Source of the DNA: a virus
Lineage: Duplodnaviria; Caudoviricetes
Direction: 5' to 3' (one strand)
Length of the DNA: 64,000 nucleotides
Virus record (IMG/VR): IMGVR_UViG_3300012956_000023
Coordinates: 3,493-67,492 of that record
In this document: piece after piece, positions 1 to 64,000 of the stretch
Layout of the letters: the number at the start of each line of letters is the position of its first letter
Numbering within the stretch: position 1 is the stretch's first letter
Position numbers and translations under genes: made by a program
Notes under the pieces: model-generated
What the model saw: the letters and a program-made list of their open reading frames with translations, nothing else
Databases searched by the model: none
Told to the model about the DNA's origin: nothing

Positions 1-915
1 CCGTGAGACATTATTTACAATCCCATTAGGGTATACATAATGCCAATCAGAGGTCCTAGGATTTAGTAACGGGAAATTAATAGGTTTCATAACGATAATT
101 GGACGTGCTAACAATCCTCGTTCTATCAACACCCATGCAGGAATATGACAGATGACTCCTCCTAGCATTCCAATTAGATTATGATCAGCAAATGTAAACT
201 CTTTCAGATTATCAAATGGGGTAGCTGAGAATCCAAATCTATACTTTGCTGGAATAGATTCAGTAATGAATTGCCATTCCTTGGAATGTAATAGGTGATG
301 AGTTTCATCGATAATCAATACTTCACAATCCCGTAGGTATTCAACTAATTCAGTATCTCCTTGCTGAATTCCTCGACGTAATGAATTAGTTACTCCTATT
401 AGAATATTATTACCTAAATTATGCTCTCCACTCCAATAACATCCAACATTAATACCATATTTCTCAAAACGTTTAGCAATCTGCTTCATAGGCTTTACTC
501 CAGATGAGAAGATTACCGTACGTTTATTGAGATACTTAGCCAAAGCAATCTCTACCTCAGTCTTACCCCCACCTGTACATATATCTACTACTCCACGTTT
601 ATAATGTAAACATTTAGTAGCTGCACTTAATTGATAATCACGTAAAGTAATTCCAGGTAGAATATCTTCAGGTATATGAATACTTATATCTTCATATGAT
701 ACCTTATACTCTACTTCCACCTCAATATTCCGTGATTTCAATTTATCCAAGAAGTAATCTACTAACCCACTGTAAAAATACAGTCCGTTATCAGTTATTC
801 GTAATTACGATTTTTCTTCATCGTCCTCCTTGATAACCGATAAATCATTAATTATAGAGATTTCTCCATAATCAGCACAGACTTCAGTAAATACTTCTCG
901 TACTATAAACTTCAT
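1..915 (-). CDS. SF2 DNA helicase (UvsW-like), 3' end runs off the window
   Basis: Manual translation from ATG 915 (overlaps primase stop): Walker A ICTGGGKT (~585-560), motif II IIDETH (~300-317), motif III FSATP, all in frame. Confidence 0.85.
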
Positions 916-1877
916 ATAGTTAACATCTCAATCTGTTTAATAAATGCTGTCTCCCAAACTGAATATTCTTCAGTATACTTTAGCATTTTCTGAATACCTT
1001 CCCCCCCAACTTCAGCTGGATCCTCAGTACCATTAAATAATAGGACCTTTACATTCTTGCCAACTGAGGATAACGTATTAGCTAATGCAAATGACTCAAT
1101 TCTAGCATCTGCATCTAACGCTACCACATATTCAGGAGCGTTCATTTTGATCAGTAATTCAACTTGTTTTGGTGATATATATTTCCCATACGTTGCTATG
1201 GAATTACGTCCAGCTAACATAGCACTAAACGGACCTTCACAAATTATTACTTGTTTTGCACAATCTATCCTAGCTTGATTGAATAACGTTACTGATTTAT
1301 ATGCATTAGTAGGAGACATATACTTTACGTTATTCTTCTCAAACGGATGATACCATCTACCTTGCCAGAAGTCATATCCCCCTGTCCTAATAGGATTAGG
1401 GATGATAATTCTCCAAGCTTGTTTACCTCCACCAAGATGAAGATCATAGTGTACAATATCATCTGGAAGGAGATTACGTTTGAGACAATACTCCCAAGCT
1501 AGGGTATAACTATCTGTTAATGGAACTGATCCTTCAGGTAATGGAATCTCCTTAGCTATTAACTTTACATCAGGTTCTGGAAATAAGTATGCTTCAACTT
1601 GCTCAAGTATGTTGATAGGGATTGGATTCCCTGCGAAATTAAGTCCCACTCTAGAAGTAAGGGAACGTATCCCGCGTCCTCGAGTATTACATTTATGACA
1701 TATATAATTGCCATAGTGTCTATCCCGATGATTATGAACATAGAAATGATAGCTGATATCACGTGTTTTCCCATTTTTCTCACAGAAGGGGCAATTAAAC
1801 CTTACTTCTCTCCTATCACCAGTGACTATAAAGGTTCCTAATTTTTGAGATAAATTAGCAATTTCTGGAGATATCAT
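912..1877 (-). CDS. DNA primase
   Basis: N-terminal Zn finger CPFC..H..C..C, TOPRIM motifs ICEGPFSA and LDAD; adjacent to replicative helicase. Confidence 0.85.
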   Translation of the reverse strand: MISPEIANLSQKLGTFIVTGDRREVRFNCPFCEKNGKTRDISYHFYVHNHRDRHYGNYICHKCNTRGRGIRSLTSRVGLNFAGNPIPINILEQVEAYLFPEPDVKLIAKEIPLPEGSVPLTDSYTLAWEYCLKRNLLPDDIVHYDLHLGGGKQAWRIIIPNPIRTGGYDFWQGRWYHPFEKNNVKYMSPTNAYKSVTLFNQARIDCAKQVIICEGPFSAMLAGRNSIATYGKYISPKQVELLIKMNAPEYVVALDADARIESFALANTLSSVGKNVKVLLFNGTEDPAEVGGEGIQKMLKYTEEYSVWETAFIKQIEMLTI

Positions 1878-3247
1878 GGTCTACCTGTTGTAGTTCCTTG
1901 CATTAATGTAGGATCCGGTGGAGTTTCGAATATCTGCATGTGAGCATAATCGACATCCCAATTGATCCCAATCTGAGATTTACCTCGACGAGCTTTATCA
2001 ACCCATCCTCTAGCTTTCCCTGCCTGCATCTCTTCTCTAGTTTGTTGAAGTACAATAACTAAATCCGCATCCATGATCTTCTGGAATGAATCAGCAGTAT
2101 TGTCAGACCGTGCTTCACCTGAAAAGAATCCTTCACGATTTAATTGGGATGCGGTCCATACAGGAAACTTATAATCTTTACCTAGAACAATTAGGTCGGT
2201 GATGATATGCCCAAGGTCGAAATACCTAGACCCACCCGAATCTTTATTTCCCTCTCTTCTTGGGATAGGCATGAGCTTGTCAGCGTAATCATTGCAGAGC
2301 ATACCTGTTGAGACCCCATCAAGTGCCTCAACTCTTGAGATATAAGATCTGATAGAAGCTGCCGTAACACGTCCTGGGTGCATGTACTTAACGCGTAGGT
2401 AATGCTTGTACTTTTTAATTCTTGTGGCTGCTTTGACATACTCATCGTAATAATTTGGATCTAGGATTTGATCAATAGTCATACCTGTAAATCTAGCAGC
2501 AAAGCGTAACAACACGTCTACTTCTGATAACTCGTGTGTAATATATACTACGTTTACCTGATTCTCAATAGCTGCAGCTCCAAGATTTACTAACAACGAT
2601 GATTTACCCTGACCTGCTCCTCCTATAATCATACCTATTTCACCAGCACCTAATCCACCTTTATATGCAGCATCTAACGTAGGCCATCCTGTAGGAACTT
2701 TATGAGAGAATCCAACATCTTGTAATGCAAGTTTAGGTAGCATCTCTAATGAATTAAACAATTCTAACCCATAATCCCCTACACCCATCCCTACATTACA
2801 TGCTTTCTCAATCATACCTCGAACTAATAATGGATCAGCATCCCCATTATTTAGAAACTTAGCTGAATCGAGAATAGCCCCACGTAGTGCTTGATTCTTC
2901 CCGAAGTCTACTGCTTTATCTCTAATATAATCAGCATCACTTAAATCGATATTAAAAATCTTATCAACTAGGCTCGTAATCTCTAACGAGGTAGTTGGAT
3001 CAATATTCATACTACGAATGTATTGATTAGACAATTCATTGGTAGCATCTAGAGTTGGAATACCTTTATACTTATTATAATAATTCTTAACTAGATTCAT
3101 TAAGATACATGACGCATTAGTACTCATGAACCCTGGATCTAAAATATCCCCGTAATATTCTAAGAACTTTTGATCTCTTGCAGCCATGGCAAGGATTTTT
3201 GTTTGGAACTCTATCCCAAAGGTGTATTGTTGCTTTGTGTCTTGCAT
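1874..3247 (-). CDS. DnaB/gp41-like replicative helicase
   Basis: Walker A GGAGQGKS, YITHELS, Walker B-like CNDYAD, WTASQLNR, KARRG. Confidence 0.9.
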   Translation of the reverse strand: MQDTKQQYTFGIEFQTKILAMAARDQKFLEYYGDILDPGFMSTNASCILMNLVKNYYNKYKGIPTLDATNELSNQYIRSMNIDPTTSLEITSLVDKIFNIDLSDADYIRDKAVDFGKNQALRGAILDSAKFLNNGDADPLLVRGMIEKACNVGMGVGDYGLELFNSLEMLPKLALQDVGFSHKVPTGWPTLDAAYKGGLGAGEIGMIIGGAGQGKSSLLVNLGAAAIENQVNVVYITHELSEVDVLLRFAARFTGMTIDQILDPNYYDEYVKAATRIKKYKHYLRVKYMHPGRVTAASIRSYISRVEALDGVSTGMLCNDYADKLMPIPRREGNKDSGGSRYFDLGHIITDLIVLGKDYKFPVWTASQLNREGFFSGEARSDNTADSFQKIMDADLVIVLQQTREEMQAGKARGWVDKARRGKSQIGINWDVDYAHMQIFETPPDPTLMQGTTTGRP

Positions 3248-3280
3248 TTTCTCTCTATACTAGTTTTATCTTAGTTGGGT

Positions 3281-3511
3281 TTATGAAGTCTGCTGTCTAC
3301 GGACCTCGGCACGGGCCACTTCCTTGGTGAGGAGAGATGCCATGGCAGGATTGAAGTCTTTATAGAGCTTATCAAAGATCTCAGCGTATGTTGCGGTTTC
3401 CGGTAAATCTAGTTCTACTGCATCACCCTCTAATGTTAGCTCACCACGAACGGATTCGTAGTTACCAAGATTGATATTATGTGCAACCGTTATTTTGACT
3501 CGTCTTGACAT
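3281..3511 (-). CDS. hypothetical protein
   Basis: 76-aa ORF in operon; NLGNYESVR motif typical of small phage proteins. Confidence 0.6.
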   Translation of the reverse strand: MSRRVKITVAHNINLGNYESVRGELTLEGDAVELDLPETATYAEIFDKLYKDFNPAMASLLTKEVARAEVRRQQTS

Positions 3512-3630
3512 AATCCCTCAATTTCTGAGATTGTTAACAATTTAATTCCAGAAACTCATCTGTTCCCTTACAATAACAGAAGACAAACTTACTTCTGGTA
3601 ATCTGAATAATCTCCGTTTCATGGTTACAC

Positions 3631-3825
3631 CTATGAAATAATCACAATATTTTTAGACTCATGATACGGCCAATCACCAACTTCTTTAAACTCAACCTTT
3701 TCAATTTCTGAATGATATTCAATTGATTCTGGATTACATTCCGAACATCCTTCAGTAGTAGAATACTTTACTTTTGCTTTCGGAGGCAATTTTTGTAATT
3801 TGACAATCAATTCTTCAACAGTCAT
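3631..3825 (-). CDS. hypothetical protein
   Basis: 64-aa ORF with GGAGG RBS; starts MTVEELIVKLQKLPP. Confidence 0.6.
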   Translation of the reverse strand: MTVEELIVKLQKLPPKAKVKYSTTEGCSECNPESIEYHSEIEKVEFKEVGDWPYHESKNIVIIS

Positions 3826-3827
3826 AA

Positions 3828-3953
3828 TTACCTCCCTAGACTAAAGATACAATATAGAACACTATGTCCTACTTTTATACAATCATTGAACATATACACT
3901 TCGATACCGATTGCCACAGCAAGTACCGTAGATACTACAATCAGATACGGCAT
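3828..3953 (-). CDS. small membrane protein (not in ORF track)
   Basis: MPYLIVVSTVLAVAIGIEVYMFNDCIKVGHSVLYCIFSLGR; start overlaps upstream stop; its 3' end holds the RBS of the next gene. Confidence 0.55.
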   Translation of the reverse strand: MPYLIVVSTVLAVAIGIEVYMFNDCIKVGHSVLYCIFSLGR

Positions 3954-4582
3954 TATTTCTCTCCCATCAGTTTCAAGAAGGCATTCTTCAAAGTCTCTTG
4001 AATCCAAACCAGATTATCACCACGGTTTCCCTTGATTCCATAGGCCTTGGCGATATCCACTTTCTTCTCAGAATCCGGATACTCCTCGGTAATCTCGTTG
4101 GCCATTTCGTGAGTTTCTTCATCGAAATGGATATCCAAATTGTGGGCACGAATCAGAATAACGAGATACTTCTTGGCCTTCTGAGACGGTAATTCGTTCA
4201 ACGCTTTACGGATTAGGAGATTGAAACCAACTTCTTCCTCCGGATTCGGACGAGTATCCGCACCGAAGACATCCATGTTGATTTCGCCTTCTTCGTTCTC
4301 CTGCAGATACTGCTCTCTCCAACCAAACTTACGGAACTCGTCACGAGCCTTGTTATAGGCATCAACTTTTGACCTCTTGTAGAACACACCCTTCTGATGG
4401 TTCTTGGTATCACCCTCCATCATCGGGGATTGGAGCCAGTATTCAACCGACTCCTGAAAATGGTCAACATAGGCATAGTTCTTGGTGGAATTCTCTTCCT
4501 TTATACGTTCCATCATCTCTTCTTCTGTCAAAACCGGGAGCAATTCCACTTCTTCCATTTCATTTTCGTTGATCATTTTCAT
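3953..4582 (-). CDS. hypothetical protein, C-terminus resembles sigma-70 region 4/HTH
   Basis: LIRKALNELP...DIAKAYGI...IQETLKNAFLKL pattern. Confidence 0.4.
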   Translation of the reverse strand: MKMINENEMEEVELLPVLTEEEMMERIKEENSTKNYAYVDHFQESVEYWLQSPMMEGDTKNHQKGVFYKRSKVDAYNKARDEFRKFGWREQYLQENEEGEINMDVFGADTRPNPEEEVGFNLLIRKALNELPSQKAKKYLVILIRAHNLDIHFDEETHEMANEITEEYPDSEKKVDIAKAYGIKGNRGDNLVWIQETLKNAFLKLMGEK

Positions 4583-4610
4583 TTATCCCTTTTGATTTTA
4601 GAGATTGTCC

Positions 4611-5048
4611 TTAGTACGCACACTCCGTATTGACACACACCATTTTGCCATCGGCAGCATTAACTTTCTCATAACCACAACGGCACTTGTTCACCACAGT
4701 CTCACCATCTTCATAGAACGGATCGTCTAACGGAAGATTGTCATTCGCAGAAGTCTTGACCACTTTCACTTCCTTCTTGAAGGACGGATCCGGTTGAGCG
4801 ATCAGACTATCAATTGCTTTCTCACCCTTCTGAATTGCACGACGGATCTCCCAGAAATCGTGGAAAGCCGACTTCATGATATCCGTAGAACCATCACCGA
4901 TCGGGATCGAAGTGCTCGCTTCTTGACGCTCACGGAGCTCTTCTTTGGAGACTTCAACAATCGGACAGCTCTTCGGATCGAAGTATGCTCCCCACGACCG
5001 CTGCCACCCTTTGTTTCTCCGCTCCGCTTTTTCACTTGCGCTTTTCAT
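4611..5048 (-). CDS. hypothetical protein with C-terminal Cys4 ribbon
   Basis: AAGGAGG RBS before ATG 5048; CRCG...CVNTEC at C-terminus. Confidence 0.55.
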   Translation of the reverse strand: MKSASEKAERRNKGWQRSWGAYFDPKSCPIVEVSKEELRERQEASTSIPIGDGSTDIMKSAFHDFWEIRRAIQKGEKAIDSLIAQPDPSFKKEVKVVKTSANDNLPLDDPFYEDGETVVNKCRCGYEKVNAADGKMVCVNTECAY

Positions 5049-5108
5049 TTCGACCCTCCTTTTAGGTTTCTGACTTTTTCCCGACGACACCCTTAAGAGT
5101 TGCAAAAC

Positions 5109-5338
5109 TTGGGCCAAAAAGACCCCTTATAAAGGTGCTTTTTGCCTGCTTTTTAGGCAATAAAGGCCTTATGAAGGTGCTTTTTCACTATAAATTGAAT
5201 CGTTGGGCAAAACGCCCCAATGGGTAATCTACTTACCGTTTATTAGGCTAAAACAGACCCTAAACCACGCGTCAACAGAGCGGTTAAGCAGTTGCGGCAA
5301 AACGCCCCAAACCTTTAATAAGTTGGGGCAAAACGCTC
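5109..5338. repeat. cluster of short dispersed repeats in intergenic DNA
   Basis: TTG(G/C)GGCAAAACGCCCCAA-like units at 5203-5220, 5292-5310, 5323-5338 and degenerate 5109-5126; CCTTAT(A/G)AAGGTGCTTTTT twice (~5125, ~5168). Confidence 0.85.
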
Positions 5339-5742
5339 TAATTATAATGACTGAGAAAACTAGATAAATCAGGATAATAGTAATACTCGTTATCTGTATA
5401 ATGAGATACGTCTATATTGTTACGAACAGCTAATTCAGCTATAATACGAGTACGTCTAGAAGAAAAAAGCTTATTATGAAAGATAATCACATGACTTGGC
5501 GTATAACCCTTAAAGATATTCTCTCCTATCATGCAATCTACTTGACTATCATCAAACCCATAAACAGGATTAGGAAACTCAGCTATAGGAATACGTTTTT
5601 CTCTGCTAATAATATCTGCAATAGCTTCCTTACCAGCACCTGACCCGTTTATGATCAAATCACAGTTACTTATGTTGAAGAGAATGGCTCTTACCCTTTT
5701 TAGGCTTATCGACTCGGTGTCTCCACATATTACTATCTGCAT
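5338..5742 (-). CDS. SLOG-family (DUF2493/YspA-like) protein
   Basis: MQIVICGD...IINGSGAGKEAIA...IPIAEFP resembles the SLOG Gly-rich loop pattern. Confidence 0.45.
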   Translation of the reverse strand: MQIVICGDTESISLKRVRAILFNISNCDLIINGSGAGKEAIADIISREKRIPIAEFPNPVYGFDDSQVDCMIGENIFKGYTPSHVIIFHNKLFSSRRTRIIAELAVRNNIDVSHYTDNEYYYYPDLSSFLSHYN

Positions 5743-5863
5743 TGTATACTTTCTGTAAATCTATAGTATTAGAGCAGTTTACACATCTCATTACTTTGAT
5801 AGTAACAAAATAGTCTGTAACGTCATCATTTACCATAAATCCTTGGCAACGTGGACAAATCAT
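5666..5863 (-). CDS. small zinc-ribbon protein
   Basis: CPRC-x18-RCVNC. Confidence 0.6.
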   Translation of the reverse strand: MICPRCQGFMVNDDVTDYFVTIKVMRCVNCSNTIDLQKVYNADSNMWRHRVDKPKKGKSHSLQHK

Positions 5864-6432
5864 TTATCCCTCGACGCTGATACAGAATTAGAGTTCTGAT
5901 ACTTCCCTTCATATGGCTTAATGGCAGAAGCATCCATTTTATGATAAATCAACTGAGCAATCTTCAATCCTGGATATATAGGGAGAGCATGATTCTGAGT
6001 AATATTCTGAAGTTCCATGGTCAGAACTCCATTCCAACCAGGGTCTACCCAGAATGCTAAACTATGGTTGTATCCTTCACGAGCACGAGACGATTTGAGT
6101 TTCAGTTCCATACAATACCCATTAGGAACATGTATGTGCTCCATAGTTTCAGCTAGAAAGAATGTTCCAGGATAAATCCAATGAGGATTATCCTTAGTTT
6201 TACCTCCAATATTATACTTAAAGAAATTATTTGGAGTTTGCCATGGCTTCGAGACACTTGTATACCCTTTATTAAGGATATCGTATGTATGTGAAGGAAG
6301 GGGAGTGGATTCTAACATAATCCACTCCCCTATCCTAATATCTATAGATGCTGGATTTACTAACGACTCATCCAGATTAGTCTTTATCAATTGAGGAAGT
6401 AACGACAACAATGTACCATCTGATAAAATCAT
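5860..6432 (-). CDS. dcd: dCTP deaminase
   Basis: NPASIDIRIG, FFLAETME, KSSRAREG, VDPGWNGVLTMEL, GLKIAQL. Confidence 0.92.
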   Translation of the reverse strand: MILSDGTLLSLLPQLIKTNLDESLVNPASIDIRIGEWIMLESTPLPSHTYDILNKGYTSVSKPWQTPNNFFKYNIGGKTKDNPHWIYPGTFFLAETMEHIHVPNGYCMELKLKSSRAREGYNHSLAFWVDPGWNGVLTMELQNITQNHALPIYPGLKIAQLIYHKMDASAIKPYEGKYQNSNSVSASRDK

Positions 6433-6439
6433 ATCTACC

Positions 6440-6877
6440 TTACTTTCTAAATTGTTCCTTGGTAAGATTATTAGTATTCATGTATGCTATTACTTGTTCA
6501 TTAATACTAGGAGGAATTCCTTCAGTATTTTCCCATAGAACCCCAGGCCATCTGGAATAGATCTCTTCAGGTCCTATTGAAACTAACCATAGATGTTTAC
6601 CCTTGATCAAATCAGCTAGATAATTTTTTACTTTCAATCCTGCTACACGCTCCTCAGGATTCTTCGGTCTCCATGTTTCAGGGGCATCATATCCATCTAA
6701 TCGAATTCGAATACTAGATTGTACACCAAATCCTTGATCTACAACCACATCAAGAGTGTCACCATCTACTATCTTAGTTACTTCTTTAATCTTGAAGAAG
6801 GTAACTGGTTCCTGTGCATATGAAATAGTAGTAAAAATTCCGATAACTAACTCAATGATAAAAATCTTTAATTTCAT
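6440..6877 (-). CDS. thermonuclease (SNase-like)
   Basis: VDGDTLDV, IRLDGYDAPE motifs; hydrophobic N-terminus. Confidence 0.85.
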   Translation of the reverse strand: MKLKIFIIELVIGIFTTISYAQEPVTFFKIKEVTKIVDGDTLDVVVDQGFGVQSSIRIRLDGYDAPETWRPKNPEERVAGLKVKNYLADLIKGKHLWLVSIGPEEIYSRWPGVLWENTEGIPPSINEQVIAYMNTNNLTKEQFRK

Positions 6878-6885
6878 AAATTCCT

Positions 6886-7326
6886 TTATACTACATTAGT
6901 TACAACAATTACTCGATCATCTAGTATATGCTCGATTGTAGGTTTTACATACTCCCAATCAAGACCTCCTAAACCACACCCTGGTCTAGGAAGATACACT
7001 CGCTCTAATCTATATGTCTCAATAAGTTTTATTAATTCTAAACAGGATTGTTGAACTAATTCCACAGTTGAGAAAGTATGCCAATTATCCTTAGTAGGAA
7101 AAGATATCAATCTCTCATATATAAATATCCCACAATGATTTCCATTAGCCATAACATGAATACCAAATAATTGACTAATATGTGGAAATCTATCTACTGC
7201 TTCCTTAGCAATACCACCCCCCATTACTAACCGGTTATCCTTATTTAGAGATCCGTTAGTAGTGATGCAAATCCATTCTCCTTTTTTATGGAGATCCCAT
7301 AACTCAGCAACTAATTCTTTCATCAT
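6886..7326 (-). CDS. macrodomain (ADP-ribose binding/hydrolase) protein
   Basis: ITTNG..VMGGGIA, FPTK, LPRPGCGLGGLDW. Confidence 0.88.
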   Translation of the reverse strand: MMKELVAELWDLHKKGEWICITTNGSLNKDNRLVMGGGIAKEAVDRFPHISQLFGIHVMANGNHCGIFIYERLISFPTKDNWHTFSTVELVQQSCLELIKLIETYRLERVYLPRPGCGLGGLDWEYVKPTIEHILDDRVIVVTNVV

Positions 7327-7451
7327 ATCTCCTATTATATATAGTCCAATCTATGGGCCACATTCAACATATCCTCTAATGATAGCACTGTAATCTCTTT
7401 AATCATGATTTATCAACCTATTTACGCTCAGTTTGGTTCATGCACCGTCAA

Positions 7452-7805
7452 TTACATTGACGCGGGCACGGCTTCGGGCTTTAATAAAGCACCTTGTATA
7501 GGGCTTTCTTGGAGTTCGAATTTGTGTAAGAACACAATTTCATCACCTTTAAAGCCTTTAGGATGGATAGTTTCCCATACTTTTACAAATTCATTAGGAG
7601 ACTTACATCCTTCTTGTTCATAATACTCAGTAGCTACTACCTTCAACGGTACTACAATTACAGATTTAACTAGGAATATATATCCAAATGCAGCAAACGT
7701 ATCTCCCGGATTAGCCATACATGAAGTACGACAGGTCATAGTTTTATCACCAGAGATCATCAAACTCTTCCATTTATGTAGGAAAGAGATATTACGTTTT
7801 GCCAT
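7452..7805 (-). CDS. ASCH/PUA-like domain protein
   Basis: GDKTMTCRT, PGDTF, YEQEG..SP.EF..VW. Confidence 0.7.
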   Translation of the reverse strand: MAKRNISFLHKWKSLMISGDKTMTCRTSCMANPGDTFAAFGYIFLVKSVIVVPLKVVATEYYEQEGCKSPNEFVKVWETIHPKGFKGDEIVFLHKFELQESPIQGALLKPEAVPASM

Positions 7806-8295
7806 TTTCTTTCCCCCATATTGCTTCATGTAGATCTTTGACTTTTACTTCTCGTACCCGTACCATATACGTAGCAGCCAGACGATACACCATCCCATAA
7901 TAATGAATCTCTGCATCATCTGGAAGTAGAAATTCATATGGATACGCATACTGTGCCTTATATCCCTTAGTATGCTCTTGAACTTCCCCCCACAGAGAAA
8001 CTCTCCCTATTATTCCAACTTTATCAGCATTTCCAATAGCACCGGTAATACGAATTACCGATCCTTTTACATCTGGAGTATATTGTCTACAAGAATCAAG
8101 ATCCTTGAATGCAAAGACAGCATGAGTACGATCCTTAGCAACAATAGGTTGCATAGGAAGCCATTGATGCTTTTCAGGCACTCCGTGCTCATCTGTAACA
8201 ATAGGACATATAGAATATGTGGGTTGGTTATTGATCATCTTTGTTTTCACCACCCACATACGAATACCGATTTTTATTCCAGGGATTTGTTTCAT
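7792..8295 (-). CDS. hypothetical protein
   Basis: IGIRMW and GRVSLWGEVQEHTKGYKAQYAYP motifs. Confidence 0.6.
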   Translation of the reverse strand: MKQIPGIKIGIRMWVVKTKMINNQPTYSICPIVTDEHGVPEKHQWLPMQPIVAKDRTHAVFAFKDLDSCRQYTPDVKGSVIRITGAIGNADKVGIIGRVSLWGEVQEHTKGYKAQYAYPYEFLLPDDAEIHYYGMVYRLAATYMVRVREVKVKDLHEAIWGKENGKT

Positions 8296-8329
8296 ATGAA
8301 TCTCCAATACCAACTACCATGTTGATAGT

Positions 8330-8357
8330 GACTAGGGGAGCCAATTCTCCCCTAGTC
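8330..8357. terminator. 11-bp perfect hairpin without clear U-tract
   Basis: GACTAGGGGAG-CCAATT-CTCCCCTAGTC. Confidence 0.45.
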
Positions 8358-8368
8358 GTAACCTGTTA

Positions 8369-8503
8369 TTAGGCAGGGACTTCTTCTTGGTGTTGAGGAG
8401 CCTCTTGTGGTACATAACTAGGCTCTGGTTCATACACCGGAGGGATAGGAACTTTCAATGGAATCATCTCGTACTCTTCTTGTGGCTCACCAATAATTGC
8501 CAT
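8369..8503 (-). CDS. 44-aa Pro/Glu-rich peptide (not in ORF track)
   Basis: MAIIGEPQEEYEMIPLKVPIPPVYEPEPSYVPQEAPQHQEEVPA; ATG overlaps ATPase stop. Confidence 0.65.
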   Translation of the reverse strand: MAIIGEPQEEYEMIPLKVPIPPVYEPEPSYVPQEAPQHQEEVPA

Positions 8504-9294
8504 TACTTCCTCCCAATGTTCTTAATGTTAGACGCACTAGCCGCAGCAGACTTCTTCATTGGGTCGATAATTGTCATCTGTGCCAAATCTCTCCAAGTTT
8601 CAGGACGATGCTTGGCCAACTGTGCAATCTTCACAAAAGTACGAATGGACATATAATCGATGTTGTCCTTCTCTTGGTACAACCAGTATGCAATCTCAAA
8701 TCCAGTTTGAGTATCGCAATAATCATTCTGAGTTGCCACCGAGAATATCTTGGCCAATTTCTCCATATTGGTAACATCCATGCTCACCATATGAAAACGA
8801 TCCGTCAGTGCTTTAAAGTGAACCGAATTGCAACTTGCATTCGTGATGATAATAACCGACGAATCAAATTGGTACGATTCAAACTTGGCCCCACGGAATG
8901 CAGTGTTCCAAGAAACTACACGTTTCGCACGCATTTCAGTAGCAGCCTTCAACACGTTCATGCTAGTCTGCTCTTGAAATACTCCGTCACAGTCGTCGAA
9001 CACCAAGAGATCAGAAATGGTATTATGCTCTCCAAGCAGATTGAATGTCTGCAACGGAGTAATATGTCCTGAACTCCAAGTAGGAACAATAGGGTTCGGA
9101 TGGTTCTTGATATAATTTTCTTTAAGAAAATCGGCAATACTAAACGACTTACCAATTCCAGGAGCGCCATCGATAATTAGCCCGTTAATAGCATGCTCCG
9201 CAGCAAGCCCTACCATATCAAGCATCAGTTTGAATTTCTTGTCAATGCTTGCTAGGTTTTCTTTGTAGGCTTCGTTGAAATGCTGTGCGCTCAT
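8503..9294 (-). CDS. P-loop ATPase (AAA-like)
   Basis: Walker A GAPGIGKS, Walker B LLVFDD; GGAGG RBS before ATG 9294. Confidence 0.85.
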   Translation of the reverse strand: MSAQHFNEAYKENLASIDKKFKLMLDMVGLAAEHAINGLIIDGAPGIGKSFSIADFLKENYIKNHPNPIVPTWSSGHITPLQTFNLLGEHNTISDLLVFDDCDGVFQEQTSMNVLKAATEMRAKRVVSWNTAFRGAKFESYQFDSSVIIITNASCNSVHFKALTDRFHMVSMDVTNMEKLAKIFSVATQNDYCDTQTGFEIAYWLYQEKDNIDYMSIRTFVKIAQLAKHRPETWRDLAQMTIIDPMKKSAAASASNIKNIGRK

Positions 9295-9379
9295 ACAAGA
9301 ACCTCCAATAATTCGGGATACGAACAATTTCGTGCCCCACAAATAAGAACGTTTACAAGGTCAAAAACCCCTGGTTATA

Positions 9380-9634
9380 TTATGCTACATTTTGTTTAGA
9401 TTTTATCTCTAAACGTTCTATCTCTTCAAGAAGTCTTTCTAGAAATTTAATACCCTCTTCTAACTTTTCCATTTCTAATTTTATATCTTCCTCAGTATGA
9501 AACAACTCTTGACTATTACCATACTCATCCCAAGTTTGGTTCCATACAAATTCTTCCGGAACATATTTTGTTACATTCGTACAGCTACTGCAGAACACAA
9601 GTATCATTAGTACAATACTTTTCTTGAATACCAT
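9380..9634 (-). CDS. hypothetical, possible lipoprotein with coiled coil
   Basis: hydrophobic N-terminus ending FCSSC; acidic heptad C-terminus. Confidence 0.45.
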   Translation of the reverse strand: MVFKKSIVLMILVFCSSCTNVTKYVPEEFVWNQTWDEYGNSQELFHTEEDIKLEMEKLEEGIKFLERLLEEIERLEIKSKQNVA

Positions 9635-11684
9635 CTGATCCTTTCAATCGGTCCCACATAATAGGTTTCAATCTAGATGCTTCTTTTTCAAAGACATCTT
9701 TAGTAATACCCTCATATGGCATCTGATTATATGCACCTAGATCAGAATGAGGTAGAACACTTACACTCTTGATCTGAGATACAAATTGTGATAACATATG
9801 GTTGATCTGCTTATGCTCACCATTCTTGTTAAAGTATATAGTAGCAGAAACTGAATTATCTGCCCAATTACGTTGGAGCATAGCTAATAATGAAAATTGC
9901 TCCCATGCTGATACATTAGTAGCAGGACGTGCACCCTTAAACTGAATAGGTACTTCGAATACTACAGTATCATCAGACTCGGTATTGATATTGTATGATT
10001 CCTCACCATCCTTTGGAGATTTATTATACTTATCATATACCTTCATAGTCTCTGGATTAAACTCAGTATTACGTACGCCCTTAATATGAGGCTCACATCG
10101 ATATCCTGCATCTAACAATAATTCATATAGTGAATTCGTTTTTGATACAATAATACGACGTAAGGCATATTCAAATGCAGGGAAATGCATACCTGAAGTT
10201 ACTCCAGCTACTTGTGAAATAGACCCTGAGGGCTTTACCGTAGTCAACCTAACTGATGGAACTACTCCAGCCTCAGATGCTAATCTCTTATTCTCTGCTT
10301 CTACAATATCATATCCTTCTTTCATCCATCTAATACATGAATTGGTAGGGAAAGTATCTATCCATTGAGCAATACCTGAAATAGATACTCCAATACGACG
10401 ATTACGTGCTACTACCTCATTAGTCTGAGCGCTATGTGTCGGGTATAGAGATACTGTTGAACTATATAATGTAGCAGCCTTTAGTGCTGCGAAGAATGTA
10501 GCTTTATCCTTACATCGAGTAGGGAATACTTCTGATAGATTACATACTTCAAATGATTCTAATGGAATCTCCGCACACGGGTTAATACCAGTAGCGAGGT
10601 CTGGTTTTAGTCTATCTAACCTCGCATATTTCTGAATATTCTTCATATTCAGAATACCAGGTTCACCGTTATCAACAATTAAATTAGAGATACGATGCAA
10701 TTCATCAAAATGATCTTTGTGAGATAATCTTACAGAATTATTACTCATCCACCCGATATCTGCACGATCTGGAAATCTATTATAATTCTTCAGATTCATA
10801 AAGGTATCATCGAATACATCACCTAGTGCAATCTCTGCTGACCTACGGATATTGCCGGCTACTACACATGCACCAATAGCATTCTGAAAGTCAGCTACCA
10901 ATCGTGTAGAATCTATTACACCAGATTGATATTCTTCACAATATAGGGCAATACGTTCATGTAACTCTATTAGAGGAGCTGGTCCTGATGCAGTACCCCC
11001 AAATCCCTGAAGACGAGTACCTTGTTTACGAATTTTAGAATAGTCAAACTTGATAGAAGGAGAGGCAGGAGTAGTATATGATTTGAGAAGGAGACGAACT
11101 GATTCCACCCATCCTTCACGAGAATCAGGAACTACAAACTCAATCTTCTTTCGCTTACTAGGAGTATATAATTTCCATTGTTTGTTAGTGAGCCCGAATC
11201 CTACTCCGACTCCATTCATGCTCATATCCATAAGCCAGCAGGAATCTTCTACTAAGTCATTTACCTCAATAAAAGCACAATTATACAAGGAGGCAGACCC
11301 TCTCTCATACATATAATCAGAACCCATAGCCCATAGACCACGTCCTGGTGGTAACCAGTGCATCTTGAGCATTGAATCTGCCATATCATATGCTACTTGT
11401 TGGTTACTATATTCATTCCATCTCAGATGGTGCATTACGAACCACCATTTACGAATGGTCATCACTCCGTTGATCACACGGAGGACAGTATCTAACCATT
11501 GCTCTTGTTGGCCATTGGACATAATTCTGGAATATGTTCTGTAATATACCATCTGTCCAAATCCTGACTCAGGAAATCCAAATTGGAATCCGGTATTGGA
11601 TAACTTATGTACTGCATCTTTGTGCAGTTCAAATTTGATACCAGAATCTTTAATATTAAACGGTAAAGTGAAATGATCCGACAT
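9585..11684 (-). CDS. nrdJ: class II (B12-dependent) ribonucleotide reductase, monomeric RTPR type
   Basis: YNCAF, RRSAEIALG, NPCAE (thiyl Cys), CNLSE, TTVKPSG, C-terminal redox pair YCTNDTC. Confidence 0.93.
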   Translation of the reverse strand: MSDHFTLPFNIKDSGIKFELHKDAVHKLSNTGFQFGFPESGFGQMVYYRTYSRIMSNGQQEQWLDTVLRVINGVMTIRKWWFVMHHLRWNEYSNQQVAYDMADSMLKMHWLPPGRGLWAMGSDYMYERGSASLYNCAFIEVNDLVEDSCWLMDMSMNGVGVGFGLTNKQWKLYTPSKRKKIEFVVPDSREGWVESVRLLLKSYTTPASPSIKFDYSKIRKQGTRLQGFGGTASGPAPLIELHERIALYCEEYQSGVIDSTRLVADFQNAIGACVVAGNIRRSAEIALGDVFDDTFMNLKNYNRFPDRADIGWMSNNSVRLSHKDHFDELHRISNLIVDNGEPGILNMKNIQKYARLDRLKPDLATGINPCAEIPLESFEVCNLSEVFPTRCKDKATFFAALKAATLYSSTVSLYPTHSAQTNEVVARNRRIGVSISGIAQWIDTFPTNSCIRWMKEGYDIVEAENKRLASEAGVVPSVRLTTVKPSGSISQVAGVTSGMHFPAFEYALRRIIVSKTNSLYELLLDAGYRCEPHIKGVRNTEFNPETMKVYDKYNKSPKDGEESYNINTESDDTVVFEVPIQFKGARPATNVSAWEQFSLLAMLQRNWADNSVSATIYFNKNGEHKQINHMLSQFVSQIKSVSVLPHSDLGAYNQMPYEGITKDVFEKEASRLKPIMWDRLKGSDGIQEKYCTNDTCVLQ

Positions 11685-11698
11685 GATAATCCTTAATC

Positions 11699-11902
11699 TC
11701 AATTATACATACTAAGAAAGTATATATTATAAATAGCACACAATATTCCTATAGCACTCAATATTAGTACTATGACTCCCTGTATTCTTGTACGTTCTAT
11801 ATATTCATTTAATAGAGCTTTACCCATTAGAGCGAAGAGGAGAGATAGAATTAATAGGAGAAGTTGTGATACTATGGTAGTTAGTTGGAAGAATATATAC
11901 AT
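11699..11902 (-). CDS. small two-TM membrane protein
   Basis: two long hydrophobic segments. Confidence 0.6.
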   Translation of the reverse strand: MYIFFQLTTIVSQLLLLILSLLFALMGKALLNEYIERTRIQGVIVLILSAIGILCAIYNIYFLSMYN

Positions 11903-12540
11903 AGTATAACCTATTATGAACTAAACAATAAAGGGCCATGAAGATAATTCTCCATGGCCCCTTATCGTAAGAATATTCAAGGAAGGAATCTAAACTAGTC
12001 TACTATCATAGCTAAACTACAAATAGCGTACTACATAAGATACCCTTTCTTTATTAGAGGTTGATAATAAATTCACATGTTAAATAACACGTGCCAAAGG
12101 AGAACGTGTAGGAAGATGAAAACCCCTGGTTTTATTTCTCAAACAATCTGTAATTTTTCATAACCCTTAAATTAACCCTTAATAAGGTCGGTCTAGGAAA
12201 CTCATCCCTGGATATAGTCCAGTTTCATGATGATTTATCCTTTATAGACGTATTTTGTGCCCAAGGTCTCGCGAGACTATAGGACATGAAATTTACCATG
12301 TTTGAAGCCACACCGACATCTATATAAACCTATCTCTTCTCCCATCTATCTATAAGTCTCTGGGTAACGATATGTTATCCGGAATTTTCTATAGTCTACC
12401 CTTAAGTGAAGGGTAATTAATAGATAAATATAGATATCTATATTATAAGATAAATCAATCTAGATATAGATCAATTGATCTATAGATATCTTATTCTTAT
12501 AAGGGGAGTTAAGATTAAGATCAATTGAGGGGAAAAATCT
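11903..12540. other. non-coding strand-switch region with AT-rich palindromes
   Basis: no ORF >=60 aa; minus genes to the left, plus genes to the right; palindromes at 12427-12444 and 12465-12484. Confidence 0.75.
11923..11963 (-). terminator. intrinsic terminator
   Basis: minus strand GGGCCATGGAGA-ATTA-TCTTCATGGCCC followed by TTTATTGTTT. Confidence 0.65.
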
Positions 12541-12966
12541 GTGATAGATAATACTAATGTAAATAGATTACGGGCTGAAGAATGTAAGAAAATTTACGAT
12601 ATTCCATTTCAAGAAAAAGCTAGAAGATATACCCTAGAGAAGTTTGCTGAATTAGGAATCAAGTATCCTACTGGTCAAGAGACTATATTATGGTCTCACA
12701 TCAAGAATGGAAAGTTAGGGAAAAAGTTTCATCAACAATACATTATAGGAAACTATATAGTAGACTTCTTCGCTCTTGGTAAGAATTACAACATTATAAT
12801 TGAGATTGATGATACAAGTAAGTACTACCAGGAAAAAGAAGCTAAGAGAGATAAATTCCTTCAAAGTGAAGGGTTAGTACTTAGATTTACAAATTTAGAA
12901 GTTGAATGTCAAATTGATATGGTTCTTGATTATATCAGAGAAGCTATCATCAAATGTGATGCATGA
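12541..12966 (+). CDS. DUF559/Vsr-like endonuclease domain protein
   Basis: LWSHI...FHQQYIIGNYIVDF..IIEID..RDKFLQSEG..LRFTN. Confidence 0.8.
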   Translation: MIDNTNVNRLRAEECKKIYDIPFQEKARRYTLEKFAELGIKYPTGQETILWSHIKNGKLGKKFHQQYIIGNYIVDFFALGKNYNIIIEIDDTSKYYQEKEAKRDKFLQSEGLVLRFTNLEVECQIDMVLDYIREAIIKCDA

Positions 12967-12990
12967 GACATCTATAATTATGGAGATACT

Positions 12991-13161
12991 ATGTTAAAAA
13001 TTCATGGAATTGAAGATATCAGTGATATGCCTCAGACTATCTCAGAATCTGAGTTCAATCCCAGTCTACTGAAAGAGACTGTGTCTAAGAAACTGAATAC
13101 TGAAGTAACTGTTGAACGTAACGGAGATGAAGTATTAGTGAGACGATTACTGATAGATTAA
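12991..13161 (+). CDS. 56-aa hypothetical protein (not in ORF track)
   Basis: MLKIHGIEDISDMPQTISESEFNPSLLKE...; GGAG RBS and TATAAT upstream. Confidence 0.6.
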   Translation: MLKIHGIEDISDMPQTISESEFNPSLLKETVSKKLNTEVTVERNGDEVLVRRLLID

Positions 13162-13199
13162 GAAGAATATGTCCTGAATTTTACTTGGGAAATTTTACA

Positions 13200-13443
13200 A
13201 TGGCTAAATTGATTGTTGAAGATGAGCAAAAGATTAAATATAATGGATAATCTTGGATTTAAGAAATCTAACCAAGTATTAAACACTGACATTTATACTC
13301 ACCCTAGTGTTTCACATCAAGTTAGAGTTGTAGGTAATGATTGGACTGTTCATCATCCTTTGCTAGATGTAAGTACTAAAGGTTCTGGATACAGTTCTTT
13401 AGCTCAATATCTTATTAAATATAAGGATCATTCTCGTGGCTAA
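13200..13443 (+). pseudogene. MAKLI-family small protein split by a 1-nt frameshift
   Basis: MAKLIVEDEQ stops at 13250; the family domain (NLGFKK..YTHPS) is in the +1 frame; junction is an A4 run at 13228-13231. Confidence 0.7.
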
Positions 13444-13690
13444 ATTGATTCTAAATGAATCTCCTACAATTACTGAGGCGGAGACTATGTTCGGTACCTC
13501 AGCCAAGAAGTATGGGTACACTCGTAATAAGATTCGACCCTGGATCTTCAATCATCCGTCTGGACATCAATTAGTATCCAGATCTACCGGATACATGATC
13601 AAAGGTCCTCATGGTAAGATCGTAGCGTCATCGTTTAGTAATAAAACTATACATAAGCATCTCGGTAATATTCATAAGGATGATAAGTAA
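13436..13690 (+). CDS. MAKLI-family small basic protein (putative internal head protein)
   Basis: MAKLILNE leader; KKYGY..FNHPSG domain. Confidence 0.75.
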   Translation: MAKLILNESPTITEAETMFGTSAKKYGYTRNKIRPWIFNHPSGHQLVSRSTGYMIKGPHGKIVASSFSNKTIHKHLGNIHKDDK

Positions 13691-13741
13691 ATAATTCATA
13701 CTAACTTATTACTTTATTTAGCATAAAGGCAGAATTATACA

Positions 13742-13957
13742 ATGGATCAGATGGGACAATTAATCGAGTACTTTGGATATGAACCACGTTCACTAACTGA
13801 GTTCGGTCGTGGACTAGGTGAATTTCAGTTAGGAGCGAAGGGCTCTGATCACTGGAGATATCTATCTAACAAGAAGATAGTTAAAGAAGGTCTAGGTTAT
13901 GAGACTCTTCGTCGATTCTTGTCCATCGAACTCCCTCGTCTAAATAGAGCTAAATAG
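13742..13957 (+). CDS. small protein related to the MAKLI-family domain
   Basis: LIEYFGY...G..W.Y...GLGYETLRRFL. Confidence 0.6.
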   Translation: MDQMGQLIEYFGYEPRSLTEFGRGLGEFQLGAKGSDHWRYLSNKKIVKEGLGYETLRRFLSIELPRLNRAK

Positions 13958-13965
13958 GTGGAAGT

Positions 13966-14202
13966 ATGCCTAAATTAATTACAGGTACTAGTAATTATCA
14001 AACTGAAGATGTAAATCGTGAATTATTAGATCATGTAATGAAAGCACGTGATAGTCATGTAGCTATAATGGATGCGGTGAATAAATCTAAGGTTCATATC
14101 CCAGTGGAGCATCATGATGAGTTCAATCGTCACTTTATGGATATGATTAATTCCTTCGGTCGTATGAAGGATTTAATAAATAAGCATGTGACTAAAGGAT
14201 AG
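13966..14202 (+). CDS. MAKLI-family small His-rich protein
   Basis: MPKLIT leader. Confidence 0.7.
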   Translation: MPKLITGTSNYQTEDVNRELLDHVMKARDSHVAIMDAVNKSKVHIPVEHHDEFNRHFMDMINSFGRMKDLINKHVTKG

Positions 14203-14204
14203 TT

Positions 14205-14408
14205 ATGCCGAAGCTAATTATCGAAGATAAAGAATCTGCCTATAAACATATCCGTAGTAATCCTCCTGCATGGGTACCTCATCGCCATAAAGGTATTTGG
14301 AAATCGGTGGTGGATAAAGATAAGCATTATAGCTATGGAGCTGCAGTGAGTGCATTTAAGAAGCATATGAAAGTGAATCGAAATATTCATGCGGGATTTA
14401 ATTATTAG
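14205..14408 (+). CDS. MAKLI-family small protein
   Basis: MPKLIIE leader; body homologous to N-terminus of 53385..54812. Confidence 0.75.
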   Translation: MPKLIIEDKESAYKHIRSNPPAWVPHRHKGIWKSVVDKDKHYSYGAAVSAFKKHMKVNRNIHAGFNY

Positions 14409-14416
14409 GTAATACT

Positions 14417-14626
14417 ATGCATACTATGCGAGATGATATTGAGTTGGATCTTCTACGTCAGCCGTTCTCTGGACTCAGAATGAATGATAATGTAAAGCGT
14501 ATGTTAGTTGAGTTCGCTGAACATGAACTAAAATGGTCTCATGCGAAGGCAGTGAAAGCTGCAGGTCGTATCATCCGTGAGACTGAAGATAGTATGCCGA
14601 AACCTCGTAAACTACCAGGATTATAA
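14417..14626 (+). CDS. hypothetical protein
   Basis: 69-aa ORF, tight operon packing. Confidence 0.6.
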   Translation: MHTMRDDIELDLLRQPFSGLRMNDNVKRMLVEFAEHELKWSHAKAVKAAGRIIRETEDSMPKPRKLPGL

Positions 14627-14629
14627 ACT

Positions 14630-14824
14630 ATGCATGAATCAGAATTACATCCAGGCATGAGAGTATCTATCCTTGCTGATGCGAAGGATCTGACCTCAGA
14701 TATTTATATCACCCCTGGGTCGGTATTAGAAGTAGTTCGTTATCAACGTCCATCTACTACAATACTCAAATACTATGATACCTTCGTTACATTAGAATTA
14801 AAATATCTTCACCGAATAGAATGA
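14630..14824 (+). CDS. hypothetical SH3/KOW-like protein
   Basis: LHPGMRVSIL..PGSVLEVV. Confidence 0.5.
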   Translation: MHESELHPGMRVSILADAKDLTSDIYITPGSVLEVVRYQRPSTTILKYYDTFVTLELKYLHRIE

Positions 14825-14827
14825 TAA

Positions 14828-15286
14828 ATGGATCCTAATACGTCCAATGCGCCATATTCTGGCTTCGATCCACATGGTGCTCAGTTCAATCCTCAACCTG
14901 CTGTTCCTCAACAGACTGTCGCGACCGTTACTACACAAGTTGAAGTCCCTGCTACTGGATCTCCTAATCCAACTGTGGGAGGTACTGCTCCAAATAAAAG
15001 TGTACAAGATATGGTCACGAGTACCGTGCAGGACATGCTCATTCCTGAATTACCTGATAAGAACGACCCTATGTTTATACGCTTTTCTCGCTCGTCGGCG
15101 ATATATGTATTGGATGTGATCTTGTTAGTCAATTTTGCCATTGTTCCTATGGTCCAATTATGGAGACGCGAGCTCATCGCTATACCTATACTCCCAGAAC
15201 CATTCTACACCTTAGGTGAGATCTTCTTCGGATTGTATGTATCCGGTCGAGTTTACGAGAAGTATAAGGGAGTAGCTACTAAATGA
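14828..15286 (+). CDS. putative holin (3TM/GTA-holin-like)
   Basis: C-terminal TM segments with IVP..LPEPF.L...Y.SGR.YEK pattern. Confidence 0.6.
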   Translation: MDPNTSNAPYSGFDPHGAQFNPQPAVPQQTVATVTTQVEVPATGSPNPTVGGTAPNKSVQDMVTSTVQDMLIPELPDKNDPMFIRFSRSSAIYVLDVILLVNFAIVPMVQLWRRELIAIPILPEPFYTLGEIFFGLYVSGRVYEKYKGVATK

Positions 15287-15510
15287 TTACAATAGAAGAT
15301 ACCTTAAAGATCTCATATTACCTGACTTCTAAAGGATATCGGTATGTGAATAATGTGGATGGAATTTCAGTATACTTTCACACGAAGTATGGATTCATTA
15401 ATGTGAGTCCTGAGGGATCGTTAAGTGTGTATCTGTTAACTGAATTTCATGATCTCAAATCGTATCTGCAGTTAGTTAATTTATCGGAGCTCATTTGTAA
15501 AGGATCATAA
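15283..15510 (+). CDS. small protein with MAKLI-family-like domain
   Basis: LTSKGYRY..YFHTKYG..V. Confidence 0.55.
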   Translation: MITIEDTLKISYYLTSKGYRYVNNVDGISVYFHTKYGFINVSPEGSLSVYLLTEFHDLKSYLQLVNLSELICKGS

Positions 15511-16433
15511 TGAAACATTTATTCTTAGCATTATTACTATCCTTCAGTTTATCAAGTATAGTGAATGCTCAGACCTGGCCGAATGAACCGGCTGGCTCAA
15601 CCGTCATTGTTGATTGCAACATGAGCAGTCAATGCGGTCTGTCTGGCGGAGGCTGGTATGGAGGATCGGAAAACCTCCCTGGGATGATTTCCCCATCAAG
15701 TACTCAGAACTCGACAATGTTTGCTGGTGCCCCTTCTGGGGGCTCTCAGGTATATACGGGGCTTGGGGGCTCTTTTAGGGAGGTCTTTGTAGGGTGGATT
15801 TTGCGCACAAGCAACCCCTTTGAACCATTTGCGTGTTGCGCCAGTAAAATGTTTTTCATACGAGGCCCACAGACTAATGGCTTCTTTGGTGCAAGCATCG
15901 GCTCTTCATCCTCCACTCTTTATTTTGGGCATAACACTGGGGGAGGGTTAGATAACAGCCATATTTGTCCTGGCGGATTCGGCCTAGGGCCATGTGGCCA
16001 GAATGTATCAAGCCGCCCTATTATCCACGGCCAATATAGCAAGCTAGAAGTGTATATTAGAACAAGTACAACCTCGACATCCCGCGATGGGATTGTTAGG
16101 TGGTGGCTTGATGGCATCCTAGTAGGTAACTACACCACGTTTAATTACCCTGGTTTACTGAATGAATTTGTTTGGACGGAGACGATCAGCGGTAACGTTG
16201 GTACACTGCCGCATGATAAAACCTGGACCTTTGATCATTTACGAATCAGTATCCCCAACTGTCCATCTGGGGGGTGTGGTGGAGGTAATCCTCCACCGCC
16301 TCCTCCTCCTCCAACAGGACCGGTGGATAGTCCAGTAGGTGCTCCAACTCCTCCAGTTGGATTGGGTGTAACTAGAAATGGGTATTTAGGTTATGAAGAA
16401 TTTGCACAATTTAATGAATTAATAACGGAGTAA
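15510..16433 (+). CDS. secreted lectin/polysaccharide-lyase-like beta-sandwich protein
   Basis: Sec signal (VNA-Q); DGIVRWWLDG, FDHLRIS; poly-Pro tail. Confidence 0.6.
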   Translation: MKHLFLALLLSFSLSSIVNAQTWPNEPAGSTVIVDCNMSSQCGLSGGGWYGGSENLPGMISPSSTQNSTMFAGAPSGGSQVYTGLGGSFREVFVGWILRTSNPFEPFACCASKMFFIRGPQTNGFFGASIGSSSSTLYFGHNTGGGLDNSHICPGGFGLGPCGQNVSSRPIIHGQYSKLEVYIRTSTTSTSRDGIVRWWLDGILVGNYTTFNYPGLLNEFVWTETISGNVGTLPHDKTWTFDHLRISIPNCPSGGCGGGNPPPPPPPPTGPVDSPVGAPTPPVGLGVTRNGYLGYEEFAQFNELITE

Positions 16434-16436
16434 ACT

Positions 16437-16742
16437 ATGGGACGTAAAGCAAATCCAGTAACTAATGAAGCTCAGTCTGTAGATAATGCTAGTGAAACTG
16501 TAACTAATGAAACTGGAACTTCTCAGACTAATGTTACAGATCAGGAACAAGCTGCAGTAGAAGCAGCGGAGCTCGCTGCTAAGCAGAAGGATCTAGAAGC
16601 TGAGAAAGTGAGAGGATCTAAGAAGCATTCATTAGTAAAAGTATTCGCTGTGGATGGTGAGTTATTTGACACTGACGATAAACTGTCTAAGTTAAGTAAA
16701 GAACAGTTGGAAGAAGTGATTCAGTCTGGATATGTAAAATAA
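16437..16742 (+). CDS. acidic hypothetical protein
   Basis: 101-aa ORF. Confidence 0.6.
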   Translation: MGRKANPVTNEAQSVDNASETVTNETGTSQTNVTDQEQAAVEAAELAAKQKDLEAEKVRGSKKHSLVKVFAVDGELFDTDDKLSKLSKEQLEEVIQSGYVK

Positions 16743-16753
16743 AGGATTATCTG

Positions 16754-19066
16754 ATGAAACGTTCCTTAATTATCTTATGTGCGATCTTATTTATCTCGGT
16801 TAATTCATATGCCGCTGCTCCGTTACTTCATGTTTCATCAGATAACCCTCGTTACTTTGCAGATCCGTCTGGTAATATTGTTTATCTGCGTGGGCTAAAT
16901 ACTAATGATGGGTATGAGTTTCAGGATCATGCCTTCGGTGGTACGAGTTTATCAGACTTCAGTATTACTTTGAATATGTATGCTGCGAATAATCTCAACC
17001 TTATTCGTATGTGGGTTAGTGAGAATTCAGGTCCTGGTCCTAATACTCCAGCTCCATTACCATGGGCTCGTAGTACAGTATGTTGTGCAGCTGATGGTGG
17101 TGCTAAGTTTGATTTAACTCAATTTAATGTGGGAGATTTAGTTACTCCTCACGTAAACTCGTTATTCTACTTTGAGAGACTACGAGCACGTGCAATTGCA
17201 TCTGGTAATGCTAACATTTATATGGCAGTAATGTTATGGCATTCATTTGGATGGGAGAATGGAACTCAACGTTTAGCTGGTAATCAAGCTTGGCAGTATC
17301 ATCCACTAAACGCAGCTAATAACGTTCAGAATTTAAACTGTGATACTAATGGTAATGGTTGGGGCGATGACCTTGGAGTATTGAATAACTATTGTCAATA
17401 TATTCAAGATGCGTATGTTCGTCAAGTAATTGATTCTGTAAATGATCTTGATAACATTCTGTATGAGATCTGCAATGAGTGCTATGGTGGTGGTACATAT
17501 GTGAACAATTATCCGTGGCAGAATGCTATGGCTAATTTGATTAAAGATTATGAACTCACTAAACCTAAGCAACATCTTGTAGGTATCACTTCAGACCATT
17601 TGTACAATAATTCAGCAATGGCTACGTCAAATGCTCATTGGATGGGGTATGCTGGACTTGGTGAGTGGAATACTCCTAGTGTAGCTACAGGTCAGCGAGT
17701 ATCAATTCAAGATATTGATCATATTGCTCCTTGTGTAAATAATAATCTGTACTGGCCGTGGAAGTCGTTTACTAGAGGACATAATCCTCTGTATTTCTAT
17801 TGTGGACCATTTGGATCACCTACAAGTACTGAGCAGTCAATTATCACTCGTGTAGGTCAGACTGCTACCTATGCTAGTAAATTAAACCTGAAGACTGCGG
17901 TACCTATTACTTCATGTAGTACTGGGTTCTGTATAGGTTCTAACGGTCAATACTTAGCATATCTCCCTACAGGTGGAAATGTTAATTTAAATTTATCAGG
18001 ATCGAATCTTTATACAGTTGAATGGTTTAATCCTTCTACTAACGTAGTACAAACTGCAGTGAATGTATCTCCTGGCAGTCAATCGTTTACTACTCCATGG
18101 ATAAATACTGAGTCAGTGTTGTTAGTAAAGGATTCAGGAATTCCTGCTCCTGTTAATCCTCCAGTTACTTATAACTTTAATAACCAGTTCTCTGGAGTTC
18201 AAGGACAGAATCAGTGGTTCTATAAGAATTCCCTAGGTCAGAATTTAACTTATAATTCTGCAAGTCAATTATGGCAGACGTCTGATACTTATCTTGGTAT
18301 CTGGGTAAATGGAATTCATCCAGGTAATACTAACGGAGCTATGCTTGAATGGCAATCTCCTGGAGTAGGTAGTATCACTATTAATGGTTCATTCACTGAT
18401 TTTGATTCTGCATGTGGTGACGGAGTTTCAGTATCTATCTCTCATAATAATACTGTAATTCATTCAGCTACAGTTAATAACGGGTCCGTTACAGGTGGAG
18501 GTTATAGTCTTACTCGTAATGTAGTATTAGGGGATAAGATTGACTTCGTCGTTGCTAAACGATCTACAAATAGCTGTGATTCTACTTCATTGAATCCAGT
18601 GATTGTATTTACTTCAGGTTCTGCTCCACCTCTTTCTCCTACTATAGGATTGAGTCCTACTACTTTAGGATTTAATATTCAGGAGAATGGAGCTACCTTA
18701 GGTCAGAATGTATTATTGACTAATACTGTAGTTGGAAGTACTTTAGTCTGGGCGATATCTCATAATGCATCATGGTTATCAATTACTCCAATACAAGGTA
18801 CAAATAATACTACGTTTACAGTTACTGCTAATCCTGCTGGACTATCTTCAGGAACATATAATGCAGTAATTACTGTATCTGGAGAAGGTGCTACTAATAG
18901 TCCACAAACTATTAATGTAATGTTGACGATTACTGCAATTCCTCCTGCTACATTGACATTAAAACAAGTGTTACAAAATGCGATTGATCAATGTCAAGCG
19001 TTAGTTACATGTACAGGTAAAGACTTCTCTGATAAATTAGAACCGTTATTAAATCAAGTTCCGTAG
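16754..19066 (+). CDS. secreted glycoside-hydrolase-like TIM barrel with collagen-binding-like and BACON domains
   Basis: Sec signal (SYA-A); LIRMW, LYEICNE (clan GH-A-like acid/base), YLAYLP..VEWFNP, ASWLSITP..G (BACON). Confidence 0.65.
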   Translation: MKRSLIILCAILFISVNSYAAAPLLHVSSDNPRYFADPSGNIVYLRGLNTNDGYEFQDHAFGGTSLSDFSITLNMYAANNLNLIRMWVSENSGPGPNTPAPLPWARSTVCCAADGGAKFDLTQFNVGDLVTPHVNSLFYFERLRARAIASGNANIYMAVMLWHSFGWENGTQRLAGNQAWQYHPLNAANNVQNLNCDTNGNGWGDDLGVLNNYCQYIQDAYVRQVIDSVNDLDNILYEICNECYGGGTYVNNYPWQNAMANLIKDYELTKPKQHLVGITSDHLYNNSAMATSNAHWMGYAGLGEWNTPSVATGQRVSIQDIDHIAPCVNNNLYWPWKSFTRGHNPLYFYCGPFGSPTSTEQSIITRVGQTATYASKLNLKTAVPITSCSTGFCIGSNGQYLAYLPTGGNVNLNLSGSNLYTVEWFNPSTNVVQTAVNVSPGSQSFTTPWINTESVLLVKDSGIPAPVNPPVTYNFNNQFSGVQGQNQWFYKNSLGQNLTYNSASQLWQTSDTYLGIWVNGIHPGNTNGAMLEWQSPGVGSITINGSFTDFDSACGDGVSVSISHNNTVIHSATVNNGSVTGGGYSLTRNVVLGDKIDFVVAKRSTNSCDSTSLNPVIVFTSGSAPPLSPTIGLSPTTLGFNIQENGATLGQNVLLTNTVVGSTLVWAISHNASWLSITPIQGTNNTTFTVTANPAGLSSGTYNAVITVSGEGATNSPQTINVMLTITAIPPATLTLKQVLQNAIDQCQALVTCTGKDFSDKLEPLLNQVP

Positions 19067-19074
19067 AGGAAGAT

Positions 19075-19557
19075 GTGATGAAGAAGTTAATTGCTGGATT
19101 ATTAATAGGTACAATCTTAAGTGCATTTGTACTTACAGTTACGGGATATATTGATCTCCGTAATGCTACTGCTCAAGCTAGAAGTTCTATCATTGAGTTA
19201 GGTAGTTTAATTGCTGGGGAAGATATCGTTAATGATGTCTTAAGAACCGAGGAACGCTACCTGACCATCCCCATCGGCGGCACGGACGCCATGGTTGCAG
19301 CGGACCAGCTGTACAAGTCAGGACCTGGCTATGTGCGGTCCATCACGTGCTACAGCGACGCCACCGCCACGGCGGGAACTATTGCTCTGCGCGACAATAC
19401 CGCAGCGGGCGCGGGGAACATTCTCTGGTCGTTCGATGTCCTGGCAATTGCCTACAACACGCCATTCACGGTGGATTTGCAGACACCCTTCTCTGTCGGG
19501 CTGTACCTCGATTTCACCACCACGGCAGATATGAAGTGCATGGTGAGGTGGCGATGA
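19075..19557 (+). CDS. hypothetical protein, chimeric in GC content
   Basis: N-terminal TM; composition jumps to GC-rich at ~19255. Confidence 0.6.
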   Translation: MMKKLIAGLLIGTILSAFVLTVTGYIDLRNATAQARSSIIELGSLIAGEDIVNDVLRTEERYLTIPIGGTDAMVAADQLYKSGPGYVRSITCYSDATATAGTIALRDNTAAGAGNILWSFDVLAIAYNTPFTVDLQTPFSVGLYLDFTTTADMKCMVRWR

Positions 19558-20900
19558 TGAACCGACGCGACATCTGCAAATTAGCGGGCAAGGTGGGCCT
19601 GGTGGCATTGGCCGCGCAGGTGCCGTGGTCCTGGCTGGAGCGGGCTGGGCTGCTGGGTGAGGCGCTGTCTGAGGCCGCTGCCTTGCCGCAAAACTATCGC
19701 GTGACGACCGGCGCGATTCTGGCCGATACGCAGCTGGGGCTGTCTGGGATCACGGGGCATCAGGTGCATTCCGGTGACGCGACGTGGAGCGTCTCGAACG
19801 AAACCGGCGCGGAGTGGCTGCGCCCCCTCGGTGTGACCAATGTGTTTAAGGCGCAAGTCACGCAGGCTGGAACAGGCACGTCGCAGTATCGCTTTGATTT
19901 CACTATCAGCCGTGCGCTGGCAGACATTTATCAGTTCCACTGGCCGATTTATTACACGGGCGGCGGGTCACCGTCTGTCCTCTTCTATGTGGCGAAAGAA
20001 GCAGGCTTTACAAATTTTTACACCTACGATTTTGCCAGTGCTGGGCTGGTGTCTGATCGGTGGACTTATAATACCCATGTACGCTCAGCACCTGGGGCGA
20101 CGACTGGCTCCCCTGCTTATAGCGACACCTTTGTTCGGGTGCGGATGCGCATTTCGATCCCGGCTGGGCAAACCGGCACCTTCTACATCGGCCCCATCTG
20201 TTATGGCTGGTACAGTAAGCCACAGATCGTCTTTACCTTCGATGACGGCGACGAAACCTACTACACCGAAGCCTTTGCCTACATGCGGCCACGCGGCATT
20301 CCTGGTTCGGTGGCGTTGAATCGCGAAGGGAGCGGCACCCCATTGTCTGTGGCGCAGGTTCAGGAAATGATCGAGGCGGGGTGGTCGTTCCATAACCACA
20401 GCGACACACACCAAGATCTGGCCACGCTGAACGAGGCGCAAATCGTCTCGCAGGTTCAGGGGGCGATTGATTATTGGGCAGGCCAAGGTATTACGCTCGA
20501 TCCGCACACGTTCATTCTTCCCTACGGGTCCCGCAATGCGTTAGTCGATACGGTGCTGGCTCGATACTACCGCTACGTCATGCTCGAAACTACAGGCGCT
20601 TCGTTCCCGATCTGGGATGGGGTGCAGAACCCGTATAAAATCTTCCGCCAAGTCATCGATGTTCCCACGTCCACGGCAACGACCCTCGGGGCGCTCAACA
20701 CCGCGCAGGCGCGTGGGAACGCACTTATTTATTTCGGTCACAAACTCGCGACGGGTGCGGGCAACGGACATACGGAAATAGCCAATTTCAAAACGCTGGT
20801 CGATGAGGTGTACCGGCGCAAGGAAGCGAACAGTATCCAGGTACGGAACCTGGCTGATCTATTTACTGGACTGACCAATCCGCGACAGGTCCGCCGATGA
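19554..20900 (+). CDS. Tat-signal polysaccharide deacetylase (NodB/CE4)
   Basis: NRRDICK twin-arginine leader; FTFDDG, HNHSDTH, LPYG, YFGH; ATG overlaps upstream TGA. Confidence 0.82.
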   Translation: MMNRRDICKLAGKVGLVALAAQVPWSWLERAGLLGEALSEAAALPQNYRVTTGAILADTQLGLSGITGHQVHSGDATWSVSNETGAEWLRPLGVTNVFKAQVTQAGTGTSQYRFDFTISRALADIYQFHWPIYYTGGGSPSVLFYVAKEAGFTNFYTYDFASAGLVSDRWTYNTHVRSAPGATTGSPAYSDTFVRVRMRISIPAGQTGTFYIGPICYGWYSKPQIVFTFDDGDETYYTEAFAYMRPRGIPGSVALNREGSGTPLSVAQVQEMIEAGWSFHNHSDTHQDLATLNEAQIVSQVQGAIDYWAGQGITLDPHTFILPYGSRNALVDTVLARYYRYVMLETTGASFPIWDGVQNPYKIFRQVIDVPTSTATTLGALNTAQARGNALIYFGHKLATGAGNGHTEIANFKTLVDEVYRRKEANSIQVRNLADLFTGLTNPRQVRR

Positions 20901-20939
20901 CCCGCACGTGCTGCCCGTCTTTTCGGGAGGGCTCGCCTC

Positions 20940-21158
20940 AACGGGTTTGGGTCGTTCCCGGTGTGGATGGCCAATACGATAGACCTCACCTGGATTTTTA
21001 AGGTTGGGACGAATGACGCCAATACCACGATTCGGGCAGGACTTACCAATAACTGGGCGGGTAATCCCGCGACAGACGGGATCTATCTAGAGAAAGCGGA
21101 AAGGAGCGTCATTGAATGCGACACGTATGCGCCGCACTCGCCATCTGGTTCACGATGA
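20940..21158 (+). pseudogene. probable gene remnant
   Basis: protein-like frame WIFKVGTNDANTTIRAGLTNNWAGNPATDGIYLEK without a convincing start. Confidence 0.35.
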
Positions 21159-22660
21159 TTTCTACACTCTTTGCGGCGGGGACTGAACCCTATGAGGTGT
21201 TCTACGCCAGAGACAAGAACGAGTGCATGTTTAATGGGAACGGGCGTGCGTATGAGTGTGCTCAAGGGCACGGACAACTGGGCGCGTGGTCTGGGCTTGG
21301 GTCTCCATCTGGGACCACTACGCCCGGTATCGATACCGTTGGGGTCATTGACGGAGGCGATACGCTCAAGCTCTGCGGGCATTTTCTGTATAACTCACGC
21401 GCCTACAACGGGCAAATGATGTCCCCCGGGGTGTGGTTACGTGGAGTGGAAGGTAAGCCTGTCACGATCACGGGGGACTGTAGCGATGTTGGACGCGCAG
21501 ATGAGGGCATCATTGACGGGGAACTGTTGGAAGCGCGTGGCATTGACATCCTGGGCGATTACGTCACCGTGCGAAACCTCACGCTCACAAACTTGAAGGA
21601 TACGGGCATCTCGTCAAATTTTGCAAAGGATACGGTGGGCGGGCATTTTCTGAATCTGAAGATCAAAAATATTGGGGCGCCTCCTGGTACCTCACGGACC
21701 TGCATCGAACTCAATGGCAGCGCTGTGATTGAGTCGGTCGAACTGACGAACTGCGGAGGCGATGGGATCTTTCTCGGCAATGGGGCGACTGGCAATTATG
21801 ATGTCACGATTCGTGATGTCCATATGCACGGTATTTCTTCACAATTAAGTAGTGGGGATGGCGTGCAGATGGAGCCTGGTGGCGGATCTCTCACGTTGCA
21901 ACGTGTCAAAGTCTGGAAGTCTGGCAATGATAAAGCCTGTTTTCTCGTGGGTGGCGGGAAGGGCGCAATCAAAATTGATGACATTGAATGTGCGGCAGAG
22001 CCAGGGGGCGGGCCCTTTGGTGGCGTGACGTTTGAGGGGGCGCAAGGTGGTAGCTACATTCATGGCGCGTATATCCATGACATCCCAGGCGGCACGGGGC
22101 TGTATCTCAGGGACACGATTTCCGCGCATACCGGCACGCTGGATATCACCGGCAATGTCATTGCCAACGTTTCAACGTTGGTGCTTCTCGGTGGGGCGCA
22201 TCCTCTTGCGGATATTCGATTTCACCAAAATACACTACGTGGCGGGTCGGCCTACGGGATCAGGACAGGTTCCAATTGGAATCCTGGCCTGTTGTCAGTC
22301 CGCAACAACATCATCCAGTCAAGTGGTTACAATCTCTATGTCGAGGGCACACCCCTGCATGCCGCGAGTGATTGGGACAGTAACTTCAACCTGTGGTTCG
22401 GGACAGGATCGTTTCACTACCTCGGCACCAACTACGCCTCATTGCCGCTCTACGCCTTAGCCTCTGGGGATGAATCGTCCTCAAGATATGCCGATCCGAT
22501 GTTCCTTGGCCCAGCCGATGCACGCGTCAGCAGTGCCTCACTCGCACGATGGGCCGGTGTGTTGTGGGGGATGGAGTGTAAGGATTTTAGAGGGTTTGCG
22601 TGCCGCCTGCCTCCTGACATTGGCGCGTATCAATTCGTGCTGAGTGATGCGGCAGAGTAA
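21116..22660 (+). CDS. secreted right-handed beta-helix (pectin-lyase-like) protein
   Basis: Sec signal; Gly/Asn-rich parallel beta-helix repeats; DP.F and PDIGAY C-terminal motifs. Confidence 0.75.
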   Translation: MRHVCAALAIWFTMISTLFAAGTEPYEVFYARDKNECMFNGNGRAYECAQGHGQLGAWSGLGSPSGTTTPGIDTVGVIDGGDTLKLCGHFLYNSRAYNGQMMSPGVWLRGVEGKPVTITGDCSDVGRADEGIIDGELLEARGIDILGDYVTVRNLTLTNLKDTGISSNFAKDTVGGHFLNLKIKNIGAPPGTSRTCIELNGSAVIESVELTNCGGDGIFLGNGATGNYDVTIRDVHMHGISSQLSSGDGVQMEPGGGSLTLQRVKVWKSGNDKACFLVGGGKGAIKIDDIECAAEPGGGPFGGVTFEGAQGGSYIHGAYIHDIPGGTGLYLRDTISAHTGTLDITGNVIANVSTLVLLGGAHPLADIRFHQNTLRGGSAYGIRTGSNWNPGLLSVRNNIIQSSGYNLYVEGTPLHAASDWDSNFNLWFGTGSFHYLGTNYASLPLYALASGDESSSRYADPMFLGPADARVSSASLARWAGVLWGMECKDFRGFACRLPPDIGAYQFVLSDAAE

Positions 22661-22907
22661 ATTGAGCAAACAAACGGAGGGCGCTATTACTCTTATCATC
22701 ATAATTTCTTTGCTCACTTCAATCTCCACGGCTCGTGGCCTTGGGGAAGATTTTATGAACCTCGAGTGGAGTTCCCCTCGACGTTCACCGCTGTGGGACG
22801 GATTCAAAACCACCGCCCCTAGTGGCCCCTTACCATGGGACGAGAATGCCCCCTGGTGGGTGACGATCAAAGCGAGACTGACGGATAAGCGGCGGACCGG
22901 CTAACTG

Positions 22908-23024
22908 GTGAATGAAGAATCTCTAAAGTATTATACTCCGGGAGTTAGATTAGTAGAAATTGATTATTCTCAAGTAGTTACAAATTCAGGAATGACCGTA
23001 GGAGCAGTCTTCAATGGCAAATAA
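22908..23024 (+). CDS. 38-aa peptide resembling the tail sheath N-terminal arm (not in ORF track)
   Basis: YYTPGVRLVEIDYSQVVTNSGMTVGAV aligns ungapped to sheath YSSPGAYPKETDLSQIVSGISNSIGAM. Confidence 0.6.
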   Translation: MNEESLKYYTPGVRLVEIDYSQVVTNSGMTVGAVFNGK

Positions 23025-23325
23025 TTTAACAGTTAATCCTCATGTTCTGGATACTGCTGGTACTATTTATGATGCTACTAAGCGAGTACGTATCTCCGGC
23101 GTAGTGTATGTAGGAGCTACTGCAGCTGGTCATCGTGCAGTATTAACTGATATTAATGATAAAGTAATTTATGACTTGATTGCTAACGGCCCTGATCCGG
23201 TAGTTCCTATAGGAACATATCCTAACGGATTGAAATTAGCATCACTTAGTTCAGGTAAAGTGTATGTATATGTGACTGCGGTAGATGCAGTGGTACCTAC
23301 TGTACCTGTAAATCAATATTTCTAA
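23014..23325 (+). CDS. small beta-rich putative virion protein
   Basis: beta-strand pattern ending GKVYVYV. Confidence 0.55.
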   Translation: MANNLTVNPHVLDTAGTIYDATKRVRISGVVYVGATAAGHRAVLTDINDKVIYDLIANGPDPVVPIGTYPNGLKLASLSSGKVYVYVTAVDAVVPTVPVNQYF

Positions 23326-23332
23326 GGAAATT

Positions 23333-23650
23333 ATGAACTTATTTACTGTAGTGCTTTATGCAGCATTGGCATTTGAAGATCCTTCAGGAGAGTGTTACGT
23401 ACGAGGATATGTATTTCAGGAATCGTCAACTGAATATACGTTCTCACGTAGTGCTGATGATCAGTGTTGGATAAAGCATTCAGTAGCGGATAATAAGATA
23501 GTCCTCTTTCATAAATACCGATGGGTAATGATTGTATTCCCAGAGAATATCAAAGGACATGTGAATTTCTGGTATAAATGGGGGAATGATAAAGCCTATA
23601 TCGACACTCAACCTGTGAAGATTGAATGGGGGTATAGTCTACAAGGTTAG
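23333..23650 (+). CDS. hypothetical protein
   Basis: 105-aa ORF with RBS. Confidence 0.55.
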   Translation: MNLFTVVLYAALAFEDPSGECYVRGYVFQESSTEYTFSRSADDQCWIKHSVADNKIVLFHKYRWVMIVFPENIKGHVNFWYKWGNDKAYIDTQPVKIEWGYSLQG

Positions 23651-23657
23651 TATAATA
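23650..23657 (+). promoter_or_regulatory. GTATAATA candidate -10 element (representative copy)
   Basis: same 8-mer at 27792, 31460, 43414 and 55410, each 20-60 nt upstream of a start codon. Confidence 0.55.
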
Positions 23658-23711
23658 ACCAGTGGTTTCACTCCTTCATTCCGTTCATTCTTGAAGGAGG
23701 TAGGGAATAAA

Positions 23712-23924
23712 ATGTCTAAGTTAATTGTTGAAGAAGATTATCAGATACGGATGGATCCTTCTAGAATAATTCACCTCACTGCTCATAACGGTGAAAAGCA
23801 TCAGTTCCGTGATGGAGATAATTTCACTCGCCTCAGTGATTCTACTATGAGGTATCGTGGGAAGCATGTGTTCATGAGTCGAGAATTAATTGATCATTTA
23901 GTAAGTAATTCTAAGGAGGATTAG
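23712..23924 (+). CDS. MAKLI-family protein (paralog of 26168..26380)
   Basis: MSKLIVEE; true start inside the track ORF 23622. Confidence 0.8.
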   Translation: MSKLIVEEDYQIRMDPSRIIHLTAHNGEKHQFRDGDNFTRLSDSTMRYRGKHVFMSRELIDHLVSNSKED

Positions 23925-23928
23925 GATA

Positions 23929-24198
23929 ATGGCTAAGTTATTGATTGAAGCAACTGAATCAGGTAAGCATGAAAAAGTCTTAGCTCATCATGGATTTGTT
24001 CCTACCATTGCTGATGATAATGATCCTAGGATTCACGGTATTAGGTCATACGTTCATCCAAAGACTGGACATTATGTCCATCTTTATTCCAATGGTGAAT
24101 GGGTTCATCAGAAGGCAATAAATAGAGATGGAAATGAGAGTGATGGTTATGGTAATACTCATAATGATCTACATAATTATCTTTCCAAGCTAAAATGA
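23929..24198 (+). CDS. MAKLI-family His-rich protein
   Basis: MAKLLIE; VLAHHGF..YVHPKTG..V.L..NGEWVH. Confidence 0.8.
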   Translation: MAKLLIEATESGKHEKVLAHHGFVPTIADDNDPRIHGIRSYVHPKTGHYVHLYSNGEWVHQKAINRDGNESDGYGNTHNDLHNYLSKLK

Positions 24199-24407
24199 AA
24201 TACACTAACTGGCGAGGTAGAGTATTTGAGATTGATGATGCTTTCATAGCTAATATGAAGGCGAGATTAATTGAAGCTGGTATTGCTGAGCCTGGTGAAC
24301 TTGACTATTTGACTCCAGAAAAAGTATTAGAGATGCTTCCTACTATTGAGAGTATTCGACGCACTGAGCAGTTAGAGGAGATGTGGGGCGATGGCGAAAT
24401 TAATTGA
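24195..24407 (+). CDS. acidic hypothetical protein
   Basis: 70-aa ORF overlapping both neighbours. Confidence 0.6.
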   Translation: MKYTNWRGRVFEIDDAFIANMKARLIEAGIAEPGELDYLTPEKVLEMLPTIESIRRTEQLEEMWGDGEIN

Positions 24408-24624
24408 AGAAGTTATGAAGGATCTTCGTACTGTTCTTCATCTATTAGGATATCAAATGATTCACAAAAGTGAATTTCCTCACGAAGGAACTAAGATTTA
24501 TACTCATAAAAAGACTGGACAATTTGTAATTGTTCATTCTAACGGTCAATGGCATCATATTAACAGTTCTGGAATGCATAAGTCTGGAATGACTTCTGAT
24601 GCTCTTAAAGATTACTTAAAGTGA
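24391..24624 (+). CDS. MAKLI-family His-rich protein
   Basis: MAKLIEE; LLGY..YTHKKTG..V..SNGQWHH. Confidence 0.8.
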   Translation: MAKLIEEVMKDLRTVLHLLGYQMIHKSEFPHEGTKIYTHKKTGQFVIVHSNGQWHHINSSGMHKSGMTSDALKDYLK

Positions 24625-24635
24625 AGGGGTCTCTA

Positions 24636-24965
24636 ATGGCTAAGTTGATTCTAGAGACGTATCGTAATCCTGGTCCTCCATTACAGAAGTCGTACACTTC
24701 AGGATCTCAGCATGTCGATTCGTCTCCAGATAATACTGACCAATACCATACTGTACTAAAGGCTCATAAGTTTAAGTATAACGGTGATTATAGCTATAAG
24801 CATAAAGAACATCATGGTAGGAATGTGATTCTTGGTGGTAATGGTACGTGGTCTCATATACATAATCTCCAAACGGTACATGGGAAGACTCCTGAAGGCT
24901 TAACTAAATTTCTGAGTTCCTATGTTCCTAATACTCGACCTGAACTTGAATATCATTTTGAATAA
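24636..24965 (+). CDS. MAKLI-family protein
   Basis: MAKLILE; VLKAHKF..Y.HKEH..GNGTWSH. Confidence 0.8.
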   Translation: MAKLILETYRNPGPPLQKSYTSGSQHVDSSPDNTDQYHTVLKAHKFKYNGDYSYKHKEHHGRNVILGGNGTWSHIHNLQTVHGKTPEGLTKFLSSYVPNTRPELEYHFE

Positions 24966-24974
24966 GGGTAAATA

Positions 24975-25205
24975 ATGGCTAAGTTAATTACAAAAGAAGA
25001 GCATTCTGGTATTGGAACGTATCGACAGCAGTTGGATTCTCCGAAGCCTACTGACTCTGAGCATTTGAAGAACATGCACTTCGATGTAGCTCATGCAGTA
25101 GCTCATTTAGAGAAAAACGGACCGAAGGACCATCCTACTGTACAATATGCACTTACGTTTCTTAAGAATGCATTGATGTTTCATAAGGATAACGGTAATG
25201 GCTAA
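24975..25205 (+). CDS. MAKLI-family protein
   Basis: MAKLITKEE. Confidence 0.75.
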   Translation: MAKLITKEEHSGIGTYRQQLDSPKPTDSEHLKNMHFDVAHAVAHLEKNGPKDHPTVQYALTFLKNALMFHKDNGNG

Positions 25206-25479
25206 GTTGATTTTACAAGAAGATAGCCCAGGAATGGATATGGGTCGTCATCTCAAACTTAAAAGCTTTGGGTATATTCATGATCCTGGAGTGAGCGATG
25301 AGAAATTAGATGTATTTCGTCATCCCTCTGGTAAGGTTGTAGGTATTGTTCATGATAAACATGGAAGTGGGTTCTTCCATACTAATAATGAAGATGAAGC
25401 ATGGAACGATCCTCCAATTAAGTCTATGGACCATCTGCATAGCAGTTTAGAGAAGCATCATGGGGTAAATAATGGCTAA
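25198..25479 (+). CDS. MAKLI-family protein
   Basis: MAKLILQE; LKSFGY..FRHPSG. Confidence 0.8.
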   Translation: MAKLILQEDSPGMDMGRHLKLKSFGYIHDPGVSDEKLDVFRHPSGKVVGIVHDKHGSGFFHTNNEDEAWNDPPIKSMDHLHSSLEKHHGVNNG

Positions 25480-25939
25480 GTTAATCATACAAGAGAAATT
25501 GATCTTGGCTAATCCCAAAGTAAAGGATAGTCAGGCAGATAAGTTTCGGGCTATGGCATTACCTGGAGCTGATGAGCATTATCGTAGTTCAGTACAGTAT
25601 GCATATAAGAACATGGATACTCGTCTGTATAAATCTACCAAGGGGGGTGGATTTCATGATAAAGTAAAAGCTTCAGCTAAGCGTCATATCCTAGATAAAT
25701 TTGCTGATCATGGAATTACTCCAAATCATGCCCATATTGATCGTGAGCTAGATAAAGCTATGGCTCATTGGAACAAGACACAGAAGGGCTTGAAGATGAA
25801 GGGTGTGACTGAAGCTTCTGAAAAGAAATGTGTTGCTTGTGGTCATAAAGTAAAGTCTGATAAAGTACTACCTAATATGGGCCATTGTCCAAAGACCTAT
25901 GATGGTAAGCATGTATGGGAGAAATCATCGAATGGCTAA
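25472..25939 (+). CDS. MAKLI-family protein with C-terminal Cys/His cluster
   Basis: MAKLIIQE; CVAC..HCP. Confidence 0.75.
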   Translation: MAKLIIQEKLILANPKVKDSQADKFRAMALPGADEHYRSSVQYAYKNMDTRLYKSTKGGGFHDKVKASAKRHILDKFADHGITPNHAHIDRELDKAMAHWNKTQKGLKMKGVTEASEKKCVACGHKVKSDKVLPNMGHCPKTYDGKHVWEKSSNG

Positions 25940-26165
25940 GCTAGTCATAGAAAGTAATCCATATCTTAAGATCTTATCTAAGCATGGATATAAGAAAACT
26001 CCACGTAAAGATCTTGATGAGTATGAACATAAACAAAATCCACATAGTCTTGTGTATTTAACTGGTCATAATTATTGGATGCATGATCATAATGATGCTA
26101 CTATAGGACATGGCTATGAGGCATCTGGTTTAGATAACTATTTAAAGAATTTTCACAAGAAATAA
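25932..26165 (+). CDS. MAKLI-family protein
   Basis: MAKLVIE; ILSKHGY..YEHKQ..WMH. Confidence 0.8.
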   Translation: MAKLVIESNPYLKILSKHGYKKTPRKDLDEYEHKQNPHSLVYLTGHNYWMHDHNDATIGHGYEASGLDNYLKNFHKK

Positions 26166-26167
26166 TT

Positions 26168-26380
26168 ATGCCTAGGCTTCTAGTAGAACAAGATTATCAA
26201 TTAGCTATGCATCCCGATCGAGTTCTACGATTGAAAGCTCATAACGGTGAACATCATGAGTTTCGTGACGGGGATAATTTTACTCGCTTAAGTGATTCCA
26301 CGTTACGTTATAGAGATAAGCATGTGTTCATGAATAAAGACTTAATTGATCACTTAGTAAATCATTCGAAGAAGGATTAA
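26168..26380 (+). CDS. MAKLI-family protein (paralog of 23712..23924)
   Basis: MPRLLVE; 48/70 identical to 23712 by manual alignment. Confidence 0.8.
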   Translation: MPRLLVEQDYQLAMHPDRVLRLKAHNGEHHEFRDGDNFTRLSDSTLRYRDKHVFMNKDLIDHLVNHSKKD

Positions 26381-26386
26381 TTCTCA

Positions 26387-26626
26387 ATGCCTAAGTTAAT
26401 TATAGAAAATTCAGAAGAGACTTACAACAAGATTGTAAGTAAATATGGATATTCTAAACATAGTTCTAGTCAAGTTCTTGGTGGTAATGCGTTTCATTAT
26501 AAACATCCAGATAACCATAAGTTATGGTTCACTCCATCTGGATGGGTACATAGTTTTAATCAGAAGCAGTATAATGGAAAGTCGCTGAGCGATCTCCGTT
26601 CTCATCTCGCTAAAGTTCATCAGTAA
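26387..26626 (+). CDS. MAKLI-family protein
   Basis: MPKLIIE; SKYGY..YKHPD..GWVH. Confidence 0.8.
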   Translation: MPKLIIENSEETYNKIVSKYGYSKHSSSQVLGGNAFHYKHPDNHKLWFTPSGWVHSFNQKQYNGKSLSDLRSHLAKVHQ

Positions 26627-26653
26627 CATTCACTCTCACATAGGGGTTATATA

Positions 26654-27052
26654 ATGACGAAGTATCTTTCGTTAGTTTTACTGGGCCTTGTATTTATCGC
26701 AGGTTGTGCGAAGAACTCTATCACTGTTGGTGAACATCATGCTGATCTTGGTGAAGCGAAATCTGCACTTGGGTCCACGCTTACTTTCATAGTCCCATGT
26801 TCTGAAGCTGAAGCATCAGAGAATGAGGGGAAGTGTAAGTATAAAGAAGGACGTGAGATGGTGATCATTCCGTCTTCTAGTGTAGTAAGTCAAACTGTGG
26901 CTCCAGCTGTAGGTCCAGCAATTATGGGTACTGCTGGATATTTTGGAGCTCGTGAGATTCGTAAGGGTCTTGAGAATCAACCTGCTGATGCAGTAAATCA
27001 ATCAAATACTGCAGTTCAAAGTAATTCGTCTCAACCACGTCGTCATAGGTAA
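26654..27052 (+). CDS. lipoprotein
   Basis: lipobox FIAG-C after hydrophobic leader. Confidence 0.65.
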   Translation: MTKYLSLVLLGLVFIAGCAKNSITVGEHHADLGEAKSALGSTLTFIVPCSEAEASENEGKCKYKEGREMVIIPSSSVVSQTVAPAVGPAIMGTAGYFGAREIRKGLENQPADAVNQSNTAVQSNSSQPRRHR

Positions 27053-27054
27053 TT

Positions 27055-27387
27055 ATGCAATTCTTAGCTGATTTAGGATCAAGTGTTATAGGTACAATAT
27101 TTGGAGCATATTCTAAGTTTCGTGAGAAATTCTTTACTAGGAAACGTATAGTTTATGAAGTTCGATATAATCTCGCATTAGGCCGGTGGATTAGTTATCG
27201 TCGAGATAAGCCTACGAATGTGATTATTAGTACAGCTACAAAAACTCACTGTATTGAACAGATGAGGTCTATTTGTAGACAGAATGAGATCTTAGGTATG
27301 TATTGTCAGATGATTATTCATGGACGTGACGGGAAAATTCAAACTGAGTTTACCTACGGTAATGATAATCGTAAGGTAAAAGGATAA
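27055..27387 (+). CDS. DUF2188-like protein
   Basis: IIHGRDGKIQTEFTYGND. Confidence 0.7.
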   Translation: MQFLADLGSSVIGTIFGAYSKFREKFFTRKRIVYEVRYNLALGRWISYRRDKPTNVIISTATKTHCIEQMRSICRQNEILGMYCQMIIHGRDGKIQTEFTYGNDNRKVKG

Positions 27388-27393
27388 TTGCAT

Positions 27394-27555
27394 ATGGCTA
27401 AACTCATTCTAAATGAAGGTCTTGGTAGTATGGCACAGAACCAATACTACAAAGATAAAGAGAACGAAGATTTGAACAAGAGTAAAGTGAATAAGAAGAA
27501 AGATAAATTCTTCAAGAAGTTCAGTTTCCCAAGCCTCTCTAAACGTTCAAAATAG
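27394..27555 (+). CDS. MAKLI-family Lys-rich 53-aa protein (not in ORF track)
   Basis: MAKLILNEGLGSM...KKKDKFFKKF. Confidence 0.75.
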   Translation: MAKLILNEGLGSMAQNQYYKDKENEDLNKSKVNKKKDKFFKKFSFPSLSKRSK

Positions 27556-27676
27556 TTTCCCTTACCCCTGTCCCCAAAACATCGACGGACGCAAATCAAG
27601 TTGCGTACCGACGCTAGTTTAGACTAAATCCCACGTGGTTGGCGTGGCGTTGAGTAACACCCAACAAGGATATACT

Positions 27677-27838
27677 ATGAGTCATTTTTGGATATGGATA
27701 TTAGTTGCACTATTTGTTCTACGTGTAATTTCTAATCTGAACTTTGCCAATCGCAAAGCAGTTCCATTACCAAGTACCTATGCATTTTGGTGTATAATAG
27801 ATCTCGTGTTAATAATATGGTTCTTCACACTATTATAG
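27677..27838 (+). CDS. small two-TM membrane protein
   Basis: AAGGA RBS; MSHFWIWILV. Confidence 0.6.
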   Translation: MSHFWIWILVALFVLRVISNLNFANRKAVPLPSTYAFWCIIDLVLIIWFFTLL

Positions 27839-27847
27839 GTCATATTT

Positions 27848-28054
27848 ATGAGTAATAAACTACCAAAGACGGTATTTGATAAAGTATTAAAAGATCTCGG
27901 ATTTAGGTATAAATCATCCTCCCATAATTATTTAAAGAGTGATGGGGAGACAGTTACTGTGTCGTCTGATCTCACAGGTGACTATGTGTTTATGAATGAT
28001 CGTATAGTAAAGATTCAAGATCCAGCATCACTGAAACGTATTCTACAAGATTAA
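27848..28054 (+). CDS. small protein with MAKLI-family-like domain
   Basis: VLKDLGFRY..Y. Confidence 0.55.
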   Translation: MSNKLPKTVFDKVLKDLGFRYKSSSHNYLKSDGETVTVSSDLTGDYVFMNDRIVKIQDPASLKRILQD

Positions 28055-28065
28055 TTATTAAACTA

Positions 28066-28458
28066 ATGGAGTTCTCGATGGAAGGTCGTTGGGGATTACG
28101 AGCATATGACAGTTTTGTACATTTAGATGCAGAAGTACATAGCACCTGTACATTACGTAAGGGAACTAGAATTTATCAGTTTGTCACGTTAGAAGAGAGT
28201 GTGCGTACCGGAGAATATGTAGAGATTAAGCCTGGAAGTCATGTAGGTAAGAATGCGGAGATAGGAAATGGGGTAATCATTGGAGCGAACTCCACAATTT
28301 ATCCATATGTGACTATCGGTAACAAAGCGTTTATTCGTCCAGGGTCTGTAGTAACTAAAGATGTTCCTGAAGGTCAGACATATGCAGGGAATCCTGCAGT
28401 GCGAGTGATCATTCCAAATGTAAATAATAAACCTGATGAGGAAGATACGTTGGGTTAA
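28066..28458 (+). CDS. hexapeptide-repeat (left-handed beta-helix) acetyltransferase-like protein
   Basis: IGNGVIIGANSTIYPYVTIGNKAFI..VTKDVP..YAGNPA. Confidence 0.8.
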   Translation: MEFSMEGRWGLRAYDSFVHLDAEVHSTCTLRKGTRIYQFVTLEESVRTGEYVEIKPGSHVGKNAEIGNGVIIGANSTIYPYVTIGNKAFIRPGSVVTKDVPEGQTYAGNPAVRVIIPNVNNKPDEEDTLG

Positions 28459-28475
28459 AATAAGGATATATTAAT

Positions 28476-29018
28476 ATGACTGATGAAGAGTTACGAGGGA
28501 TTGTATTCATATCTAACAACGGATCTGATTATATTCCAGATATGATGCAGTATGCGTATAATTTTAAGTTTGCTGGTCCTCAAGTGAAAGATAGTTATCT
28601 AAATCTTGAAGATGAGTCTAAATCATGTCTGCGATTGATCTGTCGTGATGAGTTTAAGCGTGGAGAACGTCTACGTATATTCTCAGTCAGTAATGATAAG
28701 AAAACGATTTACACTGAATACGTGAATGATTCGAAGTATGCTTCTATGGATGAAGTAAGAAAGTACAAGCTATTGACTTTCTTATCTATGAGGATTGGAG
28801 TAAGTGACGATTCTGATTATACGTTTGTCTTCTCTGATGGAGTTCAATGTATATCATTAGTAGAAGCCCTAAATAAAGGTACTAAGTTCTACGGAGCTGC
28901 AGTGCTGCTTGATCTCAATAAGATCAAGGATAATTTTAACGTAGTTGGTACTGACAAGAATACCGGCACTCAGTTTGAATGGATTGTTGAACAAACCTTC
29001 ACTAAGTCAGCTGGGTAA
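28476..29018 (+). CDS. hypothetical protein
   Basis: 180-aa ORF before portal. Confidence 0.6.
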   Translation: MTDEELRGIVFISNNGSDYIPDMMQYAYNFKFAGPQVKDSYLNLEDESKSCLRLICRDEFKRGERLRIFSVSNDKKTIYTEYVNDSKYASMDEVRKYKLLTFLSMRIGVSDDSDYTFVFSDGVQCISLVEALNKGTKFYGAAVLLDLNKIKDNFNVVGTDKNTGTQFEWIVEQTFTKSAG

Positions 29019-29029
29019 TGGAAATATAA

Positions 29030-30721
29030 ATGGAACTTATTCCTCCTATTCAAAAATGGCTCAAGGATATATTCGGTACTAAAGATTTAGGTCCAGAATT
29101 AACTCAAGCCTTAGCTGCGAAGACAGGTTTAGAAACCATCAATATTGATGGTAAGGAAGAACCCTTACCTCCTGGTCTAGATCTTTCAGGTAAAGAATTA
29201 TCTTTTTATAAGTCATGGTTAGAGACGTATAAGACAGAGGATGAGTCTCGCTTATTACGTTATAAGACATATGACATTATGGATCAGAATTCATCTGATG
29301 TACAGTTAATGTTGGATACCTTCCGAGATGAAGCATTATCTGTAGGATTTGTGGAGGAACCAGTAGAAATTAACATTACTGGTAGCAGTAAAGCGAAGAC
29401 TGATATCCTTACAGTACTAGCTGAGAATAAAGTACTTGAGAATAAGTTAGGTGACATACGTTCCATTGCTAAATATGGAGATATGTATAAGCGATTAATT
29501 ATTGAAGGTGATCCTGCGAAACCTACAATTCAAATCGCGAATATGTCTCAATATGAAGTTGAAGTGACATATCTAAAGGAAATAAAGAAGAAACTTGGGT
29601 ATATCATTGATCGTATGAAGAAAGATGCCGCATCTGCTCGAGCGGTAGTTCGTCAACCTGGTGTGGATACTAGATATCGTCTCCAGCCATGGGAGATAGT
29701 TCAGTTCAATATACCTGATAATCAGTATGAACCATATGGTCGATCGATCCTTGAAGCAGTACGAGTTCCATTTGATCAGTTAGTTACAATGGAAGCATTG
29801 TATGCGGTGACTCGTGCTAATAGAGTAGAACGATTGATTGTAAAAATTCCTACGAATGCTACGAACCCTACAAATGCATTCAAGAAATTACAGGAAGTAC
29901 GATCATTCTTTAAGTCAGTCATTCTTGGACAACCAATGACAGGTAGATCAACTATCAATAAAGATATTGGTCTAACTGATATGATTTGGATGCCTGCGGA
30001 TGAAGGATATGAACTAGATAAGATTGCTAGTTCTATTGACGTATCTTCAGATGAAGATGTACGATATTTCTTAGAAAAGTTCATTGCTGCATCTCGTCTA
30101 CCTAAAGGTTTCTTCCTATCAGATCAAGCTACTGATAGAGGATCAATGTTATCGAGTCAAGATCTCAAGTTTGCTCGAGCATTGTTACCTCTCCAGAAAG
30201 CCTATACTGAAGGGCTGACAATGATGTGTACTTATATAGGTACTATTCTTGGACATGATAATTTTGATGTTCAAGTAAATCTATTTAAGCCACCTCAGAT
30301 TAATCGTGAGCAGGTAGAAATGTATGCGGCTCAGATCAATGTAGCTCAATCTCTAATCGGAGCATTCAAATCAGCTGCATTCGAGCAAGATCCAAATGCA
30401 GGTGGTGCAGTCAATGTAACTCCTGATACGTTTGTGACTGTCCTAGAAAAGTTAGGAATTCCTGAGCCTATCTTGGATGTACTTCGTAGTGCCGAAATGG
30501 TACAGCAGATTCCTACTGAAAGTGTGAAGGAAACTGTAAAGAAAGTTCTAGAATCTCCAGCTCGAGCTATTGCAGTATCTTCTAGGTCAAGTGAGATGTT
30601 TACTAAGTCTCATTTGAAGGTGCTTCGTGAGTCTTATGTAAGTTCATTTACTAAGTTACAGAAGCAATCTAAAAAATCGAATAAGGTAGAAGTAACTACT
30701 TCGATAGTAGAGAAGAAATAA
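29030..30721 (+). CDS. portal protein (T4 gp20-like)
   Basis: YGRSILEAVR..QL..MEA..V.R..R, DVRYF.EK..A..LPKGF, QDLKFAR; upstream of protease and MCP. Confidence 0.9.
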   Translation: MELIPPIQKWLKDIFGTKDLGPELTQALAAKTGLETINIDGKEEPLPPGLDLSGKELSFYKSWLETYKTEDESRLLRYKTYDIMDQNSSDVQLMLDTFRDEALSVGFVEEPVEINITGSSKAKTDILTVLAENKVLENKLGDIRSIAKYGDMYKRLIIEGDPAKPTIQIANMSQYEVEVTYLKEIKKKLGYIIDRMKKDAASARAVVRQPGVDTRYRLQPWEIVQFNIPDNQYEPYGRSILEAVRVPFDQLVTMEALYAVTRANRVERLIVKIPTNATNPTNAFKKLQEVRSFFKSVILGQPMTGRSTINKDIGLTDMIWMPADEGYELDKIASSIDVSSDEDVRYFLEKFIAASRLPKGFFLSDQATDRGSMLSSQDLKFARALLPLQKAYTEGLTMMCTYIGTILGHDNFDVQVNLFKPPQINREQVEMYAAQINVAQSLIGAFKSAAFEQDPNAGGAVNVTPDTFVTVLEKLGIPEPILDVLRSAEMVQQIPTESVKETVKKVLESPARAIAVSSRSSEMFTKSHLKVLRESYVSSFTKLQKQSKKSNKVEVTTSIVEKK

Positions 30722-30723
30722 TT

Positions 30724-31089
30724 ATGAGTGATTCAATTCTATCTCCTAAAGTATTTAAGTTCAGTCGTATAACTGAGACTTTAGTACTTCAGGAATCAGT
30801 AGCTGAAGATCTGAATGACCTGGTGGATATCTTTCTAGTACGTAATCTTTTAGAATGTCATTTACCACCAGACTCATATCAGAATGCACTCGATAATTTA
30901 TTTGGATATAAGCCCATCCTCGTTGATCTTGGGGAGCGGGTAGTGTATGGTATTGAAACTCCTTCTGGTGAAGAAGTGTATGATCAATATCGTCGAGATC
31001 ATATTTATACTAGAGCTCCTCTGCGTGAAGGGGAGTATGAAATACTATCAGGAGACATTCATGTCAGCACTAGACCACTCCCAAACTAA
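30724..31089 (+). CDS. hypothetical head-region protein
   Basis: LVLQES-type motifs. Confidence 0.6.
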   Translation: MSDSILSPKVFKFSRITETLVLQESVAEDLNDLVDIFLVRNLLECHLPPDSYQNALDNLFGYKPILVDLGERVVYGIETPSGEEVYDQYRRDHIYTRAPLREGEYEILSGDIHVSTRPLPN

Positions 31090-31465
31090 TGAGCCTATTG
31101 ATCTGTCGTTAATGCAATTATGTCGTGTACGGTTTCGATTCATTATAGGTAATACTAAATCATCTAGAATGTCGAAGCTATTCTTTGTATATTGTAATAA
31201 ATGGTCTGCACTAATGGTGAAAGTGCAGGCGAATAAAGATATCACTGTGTATGAACATTTACCAGAACTTCGTAAATTGATTACTAAGGATACTAAGGTA
31301 TCGGACATTATTCAGTATGTAGAGCACTTTAATTCTGAAGAACTCAACATGTTGATGAATGCCCAGCCATTATTCAACATTGCTCCGTTAGACCTCAAGT
31401 GTTACATTCTTGCAGTACTCGGTCTCCGCCCATTCCATTTCGAGACGAAGACCGAATCGGTATAA
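31043..31465 (+). CDS. hypothetical protein (start uncertain; track ORF begins 30947)
   Basis: coding-like frame from MKYYQETF. Confidence 0.45.
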   Translation, partial: YYQETFMSALDHSQTNEPIDLSLMQLCRVRFRFIIGNTKSSRMSKLFFVYCNKWSALMVKVQANKDITVYEHLPELRKLITKDTKVSDIIQYVEHFNSEELNMLMNAQPLFNIAPLDLKCYILAVLGLRPFHFETKTESV

Positions 31466-31499
31466 TATAGTTCATATTAGTTTCCCTGAAGGATTTATA

Positions 31500-33494
31500 A
31501 TGTCAGATTTAATTCTACTTCGTGAGTCAGGAATAGCTATTGATTTTTCAAAAGTACAGTTATCCGAGGCTATTCTTGAGTCTACAAATGATAAGGGTAT
31601 GTACCTGACACTTCCGGTATGTATTCTTGATAAGCCTACTGCGAATAAGCGTACGTATACTTCTGAGATGATGTCAAAATCAATTCAGGAGGCTGCTACT
31701 GCTATTGCCGGACGTCGTCTGTTATGTTCTGCTGATGATCATCCTCAGGGAACTCACGTAGCTCCTATCCATGCATCCCACATCGTTATTGAGGCATGGG
31801 TGGATAATGGAGTACTATGGAATAAATGGTTTATCCTTGATACTGATAATGGACGTAATCTCCAAGCATTGATCAGAGGACGTGCCTCAGTTGGAACATC
31901 GATTCGTGGTCTTGGGTCTATGTCTCGATTGAATCATGTTGAGAATTATCAGTACTTAGGAACTGATGCGGTAGGAAATCCTGCTGCTGGTACGTATGCT
32001 CTACCAGGTGTTGAGGGTGTGAAGGTAGAAGTATGTGAGTCTGCAGAAAGTTTTCTTGAAGCTGCTGACCCTGAATATGTAAAAGGAATTGAAGACACTG
32101 TTAAAAATTATGGATTTAAGTATAGTCATCAAGATGATGTAACTAATGTTCATTATTTTAGACATCCTGATGGATCAAAAGTATTAGCTGGTACTAAAGG
32201 GTGGAAGTGGCTTGATAAAAATGGAGGTAATGCTCTAAAAGGTCAAGAATATGATACTTTAGAACGTCATCTTCGTACTATGCATAAAGGAACTCAGAAA
32301 GAATCTGCTGATGAATCTGTAAGTCTTCCAGGTGTAGGTGAAGTCACTGTTGGTACTGTTCTGCAATATAAAGGTCTGGAATGGAAAGTAGAGAGTATTG
32401 TAACCTCTGGTGATCTATGGAAACTTACATTAGTTAATACTACGAACTCAATGATGAATACTTGGCTGAGATCTGAGGATATTCCTAATCCAGCTTCACA
32501 AATGGTTATAATAGCAGAATCTAAAGGAAATGTAATGTCTAAAGTTCAGAATTACCTTGATAAGATTAATGAAGCTGCATCGAAGTTAGCGGGTATCACT
32601 CAGAAGTCAAATTCTAAGCATGATCAGTTGAAGTTTATCTCTATGTTTGAATCTGATCTGTCGAATGCGAAGGATTTATCAGGTGAAGAGTTAAAGGGTG
32701 TGCTTGAGCAATGGGAGTCTCTAAAAGTAGAAGCATGTAAGCCAAAACCTGCATCAACAATTGATGATCAGATGAGTCAATTGAAGGGTACAGTGTCTGA
32801 GCTCACTTCGTTAGTTCATCAAGTGTTGAATAATAAATTGTCTCAGGTGAATGAAGAAGAGCAGAAGCAGATTGCAGTAATGCGTCAATTCTATAGCTTT
32901 GATGATCGTAAGGTCAAGGAAGCATTGAGTGCGTATAGTGCACACAAGGATGATCCAAAGTCATTCGCTGAAGAATTGATTTCTCGATTAGGTGTACAGG
33001 TTGGTGGAGTCAATTTAAATCAATTATTTGATGACTTGACTGACGCTGCTGGTGATTATCAACATACTGGAGTTCCAGCTGTAGCTCAGAACTTAGTTAC
33101 TTCTGAGAGGGTGGAAGAATTACAGGCGGAGAATGCTGAATATGAAGCATTGTTAGATGAATTCGTAACTAAAGTAGATTCAGGTGAATTGTTATCTAAG
33201 GAATTTGTTGTAGAACAGATGACTAAGGTAATTACTGAATCACGTAATACTATTCGCAGACATCAGGTTCGTGAAGCACTAGCTGTTGAAGTAGCAGTTG
33301 AGACGATTATCAAGTCTACTCTAAATAGCAAGAAGTTGGCTGAGAGCAATAAGCAGAATGCTCAATTGGTCGAGGCACTTACGGTCATAATAAATAACCT
33401 TCGTGAGTCCTTACTTAAGAAGGAAGGTAAAATAATTGCTACTGATTATACTAAAGATAAGAAAACGTTTATCCCTGGGCGTACTACTCGATAA
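31500..33494 (+). CDS. prohead protease (gp21-like) fused to a long scaffold/core region
   Basis: DDHP (catalytic His) and GTSIRGLGS (Ser motif, cf. gp21 SSRGLGS); acidic coiled-coil C-terminal half; ATG 31500 with GAAGGA RBS. Confidence 0.85.
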   Translation: MSDLILLRESGIAIDFSKVQLSEAILESTNDKGMYLTLPVCILDKPTANKRTYTSEMMSKSIQEAATAIAGRRLLCSADDHPQGTHVAPIHASHIVIEAWVDNGVLWNKWFILDTDNGRNLQALIRGRASVGTSIRGLGSMSRLNHVENYQYLGTDAVGNPAAGTYALPGVEGVKVEVCESAESFLEAADPEYVKGIEDTVKNYGFKYSHQDDVTNVHYFRHPDGSKVLAGTKGWKWLDKNGGNALKGQEYDTLERHLRTMHKGTQKESADESVSLPGVGEVTVGTVLQYKGLEWKVESIVTSGDLWKLTLVNTTNSMMNTWLRSEDIPNPASQMVIIAESKGNVMSKVQNYLDKINEAASKLAGITQKSNSKHDQLKFISMFESDLSNAKDLSGEELKGVLEQWESLKVEACKPKPASTIDDQMSQLKGTVSELTSLVHQVLNNKLSQVNEEEQKQIAVMRQFYSFDDRKVKEALSAYSAHKDDPKSFAEELISRLGVQVGGVNLNQLFDDLTDAAGDYQHTGVPAVAQNLVTSERVEELQAENAEYEALLDEFVTKVDSGELLSKEFVVEQMTKVITESRNTIRRHQVREALAVEVAVETIIKSTLNSKKLAESNKQNAQLVEALTVIINNLRESLLKKEGKIIATDYTKDKKTFIPGRTTR

Positions 33495-33529
33495 GAGTTA
33501 CAGGGAATTGGTTCGAGAAAGAGGATTAT

Positions 33530-33850
33530 ATGAGTGTAATGAAAGCTCTTTTAAATGAGAAGTCAAATCAGTCAGTTGAGGAATTTAAGCAGAATGTGAT
33601 TACCGAGGGAGTTCGTATTTTCGAATCCGGAGTAGATTCACCATTCAAGATGAGTTCCTTGAAGGAAGATAATCAGTTGCAGAGCTTGTTTGAATCAACA
33701 AACGAGAAGGATCAGAAGCGAGCGGCATTAACATGTATCGCTTTGGAGAATCAGGCTGCATGGTTGCATGGAGTTATTAAGAACTACGGCGAAGCTACTG
33801 TTATGGGTAGCTTGGGTGCTCTTACTCCTAAGATCATGGACGTGGTGCGT
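33530..33850 (+). CDS. major capsid protein exon 1 (107 codons)
   Basis: ends ...TPKIMDVVR at U33850, which pairs with the intron IGS. Confidence 0.9.
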
Positions 33851-35012
33851 TACTAACTTGGTTCGGGTAGACCAATATGCGCACAAAAAATCCCGTGAAT
33901 TGCTGGAAACTCCTATAGAGCCATAGACGCTAATATAACAGGAAACTGGTATAAAGTAAAGTTCTATGGATTGGACAATCAGCAGCCAAGCTCCTGTGAC
34001 GAAAGTCTGGAGAAGGCCCAGAGACTAGTGAAGAGATTATACTATGATTACTTGTCTTATTTGTAATAAAGAATTAAGTATTTTATGTAGCCACCTTAAA
34101 AGGATTCATAAAATTTCTAAAGAAGATTATGTATTAAAGTTTCCAGGCGCACAAATAATTAGTGAGGAAGAAACTTTAAGAAGGTCTAATTCAAATTACA
34201 AATTATGGGCAAGTCGTACTGAGGAGGAAAAGTCTAAGGCAGGTAAGATTAGAAGACAAGGATGGACTAATGAATCTCATATAAATATGGTTCAGTCTAA
34301 ATTGTCTTATTATCAGACTTTGTCTAGTGAAGAAAGAATTAAGCTTCTTGAAAAGATGAATACTATGTCTATTAATTTTCATAATTCTCCAAAATATGAA
34401 GTCAATAGGCTAGTAAGAAATAATCATATTTCAGAAGGTCATCTTAGAAATGTACAAAGAGATTCGAGTCAATATGTAAAGAGAATGTTGAATGCAAATT
34501 CTAAAATGCATTATTGGCTTAGAACTTGTTCAGAAGATGAACTTAGTTCTTTTCTTAAAAGATCTTTCTTAAAACCTCCAAAGCTTAGTACTTTTGAATA
34601 TAAAGGAAAAGCTTATAAAGTACGCTCTTCTTATGAAAAGCTAGTGCTTAAAGTTCTTGTTGATTTTAACTTGAATTTTAAGTATGAAGTATGCTTAAAA
34701 CGGCCTGATGGTCGTAGGTATATGGCTGACTTCATAGTAGAAGATAAGTTATGTTTAGAGCCTAAGTCTATTTATTATGTAGAAGCTCAAGGTGGTGAAT
34801 ACGATTTAGGTATGAAGAGATTAGCTGCTGAAAATAAGAACTATAAATTTGTTCTTTTAACAGAAGTTGAAATCTTTAAATGTAACTTAAAAGAAATTAT
34901 AAGATCTCTTTGCCACGAGTGCGGGATACAGATTAAGGAATCTGTAATGATATAGTCCGAACTCATATGAAAGTATGAGAAGACAAGATAAAGAACTTGT
35001 CGTTAACATTTG
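33851..35012 (+). mobile_element. group I intron 1 in MCP (1162 nt)
   Basis: P AATTGCTGGAAAC 33898, Q AATCAGCAGCC 33977, R ..GAGACTA 34016-27, S GATATAGTCC 34949; P1 GUGCGU/GCGCAC; P10 AAUAU/AUAUU; terminal G. Confidence 0.93.
34044..34955 (+). CDS. intron-encoded homing endonuclease (Zn finger + PD-(D/E)XK, TnsA-like)
   Basis: CLIC..HLKRIH; RSSYEK..FKYE..YMADF..LEPK. Confidence 0.8.
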   Translation: MITCLICNKELSILCSHLKRIHKISKEDYVLKFPGAQIISEEETLRRSNSNYKLWASRTEEEKSKAGKIRRQGWTNESHINMVQSKLSYYQTLSSEERIKLLEKMNTMSINFHNSPKYEVNRLVRNNHISEGHLRNVQRDSSQYVKRMLNANSKMHYWLRTCSEDELSSFLKRSFLKPPKLSTFEYKGKAYKVRSSYEKLVLKVLVDFNLNFKYEVCLKRPDGRRYMADFIVEDKLCLEPKSIYYVEAQGGEYDLGMKRLAAENKNYKFVLLTEVEIFKCNLKEIIRSLCHECGIQIKESVMI

Positions 35013-35024
35013 ATATTTTATCCT
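35013..35024 (+). CDS. major capsid protein exon 2 (12 nt, IFYP)
   Basis: ATATTTTATCCT between the terminal G of intron 1 and P1 of intron 2. Confidence 0.88.
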
Positions 35025-35993
35025 CAGGAAGTAGCATTTAGCTAACTGATTAGGGATAGTAAAACGGGTTGAATTGCTGGGAGGTCCTTAGAACTGTGGA
35101 AGCTACAACGCAGATGGAAACGTCAATCGTGAATGCCGAAAATCTCCACGGATTGGATAATCAGCAGCTAAGCTCCTGTAGTGAAAACTTGGAGCCAGTT
35201 CAACGACTAACTGATTTATCGTATGATAGTAAGAACGATCTAGTTATCTGCAGATTATGTGGTGTAACTAGACGTAAGCTGTACTTTCATCTTCGTTGCG
35301 ATCATAATTTATCTCAACAGGAATATCTTAAACAATTTCCTGGTGCGAAACTGTTTTCTAATTTAGAAATGAATTATAGAAAAGGTTTCTTAGATAAAGG
35401 TCGTAATTTAGATACTACGACAAGATTGAAGACGAATGAAATTCTTAGTAATCGTACAAAAGAGTTTCATAAATCTTTTTGGACTTCGAATAATCCTGAG
35501 GTTCTAGATCGTCGTAGAAAATTAAGTAAAGCTGGACAAACAAGTGTTCGTAGTCAATGTCGGTTTAAGCAATATGAATATCAAGGAATAACGTATAAAT
35601 TACGAAGTAATTTAGAATTCGTATTTATTCAGTTTTTAATTGATAATCAAATTGAGTATCAATATGAACCGTTTATTCTAGAAATTGGTGAAGTATCTAC
35701 TACTCCTGATTTTTATTTACCGAAGTACAATTTGGTAATAGAATGTAAAGGTTCCTATTGGTATAGAAAACGTCAAGAAATGTATGATAAAGTGATTGCT
35801 GGAGTTAAAGCAATTCATAATTATAATTACTTGATGTTAATTGATGTTGAAACGAAACCGAGTTTGCAATTGTTATTAGATAAATTGGACACGAGTAGCT
35901 CGGCAGTTCTCTATACAGAGGATTGTGTGATATAGTCTGAACTATCTAGAGATAGATAGATGATAGGATAAAGAGCCTATCGATAACAAAATG
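35025..35993 (+). mobile_element. group I intron 2 in MCP (969 nt)
   Basis: P 35072, Q 35159, R GTTCAACGACTA 35198, S 35929; P1 UAUCCU/GGGAUA; P10 UGAUU/AAUCA; terminal G. Confidence 0.93.
35069..35935 (+). CDS. intron-encoded homing endonuclease (Zn finger + PD-(D/E)XK); start uncertain
   Basis: CRLC..HLRCDH; RSNLE..YQYEP..TPDF..IECK. Confidence 0.8.
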   Translation: MNCWEVLRTVEATTQMETSIVNAENLHGLDNQQLSSCSENLEPVQRLTDLSYDSKNDLVICRLCGVTRRKLYFHLRCDHNLSQQEYLKQFPGAKLFSNLEMNYRKGFLDKGRNLDTTTRLKTNEILSNRTKEFHKSFWTSNNPEVLDRRRKLSKAGQTSVRSQCRFKQYEYQGITYKLRSNLEFVFIQFLIDNQIEYQYEPFILEIGEVSTTPDFYLPKYNLVIECKGSYWYRKRQEMYDKVIAGVKAIHNYNYLMLIDVETKPSLQLLLDKLDTSSSAVLYTEDCVI

Positions 35994-37001
35994 AATCAAG
36001 TAGCTCACTTGTTAACTGATATTCAACCTCTGACTCAGCAAACTGGTCAGATCTTCATCATCAAGCCAAAGTATTCACAGACAGCTGGTGGTGTGACAAA
36101 GGGTCAGGAAGTCTTCAAGAATATGTCTGATGGTACATACGCATCAGAGAAGATGACTGTAACTCTTGGTACAGGTAACGCATCTTTAGTCAACTTCGTA
36201 GGATCCCTCCAGGCTCCTGTGAAGCGTGATGGTACTGTGATCATTAAGCGTGCAGGTACGAAGGTAGCTGCTGATAATGGTCTTGGTGCTATCCTTGGTA
36301 CTGACGGTGCTGCTACTATCTCTGGTACAGTGAACTATGATACTGGTGCCATTGCTGTTCTTTGGTCAGCTGCTCCTGCAACTGGTGCGGTAACTGTTGA
36401 GTTCTTGGCTGATTCCGAAATCAACGTAAGCTTGATTCGTGAGTTGGAAATTTCTCTCGACATGGTGCCTGTGCGTGCACAAGAGCATCCATTGAAGGTA
36501 AAATGGAGCATCACAGCTCAGTTAGCTGCTCAGGCTCACCTGGGTATTGACATTGGTGATACGCTTACTGACTTAGCCGCACAGTTCGTGCGTGTTGAGC
36601 GTGATAAGCTGGTTATCGATGCTATTGCAAATAGTGCAACAGCTGACTCAGTGTTGAACTTCACTGCATCACAAAACGTAAACATTCCTAAGTGGCAGAC
36701 ATTCCAGGAAATCGAGTTGAAGCTGAATGCTGGTGAATCTAACATTCAGACAGCTAACGGTAACCGTGGAGGTGTCAGCTGGATCGTAGGTGGACAGAAC
36801 GCATGTAACATTTGGCGTACTGTTCGTGGATTCCAGGCGGATACGCCAAAGAACCCAATCGGTGCCCATAAGATCGGTACCCTTCGCGATGGCGATGTGG
36901 ATGTGATCAAGGCTCCGTTCCTAGATACCGATAAGTATGTAATCGGATTCAAGGGTTATATGCCTGGAGATAGTGCTATGATTCTTGCGGAGTGGATCCC
37001 T
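35994..37001 (+). CDS. major capsid protein exon 3 (336 codons)
   Basis: DIQPLTQQTGQIF, V.A..H.LK.KWS.TAQ, E....VIDAI, IGFKG; T4 gp23/HK97-fold motifs. Confidence 0.92.
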
Positions 37002-38000
37002 GAAATGAATACAAACGGGGCACATGCAGGAAACTGCTTGTTGAATTAATTTTTATTAATTATCCTATAATTCAGAGGGTGAATTGCTGGAAACTCCAAT
37101 TACAAATCGGACAATCAGCAGCCAAGCTACTGAGGGATCAGTAGAAGGTTCAACGACTAGAGATAGTAATCTAGACCAGGTGAAATCTCCACGAGCGCCC
37201 TCTACCTTAATTGATAGAAATGAATCTTATGTGTATGTTTATCTGGATATTCGCAAACCAGGTAAATATACTTATACAAAGTTGAATGTCTCGTTTCTGT
37301 TTGAACCATTCTATGTTGGTAAAGGAATTGGCGGTAGGTATCTTAGTCATTTAGGAATTTTAAATGAATCTATAAGAAAAGGTTCTTATAAAGATAATAA
37401 GATTCTTAAAATTTATAAAGATACTAATAGAACTAATTTCATTACCAAAATAATGAAAGGTTTATCTGACATTGAAGCTTGTGAATTAGAACGTAAGTTC
37501 ATACAAGCAATTGGAAGATATGATCTTAAAACAGGCCCGTTAACTAATTTGACTGATGGTGGAGATGGGTTATTAAATCTGTCTGCAGAAGTCAGAAAAC
37601 GTGCAGGTATGGCAATTGCTATAACTCAAAAGGGTAATACGAGACGCTCCGATGTATTAAAAGGAAAACCAGCTTCGAAAGAAGTAAGAGAATTACTCTT
37701 AAGTTATACTTATAAAGGTCTTGGTGGTGCAGCTGGAAAGAACACTCCGAAAAGTGAATCTCACCGACTAGCTATTTCGGAAAATACAAAAGGTAAGCCG
37801 AAAACTCTTCGAGAGAAAACCTGCTTACTTTGTAATTCAAGAGTTCTATTTAAGTATGCATCAGTGATATCTCATTTTAAGCAACATAAAGTAATTTCTT
37901 ACAAGGATTCCTTGGTTCATTTATCAACAGGTAATGATATAGTCTGAGCTTCATGGTAACATGAAGAAGTGAAGATAAAGAACTTCACGGTAACAATCTG
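37002..38000 (+). mobile_element. group I intron 3 in MCP (999 nt)
   Basis: P 37082, Q 37113, R 37148, S 37936; short P1 CCCU/GGGG; terminal G at 38000. Confidence 0.9.
37084..37947 (+). CDS. intron-encoded GIY-YIG-like homing endonuclease; start uncertain
   Basis: YVYVYLD..PFYVGKG..R...H, E..FI..IG..PLTNL, NUMOD3-like KSESHRLAIS. Confidence 0.82.
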   Translation: MLETPITNRTISSQATEGSVEGSTTRDSNLDQVKSPRAPSTLIDRNESYVYVYLDIRKPGKYTYTKLNVSFLFEPFYVGKGIGGRYLSHLGILNESIRKGSYKDNKILKIYKDTNRTNFITKIMKGLSDIEACELERKFIQAIGRYDLKTGPLTNLTDGGDGLLNLSAEVRKRAGMAIAITQKGNTRRSDVLKGKPASKEVRELLLSYTYKGLGGAAGKNTPKSESHRLAISENTKGKPKTLREKTCLLCNSRVLFKYASVISHFKQHKVISYKDSLVHLSTGNDIV

Positions 38001-38129
38001 ATGTACTTCACTCCAGTATTCAATAGCCCTAACTTGCAGGGTGAAAGAGGTTTGATGAGCTTGTATGACTTGTTCATCAACAACCCTCTGTACTACCGTT
38101 CTGGAACAATTTCTAGCTACGGGGCATAA
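38001..38129 (+). CDS. major capsid protein exon 4 (42 aa, not in ORF track)
   Basis: MYFTPVFNSPNLQGERGLMSLYDLFINNPLYYRSGTISSYGA completes the typical MCP C-terminus after AEWIP. Confidence 0.9.
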   Translation: MYFTPVFNSPNLQGERGLMSLYDLFINNPLYYRSGTISSYGA

Positions 38130-38139
38130 TTAATCTCTG

Positions 38140-38167
38140 AGTGACCGGATGAAATACTCCGGTCACT
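38140..38167 (+). terminator. 10-bp hairpin after MCP
   Basis: AGTGACCGGA-TGAAATAC-TCCGGTCACT; weak U-tract. Confidence 0.55.
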
Positions 38168-38210
38168 TGGATTTAGAATAATAAGAATTATTAATTATCT
38201 TGAGGGTGAT

Positions 38211-38564
38211 ATGAATACTCCAGAATATGGAAAGATGTTAGAGAACGTTAGTGCTCATACGATTACTAACGTAGTGATTGATCCGAACTCAGAAGTAGAT
38301 GTTTACTCAAACAAAGGTGCATCTGGAGCTGTGCAATTTAATCTTCCTCCTGCTAAGCAGGGTATGAAGTTTACGTTCGTAGCTGAGGCTGCTCAGAACA
38401 TCGTAATTAAGCCAAATACTGGTGATAAGGTTGGTCTGGCTGGTACTCTTCAGACAGCAAATACTGCAATCACTGGAACAGGTGCACAGGGTCTTGTTTG
38501 TTCATTAGTCTGTTTGACAGATGGTGAATGGAAAGACGTGTTTCAGAGAGGTACTTGGGCCTAA
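38211..38564 (+). CDS. putative capsid decoration/fibre protein
   Basis: immediately after MCP; FNLPPAKQGMKFTFV beta-rich motif. Confidence 0.6.
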   Translation: MNTPEYGKMLENVSAHTITNVVIDPNSEVDVYSNKGASGAVQFNLPPAKQGMKFTFVAEAAQNIVIKPNTGDKVGLAGTLQTANTAITGTGAQGLVCSLVCLTDGEWKDVFQRGTWA

Positions 38565-38629
38565 TTGTGGATCTAGGTATTACTGCTAGGTGATTACTTA
38601 CCAGTGATGTTATCCCCTAGATTCATTAT

Positions 38630-38674
38630 GGAGAGGGGTTTCGGTAGAACTTACCTATCGCACCCCTCTCCTTT
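38630..38674 (+). terminator. long hairpin with T tail
   Basis: GGAGAGGGGT..CGGTAG..CTATCG..ACCCCTCTCC-TTT. Confidence 0.6.
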
Positions 38675-38713
38675 AAATTATAGGAGAATGTATAGTTTAT
38701 AGGTATAAACATA

Positions 38714-39004
38714 ATGGATCTTTCGTTTAACATTACTCTTGGAAACCTATTGTCAATTCTAGCGGCTATAGGTAGTACTGTTACTTTAATATACAAGTTT
38801 GGTAAGTCAGTAAAAACAGATATTGCTGAAGACGCAGTAGCTGATTCGAATGTAGAAAATCAGTTAAAATGGATCACCGATACTACTCGATTTCATGATG
38901 CCCATATTAATGATAGCGTTTGTCGTATTTCTGCGTTAGAAAAGGATGTAGCTTATATTAAGGGCAAGTTATCTAATAAACGACATGAGACTGATGAGGA
39001 ATAA
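38714..39004 (+). CDS. N-terminal TM plus coiled-coil protein
   Basis: ITLGNLLSILAAIG..ISALEKDV. Confidence 0.6.
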   Translation: MDLSFNITLGNLLSILAAIGSTVTLIYKFGKSVKTDIAEDAVADSNVENQLKWITDTTRFHDAHINDSVCRISALEKDVAYIKGKLSNKRHETDEE

Positions 39005-39213
39005 TCTCATGGAAATGGACTTTCAATTGATAAACTTCCAGACAATAATTGCAATAATAGTGATGATAATCTACTTCGGAGTAGCGTATAGGCTAGTAGG
39101 TGCATCGTGTAAAACTGTACATCACCGTAGGTTGCGTGATAAAGGGTTTCTCGGAGCGATTAAAGCAGGTATATTATTAGTAATGAATAGAATTTAAACA
39201 CTAGGAGAATACT

Positions 39214-39558
39214 ATGTACGAATATGCGTTATCTGATAAGATTAAATCCCCTGCATGTGTATGTGATGTAGATTTTGGAAGTGATAGGAGCATTATCCTT
39301 CGAGTGCGCCATGAGAGTCTAGATAAACTTGCAAAGGACGGATTTGTTGAAGTTTATCAATTAGACGGCAAAGGTAGACGTAACGGAGTTCCTATTATCG
39401 GTACAGTAGCTACCAATCCTCCACCGTTACCTGTACCTGCAGATTTGAAGCCTGAATCAGATATAGCTCCGAAAGATCCATTATCTGAGTATTCTGAAGA
39501 AGAACGTGTAGAGATTATGAAAGCACTAGAACTCGTTCGAAATAAACCTCAATCATAA
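39214..39558 (+). CDS. hypothetical protein
   Basis: GGAG RBS; 114 aa. Confidence 0.6.
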   Translation: MYEYALSDKIKSPACVCDVDFGSDRSIILRVRHESLDKLAKDGFVEVYQLDGKGRRNGVPIIGTVATNPPPLPVPADLKPESDIAPKDPLSEYSEEERVEIMKALELVRNKPQS

Positions 39559-39570
39559 CATAGAGATACA

Positions 39571-40563
39571 ATGTCATTACATGATAGACGACAATTTATA
39601 ATAGATTCAGTAAGATCTATTGTGGGATATCCGGTCATCAATACTCTTGATGTTGAGGTAGCCACAATAGATTTTGATGATGCACTACTTAGATATTATC
39701 AAGCTGCTCCTATTATACGTACTCGTACTTATGATGTAACTTTCAATCAAGAAACTCTAATTCCTATAGACCAAGTGCTTGAGTTAGAGTTTCCTTCAGT
39801 GTTGGTAGAAGACGAATCAATTGGTACTGCGAATAATACATTACTATCGTTCTCAAAGACGATAACTAAGGCTCCTATACGTCCAGGTAGTGTAATTATT
39901 AAGAGAGCGGGTACTGAGGTAGCTAATGATAATTCACTAGGAGACATTGCTGGCACTGATGGGGCAATGATTATTACTGGATCAGTGAATTATTTAGCTG
40001 GACAAGTAACTGTAGTTTATAATGCTGCTCCTGCATCTGGATCAATTACTGTTACTTATAGACAAGATAACAATAACTATTTCTATCTCGGTGTACTGAA
40101 CGAAGCATTTAAATCAAATATTATTCCTCGATATAACTTAGATCGGTTTCTTCTCGGTGTGGAGACTGGATTTGATCCAGTTAATGAATATAATCCGTTG
40201 AAGATGGCTGCACGGAATACATATGATCATATGTTGTCCGGTCAGACTACAATTGAGTATCGTCATGAAGAAGGTACAAAAGGAGTATTGCATGTGATCC
40301 CTATGGGAATAGGTACATGTGCAATTACTCATGCATTTGGATGTGTGAACATGGACCGAGTACCTATGAACCACATCTTTATGTTTGGAAATCTTGTAGC
40401 AGAGAAGTTTATTGAGAGAGTAATTTCAGTTCGTTCTGGAATTCAATTAAGTGCGGATTATCAAATTAATACTTCATACTTAGAGAAGAAACTCGCTGAA
40501 CTACATGAAGAAAATATCAGAGCCTTAGCTGAAATTGCAACTCCTGTAGTTCTATGGGGTTAA
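39571..40563 (+). CDS. neck/head-tail adaptor (gp13-like) with inserted beta domain
   Basis: position; IVGYP..DVEV..FDDAL..Y N-terminus; inserted domain shared with MCP. Confidence 0.6.
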   Translation: MSLHDRRQFIIDSVRSIVGYPVINTLDVEVATIDFDDALLRYYQAAPIIRTRTYDVTFNQETLIPIDQVLELEFPSVLVEDESIGTANNTLLSFSKTITKAPIRPGSVIIKRAGTEVANDNSLGDIAGTDGAMIITGSVNYLAGQVTVVYNAAPASGSITVTYRQDNNNYFYLGVLNEAFKSNIIPRYNLDRFLLGVETGFDPVNEYNPLKMAARNTYDHMLSGQTTIEYRHEEGTKGVLHVIPMGIGTCAITHAFGCVNMDRVPMNHIFMFGNLVAEKFIERVISVRSGIQLSADYQINTSYLEKKLAELHEENIRALAEIATPVVLWG

Positions 40564-40584
40564 ACTATTAGAACGTAGGAGCAT

Positions 40585-40791
40585 GTGGCAATGGCTGAAG
40601 GATTTTCTCCGTGGGTTCACCACCTACTTGGAATCATAGATACAGACAATCACCGTACTTGTATATTATGTGGCAAGGAAGTAGTATGGACATCTGATCC
40701 AGAGTTGGCTCGAGTTACTCAAGTATATGAACATGATAATCGATGGTTTATTAATACTCCTCCTGGTAACATAATTAAATGTAATGGATAA
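40585..40791 (+). CDS. small Cys/His protein
   Basis: HRTCILCG..KCNG. Confidence 0.45.
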   Translation: MAMAEGFSPWVHHLLGIIDTDNHRTCILCGKEVVWTSDPELARVTQVYEHDNRWFINTPPGNIIKCNG

Positions 40792-40794
40792 CCA

Positions 40795-43407
40795 ATGATT
40801 GCCTGGTTCTTATCTCCATATAAATTACAGAAACAGCTAAATAGACAAGTTCGGTATTGTCAGATCTTTGATCTATGGAATGAAATAGCTGAATCTGGGG
40901 GATATGCACATGAATTAGAGATTGCAGATAATCAGGCGTTAGTAAAAGTACGTGCATCTAGAAAAGTAATCTCTGATCTTAGTAAGATTCCTGGTAATAA
41001 GATTGTTACTGATCCAAGTAAATTATGGGGTCCAACAAGAATTCCTGTATCTATTGTTGATGGAGAACAAGTCAGTTCTAATAGACGACGTATTCCAAAT
41101 ACCCCTATTGGATTAATCGATCAGCATGTGTTTAATGACGATCAGCAAGAATTATTTAAGCGTCTTGCTGGAAAATCAATGGAATATGCTGAGAAGTTAG
41201 GTTATTATCGATTACCATACTTCATGCCAAATGATTTGAAGTATGCTATCCTTGGAGAAGTAGCTCCACAAGGATATGACCTTGGTAAGATTTCTCCAGG
41301 TACCTTCCCTACTCAGTCAGTATTTGATGATGCGAATCGTACTAATGAAGGTCCTCCTCCATCAGCATCATGGGTTAACGTCTCTGGTGTTAGTGGATTG
41401 AAAGTATCAGGTAATCGATGGGTTACTGATAGCGGTGGTGGATTCTGGATGACCAGATCATCTACTAACTTCGGTCCTGATTGTGAGTGTTTTTATGATA
41501 TCGTTACGCTGGATCGTAGTCAAGGTGGAGCTATTCAGATCTACATGAGAGATACTAATACCTCGCCTGGAGATAATTATCTCCTAGGGTGGTATACTGA
41601 TACTTCTCCTGCTGATACATTAACCTTTACTAGAAATGATGATGATGTTGGAACAAACTTAGGTTCCAGCATATCAATAAATTGTGCGTCAGGATATTCA
41701 TTTGGATTTGAAATTATAGGTTCTACGTTAGCAGGATATTACAGAACTACTAACTCAGGACCATTTAGTTTAATTTCTACTCGAGTAGATGCTACTTATA
41801 GTGCTACAGGTCGTATTCTAATAGCTATGGCTGGAGGTGCTGGCCATCAGTATGATAATATAGGTCGAGGAGCAGTTATTGTAGCTGGAGGTCCTATTCA
41901 GCCTACTGCTATCTCTAGTGCTCAAGCATTTGGAATTACCTCAGTTCTAGATCCAGGAGCGGTATTACAACCTACTGGATTAGCTAATGGACAATTAGTA
42001 ATTGCTTGGACTGCAAATACTGAGCCTGACTTAGCAGGTTACCGTATTTATTATGGATATGCTGCAGGCATTTATTCAGGGGTAGTTGATGTAGGATTTA
42101 CTGATACTCCTGGTAATCCTTCGTACTTATTAAGTAGTTTAAAGTTACAAGCTACTTATATTGCGTTAACTGCATATGATAACTCAAACAATGAGTCAGT
42201 ATTCTCATCTGAGTTTTCAGCAACTCCTACAGGACAAGTAATTAAAGGTGTTATAGTTACTAATTCAGTAAGACAATTATCTCCTACTTCAGTAGGACCA
42301 GCAGAGTCATTTGGACAGGTAACCGTTGTTCAACCAGATGGTATAGTAACTGTATCTGGAATAAGCACTGCAGAATTTATTAATACTGCATTATTAAACT
42401 TTATTGCAGTAATTTCAAATACTGGAATATCCCCAACTGAAGCATTTGGGACATTAAGTGTTGGTGGATTGCAAGTGAAGTTAACTTCAATACCTGAGAC
42501 TTATAGTGTATCTCAAATTATCATTATTGCTGGGAATGTAGATGTTCCTACTTCTTCAATAGCTTCATTGGAATCATTGAATGATCCTGAATTATTTACT
42601 AGTGCTAGTATTGTAAATACTGGAATTGTAAGTACTCAGGCATTAGGAAGTTTGGTAATATTCCGAGAATTTAGAATATTACCATATGAGATAGTTTCTA
42701 GTGAAGGATTTGGTAACTTTAATACTATAAAGACTAGAACTTTATCATTTACTGGAATTAGTTCATTAGAGAATGTAAATTCAATAACTCTGAAGAAGGA
42801 ATTGTTCTTTGTAGTCCCATCTACAATTACTACGGGTAATATAGTTGGAACTCCGTCATTAGGAGCATACTTTGGTACATTACTGAATATAAATCCAGTA
42901 AACAGTGCTGAAGCATTTGGATCAAGTTCATTATTGCCAGGTAGCGTAAATGTTAGCCCATCAGGAATTATTTCTGGGATAAATCTTGGAAATAGTCGAT
43001 TGTTGCTACAGAGCTATATTACTAACAGCTCAATAGCTTCAGTTGAAGGATTAGGTAGTGTAATAGTATTACCTGGTAATAGAAATGTAAATCCTTATGG
43101 AATATTCTCACTAGAGAACTTTGGTATTACCAAGATCAATAAAGTAATTGTTCTTGGGTCAATGCCGTCGTTAGAAGCATTCGGAAATATTAATTTAACT
43201 AGATTAATTAATCTTTCTGGTATTCCAACTCAAGAAGCTCTAACAAGCCCTGTACTTTCTTCTGGGCCTGTAGTGATTCTAGTTCCATCTTTCTTCCAGG
43301 GATCGACTCCTGGAGAGAATGCTTTAGTAACATTTACTGAAGAACCAGGAACCCCGACTATGACTATTGTAGCGGATCCGTTAATCTATAATATTCGGTC
43401 GACTTAA
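40795..43407 (+). CDS. large fibre/appendage protein: beta-sandwich, FN3 domain, ~16 C-terminal repeats
   Basis: WTANTEPDLAGYRIYYG FN3; repeated I.S.E.FG units. Confidence 0.7.
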   Translation: MIAWFLSPYKLQKQLNRQVRYCQIFDLWNEIAESGGYAHELEIADNQALVKVRASRKVISDLSKIPGNKIVTDPSKLWGPTRIPVSIVDGEQVSSNRRRIPNTPIGLIDQHVFNDDQQELFKRLAGKSMEYAEKLGYYRLPYFMPNDLKYAILGEVAPQGYDLGKISPGTFPTQSVFDDANRTNEGPPPSASWVNVSGVSGLKVSGNRWVTDSGGGFWMTRSSTNFGPDCECFYDIVTLDRSQGGAIQIYMRDTNTSPGDNYLLGWYTDTSPADTLTFTRNDDDVGTNLGSSISINCASGYSFGFEIIGSTLAGYYRTTNSGPFSLISTRVDATYSATGRILIAMAGGAGHQYDNIGRGAVIVAGGPIQPTAISSAQAFGITSVLDPGAVLQPTGLANGQLVIAWTANTEPDLAGYRIYYGYAAGIYSGVVDVGFTDTPGNPSYLLSSLKLQATYIALTAYDNSNNESVFSSEFSATPTGQVIKGVIVTNSVRQLSPTSVGPAESFGQVTVVQPDGIVTVSGISTAEFINTALLNFIAVISNTGISPTEAFGTLSVGGLQVKLTSIPETYSVSQIIIIAGNVDVPTSSIASLESLNDPELFTSASIVNTGIVSTQALGSLVIFREFRILPYEIVSSEGFGNFNTIKTRTLSFTGISSLENVNSITLKKELFFVVPSTITTGNIVGTPSLGAYFGTLLNINPVNSAEAFGSSSLLPGSVNVSPSGIISGINLGNSRLLLQSYITNSSIASVEGLGSVIVLPGNRNVNPYGIFSLENFGITKINKVIVLGSMPSLEAFGNINLTRLINLSGIPTQEALTSPVLSSGPVVILVPSFFQGSTPGENALVTFTEEPGTPTMTIVADPLIYNIRST

Positions 43408-43442
43408 AATAAAGTATAATAAAAATTTGATAGGTTGTAAAA

Positions 43443-43850
43443 ATGGCTAATTCATTGTACGGGCTTGGTCGTCAGGGGTTCTTAGAAGGAACTATAGATT
43501 GGGATACAAACACACAGAAGATTATTTTAGGAGATTCTGGCGCTTATACTGTATCTATTGATGTGCATCAGTTCTTATCTTCTATTGCCGGTGGTGCACG
43601 TATTGCTACCTCCTCTGCATTGTCAAATAAGACTGTAGCTTTGGGTGTAGCTGATGCTGATGACGTATTGTTATCATCCGTTACAGGTACATCTTGTGAA
43701 TTTATTGTAATCTTCCAGGATACTGGTGTAGAGGCAACTTCACGATTGATTGCGTATATCGACTCAGCAGTTGGTCTTCCTGTAACTCCTAACGGTGGTA
43801 ATATTACTGTTCAGTGGGATTCAGGTGCTAATAGAATCTTCAAACTATAA
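43443..43850 (+). CDS. putative virion structural protein
   Basis: beta-rich; GLPVTPNGGNITVQW. Confidence 0.6.
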   Translation: MANSLYGLGRQGFLEGTIDWDTNTQKIILGDSGAYTVSIDVHQFLSSIAGGARIATSSALSNKTVALGVADADDVLLSSVTGTSCEFIVIFQDTGVEATSRLIAYIDSAVGLPVTPNGGNITVQWDSGANRIFKL

Positions 43851-43866
43851 TTACTAGAGGTATACT

Positions 43867-44370
43867 ATGGTAACAGTTCGTGTGTGGGAACAAGATGGAT
43901 TTGGTTATATAGATTTTGGGAGAAAGTTTCAAGTTCATGCATATGATGTAAATCAAGCATGGGTAATGATTGATACCTTCCTAAAGTTAGGAAGATTAGT
44001 ACATGACAGAGGAGCATCTCCGGCATCGTTATTGCCTGATCGTTCATCTAAGCAAGTGCTAATTAAGATGCATCAATTGCATGTATGTGTCAATTGGGGT
44101 ACTGATAATCAAATCCTGGCATTTACTGCAGATGAACTGTTTAACATAGCTGATACCATGACTCAAGCCGCATATAAAGTTGAACGTGATATTCGTGGCT
44201 TGTTACCATCGAAACAAGATATAAATGACATGGAAGAAGTGTTAATTACTGATAGACATAAAGTAATTCAACAGGCATTTAAGAATATTGAACGTCCTGA
44301 TGTAAATGGGCTACAGGTGTCTACCCCACATTCATTCATGTCTAAATTAATACGAAAGCCTTGGAGGTAA
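43867..44370 (+). CDS. hypothetical protein
   Basis: 167-aa ORF. Confidence 0.6.
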   Translation: MVTVRVWEQDGFGYIDFGRKFQVHAYDVNQAWVMIDTFLKLGRLVHDRGASPASLLPDRSSKQVLIKMHQLHVCVNWGTDNQILAFTADELFNIADTMTQAAYKVERDIRGLLPSKQDINDMEEVLITDRHKVIQQAFKNIERPDVNGLQVSTPHSFMSKLIRKPWR

Positions 44371-44373
44371 GTT

Positions 44374-44637
44374 ATGTCAGTAGATTTAGCTCAGTTGAAG
44401 ACTCTAACTGTTGATCAGTTAGAAAAAATGAACAATACGTTTGCTGCTGAGATCGATTTGATTAAAGATAGACAGCGAGCAATTCAGTTTGAGTTAGGAC
44501 AGCGTTCTAGACTAGAGAAGTTTAGTCAGATGACGTCAGTATTGTCTGATAGTGAAAAAGCACAGTTAATGCAAGTATTATCAGGACAAGGAATTGCGTC
44601 TCAGGAATCAGTAGTAGGTTCTCAAGTAAAAGGTTAA
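44374..44637 (+). CDS. coiled-coil hypothetical protein
   Basis: 87-aa ORF. Confidence 0.6.
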   Translation: MSVDLAQLKTLTVDQLEKMNNTFAAEIDLIKDRQRAIQFELGQRSRLEKFSQMTSVLSDSEKAQLMQVLSGQGIASQESVVGSQVKG

Positions 44638-44640
44638 TAA

Positions 44641-44949
44641 ATGGCTGACATAGAGCTAGTAAAGAAATCACCTACTGAATATTTCTCGCAAGAAATGGAT
44701 TTTACCGGACGATTACTATCTTCCGATAAGATTACCTCGTGTACGATCACTGCGAAGAATATAAATAATCTCCAGGATATGACTAACTTAGTTCTCGGAA
44801 ATACTGTTGGAGTAATAAATCAAACAGGAAAACGAGTAAGTTATTTGTTACGTAATGGAATTCTAGGTGAAGAATACGAGATTAAGTTCGTATGTCTAAC
44901 TAATTTAGGATATAGAATTGAAGATAAGTTTACTTTACTTATCAGATAA
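44641..44949 (+). CDS. putative fibre adaptor protein
   Basis: KSPTE..MDF..L...KI..GEEYEIK..T..G..IED pattern. Confidence 0.5.
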   Translation: MADIELVKKSPTEYFSQEMDFTGRLLSSDKITSCTITAKNINNLQDMTNLVLGNTVGVINQTGKRVSYLLRNGILGEEYEIKFVCLTNLGYRIEDKFTLLIR

Positions 44950-44984
44950 AATTAAGTTATAATAGTTTGAGACTGGAGTAATAA

Positions 44985-45647
44985 ATGCAGTTAGGAAATG
45001 TAGCTTTCAAGGGTGATTTGATTCCTCTGTTAATTCCTAAGGAAGGATTGTATCCTTCGGTAGAGAATGGATTCTTAACTAATAAATTACCTGGTGATAT
45101 GGCTTTGAAGCATGTAGTTCGCAGTTATGCCAAAGAATTAGGTCTACGTGCTCGTCTAGTTGGTAAGGGTGCATTTCGTGGACTGAAGGGTGAAGGAGTA
45201 GGATTTATTGGTCGTCTGTATGCAACTCATTATCATAATGGGAAGCGTACGAATCTCGGATTAATTAGCACCAAGGTAGTTACGACTGCTGGTGTGAACT
45301 ACATGCGAGATGACTTCAATAACAACACTGGTTCTGCTGATATTACTAATTTTAAGTATCATGATGCAGGAACTGGTGTAGCAGCTGAAGCTATTGGTGA
45401 TACCACATTAGGTACTCCATATGGTGGATCTCGTGCTACAGGATCTCAGTCTGGAGCTGTAGCTAAGCAGTATGTAACTGTGGGAACTATCTCTTTCACA
45501 TCTACATTAGCTATTACTGAGCATGGGGTATTCAGTGCTACTTCTTCAGGCACACTGTGGGATCGTTCAGTATTCTCAGCTATTAACGTAGTAAACGGGG
45601 ATAGTATTCAGTTTACCTACAATTTGTCATTATCCGACGGAGGGTGA
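44985..45647 (+). CDS. putative virion structural protein
   Basis: VVTTAG..GTG..AITEHGVF..GTLWDRSVF..GDSIQFTY. Confidence 0.65.
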   Translation: MQLGNVAFKGDLIPLLIPKEGLYPSVENGFLTNKLPGDMALKHVVRSYAKELGLRARLVGKGAFRGLKGEGVGFIGRLYATHYHNGKRTNLGLISTKVVTTAGVNYMRDDFNNNTGSADITNFKYHDAGTGVAAEAIGDTTLGTPYGGSRATGSQSGAVAKQYVTVGTISFTSTLAITEHGVFSATSSGTLWDRSVFSAINVVNGDSIQFTYNLSLSDGG

Positions 45648-45677
45648 TTAGCCTTAGTAAGGGGTTTATTTAACACT

Positions 45678-46592
45678 ATGAAAGAAAATAAACTAGTTTG
45701 TGTAATATGTGGATTTGAAGGATATAGATTAAGTAGGTCTCATTTGCCTAAGATTCATAATCTTACGGCTGAAGAGTATTATATTTACTATATCCTTCAA
45801 TCTTATTTACCTCCTAAGTGTCTAAATAGAAAATGTAATAATTTGGTTAAATTTAGAGATTTAGGTAGGGGTTTTAATAGCACATGTTCAATTTCTTGTC
45901 ATGTTTCATATCAGCAGTCTTGTGATAATACCTTTGTTAGGTTGTGTAAAGATCAAATTTTTAAAGAAAAACGAGATAAAGCAAGATTGAAAGCAGTAGA
46001 AGAAAGTAGGCGTAATAAGCCTGAAGTTTGGAAGAAAGTTTCGTTAGCTGTTTCTGAATCATTAAAACGTAAATGGAAAGAAGATTTAGATTATCGCTCT
46101 AAGATGACTAAATTGATTTCTAATATGATTAATGATCCTAACTCCGGGGTTGGATTTAAGAATCTTATGATTAACGGTCATCCCAAAGTTGGATTTGCTA
46201 AACTTTGGGAAGATGAAGAATTTAGAAAGAAAACTACAGTTTCAATTAAAGGTTATCATGAATCAATTAAGTGTGGGGTAGTACCTTATAGATCTTCACT
46301 TGAATTAAGATTTATGGAACTTTTAGATCATAATGATGAAATTGATTGTTATGAATATGAACCTGTCGGAATTCCATATAAATTCCAAGGTCGAGATCAT
46401 AAGTATTATCCAGATTTTCTGATTACATGGAAAGATGGTACTCAAGAAGTAATTGAGATTAAACCTTCATGTAATATAAACACTAGTAAGAATGTTGCTA
46501 AATTTAATGCAGTTCAAGAATTCTATGAGGAATCTATGGTTAAATTCAATATTCTTACAGAAACAACTCTTTCACTTTCAGATGGTGGTTAA
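45678..46592 (+). CDS. free-standing homing endonuclease (Zn finger + TnsA-like PD-(D/E)XK)
   Basis: CVIC..HLPKIH; YRSSLE..YEYEP..IPY..YYPDF..EIKP. Confidence 0.8.
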   Translation: MKENKLVCVICGFEGYRLSRSHLPKIHNLTAEEYYIYYILQSYLPPKCLNRKCNNLVKFRDLGRGFNSTCSISCHVSYQQSCDNTFVRLCKDQIFKEKRDKARLKAVEESRRNKPEVWKKVSLAVSESLKRKWKEDLDYRSKMTKLISNMINDPNSGVGFKNLMINGHPKVGFAKLWEDEEFRKKTTVSIKGYHESIKCGVVPYRSSLELRFMELLDHNDEIDCYEYEPVGIPYKFQGRDHKYYPDFLITWKDGTQEVIEIKPSCNINTSKNVAKFNAVQEFYEESMVKFNILTETTLSLSDGG

Positions 46593-46593
46593 A

Positions 46594-47253
46594 ATGTATC
46601 AAAGACTATTATTTATAGTCTTAATCTTGTTAGTTCCTGCAGTAGTTAAAGCGGATTTAGCTACTTTAAATTGGTTAGCTAATACTGAGGCCGATATGTC
46701 CTTTTATAGGATATATCGGTCAGCTACTCAAAATGGAACTTATGGACTAATAGGTACGGTAGCACATCCTAGTACTAGCTATCAGGATAACCAAGCTACT
46801 CCTCCATTATCATGTTATTACATTACAGCTGTAGATACCACTGGACATGAATCTAGTCCTTCATTAAAATCATGTAAAACATTTACAGGAGCTGCTGGAC
46901 CATCTCCTAGTTTGTTATCGATTACTAAAATTTCTACCGGACAACAATTGTCATGGGTAGATGGGTCTTCAGGAGTAGCGGCTACTGAAATCTGGAGAAG
47001 TTCTGATAATGAACTTATGAGTGTAGTAAAAGTAATTCCAGCAGGAACTACCTCACATCTAGATCGAGTATCACTACCACAAACTCCATTTGCTACTACA
47101 TTCGTATGTTATAAGATTCGTCACATTTATGCTAACGGCACATCTAATTTTTATCCAGATCTTGCTGTAGATCCGGTTGGTCTATGCATTCCTTGGAGCA
47201 AACAGGAAACAGTGAAACCTGCAGCTCCTGGTGGAATTTCTGTTACACCATAA
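46594..47253 (+). CDS. signal-peptide FN3 protein
   Basis: MYQRLLFIVLILLVPAVVKA-D; WLANTEADMSFYRIYRS. Confidence 0.75.
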   Translation: MYQRLLFIVLILLVPAVVKADLATLNWLANTEADMSFYRIYRSATQNGTYGLIGTVAHPSTSYQDNQATPPLSCYYITAVDTTGHESSPSLKSCKTFTGAAGPSPSLLSITKISTGQQLSWVDGSSGVAATEIWRSSDNELMSVVKVIPAGTTSHLDRVSLPQTPFATTFVCYKIRHIYANGTSNFYPDLAVDPVGLCIPWSKQETVKPAAPGGISVTP

Positions 47254-47263
47254 AGGAAGTAAA

Positions 47264-48070
47264 ATGAAGTATTTATTTAATTTAGTTTTCTTATTTGTAG
47301 TACTCGTCTCTAATGTTCATGCCGACCAAACAGCAACACTTACTTGGTCTCCAAATAAGGAAGCTGATTTAAATGGGTATAATGTTTACAGATCGTGTAC
47401 CCCTATTCGTAATTATAAAGTAATTGCTACTGTAGGAAAAGATGTAGTTTCATATAGAGATACTACAATTCCAGATACTTGTAGTAATGTGTATTATAAG
47501 GTATCCGCATTTGATAATTCAAAGAATGAGTCTCAATTATCTGAATATGCTACTAAATCTATAGTAATTGTTCCTCCTCCACCTACATTAGCAATAGTGA
47601 ATGATTTAGAATCGAAGCCTATAGATTCCTCAACAATTGAAGTATCTTTTTCCGATATTTCAACTAAAGAATTAGGAATTCTAAATTATGACATCAGAAT
47701 TCTAGCTGGTACTTCAATGGCCTGGCCTAGTGCTAAGTCTGCAGTATCTGGATCGTGTAAGTCTCCATTTGTAGGTTTAGTAACTATTATTAAACGAACA
47801 TGTACGATTTCTGGGTTGTTACCAGGAACTGCATATGTTGTTCAGTTAATTCCGTTCTTTGGTACAATGAATCAAGGAGCGAGTTATAAAGATTTTTCTA
47901 ATGTGGCTTCTGTAACTACACTAGAGAAACCAAAAGTATTTACTGATATTGAGTTAAAAGATAATGTATTATCGTTTGACTATGATATTAGTACGTGCTC
48001 TACTGTATCCAAATTGACTACTTATAAAAGTGCAACTCAGAAAACTATTACAATGACTTGTGTGAAATAA
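47264..48070 (+). CDS. signal-peptide FN3 protein
   Basis: MKYLFNLVFLFVVLVSNVHA-D; WSPNKEADLNGYNVYRS; YYKVSAFD..NES. Confidence 0.75.
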   Translation: MKYLFNLVFLFVVLVSNVHADQTATLTWSPNKEADLNGYNVYRSCTPIRNYKVIATVGKDVVSYRDTTIPDTCSNVYYKVSAFDNSKNESQLSEYATKSIVIVPPPPTLAIVNDLESKPIDSSTIEVSFSDISTKELGILNYDIRILAGTSMAWPSAKSAVSGSCKSPFVGLVTIIKRTCTISGLLPGTAYVVQLIPFFGTMNQGASYKDFSNVASVTTLEKPKVFTDIELKDNVLSFDYDISTCSTVSKLTTYKSATQKTITMTCVK

Positions 48071-48754
48071 ATGGCGCTACAATCTAGATCAAGTACTCCA
48101 GCAGGTGTAGGTTCTAGTACATTAGCTTATCTATCTGATACGAAAGTAGGATCACTGTTGACTACTTTCGTATTAGGTGATTCTTCATTAAATTCTTCTA
48201 CAGGTATAACTGATTCTTTAGGAAATGTCTGGACTCGAGCAGTTTTTATTACTCAAGGTGCTGAAGAATGTTCTATTTGGTATGCAATAAGTAAAGGTGG
48301 TCCTAATACAATTACCTTTCTTTGGACTGGTACTGTATCGTTTTCTTCTTGTTCTATTGCTGAACATCCAGGAATTAAGCAACATAGTCCATTACGTCAA
48401 ACAAATTCAAATAATAATGTTAATACAGGAACTGGAGCTGACTCAGCAACGACTGGAATAGTTAATACCTTAACTGAAGGTGAATTGATTCTTGCTGGAT
48501 TTGCTCGTTATGGTGGATCAGGAACTACCGCAGCAGTTGGTACGGGATTTACATTAATTCAAGATCCATTCGGTGATAGCCCATTTATGGAGCGTACTCA
48601 GAAAACTGCAGGACCTATTGCAGGTACAGTAACTCCACAAGCTGCAGATGACGATTTTATAGCTGTTATTGCTACATTTGCTAAGATTCAGGTTACTAAT
48701 AATTTGGTTCAGAATATACGACCTCGACGTACAGCTCCAGGAATATGTAGATGA
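48071..48754 (+). CDS. Ser/Thr/Gly-rich beta protein, putative virion component
   Basis: ITDSLGNVW, IAEHPGI, GELILAGF. Confidence 0.55.
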   Translation: MALQSRSSTPAGVGSSTLAYLSDTKVGSLLTTFVLGDSSLNSSTGITDSLGNVWTRAVFITQGAEECSIWYAISKGGPNTITFLWTGTVSFSSCSIAEHPGIKQHSPLRQTNSNNNVNTGTGADSATTGIVNTLTEGELILAGFARYGGSGTTAAVGTGFTLIQDPFGDSPFMERTQKTAGPIAGTVTPQAADDDFIAVIATFAKIQVTNNLVQNIRPRRTAPGICR

Positions 48755-49998
48755 TTATGGCTAAGATAATTCCTCCCGATTATGGTATTTATTTAGGTCA
48801 GTATGAATGGACTGCAGGAGATATTTCTACTTTTGAATCAGCTTATGGTAAATCTGTTTCTCATTTCTCTTCTTCTAGAGGTCATTGGGGATTAGAGTAT
48901 GTATCTGGTCATCCCCACTTAGCATTATCCACTGCGAAAACTGCATGGGACACAGGTAAAGGTTTATTAGTACAATGTTATAATACTTATGCTGGTACTA
49001 ATGATGAACATCCTTCTGGATATACTAATGATTTGTTATTAGCTGGAACTTATGATGCTAATTTAGCTATTCTTGCTGCTGATCTTCGAGCATTCAACAA
49101 CCCTGTATGGTTTCAATGTGGACGAGAGCCAAATGGAGTAGGTCAAGATTATATTGGAGGATTTGGTACTGATGGTACTCAATCTTTAGCTACTGCAATT
49201 ACTAATAATACCGCATATAATCAATTTACTCCTCCTAGTCCTCCTGCTGGGGCTCCCTCAAATTTGTATTCAGGATGTTCGGGATCATCAATTCCTGATG
49301 GAGTAGGGCGAGTAAAAGCTGCACAACGTTATTTATATGATTTCTTTGTTCGTAGACAAGGTTGTACAAATCTAACTTTTGATTCACAAGGTTGGAATGT
49401 TAGATATTATAAGGATTCGGTTGATAACCAAGATAAATATGATTCTAATGATTATGTAGGAAATGAAGCATATGCATTGCAAGTATTACAAGATTGTAAT
49501 TTTGCAAATTTTTACCCTGGTGATGATTATTGTGATTGGCCTAGTTTAACGTTTTATACTTTAGATTATTATGATGCTAATTGGACATGGTTATCAGGCT
49601 CAGATATCTTATACCCTACTTCCGATTGGATTAATAGTCTAAGTGTAACATATAATCAAATACAATCAGTTACTAATAAACCAATTTTATTAACTGAATG
49701 TGGATTTCCAGACGGTATGAACTCTAATACAACTAGAGGTGCCAATAGAGTAACTGATGCATTAGGAGCAATACTTTATCAATTTCCACAAATTAGGGCG
49801 ATTAATATGTGGGCAGATCATACCAGTTGGTTTCAGAATGATATATTTCCTTATAATTGTTTAATAGCTTCAGGAACTACTCAAGCTACTGCGTTACAGG
49901 CTTTAGTAACTGCAGATCCTAAAATGTTTAATACTAAATTAAAGTATTCTTATCCAAGAAAAGTAGCGTTTGCTTCTGTAAATTGGTCTCCTAAGTAG
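48751..49998 (+). CDS. glycoside hydrolase family 26-like protein
   Basis: GREPNG (acid/base), FYPGDDYCDW, KPILLTECG (nucleophile). Confidence 0.75.
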   Translation: MIMAKIIPPDYGIYLGQYEWTAGDISTFESAYGKSVSHFSSSRGHWGLEYVSGHPHLALSTAKTAWDTGKGLLVQCYNTYAGTNDEHPSGYTNDLLLAGTYDANLAILAADLRAFNNPVWFQCGREPNGVGQDYIGGFGTDGTQSLATAITNNTAYNQFTPPSPPAGAPSNLYSGCSGSSIPDGVGRVKAAQRYLYDFFVRRQGCTNLTFDSQGWNVRYYKDSVDNQDKYDSNDYVGNEAYALQVLQDCNFANFYPGDDYCDWPSLTFYTLDYYDANWTWLSGSDILYPTSDWINSLSVTYNQIQSVTNKPILLTECGFPDGMNSNTTRGANRVTDALGAILYQFPQIRAINMWADHTSWFQNDIFPYNCLIASGTTQATALQALVTADPKMFNTKLKYSYPRKVAFASVNWSPK

Positions 49999-50009
49999 AA
50001 AGGTTAATT

Positions 50010-50567
50010 ATGAGTCGTCAATTTTGGTCAGAGCTTATTTGGTGGGCTACAGCTGATGGGGCTTCCATCAATACAACTACTACAGAAACTATCGTATTTC
50101 CAAATATAGTTATTCCTGCAAACTATATGTCTGATGGCCGTACCCTACGGGTTACAGCTGCAGGTCGAGTTAGTACTACTGGTACTCCTACTACTAGATT
50201 TAGATTACGTTGGGGTGGGGTAGCTGGAACAGTAATCTGGGATTCCGGTACAATTACTTGTGGTTCTGCTGTTACTGCAGCCTTATGGCGTATTGTTATT
50301 GAAATCCAGACTCGATCAAATGGATCTTCTGGTACTTTATTCTGTGAAGGTGAGTGTGTGATCGGTGCAGCATTAGCTCCTACAGTTGGATCTGCTACCG
50401 GTGCAGCTGCCGTTGGTATCTTCGGTTCTGCTGGTGATGACACCCCAGCTGCAGTCACTTGTGATTTAACAGCTGACACCGCATTAGCATTAACTCAACA
50501 ATGGTCTGCTAGCTCTGGTTCAAATATCGTAATTGGCCATCAATATTATGGAGAGTCATTGAATTAG
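50010..50567 (+). CDS. putative virion structural protein
   Basis: Ala/Thr/Gly-rich beta pattern. Confidence 0.55.
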   Translation: MSRQFWSELIWWATADGASINTTTTETIVFPNIVIPANYMSDGRTLRVTAAGRVSTTGTPTTRFRLRWGGVAGTVIWDSGTITCGSAVTAALWRIVIEIQTRSNGSSGTLFCEGECVIGAALAPTVGSATGAAAVGIFGSAGDDTPAAVTCDLTADTALALTQQWSASSGSNIVIGHQYYGESLN

Positions 50568-50747
50568 ATGAAAGATATACTAGAGATATTAGAAGATAGG
50601 AAAAATAAAGTTATTAATTCCGGGGATAAGGTAGAAGGTATTTCTACTGCATTTCCTAAAAATCCTCCTCCACCTGGAATTAATTATTCGAAGAATTTCG
50701 CTAGGTTCCAGAAAGATGGAATATTCTCAATTCAAACTAAGGATTAA
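50568..50747 (+). CDS. 59-aa hypothetical protein (not in ORF track)
   Basis: MKDILEILEDRK..PKNPPPPG; fills the gap exactly. Confidence 0.5.
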   Translation: MKDILEILEDRKNKVINSGDKVEGISTAFPKNPPPPGINYSKNFARFQKDGIFSIQTKD

Positions 50748-50748
50748 G

Positions 50749-50991
50749 ATGATAATCACTCCGGATTTTGAGAGTAAGACGACTAAGATAAAACAACAAA
50801 TAATGAATCTAGCTATGCAGTCAAATACTGAGCCTGAGATAATGATAGCTGCAATAAGCGACATTCTTGGATATACCGCAGCTCAATTAGATAAGTACGT
50901 AGGATCTATGCCATTGGATGTACGACTTCAATCAGTTATTGTTAGAGTTAAACAATCATATTCTCGTTCTAAAATAGGACTAAATGTCTAA
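50749..50991 (+). CDS. helical hypothetical protein
   Basis: start MIITPDF right after previous stop. Confidence 0.55.
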   Translation: MIITPDFESKTTKIKQQIMNLAMQSNTEPEIMIAAISDILGYTAAQLDKYVGSMPLDVRLQSVIVRVKQSYSRSKIGLNV

Positions 50992-51677
50992 TGGCTTCTC
51001 GATTCTATTTTCATTCATCAGGAACTCCTAACATTAGTCCTGCATTTGATGCATCATGGGAACAAACAGGCCAGGCTACTAGATTAAATTTAGAGTTAAG
51101 TAATTTAATAAGTGCTCAAACTGCATTAGCTAATTCAAGTGCAATTACTGTCCCTATTACTACAACTCAGCAGATACTTTGTTATCAATTTATTAGTATA
51201 AAAACATTCTTACCTACAGTATTAGATGCATCAGTTTTATTCTCTATGATTATTCGAGGATTAGAGAATGCAACTACTAATAATGTATTCTTAGCGTATA
51301 TATTAAAAGCGTTTACTGCTGATGGTAGTTTATCGTTAGGTACATTGTCGTCTAGTATGACTAACGCTGGTACTGAGTTTGTAGCTACCGCAGCAACTAG
51401 GATTTTCTCTCCAGTAGCTTTAACTAATACGGTATTAAATCAACCGTGGAGATTAGTTCTAGAAGTAGGAGGTCATGCCCAAGGTCCTACTGCTGCTGGT
51501 TCGTATACTTATAGAGCAGGATGTAATGCAGCTAGTGATTTCGCATTAACGTCAGCATTAACTACAGATTTAAATCCATGGATGGAATTAAGTTGTAATT
51601 TAAATGCTCAGCCATTAAATAATTACAGTTCTATAAAAGTAGGTAATGGAATCTCTGTAGGTGAGAGGATTAGATAA
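50991..51677 (+). CDS. putative virion structural protein
   Basis: beta-rich; operon context. Confidence 0.55.
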   Translation: MASRFYFHSSGTPNISPAFDASWEQTGQATRLNLELSNLISAQTALANSSAITVPITTTQQILCYQFISIKTFLPTVLDASVLFSMIIRGLENATTNNVFLAYILKAFTADGSLSLGTLSSSMTNAGTEFVATAATRIFSPVALTNTVLNQPWRLVLEVGGHAQGPTAAGSYTYRAGCNAASDFALTSALTTDLNPWMELSCNLNAQPLNNYSSIKVGNGISVGERIR

Positions 51678-53006
51678 ATGGGTTTCCCACAGAGACGTTC
51701 TACAAGTCAATTTAAGAGAGAAGCTCAAGCTAATGTCTTTAGTCAATCTGTTTCAGGAACTTTAAGTTTTGCTGGGACTATTGTACGACAAACCAATAAG
51801 CCAATAGCTGCTGGATTGTCAATGGCTGGAGCGCTAGTTAAATTAACTAGTCGAGCTTTAGCTGGAACATTAACTCAATCAGGAGCATTAGTCAAGCGAG
51901 CGAATAAGAATCCGGCAGGATCTATAAATTTTGCTGGGTCCCTTGTTAAACAGACGAATAAAGCATTAAGTGCTACTCTTACTTCTGCTGGGTCAATAGT
52001 TCGTGCGATGACTCGTTCATTAGCCGGAACTCTTACTTCTGCAGGAGCGTTAACTAAACGAACTAATAAACCTTTATCCGCATCAGCTTCATTCTCAGGT
52101 GCATTATCCAGAACTACAAATAGGTCGTTATCTGGTGCGGTTTCTTTTATAGGTGTTGTATCTAAGCAGACGAATAAAGTATTAGCTGGGTCATTAGGTC
52201 TAGCCGGAGCTTTATCTGCTTCAAAGATTATTCTGAAAGCTATAGCCGGAACATTAGGATTGTCGGGAAGTTTATCTAGACAAACTAATAAATCTGTCGC
52301 TGGATCAATTAATCTCGTTGGGTCAATATCTAAACAAATAAGTAGATCCTTAACTGGTACTCTAAATCTTGTTGGGTCACTTAATAAGTCTACTAACCGA
52401 GCTCTAACTGGAGCATTAAGTTTCGTAGGTGCATTAAGTAAGCGTACAAATAGAAGTATCTCTGGAGCTATTACATTTTCTGGATCTATAACTAAACGTG
52501 CAAATAAAGCATTATCTGGAGTACTAAGTTCTGCTGGATCAATTATTAGATTTACATCTCGTAGTCTAGCTGGAACTTTAGGATTATCAGGAAGTGTAGC
52601 GAAGAAGTCAAATAGATTCCTAGATGGTACATTGACTTCGTCTGGTACTCTGACAAAACGTACTAATAGAGCATTGTCAGGTGCTGTCTCATTCGCTGGT
52701 TCTATATCTAGAACATTCCTACGAAGTTTGGCTGGTACCTTAGGATTCTCTGGTTCATTAACTGCAGCAAAGATAAAATTAGTATCTTTAGCTGGATCGT
52801 TAGCTTTTTCTGGTTCTCTAGCTAAGAGAACAAGTAAAGCGTTAGGGGGATCAGTTTCATTCCATGGTACGTTAGGTAGATCGTGGATAAACAGTCTCAA
52901 GAAATTAATCTTCACATTTCTTGGTCTACATCAATCTAAGTTTAAATTACTGAATATAAAGTATTCCAAGGCTGAGTTCCGTATAAAAGGTGATTTTAAT
53001 GAGTAA
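51678..53006 (+). CDS. fibre protein made of 21 tandem 18-aa repeats
   Basis: consensus (R/K)xLxGxLxxxGxLx(K/R)xxN. Confidence 0.8.
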   Translation: MGFPQRRSTSQFKREAQANVFSQSVSGTLSFAGTIVRQTNKPIAAGLSMAGALVKLTSRALAGTLTQSGALVKRANKNPAGSINFAGSLVKQTNKALSATLTSAGSIVRAMTRSLAGTLTSAGALTKRTNKPLSASASFSGALSRTTNRSLSGAVSFIGVVSKQTNKVLAGSLGLAGALSASKIILKAIAGTLGLSGSLSRQTNKSVAGSINLVGSISKQISRSLTGTLNLVGSLNKSTNRALTGALSFVGALSKRTNRSISGAITFSGSITKRANKALSGVLSSAGSIIRFTSRSLAGTLGLSGSVAKKSNRFLDGTLTSSGTLTKRTNRALSGAVSFAGSISRTFLRSLAGTLGFSGSLTAAKIKLVSLAGSLAFSGSLAKRTSKALGGSVSFHGTLGRSWINSLKKLIFTFLGLHQSKFKLLNIKYSKAEFRIKGDFNE

Positions 53007-53382
53007 TTATAGAACTCGAGCTGAGGATGAATATCCTGAGAAGGTGTCCTTAACTCTAGTAGCAGAAATTGCGGATGAAGATGGTAATCTCCTAGTCTCT
53101 GGACAATTAACTAGTCTGAAATTGACTATTTATGCTCCAGAGATACTAGGAAATCCAGTTATTAATAATAAGAAGGATGTGAACATTCTGAATGCCAATG
53201 GAGGTACATTAGATTCATTTGGAGAATTAACTCTGCTACTATCTGAGCAGGATACTGTATGTGTTGGGTCTGCAGGTAATGAACTTCATAGACATTTATT
53301 TACTTGGACATATGCGAATGGATTAAAAACTGGTAGACATGAAGTTGATATATTATTTAAGAATATGTACAAAGTAGGATAA
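52999..53382 (+). CDS. putative adaptor/baseplate-upper-like protein
   Basis: GELTLLLSEQDT..FTWTYANG..G..E. Confidence 0.5.
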   Translation: MSNYRTRAEDEYPEKVSLTLVAEIADEDGNLLVSGQLTSLKLTIYAPEILGNPVINNKKDVNILNANGGTLDSFGELTLLLSEQDTVCVGSAGNELHRHLFTWTYANGLKTGRHEVDILFKNMYKVG

Positions 53383-53384
53383 GA

Positions 53385-54812
53385 ATGAAATCACTAACTA
53401 CGTTAATTGAAGGTGCGGAAATTACTCCAGAACATCTAGCAAAGAATCCTCCAAAGTTTATACCTCCTGAGCATCATGAATTATGGTCGCATTTAGTTCT
53501 CAAGAAACAACATAGAACATATGGGTCTGCAGTATCTCATTTCAAGCATCATACCAAGAAATGGGGATATGCATTGACGCTATTGACTATGTCGGTGATT
53601 GATGAATACGACCCGTTGATTGAAGATAGTGATGAAGAATCAGATGCATCTGAAGGTGAGAAGGACGGAGATAATGATGGAAAGTCCTCTGCTGAAGTAG
53701 AGGGCACTGGATTTAATAATAAATTTAATAAACGATTTACATCTCGTGCATTTGGTCATGCATTGAGAGCACATCGCCGTCTAGATAACAAGGAAGAATC
53801 TATGAGTAATGTAATTGATCGTGCGAAGCAGGTCCTAGGTTTGGATAAGGGGGTGAAAGAAGCATTTAGTAAGATGCCTGGAGGTGGATTACATCTACCT
53901 GCTACAGTAAAAGATAGACATCATACAACTAGTATTTGGGATGACGAATTTCCTGGTATTAAGACTAACAGTGATTGGTCTAGTAGAGTAGAAATTCCTA
54001 CAGGTAAAGTAACTTATACCAAGCATCAACATCATTTAGTGAATACTTTGTTAGGTCATGGTGTAGGTGAAGATACCCCATGGGAGAAGATGCCGAAACT
54101 AGACTATAGTTATCTTCATTCTACTACTGCTGCATATAAAGATACTAATAAAGGAGTAGCTTTAGCAGTATCTCGACGTGATCCGTCACATCGGGTATTG
54201 TTAAATCATGATAGTACTGTAAATCTCCATCATTTGAAGGGTGATAGTGCTGAAAAGCTACAGGTTCCTGATGGGGTAGGACGTAGTACTCACGGAAATA
54301 ACCGAGAAATTTATAGTCCAGTACATGTAAATAAAGTGCTTCAACATCATTTTGGTCATTCTGATTTTGATTTCTATAAGCCTGATTATTCAAAATCAAA
54401 GGGTCAGAAATCTGGTAGGGAAATTTATAATAAAGCCGCTGATCTTCAGAAACATCAGACAGGAAGAATTCAGCCGTCAGCTACAGTAGGTGATAAATTC
54501 TTATCTACTGTGCATTCTAATCGGCATAATGAAATTCGTGATAATATTCATGCTCATGTAAATGATGTTATGGGTCATATCAATCATATGTTGTCAGGTG
54601 GAACTCCTCAGCACGGAGAATATGGACGCCATCCAGCTATAGAGAAATTACGTAATAGTCTGAATGCATTAGAAGATATGCATGATGAAATTCGTAAGAC
54701 TCATTATAAAGGTTGGAGGGGTGATACGGGTCGTGAGCCAATGACAGTAGATCAATTGTTACGTACTCGAAAGAAAGCTACACAAGCTGCTACTGGGTCT
54801 GATAGATATTAA
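53385..54812 (+). CDS. large His-rich putative internal head protein
   Basis: MKSLTTLIE leader; LIED and KEES sites; N-terminal domain homologous to 14205. Confidence 0.6.
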   Translation: MKSLTTLIEGAEITPEHLAKNPPKFIPPEHHELWSHLVLKKQHRTYGSAVSHFKHHTKKWGYALTLLTMSVIDEYDPLIEDSDEESDASEGEKDGDNDGKSSAEVEGTGFNNKFNKRFTSRAFGHALRAHRRLDNKEESMSNVIDRAKQVLGLDKGVKEAFSKMPGGGLHLPATVKDRHHTTSIWDDEFPGIKTNSDWSSRVEIPTGKVTYTKHQHHLVNTLLGHGVGEDTPWEKMPKLDYSYLHSTTAAYKDTNKGVALAVSRRDPSHRVLLNHDSTVNLHHLKGDSAEKLQVPDGVGRSTHGNNREIYSPVHVNKVLQHHFGHSDFDFYKPDYSKSKGQKSGREIYNKAADLQKHQTGRIQPSATVGDKFLSTVHSNRHNEIRDNIHAHVNDVMGHINHMLSGGTPQHGEYGRHPAIEKLRNSLNALEDMHDEIRKTHYKGWRGDTGREPMTVDQLLRTRKKATQAATGSDRY

Positions 54813-54927
54813 CGTCTATACGAGTTTACTTCACTTGCCCGGACCCCGTTTCGGGCAAGTAATTATGAGGGCAATCAACTTAGCAACGGCCTTCATTTCG
54901 GTTCCTACACACTAATCGGAGGTTTGA

Positions 54928-55389
54928 ATGACGGCAGTTCAGCTGGTTCAAGGTACTAATAAACTCAATAAAGCTACTATTCAGAATGGACGTTCTGGAA
55001 CTGGTATGAAGGTAGAGCATATTCGTCGTACGTACTTTAAGGGTACTATGATGATGCAATACTTTGCGGTAGTGAAATCTCAAACTGAGCCAAAAGGGTA
55101 CAGTACAATAATCACATTTATGAATGTGGCTAAGGCTGAGACTCTTCCTAGTTTAGATACGTCTACTGTACGGGTACGTTGTTCATGTCCGGATTTCTTC
55201 TTCTGCTACTCACATTATAATAAAGTGAATAATGCATTAGCAGGTGGAGTGTTACGTAACTATACTCGAAAGACCAAGACTCGTCCGGAGAGAAATCCAA
55301 TTCATACTCCTGGTGTATGTAAACATTTGATTCGTCAGTTTATCTCGATGAGGAATGGAAAATTAGTCACTGGAGGATCAGTGATTTAA
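54928..55389 (+). CDS. SWIM-type zinc finger protein
   Basis: RCSCPDF...GVCKH. Confidence 0.7.
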   Translation: MTAVQLVQGTNKLNKATIQNGRSGTGMKVEHIRRTYFKGTMMMQYFAVVKSQTEPKGYSTIITFMNVAKAETLPSLDTSTVRVRCSCPDFFFCYSHYNKVNNALAGGVLRNYTRKTKTRPERNPIHTPGVCKHLIRQFISMRNGKLVTGGSVI

Positions 55390-55443
55390 ACATTTAGACT
55401 AATATTTTGGTATAATAATTCTAGGGTTTATTGGAGGTTTCTA

Positions 55444-56184
55444 ATGCGTAGTTTGAATACAATTTCTAAGAAAAAAGTAGCTGAAGATAATGGTGAAATG
55501 CCAGTAGGAATCAATCCTGCTCCTGAGACTGCAGATGCAGCTACTGTAGTGCTACCGTTTAATGGTGGATGCCCTGAAGGGTTCTCCCTATCTGCTGATG
55601 GTACCAAGTGCCTAAAGAACCCTGAGTCTGGTTCTGCTAATGTTCCTCCAACTACGGTAACTGGAGCTGAAACTTCAGTTCCTATGGAACAGGCTATTGC
55701 GATCGAGCACGTAAGTACTAACTTCGTGTTTGGTCAGAAGACCATTCTTCAAACTGAAGACGAGCATAAGAAAGTGCAGTTTGATGAAGGTGAAGAAATT
55801 GAAGTATGTATGGATGAGAATGAGGACATCCAAATCGGTCAGAAGGGGACAGTTCTAGTAATTTCTGATCCGAAGGTGGCTTATAACTTCCTCGAGAAAG
55901 TACATCTGAAGTCTGATTGCTCAATTGAAGAGCAGGCATTGACGATTGTTGATGCAGTGAAGAGTAATCTTTCACCACGTCAGATTGCTGAGGAATTGTT
56001 AAAGCAGCATTCGAAGGAAGGATCACTTAGCCATCTTGAATTAGCTAAGGAAGAAATCCGTCTGAAGGTCAATCGTGGAGTAAAGCGTATTCGTCCGGTT
56101 GAGAATAAGGCTCCGTTTATTCGTCAGCACCGTGCGGATAAGTCATTTGCTCCGTCAGTAATGAAGATTGTTGGAGTTCTATAA
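55444..56184 (+). CDS. acidic hypothetical protein
   Basis: 246-aa ORF with GGAGG RBS. Confidence 0.6.
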   Translation: MRSLNTISKKKVAEDNGEMPVGINPAPETADAATVVLPFNGGCPEGFSLSADGTKCLKNPESGSANVPPTTVTGAETSVPMEQAIAIEHVSTNFVFGQKTILQTEDEHKKVQFDEGEEIEVCMDENEDIQIGQKGTVLVISDPKVAYNFLEKVHLKSDCSIEEQALTIVDAVKSNLSPRQIAEELLKQHSKEGSLSHLELAKEEIRLKVNRGVKRIRPVENKAPFIRQHRADKSFAPSVMKIVGVL

Positions 56185-56185
56185 A

Positions 56186-56452
56186 ATGAGACGAGTTCGT
56201 GAGATGACGAGTACTGGCGGATTAGGTATAGGTCATACTTTACCGTATAAACCGAAGAACGGGAGATATCATTTAAAGGATTTCCTTATTAATGCTGTTG
56301 CACTCAGTCCAGGAAAGTCGCTCACTGACCCGAAAGTAATTACACTAGCTCTAGCTTTACGAAAGAAGTATAAATCTGATGAGCAGCGAAATAAGAACAG
56401 TGATCGATCAGCTAGTAGATATCCAAGCTCATTGGAGGGATCGTCAGATTGA
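56186..56452 (+). CDS. basic hypothetical protein
   Basis: MRRVREMTSTGG. Confidence 0.5.
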   Translation: MRRVREMTSTGGLGIGHTLPYKPKNGRYHLKDFLINAVALSPGKSLTDPKVITLALALRKKYKSDEQRNKNSDRSASRYPSSLEGSSD

Positions 56453-56819
56453 GCTGAATGGAACTACAGTTACTTTTGCTGTTCCTCGTGATGGAACTCA
56501 ATTAGATGATTTTGGAGATCCCAAGATTGCTAGATTAGGAGATCCATTCGTAACTTCAGTTACAACTCAAATTGTAATTGATTATGGTGATTATAATAAT
56601 CTGATTTCAGAATATAATCATTCACAGGAGATGACCTCTCCGTTACGTGCACTAGTAAAGCATAGTACAGTAATATGTAAAGGATCTACTACGGTCCTTA
56701 CATTTACTGATAAAGCAGGAGTGAAATTTACTCGTAGCTTTGTAGTTGATAGTGTATCTCGAAAACATGAGAATTATGCGATAGCTAAAAATATTACTCT
56801 CGTACCTATTAGAAAATGA
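56379..56819 (+). CDS. putative head closure/neck protein (gp14-like)
   Basis: position between neck and terminator; beta-barrel pattern. Confidence 0.45.
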   Translation: MSSEIRTVIDQLVDIQAHWRDRQIELNGTTVTFAVPRDGTQLDDFGDPKIARLGDPFVTSVTTQIVIDYGDYNNLISEYNHSQEMTSPLRALVKHSTVICKGSTTVLTFTDKAGVKFTRSFVVDSVSRKHENYAIAKNITLVPIRK

Positions 56820-56834
56820 TTATAAGGAGTGTGT

Positions 56835-57137
56835 ATGTCTAATTTAGTAATGAAATTTTCGCGTTCTGAAGTGCGTAGCAAAGTAGTTGAGATGTTGAAT
56901 GAGATGGAAGCTGGGGTACAGATTCTGGATGCTCCACCTGAAGGTGCTGCGCTTCCTGGTCCGGTAGATCAGACTGGCGTTGCTGGTGTAGGTAAGCAGG
57001 CAGCTGGCGCTCTACGTCAATTGGCTACGCAGTGTGATGAAGTAGGAATTGATGGATCGGATTATGCGGATATGGCTGCAGATATCGATTCTGAACTAGG
57101 GTTGTCGGATGTAATGGCTGGTCCTAGCCAAGGATAA
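56835..57137 (+). CDS. acidic hypothetical protein
   Basis: AAGGAG RBS; VEMLNE. Confidence 0.6.
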   Translation: MSNLVMKFSRSEVRSKVVEMLNEMEAGVQILDAPPEGAALPGPVDQTGVAGVGKQAAGALRQLATQCDEVGIDGSDYADMAADIDSELGLSDVMAGPSQG

Positions 57138-57140
57138 ATA

Positions 57141-57860
57141 ATGAGTAGATCTTCATTACAAGAAGTTACACAAGCAATTCAAGCTCATATGAGAGCTCTA
57201 TTGTTTGGGTCATTCCCAGAACTATTTCAATCTGAGCGAAATATCTTGATTTCTCCATCTGACGATGAAGATTCTGATTTTCGTCGTATTGAGGAAGTTC
57301 AAGGAGTTACCGGTAAAGTGACGTTACCTGCTGCAGTATTGAGTTTCGAAGCTCCATATCTTGATGAAGCCTTCCGTCAATGGTCAGGTCGAGAGATGTT
57401 TGGAATTGATGTAACCCCATCTACTGCAAAAGGGAATATAGGGTTACCAGTAAACCTTAGATATGTAATGAAGGTGTACTGTAATTCAGTAGAACATTCA
57501 ATGAATATCTTCGAGGTATTGTTATTGGCTATGATGGATGTACGGAAGATTGTTTACCAATCTTCTATAATTGAGGGTGAGATGCCAATTCAGTTTGAAT
57601 TCTCATTACCTCAATTTCAACGTATTTCTTCATGGGCTGATAGGTATCAAGGTAAAGGACATATTTATTCACTACGTATGTCTTTTACCGCTCGAACTTC
57701 GATTATGTTCTTACCTAATGAGATTATTAAGAAGATCTTGGTTACGAAATCTAATGTATACAACATTGGTGTCGAAGAAGACATCTTACTTAGTACTCAG
57801 GTACGACATCATGATTCTGTGAATGATGTAACTACCGAACAGTCAGGAGATAATTCGTGA
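57141..57860 (+). CDS. tail terminator/completion protein (gp15-like)
   Basis: TLPAAV, PVNLRY.M..Y..S.E motif; directly before sheath. Confidence 0.6.
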   Translation: MSRSSLQEVTQAIQAHMRALLFGSFPELFQSERNILISPSDDEDSDFRRIEEVQGVTGKVTLPAAVLSFEAPYLDEAFRQWSGREMFGIDVTPSTAKGNIGLPVNLRYVMKVYCNSVEHSMNIFEVLLLAMMDVRKIVYQSSIIEGEMPIQFEFSLPQFQRISSWADRYQGKGHIYSLRMSFTARTSIMFLPNEIIKKILVTKSNVYNIGVEEDILLSTQVRHHDSVNDVTTEQSGDNS

Positions 57861-58030
57861 AGAAAGCAACTAATTATAATGACTTTGCAGTACTAATTTC
57901 AGTAGGAGACGATTCTATTCAATTACAACCTAGGTCTACAGTATCAGTACCTGATAATGCGGTATCTAAAGTTGCAGGAATAGTGTTTGGTGAGATTGAA
58001 GGAAAATCTCCAGTGAAGAAAGAAAAATAA
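57857..58030 (+). CDS. 57-aa hypothetical protein (not in ORF track)
   Basis: GTG overlaps upstream TGA; open to TAA 58030. Confidence 0.5.
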   Translation: MKKATNYNDFAVLISVGDDSIQLQPRSTVSVPDNAVSKVAGIVFGEIEGKSPVKKEK

Positions 58031-58057
58031 TAAGGTTAAAATCTCTGGAGGTCTAAA

Positions 58058-59647
58058 ATGCCATCTGTTTATTCATCACCTGGAGCATACCCAAAGGAAA
58101 CAGATCTAAGTCAGATTGTTTCAGGTATTAGTAATAGTATCGGAGCTATGGTTGGTGCTGCATCACGTGGACCAGTCAAATGTACCGTATTATGTACTGA
58201 TATTAAGCAATTAATCGAAACGTTCGGAGAACCGAATGCTACTGTATCGTTTATGCACTATAGTGCTCTCGCGTTCTTAACATGGGCGAAGAGACTATAT
58301 GTAACTCGGGTAGTAGGTTCTGGAGCATTGCATGCAGATTTAGTTCTTACTGGATCAAATCCTGGATATACTGCTGCATCTGCAGGAGTATCTCCTATTG
58401 CACCTAAGAAGACTCCATCATATTCATTTAATGGTGGTGATTGTTTCTTAGTATTTGCAACAGGTCCTGGCGTGTATGCTAATACTGAGACTTCTGTGAA
58501 GGTAACGAATGTAGTAACTTCTACTACTCCACATACCTTTAATCTAGAAGTGTATCAGACTGTTAAAGGAGTCAAGTCTAAAGTAGAAACATTTACCGTA
58601 TCTAAGGGTAAGGGTCTTGATGGATTTGGACGTCAATTATATCTCGAAGATGTAATTAATGGAAACTCGAAGTATATTCGTGTATTAGACAATACTGCAG
58701 TAACTACTGATCCGTATGCTATGTCTGCAGATCAATTACTTACTCAAGGTGCCGATGGCTCTGCTCCAACATCTGGGGACATTGAAGGAGCCAATGGGTG
58801 GCAGTTGTATGCTAATCCTGATGATGTGAAGGTAGGTATTCTAATGCCTGGTGGATCAGCAGTAGCATCCACTGATTTGGTAATGAATACTATTGCCCAG
58901 ACTCGTAGAGATTGTATTGCTATTTCTGTAGTTCCATCGCAGTCACAAGACGGATCAGCAGAATTAACTTATCGTAATTCTACTTGGAACATCAATTCGA
59001 GTTTCTCAGCTTTATATACTCCTGATGTACTAATTCATGATCCATACAGCAATGTGAACTTATATGTTCCACCTGATGGATATGTTGGAGCTGTATATGC
59101 AAAGACTGAGCAATTACGTCAGGCATGGGAAGCGCCTGCGGGATTCGATATGGGTATTCTTAATGTCCTTGGGGTACGACTAAATTACACTCAAGGTCAG
59201 CGAGATGCTCTATATGAAGCTCAAATTAATACCATCCGTACATTCCCCGGACAGGGGACAATGATTTGGGGACAGAAGACTGCCCAATCAAATTTGTCAG
59301 CTTTGTCAAGTGTGAACGTACGTAGGTTGATTATCGTTACTGAGAATTCTATTAGAAATTCTTTAGTGAAGGTAGTCTTCAAATTGAACAATAAGTTTAC
59401 TAGATTGCAAGTATTCCAAATGATCGATCAATTCCTTCGTACTGTGAAAGCACAGAACGGAGTATATGATTATAAGATTGTTTGTGATGAAACCAATAAC
59501 ACTCCGCAGATCATTGATCAGAATCAGATGAATGTGGACGTGTATATGAAGCCTCAACGTTCAGCTGAAGTTATCCAACTCCAGACAATTATTACTCGTA
59601 CTGGAGCGAATTTCAATGAGTTAGTGGCACAGGGGGGTAACGTCTAA
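58058..59647 (+). CDS. contractile tail sheath protein
   Basis: SPGAY.KETD.S, RGP, W.APAG...G, RDALYEAQIN.I..FPGQG..IWG.KT, VNVRRL, DYKIVCDETNNT, DVYMKP.RSAE.I. Confidence 0.95.
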   Translation: MPSVYSSPGAYPKETDLSQIVSGISNSIGAMVGAASRGPVKCTVLCTDIKQLIETFGEPNATVSFMHYSALAFLTWAKRLYVTRVVGSGALHADLVLTGSNPGYTAASAGVSPIAPKKTPSYSFNGGDCFLVFATGPGVYANTETSVKVTNVVTSTTPHTFNLEVYQTVKGVKSKVETFTVSKGKGLDGFGRQLYLEDVINGNSKYIRVLDNTAVTTDPYAMSADQLLTQGADGSAPTSGDIEGANGWQLYANPDDVKVGILMPGGSAVASTDLVMNTIAQTRRDCIAISVVPSQSQDGSAELTYRNSTWNINSSFSALYTPDVLIHDPYSNVNLYVPPDGYVGAVYAKTEQLRQAWEAPAGFDMGILNVLGVRLNYTQGQRDALYEAQINTIRTFPGQGTMIWGQKTAQSNLSALSSVNVRRLIIVTENSIRNSLVKVVFKLNNKFTRLQVFQMIDQFLRTVKAQNGVYDYKIVCDETNNTPQIIDQNQMNVDVYMKPQRSAEVIQLQTIITRTGANFNELVAQGGNV

Positions 59648-59649
59648 TC

Positions 59650-60159
59650 ATGATAAATATTGATGAGCTAAGAAATTTATCTGAACCTCTCAAGTCATAT
59701 AACTTTGAAATTTACATCCCGAATATTCCTGGTGGGGGAAATCTATCAGGACAGGATGCAAGGTTGTATGTCAATGCCGCGGTGTTACCTGGTATCTCTT
59801 CAGAACCTATTGTTGTAGAGTCAGGGGGACATGAAGTATTCTATGCTGGTAAAGCAAAGTATCAGCATATGTGGCAAGTTGAAATGCGTGAATATGAGAA
59901 CCTAAATGTAATCACTATGCTTCAAAATTGGCATGGGTTACAATGGGATCGCCCAACAGGTGCACAATCGCCATCCGGTGATTATAAAGCCGAATCGATC
60001 TATGTAGCTATGTTGGATTCACAGAAAAATCCTATGAAGCAGTTTCGTATGATTGGTGCATGGATTGCTCAGATTGGAGATGTCCAACTAGCGTATGCAT
60101 CTAATCAACAGATTGCATTTCCATTAACGTTCGCGTATGATTATTGGATATATGAGTAA
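59650..60159 (+). CDS. tail tube protein
   Basis: follows sheath; YNFE..LPG, GK.KY..W, F.M.GAW..IG..LAY..F.LTFAYDYW. Confidence 0.85.
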   Translation: MINIDELRNLSEPLKSYNFEIYIPNIPGGGNLSGQDARLYVNAAVLPGISSEPIVVESGGHEVFYAGKAKYQHMWQVEMREYENLNVITMLQNWHGLQWDRPTGAQSPSGDYKAESIYVAMLDSQKNPMKQFRMIGAWIAQIGDVQLAYASNQQIAFPLTFAYDYWIYE

Positions 60160-60674
60160 TGCCTGATTTTCTTTTCGATATAGAATCAGTTCGAGATCGA
60201 GAAGATCCAGCGGTAGCGTATAGGTATAACGTTGTTATACCTATACCTTCCGAGGATAATTTAATTATCGATCCAATGTATGTTGAAGATATACAATTTC
60301 AGTTGCCGTACCATACCCAAGATACTTTAGTTTACAATTCAACTGTTATTAACTATGCAGGTAGATTTACAGCTCCGTCGTTAACTATTAGATTTTATGA
60401 AACTTATAGACATGCCATTTCTCAATTAATGGAAGCATGGATGTCTATTATTCGAAATCAAAATGGTACAATGAACTATGGTAGTGAATATAAACGCAAC
60501 ATCTCTGTTATAGTATTCGATTCTACTGGGAAAGATGTCGTATACTATGACTTTATTGGATGTTTCCCGCTCGAGCCTTCTCCAATTCAACTTTCTTATT
60601 CTAGATCAGAGAGAACTACGTTTACTCAGTCGTTCTCTGCTGATAGAGTAGCGAAAGTATTTAGAAATAATTAA
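60159..60674 (+). CDS. tube-like baseplate/tube initiator protein
   Basis: second tube paralog: LTIRFYE, W...I, Y.F.GCFP...I.LSY. Confidence 0.75.
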   Translation: MPDFLFDIESVRDREDPAVAYRYNVVIPIPSEDNLIIDPMYVEDIQFQLPYHTQDTLVYNSTVINYAGRFTAPSLTIRFYETYRHAISQLMEAWMSIIRNQNGTMNYGSEYKRNISVIVFDSTGKDVVYYDFIGCFPLEPSPIQLSYSRSERTTFTQSFSADRVAKVFRNN

Positions 60675-60683
60675 TAAGGTGTT

Positions 60684-61544
60684 ATGAATATTAATACTGG
60701 TAAATTACGAACTAACCTACCTACATCTCAATCTAATTCTCAACCAACTGTTCCACCGTCTGTACAAAGCTATACAGTAGAATTACCGTCTAAGGGGAAG
60801 CTATATAATGGCAAGAGTACAGTAGAACTTACATTCTTCACATTAGGAGATGTCAAACGTATATATGATATTAGCCAAGGAATTAAGTCTGATTCTTTAG
60901 AAAAATTAATCTCTAGCAAAGTATTAGATTTTGATGTATTTGAATTATGTCAATCAGATTATTGGTATGTGCTATATTGGCTACGTATCAATTGTTTCAC
61001 TTCACACCCATTAGAGATAGAATGGACATGTAATCATGCAGGATGTGGGGTAAAGAATTTATCTAAAGTAGGTAAAGAGAATCTAAATCAGGTAGAGATT
61101 AATCCTGACTATATAGAACCCGCATCATTAGAATTACCTGATTCCGGAACTATTCAAGTTAGATTACCTCGAGTAAAAGATGATCGAGAAATTGATGCAG
61201 TAGTTGATCTTCTTCACGGTAAGCTTCGTAGTGATGGAGATGAATGGTTGTGTAAGTTAGCAGCCATGTGGGTAGACAATCGAAATCTTATGGATAGATA
61301 TAAGGATGTACGTAGTAAGTTCACTCCCGATGATATTTTTGTACTGGATTCATTCCAGAAAGAGTATTCATTTGGAATTACTGAATATCTAGACGTAAAG
61401 TGTATTGGCTGCCAGGAGGTCAGTCGAAGATACTTTCGACTATCAATCACCTCGTTTATTCCCTCGATGGAAGACTCTCGATCTGTTAGAACAAGAGTTA
61501 AATTTAGCAATGTATCTGAATCAGCAAATAGCTCTAATGGATAG
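60684..61544 (+). CDS. baseplate hub assembly/tail chaperone (gp26-like)
   Basis: ELPSKG..Y, LRIN, WTC...C, C..C Zn motifs; upstream of tape measure. Confidence 0.75.
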   Translation: MNINTGKLRTNLPTSQSNSQPTVPPSVQSYTVELPSKGKLYNGKSTVELTFFTLGDVKRIYDISQGIKSDSLEKLISSKVLDFDVFELCQSDYWYVLYWLRINCFTSHPLEIEWTCNHAGCGVKNLSKVGKENLNQVEINPDYIEPASLELPDSGTIQVRLPRVKDDREIDAVVDLLHGKLRSDGDEWLCKLAAMWVDNRNLMDRYKDVRSKFTPDDIFVLDSFQKEYSFGITEYLDVKCIGCQEVSRRYFRLSITSFIPSMEDSRSVRTRVKFSNVSESANSSNG

Positions 61545-61653
61545 TATAGATTTCAATGAGTTTCTCTACTTTCATAGAAAAGTAGTAGAGATGGTATCTA
61601 TGAAACAACAAGTAGGAAATACTCCGAATAACATGTTCTCAATATCACGATGA
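61462..61653 (+). CDS. gp51-like small chaperone ORF overlapping the previous gene in the +1 frame
   Basis: LAMYLNQQI..MDSIDFNEFLYF; stop overlaps tape measure start. Confidence 0.5.
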   Translation, partial: PRWKTLDLLEQELNLAMYLNQQIALMDSIDFNEFLYFHRKVVEMVSMKQQVGNTPNNMFSISR

Positions 61654-63359
61654 TAATTCCAAACACTTCACCAAAACAACCATTACCTGAGAATAAGGCT
61701 ATTACTGCATCTCCTAAGAAGATGCTAGATAAGAAGCCTATGGTACCTAAGCCTAATGGACACGAGTCTACGGATTCTAAGATCCAGAAAACATTATTAG
61801 TAGTTGATAATATTAGATTACAAACTATTAATACTCTAGAGGCATTACAAGATTTATCACGTGAAGATAGCGTAAAGTTATCTGATCTAAATAGATCTAT
61901 GAGAGAGTTAGTAAATGTATCTAACGGTATTCTAGATGCAAATACTAAGGCTCCTGAAGGTGAAGCTCAGAATTTCCTTCGGGCATTGGATGAAACTAAT
62001 AAGTTATTGAGTAAGTATAAGGATACTCAAATCAAGGGTATGACTCTTGAGAAGTTCCTTGAGAAGCAGGAAGTAGAGCACGATCGTCAAGTTCTACGAG
62101 ATAAAGAAATAGCAAAAATTATTACCGACGCATCACATAGTCTTGGTAGACCGTTTGCTGAATTTTTAGAACAGAATATTCAACGTATTTCTACTACCCC
62201 TGTTTCTCAAGGAGCATTCGATACTACTGTTGCTGCGTTAGGTGGCCCGTTAGCTCCATTGATTACTTTAATAGGTAGATCTATTCCAGAAGCTCTAAGT
62301 GAATTCCGTGGTATTAAGGAATCATTTGTAGGATTAAAGGACAAGGTATTAGGTAATAAGGATGAGGTAAAGAAGATCGGTTCTGGTCTTGATGTTGATA
62401 AAGCATTAAAGATTCAGGATAGTAAAACTATTCCAGTAGCTCCAACTCAGGTTGATAATAAAGATGAACAAGAAGCATCTCAAAACAATCAAGAGCAATC
62501 TGAAGCAGCAGAAACGGCCAAGTTTCATAGTAAAGTTCTTACAAAGTTATCGCGGATTGACAACACTCTTGAAAAAGACTTAGATGATATTAAGGATAAT
62601 ACTAAAGCTGCTGCAAATGGTAGTGGTGGAGGCATAGGTTCGGTATTATCTAGCTTTGGAGGAAAGCTCAAAGGATTAGGAGGGTTATTAGGTAGAATTT
62701 TAAAAAGTCCTTTAGGTAAGGGAGGATTAATAGGTGCAGGTCTTTATGGTGCAGGTTCTATTGGGTATGATAAGTTACAGGAGAAGTTAAAAGATCCAGA
62801 ATCTGATGTTCATAAGTTTGCCAAAGAACATGCTCCATGGGCTATTCCTGATCCTAATGCAAAAGCAGTAGACGATGAGGATGAAGATGGTCCATTATTA
62901 GCTCCGCTTACTAAAGCAGGTAGTTTATTAAAGTTACCTGGTCATGAATTAAAATCAAGTGTGGGATCCTTAGATAATAGGAGATCTGAGAAGATAACTA
63001 AAGACGAATTAGAAACAGATTATTCTAAAAAAGTACCTATTGGTAATAATAAGGTAGAACTAAAATCAGGGTTACAAACAGGTGAGATGAAAGGTCCTAA
63101 GAAATTAACAGGACCGTTACAAGGAAATAAAGCTACTCTTAATGATGAACCTCAGAAGACGAAGAAATTAGAGCCTCTAAAAGAGAAACCTCCGTTAGAT
63201 GCCGACCAAATTTCTAAAGCTCTGTCTGAACAATTAGCTCCGTTTGTGAAATTGAGTGAGAACCAAAAAGCTCAATATCCATCCCCAAAATTAGTAGATA
63301 TGATTCATAATATGCCTCAAGACCCAATTACTCAGTTAATCAATAGCGGAACCTTATAA
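61650..63359 (+). CDS. tape measure-like protein
   Basis: helical, Gly-rich GGLLG..LIGAG segment; follows chaperone. Confidence 0.6.
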   Translation: MIIPNTSPKQPLPENKAITASPKKMLDKKPMVPKPNGHESTDSKIQKTLLVVDNIRLQTINTLEALQDLSREDSVKLSDLNRSMRELVNVSNGILDANTKAPEGEAQNFLRALDETNKLLSKYKDTQIKGMTLEKFLEKQEVEHDRQVLRDKEIAKIITDASHSLGRPFAEFLEQNIQRISTTPVSQGAFDTTVAALGGPLAPLITLIGRSIPEALSEFRGIKESFVGLKDKVLGNKDEVKKIGSGLDVDKALKIQDSKTIPVAPTQVDNKDEQEASQNNQEQSEAAETAKFHSKVLTKLSRIDNTLEKDLDDIKDNTKAAANGSGGGIGSVLSSFGGKLKGLGGLLGRILKSPLGKGGLIGAGLYGAGSIGYDKLQEKLKDPESDVHKFAKEHAPWAIPDPNAKAVDDEDEDGPLLAPLTKAGSLLKLPGHELKSSVGSLDNRRSEKITKDELETDYSKKVPIGNNKVELKSGLQTGEMKGPKKLTGPLQGNKATLNDEPQKTKKLEPLKEKPPLDADQISKALSEQLAPFVKLSENQKAQYPSPKLVDMIHNMPQDPITQLINSGTL

Positions 63360-63979
63360 TGTCGTTAATTCAAGATCCTAAATACAGTGTAGTTATTGAT
63401 AATGGTGGTCAAACTGATAACATAGTTATCGGATTTTTACCAGAACGGTTTGATTTAGATATTACATCAGACTGGGACACTCCATTAGCTCCTGGTGCTG
63501 CTAACGGGTATCTTGGAGCTTTAGTACGATTTGGATTAGCTGAAGCTGGGGTAAGTGCTATTAATAAATATATGACTGTTGCATTATGGTCTGGTGTAAG
63601 CCCTATTAATGTAAATATTCCCATTACCTTTATAGCTGATTCTCCAGGTGAGAGTATCACTAAGGTGGTAAAACCTATTAAGAATCTAATGAAGATGGCG
63701 TTACCTAACGATTTAACTAATGGATTCTTGCAACCTCCAGGACCGAAACCAGACGGAGGATATGCATCAGAGAAATTAGGTATTACCGGTGGAGAGAATA
63801 TTACTGTACGTATAGGAGAATTTATTTCGTTTTATAAAGTAATTATTCAATCTGTATCTCCTAGCTTTGATATGATTTTAGATTCACGGGGTATTCCAAT
63901 GAGAGCTTCAGTGAATCTAAGATTTAGAACATACAATAGTCCTACAAAACAAGAATTAGATACCATGTTCCGAGTATAA
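63359..63979 (+). CDS. baseplate/tube initiator (gp48-like)
   Basis: PE...W, W.G..P..NIP, I.SV..SF..D..G.PM.A.V.L.F. Confidence 0.65.
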   Translation: MSLIQDPKYSVVIDNGGQTDNIVIGFLPERFDLDITSDWDTPLAPGAANGYLGALVRFGLAEAGVSAINKYMTVALWSGVSPINVNIPITFIADSPGESITKVVKPIKNLMKMALPNDLTNGFLQPPGPKPDGGYASEKLGITGGENITVRIGEFISFYKVIIQSVSPSFDMILDSRGIPMRASVNLRFRTYNSPTKQELDTMFRV

Positions 63980-64000
63980 CTATGTCTGGAAAATTTGACT

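Follow-up and report, generated by a model that had tools for sequence, protein, structure and literature searches.

The DNA analyzed here (the window) is a stretch of 64,000 nucleotides from a tailed virus of the class Caudoviricetes, taken from IMG/VR record IMGVR_UViG_3300012956_000023 (positions 3,493 to 67,492). Directly downstream of a head maturation protease gene lies a major capsid protein (MCP) gene, the coding sequence of which is distributed over four exons of 321, 12, 1008 and 129 nt, every one in phase 0, separated by three predicted group I introns (Table 1). When joined, the exons amount to 1470 nt, that is, 489 codons and a stop, and encode a Gp23-type MCP interrupted at VVR/IFYP, IFYP/NQV and EWIP/MYF. 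Sequence and translation reproduce exactly the exon coordinates and the 489-aa frame proposed in the initial annotation, and the T4-type MCP identity assigned there is borne out by the match of exon 3 to Pfam Gp23 (PF07068; 67.4 bits, passing the cut-off of 24.4) and by colinearity with annotated MCPs.

Table 1. Coordinates in the window of the MCP exons, the predicted introns and their ORFs; helices are given by the positions of their two strands.
Feature	Start	End	Strand	Remarks
MCP exon 1	33530	33850	+	ORF; 107 codons, 3' end ...GTG CGT
Predicted group I intron 1	33851	35012	+	1162 nt; RF00028 partial matches, helices checked by script; P3 33890/34921, P4 33901/33979, P7 34023/34953, P7.x 34031/34904, P8 34928/34939, P9 34962/34974, P9.1 34982/34996
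Intron 1 ORF	34044	34955	+	303 aa, putative homing endonuclease
MCP exon 2	35013	35024	+	12 nt, ATATTTTATCCT, encoding IFYP
Predicted group I intron 2	35025	35993	+	969 nt; RF00028 partial matches, helices checked by script; P3 35065/35896, P4 35075/35161, P7 35205/35933, P7.x 35212/35879, P8 35904/35917, P9 35942/35954, P9.1 35962/35976
Intron 2 ORF	35069	35935	+	mechanical start TTG 35069; start uncertain, in-frame ATG 35114
MCP exon 3	35994	37001	+	336 codons, NQVAH...AEWIP; Pfam Gp23 match
Predicted group I intron 3	37002	38000	+	999 nt; RF00028 above gathering score, helices checked by script; P2 37026/37034, P3 37074/37198, P4 37085/37115, P7 37155/37940, P8 37204+37211/37925+37929, P9 37949/37960, P9.1 37969/37983
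Intron 3 ORF	37084	37947	+	predicted GIY-YIG endonuclease; mechanical start TTG 37084
MCP exon 4	38001	38129	+	42 codons + TAA; homology to P0003

Purifying selection is seen on all MCP exons, the dN/dS values lying at 0.13-0.31: 0.31 for exon 1 (against the intron-less allele L022, over 36 codons), 0.13 for exon 3 and 0.25 for exon 4. Exon 1 shares 54.5% identity with the N-terminal part of P0003, the protein of that allele (E 3e-29), and exon 4 shares 74% identity with its C-terminus; 98 homologues were found for exon 3, and in MCP homologues without introns the residues of exon 2 directly follow VVR and precede NQ. No second MCP copy was found in the 67.5-kb record, which is ~28% complete by CheckV. 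Because the introns split the gene, automatic gene calls yield pieces of the capsid protein, for instance a 352-aa ORF beginning MNQVAH, and protein databases hold pieces of this type (302-385 aa), in keeping with the earlier claim that automatic annotation fragments the gene. Just past the MCP stop, a 10-bp GC-rich hairpin followed by TGGATTT (38140-38174, + strand) was read from the sequence as a possible terminator; a consensus terminator scan did not pick it out.

The features of a group I ribozyme recur in all three inserts. The last exon base is T (33850, 35024 and 37001), the last intron base is G (35012, 35993 and 38000), P1 holds a U.G pair in each case and the P/Q/R/S elements are present in the cmscan alignments. 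Helices P1, P3, P4, P7, P8, P9 and P9.1 were located in each intron and their complementarity was confirmed by script, P6 being seen in the cmscan alignment only. The description in the initial annotation of three group I introns with P/Q/R/S cores, a U preceding each 5' site and G as the last base thus stands in full, and the Rfam search that it had proposed gave a more graded result: intron 3 exceeds the RF00028 gathering score of 50 (55.6 bits, E 2e-11; 3' part 30.7 bits), and introns 1 and 2 appear as sub-threshold halves flanking the ORF (31.7 bits at 33898-34032 and 20.7 bits at 34945-34977 for intron 1; 30.3 bits at 35070-35237 and 21.4 bits at 35815-35959 for intron 2).

The perfect 6-bp P1 and 5-bp P10 that had been described for introns 1 and 2 were confirmed by script and lie above chance. 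In intron 1, P1 is formed by GUGCGU/GCGCAC (33845/33879; IGS 33879-84) and P10 by AAUAU/AUAUU (33874/35013; 33874-78), an 11/11 match that was reached in 128 of 20000 trials in which the first 80 bases of the intron were shuffled. The corresponding pairings of intron 2 are UAUCCU/GGGAUA (35019/35053; IGS 35053-58) and UGAUU/AAUCA (35047/35994; 35047-51), again 11/11 and reached in 58 of 20000 such trials. P1 of intron 3 (CCCUG/CGGGG, 36998/37016) has only 5 bp, and its combined P1 and P10 match of 8/11 is not above chance (18057 of 20000 shuffles); this pairing, for which the initial annotation had made no claim of perfection, was dropped as an argument for fixing the junction, which is set by colinearity with homologues.

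Comparative evidence is most extensive for the 3' helices, as the P9/P9.1 part matches a family found in more than 115 IMG/VR contigs. The 13 base pairs of P9 and P9.1 form in every one (100%) of 33 distinct family members, and 11 of these pairs show double changes; the 155 double-change cells were reached in none of 500 shuffles, and the covariation score is 0.937 against 0.200 in shuffles. The other helices were compared among five paralogues only. The sequences of P3, P7.x, P8, P9 and P9.1 differ among introns 1, 2 and 3, yet all of them pair. Similar cores occur in introns annotated in phages, among them those of Bastillevirinae DNA polymerase genes and of crAssphage, and additional helices between P7 and P3' give the introns an IA-like look. 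The exon bases at sites 1 and 3 are CGT and CCT in the intron-bearing allele and CGG and CCA in the intron-less L022, and the presence of T in place of G or A suggests a splice-site constraint.

The ORFs of introns 1 and 2, which sit in the P7.x loops, fall in the same family (BLASTP E 6e-8), with a Cys/His zinc finger at the N-terminus and a domain with a PD..ExK motif at the C-terminus; the motif PDF/ADF ... E-x-K is kept in both in a pairwise alignment. Both stop at a TAG within the P7 3' strand, and the frame of the intron 2 ORF crosses the ribozyme from P5 to P7. The intron 1 ORF matches phrog_22215 (E 9e-11), and the intron 2 ORF matches PHROG families of Holliday junction resolvases, endonucleases and homing endonucleases (E 1e-9 to 1e-5), the endonuclease and resolvase families matching this ORF and not that of intron 1. 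Neither has a Pfam match above cut-off: Vsr reaches 16 bits on the intron 2 ORF against a cut-off of 27, ROS_MUCR matches the intron 1 ORF weakly and under cut-off, and the C-terminal half of that ORF has no Pfam match. Searched against PDB sequences, the intron 1 ORF gave no match, and its ESM Atlas neighbours, carrying TnsA-like, Phage_endo_I and DUF559/Vsr families, are leads only. The predicted nuclease fold of the two ORFs is likewise a lead and not a family match. The intron 3 ORF, which sits in the P8 loop, matches Pfam LEM-3_GIY-YIG (PF22945; 30.7-31 bits against a cut-off of 27) and the homing endonuclease family phrog_314 (E 4.5e-10), and the closest in-frame start codon ahead of its GIY motif is GTG 37171. 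All three introns had been described as carrying endonucleases; an ORF is indeed present in each, but the nuclease assignment, predicted as GIY-YIG, is firm for intron 3 only.

Colinearity with intron-less homologues, on which the initial annotation had made its reading depend, was found throughout. In protein alignments the spliced MCP is colinear with phiXF1 and QdP_Psa3, the homologue of the latter being annotated as 'major head protein', with no indel at any junction. The intron-less allele L022/P0003 (77% identical) reads VVRIFYPNQ and EWIPMYFTP, also without indels at the junctions, and P0001 (93% identity) reads M-IFYPNQVAH... and ...EWIPMYFTP... uninterrupted. An alternative acceptor of intron 3 at 38003 (also a G) was ruled out, as both P0001 and P0003 retain the Met of EWIPMYFTP. 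The exon 3 frame stops 15 codons into intron 3, no recoded copy of the MCP C-terminus was found inside this intron, and a read-through match to the C-terminus is broken by stops and is accounted for by exon 4 alone. A megablast of positions 30000-42000 against a phage collection gave no match, and relatives in viral contigs, none of which appeared in a single-protein scan, were found by a profile scan.

The related alleles differ in their intron content, also where they come from one sample, Ga0272412, as L022 and L023 do. In L023 the exon DNA is near-identical and a fourth intron (53.4 bits) occurs at NPIG/AHK, with synonymous changes immediately 3' of this site; the contig ends precisely at the exon 3/intron 3 boundary. 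In L015, introns of the same family occupy site 1 and a fifth site (68.4 bits). For P0001, P0002, P0004 and P0005 the intron status was judged from protein starts and ends only, by which P0001 would have intron 1 only, P0004 would be without intron 3, and P0005 (74% identity) starts with MNQVAH and ends with EWIP followed by intron read-through. A jumbo-phage MCP with at least eight exons was also found in IMG/VR. Such polymorphism across MCP alleles is typical of homing, and the alleles (intron-less, with intron 1 only, with the fourth or fifth site occupied) lend themselves, as a series provided by nature, to the study of homing, co-conversion and tandem-ribozyme splicing.

The 12-nt exon deserves separate consideration, as P10 of intron 1 involves its bases 1-5 and P1 of intron 2 its bases 7-12. 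Being almost wholly taken by the two ribozymes, it would perhaps not allow both active sites to engage simultaneously. Introns 1 and 2 are diverged paralogues with different guide sequences, so that retention of the exon should be favoured over skipping. It is a tentative and rather unlikely proposition that splicing around this exon is ordered or cooperative and that a measurable share of transcripts may skip it, giving an MCP without the invariant IFYP. On this reading, exon 2 would be smaller than any internal exon so far documented between group I introns of phages, and the locus would offer a natural test bed for tandem-ribozyme splicing.

Considering the above evidence, the only MCP gene on the record is probably split at three phase-0 sites by mobile group I introns bearing endonuclease-type ORFs, a sequence-based reading to which we assign a probability of about 0.88. 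The late pre-mRNA would then have to lose all three introns by guanosine-initiated self-splicing for the 489-aa protein to be made. The intron ORFs are housed in peripheral loops, in the P7-P3' helix of introns 1 and 2 and in P8 of intron 3; since they end inside the P7 3' strand, ribosome transit would compete with ribozyme folding. By homing into alleles that lack them when phages co-infect a host, the introns would keep the gene polymorphic for intron content, at five or more sites within this phage group.

As the record is a metagenome assembly, the contig might merge strain variants, in which case the introns would be real and no single genome would have all three. The population is polymorphic, as P0001 (intron 1 only) and P0004 (without intron 3) indicate, exon 3 provides 1 kb of near-identical sequence where a short-read assembler could switch strains, and L023, which carries another intron, ends at the very boundary concerned. 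However, introns 1 and 2 are necessarily linked because they lie 12 nt apart, the ends of P0005 imply that an intron at a 5' site and an occupied site 3 occur together in another lineage, and multi-intron MCP genes exist elsewhere, making such a chimera improbable. Lower still is the probability that the inserts, as introns or endonuclease insertions, have decayed and do not splice, the gene being then a pseudogene or the capsid protein being produced in separate pieces, a strategy mentioned in PMC7344957 for NrdA of Aeromonas phage Aeh1. Intact and covarying core helices, the U and terminal G at every junction, the match of the guide sequences of introns 1 and 2 to their flanking exons and the selection on all exons argue against decay, even though introns 1 and 2 fall under the Rfam gathering cut-off as single matches and the incompleteness of the record (~28%) makes an intact MCP copy possible elsewhere in the genome. 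Moreover, a four-codon exon is unusable as a separate polypeptide, and the different intron sets of alleles that are otherwise near-identical imply that introns were gained or lost recently while the gene was functional. We give next to no credence to inteins or programmed recoding sites in place of RNA introns. All three inserts are in phase 0 and endonuclease domains occur in inteins too, but the exon frames reach stops soon after each junction, no Hint or intein domains were found by Pfam, and RNA core elements with covarying helices are present; the in-frame stop codons by themselves rule out an intein.

An MCP gene split by group I introns is not new in kind, since OLRF01000054, LittleE and Twort orf142 have been published. 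The initial annotation had correctly named the three-intron Twort orf142 as a precedent but overstated the rarity, multi-intron MCP genes being already in print. The value lies in a well-resolved case and not in the discovery of a kind: a clean, fully mapped example in which mobile group I introns would colonize the most conserved codons of the most abundant phage protein, and one whose exons annotation pipelines should join in practice. In the crAss-like Zeta-group cMAG OLRF01000054, according to passages of Yutin et al. 2021 (PMC7886860), the MCP gene is in five fragments, and Delta-group MCP genes have introns too. There, as here, a phage MCP gene found by metagenomics is cut by several group I introns, most with endonuclease-type domains, and confounds gene callers; it differs in phage order and MCP family and in having five fragments against four, and those passages hold no micro-exon or guide-sequence analysis.

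Single introns have been described in the capsid genes of mycobacteriophage LittleE and lactococcal phage Tuc2009, splicing in LittleE having been shown by RT-PCR and N-terminal sequencing (PMC3706429). As in the present case, a major capsid gene is interrupted by a group I-type intron that harbours a homing endonuclease gene, follows a U and ends in G, but there is one intron in each and the MCP families are unrelated. Phage introns are biased to genes of DNA metabolism and packaging (PMC11878797), as in T4 td, nrdB and nrdD and the DNA polymerase and terminase genes of Bastillevirinae (PMC2988022, PMC11878797). By core sequence similarity these are of the same ribozyme type, with GIY-YIG and other endonuclease ORFs in peripheral loops and movement by homing; the difference lies in their host genes, which serve DNA metabolism or packaging.

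Twort orf142 is described as having three IA2 introns (Landthaler & Shub 1999, via PMC10136302 and PMC11878797) and encodes a tail tube protein (PMC11878797). Here too three group I introns lie in one abundant late structural gene and a very short exon is enclosed by two related introns, although the product is an MCP and not a tail tube protein. To our knowledge the Twort introns are without ORFs, whereas all three introns here carry them. The short exon of Twort has 23 nt, the shortest that we found in print for a phage, and is described as skipped in part of the transcripts; exon 2, with 12 nt, is shorter. In placozoan mitochondrial cox1, a single-base micro-exon lies between two group IB introns (PMC5436844). 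Both genes have two independent group I introns nearly back to back around an exon too short for ordinary annotation, and although the placozoan case is organellar, its 1-nt exon shows that group I splicing can operate on exons shorter than 12 nt.

Four pieces of a Gp23-type major capsid protein (MCP) gene lie on one strand, with three inserts of 1162, 969 and 999 nt between them and with small virion genes downstream. The source of the window is a 67.5-kb IMG/VR virus record, ~28% complete by CheckV, and no second MCP copy was found in this record. When joined, the exons comprise 1470 nt, that is 489 codons followed by TAA, and exon 3 by itself matches Pfam Gp23 (PF07068) at 67.4 bits (cut-off 24.4). 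Values of dN/dS between 0.13 and 0.31 against L022, an intron-less IMG/VR contig, indicate purifying selection on all exons. From the sequence we infer that introns 1-3 are spliced from the MCP transcript.

Features of the capsid-gene region in window coordinates
Feature	Position	Remark
Head-maturation protease gene	31410-33494	phrog_207; upstream of capsid-gene pieces
Exon 1	33530-33850	
Intron 1	33851-35012	between VVR and IFYP
Exon 2	35013-35024	
Intron 2	35025-35993	between IFYP and NQV
ORF frame in intron 2	35069-35935	candidate start ATG 35114, not certain
Exon 3	35994-37001	
Equivalent of fourth intron site in L023	between 36864 and 36865	between NPIG and AHK
Intron 3	37002-38000	between EWIP and MYF
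ORF frame in intron 3	37084-37947	candidate start GTG 37171, not certain
Exon 4	38001-38129	
GC-rich hairpin	38140-38174	directly 3' of MCP stop codon
Virion protein ORF	39571-40563	330 aa
Segment resembling MCP	39814-40071	within virion protein ORF

The strongest evidence for the exon junctions is that homologues are colinear at all three, which bears out the boundaries proposed in the initial annotation. Xanthomonas phage phiXF1 and Pseudomonas phage QdP_Psa3 have uninterrupted MCPs (~50% identity), which show no indel at the three junctions and read VVRIFYPNLI and AEWIPLYASP across them. The homologue P0003, which equals the product of L022 and shares 77% identity with the window MCP, has no introns at all and reads VVRIFYPNQVAH and AEWIPMYFTP. 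Another homologue, P0001 (93% identity), starts with M-IFYPNQVAH and continues uninterrupted past EWIPMYFTP to its end; this would fit an allele whose sole intron is intron 1, with TTG at the intron 3' end serving as a false start. Judged by the protein ends, P0004 is without intron 3, and in P0005 the EWIP site is occupied by an intron, as in the window. An alternative acceptor G for intron 3 at 38003 was ruled out, the Met being retained in homologues. At sites 1 and 3 the last exon base is T in the intron-bearing allele (CGT, CCT) vs CGG and CCA in the intron-less L022, as demanded by the U.G pair at a group I 5' splice site.

The perfect 6-bp P1 and 5-bp P10 pairings claimed earlier for introns 1 and 2 were recovered, with an 11/11 match of guide to ligated junction that occurred in 0.6% (intron 1) and 0.3% (intron 2) of shuffles. 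P1 of intron 3 has 5 bp (CCCUG/CGGGG) and its combined P1 and P10 score is at chance level, so that support for this junction comes from the colinear homologues, the U and the terminal G.

All three inserts match the group I family RF00028 and contain the core helices, in agreement with their original assignment as group I introns. Intron 3 scores 55.6 bits (gathering score 50), while introns 1 and 2 match in two halves only (31.7 + 20.7 and 30.3 + 21.4 bits) because an ORF of ~900 nt occupies the loop of P7.x, the helix that follows P7 and precedes P3'. No further group I matches were found in the window or the 67.5-kb record. P1, P3, P4, P7, P7.x, P8, P9 and P9.1 were located in each intron and their complementarity was checked by script. 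P4 and P7 have the same sequences in all three, while P3, P7.x, P8, P9 and P9.1 differ in sequence with pairing kept in each, and the introns are therefore diverged paralogues. Subgroup IA is suggested by additional helices that lie between P7 and P3'. In its 5' core, intron 3 is similar to introns of Bastillevirinae DNA polymerase genes and an E. coli phage terminase gene, as well as those in crAssphage and Campylobacter phages. The 3' module consists of P7', P9 and P9.1 with an AUAAAGAR loop, then GNUAACA, and as a DNA pattern it occurs in >115 IMG/VR contigs among the matches listed. Across 33 distinct 60-mers, the window's three included, P9 and P9.1 keep 13/13 base pairs in 33/33 sequences; the 155 double-change cells were reached by 0/500 shuffles, and register-shifted controls were only 26-50% paired.

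An endonuclease had been proposed in each intron. This holds for intron 3, whose GIY-YIG ORF lies in the P8 loop and exceeds the Pfam cut-off. The proteins of introns 1 and 2 are homologous (E 6e-8), and each has a zinc finger at the N-terminus (weak ROS_MUCR match) and, at the C-terminus, a domain with a conserved D...ExK motif. The intron 2 protein matches PHROG endonuclease and resolvase families, and TnsA-like, endo I and DUF559/Vsr families are found among ESM Atlas neighbours. A nuclease fold for these two is a lead only, since no Pfam family exceeds its cut-off and a PDB sequence search with the intron 1 protein gave no match. All three ORFs stop in or directly after the 3' strand of P7, and the frames of introns 2 and 3 open far upstream through the ribozyme core (P4-P7). 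In intron 1 the 5' strand of P7.x consists of the purine-rich GAAGAGA, which lies 7 nt ahead of the ATG and may be a ribosome-binding site. Folding of the ribozyme may thus compete with translation of the ORF, as described for I-TevI.

Exon 2, ATATTTTATCCT, encodes IFYP, part of the best-conserved motif in the family consensus. Its bases 1-5 form P10 with intron 1, and P1 of intron 2 involves bases 7-12. Skipping would remove IFYP with the frame kept. Skipping is reported to be nearly abolished once the two introns studied are given different splice-site sequences (PMC10136302); P1 and P10 differ between introns 1 and 2 and their peripheral helices have diverged, so exon 2 is probably mostly included in the transcript. 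The shortest bacterial or phage inter-intron exons found in the literature have 23 nt (Twort orf142, where it is skipped in part; PMC10136302) and 34 nt (Coxiella 23S rRNA; PMC10136302), whereas the window exon has 12 nt. Organellar exons between group I introns can be as short as 1 nt (PMC5436844).

L023, a contig from the same metagenome as L022, has exon DNA almost identical to that of the window and carries a fourth group I intron (124-1192, 53.4 bits), absent from the window, with a GIY-YIG ORF in its P5 loop. Two synonymous changes (GCC>GCA, GGT>GGA) lie just 3' of this intron site, as in co-conversion, and the contig stops exactly at the exon 3 boundary. In contig L015 (41% identity), introns of the window's family occupy site 1 and a fifth site (68.4 bits), and IMG/VR relatives at <=53% identity are mostly uninterrupted. 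This pattern is patchy, affects conserved codons and is flanked by synonymous differences, and would match what homing predicts. In this metagenome assembly, introns 1 and 2 probably share a single molecule with intron 3.

The 10-bp GC-rich hairpin downstream of the gene, followed by a short T-rich tail, is likely the transcript end; a consensus terminator scan did not call it. An ~85-aa MCP segment (P0003 residues 170-254) is ~47% identical (E 2.5e-17) to part of the downstream virion protein, a likeness also present in L022, and represents a surface beta domain common to the two structural proteins.

A multi-intron capsid gene is not new in kind. In Yutin et al. (PMC7886860), endonuclease-bearing group I introns divide a crAss-like MCP gene into five fragments, and introns in the MCP gene are given as typical of the Delta group. 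Capsid-gene introns are also described in LittleE and Tuc2009 (PMC3706429), and Jug phages have a mean of 18.5 introns per genome (PMC12880540). In the 279-kb jumbo-phage contig L091 (IMGVR_UViG_3300044846_005229, reverse complement 3500-8849), the window's intron family cuts the gene for a major head protein (59% identity to the Synechococcus phage S-CBWM1 MCP) into at least 8 exons, some of 30-45 nt; there are 11 P7' motif copies, and between residues 50 and 55 lie two introns, which would leave an exon of ~12 nt. In L092 (IMGVR_UViG_3300027763_000031, 1-2229), seven ORF-less group I cores lie ~290 nt apart in a 2.2-kb part of a related MCP gene; one apparent exon, AAGGAACAGT (~587-596), has only 10 nt and forms a 6-bp P1 with the intron that follows. 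Particular to the window gene are the ORFs in all three introns, the 12-nt exon and the natural allele series.

Follow-up and report, generated by a model that had tools for sequence, protein, structure and literature searches.

How does an exon of 12 nucleotides come to lie between two group I introns in a phage capsid gene, and does its small size serve the expression of that gene? The question is raised by the window analyzed here, 64 kb taken from an uncultured-phage contig of 67.5 kb in IMG/VR with an estimated completeness of 28%. On the plus strand, which carries all window features described below, the segments 33530–33850, 35013–35024, 35994–37001, and 38001–38129 were joined into one frame of 1470 nt encoding a gp23-type major capsid protein (MCP) of 489 aa, with the gene spanning 33530–38129. 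The four exons measure 321, 12, 1008, and 129 nt, all are in phase 0, and none contains a stop or a frameshift. Exon 1 (33530–33850) holds 107 codons and ends in ...DVVR with U33850 as its last base, at a point where homologues read ...DVVRIFYPN. Exon 2 (35013–35024), the micro-exon, reads ATATTTTATCCT and encodes IFYP, exon 3 (35994–37001) holds 336 codons from NQVAHLL to AEWIP, and exon 4 (38001–38129) holds 42 codons plus the stop. The junction between exons 3 and 4, WIP|MYFTP, agrees with homologues. Exon 3 matched the Pfam family Gp23 (PF07068) at 67.6 bits (E 1.7e-18), above the cut-off of 24.4 bits, and this match, together with an alignment to solved gp23 structures, assigns the MCP to the T4 gp23 type.

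An earlier sequence-only reading had placed a 12-nt exon for IFYP between two group I introns, and its coordinates proved exact (G35012 | 35013–35024 | 35025). It had also held that all three introns of the gene lie between codons, as the joined phase-0 frame bears out, and that skipping of exon 2 would leave the frame open, which follows from its length of four codons. The three group I introns measure 1162, 969, and 999 nt. Intron 1 (33851–35012) and intron 2 (35025–35993) are IA2-like, each is preceded by U and ends in G (G35012 and G35993), and each carries an early in-frame stop, one codon past the 5′ splice site in intron 1 and after six codons in intron 2. Intron 3 (37002–38000) scored 55.6 bits in Rfam, over the gathering score. 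For introns 1 and 2, the Rfam model RF00028 gave partial matches at 33898–34032 (31.7 bits) and 34945–34977 (20.7 bits) in intron 1 and at 35070–35237 (30.3 bits) and 35815–35959 (21.4 bits) in intron 2; with the region as the sole query, the E-values for both halves of both introns were 2e-5 to 5e-2. Each half-match falls below the 50-bit gathering score because ORFs of 0.7–0.9 kb split the model. A base-by-base check found P3, P4, P7, P8, P9, and P9.1 intact in both introns, and their P4–P6 regions folded canonically. The U·G pair of P1, the terminal omega-G with its P10, and a core including the strands of the P3/P7 pseudoknot were found in both, as expected of group I introns. These features indicate that introns 1 and 2 are complete group I ribozymes, predicted to be self-splicing.

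All three introns carry ORFs of the endonuclease type. The putative endonuclease ORF of intron 1 (34044–34955) encodes 303 aa with a MucR-like zinc finger at the N terminus and a nuclease-like region at the C terminus, and that of intron 2 (about 35225–35935) belongs to the same family, with an uncertain start in a frame open from 35069. These two ORFs matched PHROG families of endonucleases, resolvase-like proteins, and homing endonucleases at E 1e-5 to 1e-11, and showed weak matches in Pfam (MucR-type zinc finger). The ORF of intron 3 (37084–37947) encodes a GIY-YIG endonuclease (Pfam LEM-3 GIY-YIG). Between introns 1 and 2, identity is about 56% in the cores, where the P7 strands agree fully, and about 20% in the ORFs, so the pair did not arise by recent tandem duplication. 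We also observed that the TAG stop codons of all three intron ORFs (34953–34955, 35933–35935, and 37945–37947) lie inside the conserved GATATAGTC of the P7 3′ strand, so each endonuclease frame runs through P3′ and P8 into P7.

Two alternative readings can be weighed against this architecture. In the first, the gene is broken, with one or both introns no longer able to splice, either in a defective phage or through assembly of a non-viable variant. The window comes from a 28%-complete metagenomic fragment, and introns 1 and 2 score below the Rfam gathering score, as such a reading would have it. Both introns nevertheless retain all core helices, the guide pairings, the U and G at their splice sites, and the early in-frame stops, the exons lack stops and frameshifts, and other samples have yielded nearly identical pieces of exon 1 (P0101) and of exon 3 (P0004), so that we consider a broken gene highly improbable. 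In the second, 33851–35993 is one composite intron in which a 12-mer coding for IFYP occurs by chance. The shortness of the exon is the one feature in its favor, and against it stands the presence, within 33851–35993, of two separate, complete group I cores and two putative endonuclease ORFs. The 12-mer is moreover in frame, has a terminal G before it and a P1 hairpin after it, and supplies exactly the motif missing between exons 1 and 3. We give a composite intron practically no credence; homologue comparison effectively refuted it, as there are relatives in which one intron is present without the other.

We then examined how the exon bases are used by the two introns. The internal guide of intron 1 (33874–33884) consists of a P10 strand, AAUAU (33874–33878), adjoining on its 3′ side the P1 strand GCGCAC (33879–33884). 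The latter pairs with the end of exon 1, GUGCGU, at 6/6 positions, including the terminal U33850·G33879 pair. In intron 2, the guide (35047–35058) comprises the P10 strand UGAUU (35047–35051), A35052, and the P1 strand GGGAUA (35053–35058), and its P10 strand pairs with the start of exon 3, AAUCA, at 5/5 positions. In both guides, the P10 and P1 strands are neighbors in the canonical arrangement. The sequence-only reading had proposed that the start of the micro-exon forms P10 of intron 1 and its end forms P1 of intron 2, and both helices were recovered. AUAUU (35013–35017, exon nucleotides 1–5) pairs with AAUAU of intron 1 at 5/5 positions, and UAUCCU (35019–35024) pairs with GGGAUA of intron 2 at 6/6, with U35024·G35053 as the terminal pair. 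An unconstrained minimum free energy (MFE) fold returned the P1 hairpins of both introns, that of intron 2 with 7 bp through the addition of U35018·G35059. With five nucleotides in P10 of intron 1 and seven in P1 of intron 2, all 12 exon nucleotides can pair, where the earlier reading had nearly the whole exon engaged. Such pairing is rare in the window: the P10 guide of intron 1 pairs fully with 0.2–0.6% of all 5-mers, and the P1 guide of intron 2 with 0.02–0.5% of 6-mers. The two helices (35013–35017 and 35018–35024) adjoin without a spacer, use separate nucleotides, and do not reach outside the exon. Separately, a 5-bp hairpin, UUGGU/ACCAA, at 33858–33875 in the P1 loop of intron 1 shares 33874–33875 with the P10 guide; given this two-base overlap, the hairpin and P10 are partly exclusive.

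The protein segment encoded by the micro-exon was examined in 85 full-length homologues, proteins retrieved from a large metagenomic collection. The pattern [IVL]F[YF]P was present in all 85, and IFYP itself in 77. The sequence-only reading would have been contradicted by homologues lacking an equivalent four-residue segment; we looked for these and found none (0/85). Uninterrupted homologues read DVVRIFYPN(Q/L). In the nearest cultured-phage homologues, those of Xanthomonas phage phiXF1 and Pseudomonas phage QdP_Psa3, the genes are uninterrupted, and the motif region reads VVDVVRIFYPNLI and VLDLVRIFYPNLI, respectively. Intron-less DNA from eleven loci showed continuous coding sequence, and one of these (L013) carries the identical 12-mer ATATTTTATCCT. 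When the full-length relative P0005 was aligned to the T4 gp23 chains 8gmo, 5vf3, and 6uzc, RIFYPN stood opposite RRAIPN. As this is at about residue 35 of mature T4 gp23, the motif lies in the mature capsid protein and not in the cleaved propeptide.

We next compared intron occupancy among relatives, calling the insertion point of intron 1 site 1 (R|I) and that of intron 2 site 2 (P|N); a further point, D|L, lies 9 nt 5′ of site 1. For relatives whose genes are split, occupancy was inferred from where their ORFs start and stop (P-numbers denote protein sequences). A relative of 93% identity (P0003) starts with MIFYPNQV, indicating a break at site 1 only, and P0101 (97% identity) and P0105 end in ...DVVR, with site 1 occupied. 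P0103 and P0104 end in ...DVVRIFYP with read-through after it, as expected when site 2 alone is occupied, and P0004, P0006, P0007, P0013, and P0080 start with MNQ..., with site 2 occupied. The sequences are continuous and uninterrupted in P0005, P0008, P0009, P0011, P0014, L008, and many others. Relatives and window together thus present site 1 only, site 2 only, both, and neither, the presence/absence polymorphism by which mobile introns are recognized. Each of the two introns is found by itself in some relatives, so they did not evolve together as a unit. These patterns, read from gene sequences, identify the micro-exon as the apparent outcome of independent insertions by related but distinct mobile introns.

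Two of the split relatives show further irregularities. P0004, 96% identical to exon 3 of the window, turns unrelated after ...KNPIG and then stops, at a position corresponding to about 36860 in the window; this divergence points to one more intron site or to an artefact of the contig. The close relative P0102 agrees with residues 1–65 of exon 1 at 100% identity and has an unrelated tail after ...KDQKRA; an insertion here too, a frameshift, or chimeric assembly could account for this tail.

A distant relative with a similar arrangement lies on a metagenome contig, Ga0302198_10002799 (L018), whose MCP is 38% identical to that of the window; the identical sequence was recovered from a second sample (L017). 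As in the window, back-to-back group I introns split the motif, and the micro-exon between them provides P10 for the upstream and P1 for the downstream intron. The upstream intron (6413–6818; Rfam 85 bits) sits at D|L, the micro-exon (6819–6839) reads CTAGTTCGTATATTTTACCCT and encodes LVRIFYP, and the downstream, endonuclease-bearing intron (6840–8000; intron B), an ortholog of intron 2 of the window, is inserted exactly at site 2. The exon therefore has 21 nt where that of the window has 12, and the upstream intron lies 9 nt further 5′ and, unlike intron 1, is without an ORF. The upstream intron forms P10 between AACUAG and the first six exon bases, and the downstream intron forms P1 between GGGGUA and the last six, UACCCU. 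Compared with UAUCCU/GGGAUA in the window, this is a compensatory change in P1. Intron 2 of the window is closest to this intron B, with cores 61–65% identical and ORFs 26% identical. Elsewhere on the same contig (1040–5191), a DNA polymerase ORF of 1383 aa has an apparent large in-frame insertion between ...TCFPGNT and ...VAHNCSFG, which resembles an intein that includes an endonuclease domain.

A second distant relative, L260 (43% identity), has a 3.7-kb insertion (1549–5279) at site 1, before IFYP, and none at site 2. This insertion contains two large ORFs on opposite strands, and its 3′ end, GGATAAAAAGCC...ACATG, resembles the intron family of the window. Rfam found no group I core in it, and its P7 3′ element reads GATATGCTG in place of GATATAGTC; it may be a decayed or unusual intron. 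Further downstream on L260, at 5418–6000, lies a normal group I intron of 68 bits.

Searches beyond these loci placed the introns in a wider setting. A megablast of the region against phage records gave no match, and no relatives emerged when viral contigs were scanned with a single protein. Alignment-based scans returned relatives at no more than 50% identity, and the one metagenome scan yielded L008–L018. A pattern covering the guide and P3 region of intron 2, TAGTAAAACGNNTTNAATTGCTGG, had no match in viral contigs, and the pattern TTGATATTTTAYCCT had at least 117 chance matches, none of those listed being at a related capsid gene. The signature GATATAGTC-N29-GATAAAGA matched at least 115 stretches, from related introns that interrupt other phage genes, and, among the matches listed, none in this gp23-type capsid family. 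It marks a widespread phage intron family. The viral contigs L030, L045, L068, L042, and L020 carry it, and several contigs with the signature have, in genes for tail or other structural proteins, two ORF-less introns spaced by about 360 nt, with exons of about 90–130 nt as judged by eye.

Does the close spacing impose an order of splicing? An obligatory order, in which the two cores cannot dock at once and the maturation of capsid mRNA is slowed or gated without any isoforms being made, would draw on two features of the window. The P10 helix of intron 1 abuts the P1 helix of intron 2 without a spacer, so simultaneous docking may be sterically impossible, which would amount to a mild imposed order; and transcription reaches the 3′ core strands of intron 2 about 0.9 kb past the exon, which gives intron 1 a head start. 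Against this, the helices use separate nucleotides and are independent of the presence of the other intron, so base pairing does not force an order and either order is chemically possible. The 21-nt exon of L018 and the exons of about 90–130 nt left by other tandem introns of the family likewise give no sign of selection for tight spacing. As far as the sequence can tell, an obligatory order is thus possible but rather unlikely. The earlier proposal that pairing over the exon could impose a splicing order for regulation found no support, and the use of separate nucleotides by the helices and the independent occurrence of the introns speak against it.

The same proposal had envisaged a capsid isoform produced by exon skipping. 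Here, a hybrid ribozyme or use of the distal 5′ splice site would join exons 1 and 3 in a programmed manner to give a capsid protein without IFYP. Such a product would be in frame, the P7 strands are common to both introns, and skipping is documented in other tandem arrangements. In the Staphylococcus phage Twort, orf142 has a 23-nt exon between the group I introns I2 and I3 and shows exon skipping (Landthaler & Shub 1999, cited in PMC10136302 and PMC3073962). As described there, orf142 resembles the capsid gene of the window in being a phage late gene with three IA2-type group I introns, two of them around a very short exon. The Twort introns are described as highly similar and as giving skipped products, whereas those of the window are about 56% identical, differ in their P1, P10, and P3 strands, and both carry putative endonuclease ORFs. 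In the 23S rRNA gene of Coxiella burnetii, tandem group I introns flank a 34-nt exon, and skipping was detected by RT-PCR (PMC10136302). This case shares with the window unrelated or dissimilar group I introns around a short exon in a bacterial-type system; it differs in lying in an rRNA gene instead of a protein-coding one and in its exon length. Skipping by tandem group I introns proceeds through a large hybrid ribozyme, when the introns are similar, or through the distal 5′ splice site; it has been seen even between introns of different subgroups, and tandem Tetrahymena introns reproduce it (PMC10136302). With engineered tandem introns, differentiated P1/P10 and core strands select for exon inclusion (PMC10136302).

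In the window, the guides are differentiated in this manner. The P10 guide of intron 1 forms 1/5 pairs with the start of exon 3, the P1 guide of intron 2 forms 2/6 pairs with the end of exon 1, and a hybrid P3 made of the 5′ strand of intron 1 and the 3′ strand of intron 2 forms 1/6, against 6/6 and 5/6 in the cognate helices. The two highly similar introns of the Twort I2/I3 type that a large hybrid ribozyme calls for were not found, the cores being about 56% identical and the hybrid P3 nearly unpaired, and either intron occurs alone in relatives. Since the skipped product would lose a motif invariant in 85/85 homologues, in the mature part of gp23-type proteins, and since the guides are differentiated, a programmed isoform is without support. 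We therefore regard programmed skipping as very unlikely, and the isoform suggestion of the sequence-only reading is not supported. A minor exon-skipped product may, by analogy with these systems, accompany inclusion. There is likewise only a slim chance that the fully paired exon acts as a coupling device, tied to ribozyme folding, that forces sequential splicing or allows low-level skipping; were this so, capsid supply or the formation of a four-residue-shorter variant would depend on folding conditions during infection.

The explanation that we favor, and consider very likely from the sequence comparisons, is that two separate mobile introns inserted 12 bp apart and that the exon between them is constitutively included, as a by-product of insertion and not a regulatory switch. 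Two mobile group I introns, each with its own putative endonuclease gene, would have entered DVVR|IFYP|NQV, the most conserved motif of the MCP, and thereby created the 12-nt exon; conservation of the protein motif accounts for that of the target DNA. Each ribozyme would then rely on its own guide to find its splice sites. For intron 1, the P1 guide would pair with the last bases of exon 1 and the P10 guide with micro-exon nucleotides 1–5; for intron 2, the P1 guide would pair with micro-exon nucleotides 6/7–12 and the P10 guide with the first bases of exon 3. Because the needs of both ribozymes are met on separate exon nucleotides, either could splice with the other still in place or already gone, and the micro-exon would be kept constitutively to yield the normal ...VVRIFYPNQV... 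capsid protein. Intron 1 would probably be removed first for purely kinetic reasons, since its core is complete once the micro-exon has been transcribed; in intron 2, the P3′, P8, and P7′ strands are found at 35890–35937, about 0.9 kb past the exon and behind its ORF. We infer splicing itself, its order, and the history of homing from sequence.

Even shorter exons have been described in mitochondrial cox1 genes, of 1 nt in Placozoa (PMC5436844) and of 3 nt in Agaricus bisporus (PMC2987802). Like the exon of the window, these lie between independent, neighboring insertions in a highly conserved coding motif, and they are retained in the mRNA. They differ in being organellar, in having introns of the IB type, and in being too short for a full P1 or a full P10, whereas the window exon holds both. 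Capsid genes interrupted by several group I introns with endonuclease domains are also known from the Zeta and Delta groups of crAss-like phages (PMC7886860); these MCPs belong to a lineage other than the gp23 type, and micro-exons and guide pairings are absent from that description. Compared with the published bacterial and phage cases considered here (Twort, 23 nt; Coxiella, 34 nt), the window exon is the shortest.

Short exons between tandem group I introns were already known, and the capsid gene of the window reveals no new mechanism. The case is unusually tidy because its exon is fully used by two guide sequences: a complete P10, a complete P1, and an invariant capsid motif are contained in 12 nt, which shows how little exon two ribozymes need. 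Being shorter than the exons of Twort and Coxiella, it would be a useful substrate for asking whether differentiated guides alone ensure inclusion. For the gp23-type family, DVVR-IFYP-N emerges as a recurrent target of different mobile introns, with at least three insertion sites within 21 bp in MCPs down to 38% identity. This matters for the annotation of capsid genes in metagenomes, where gene callers split the reading frame at these insertion points.
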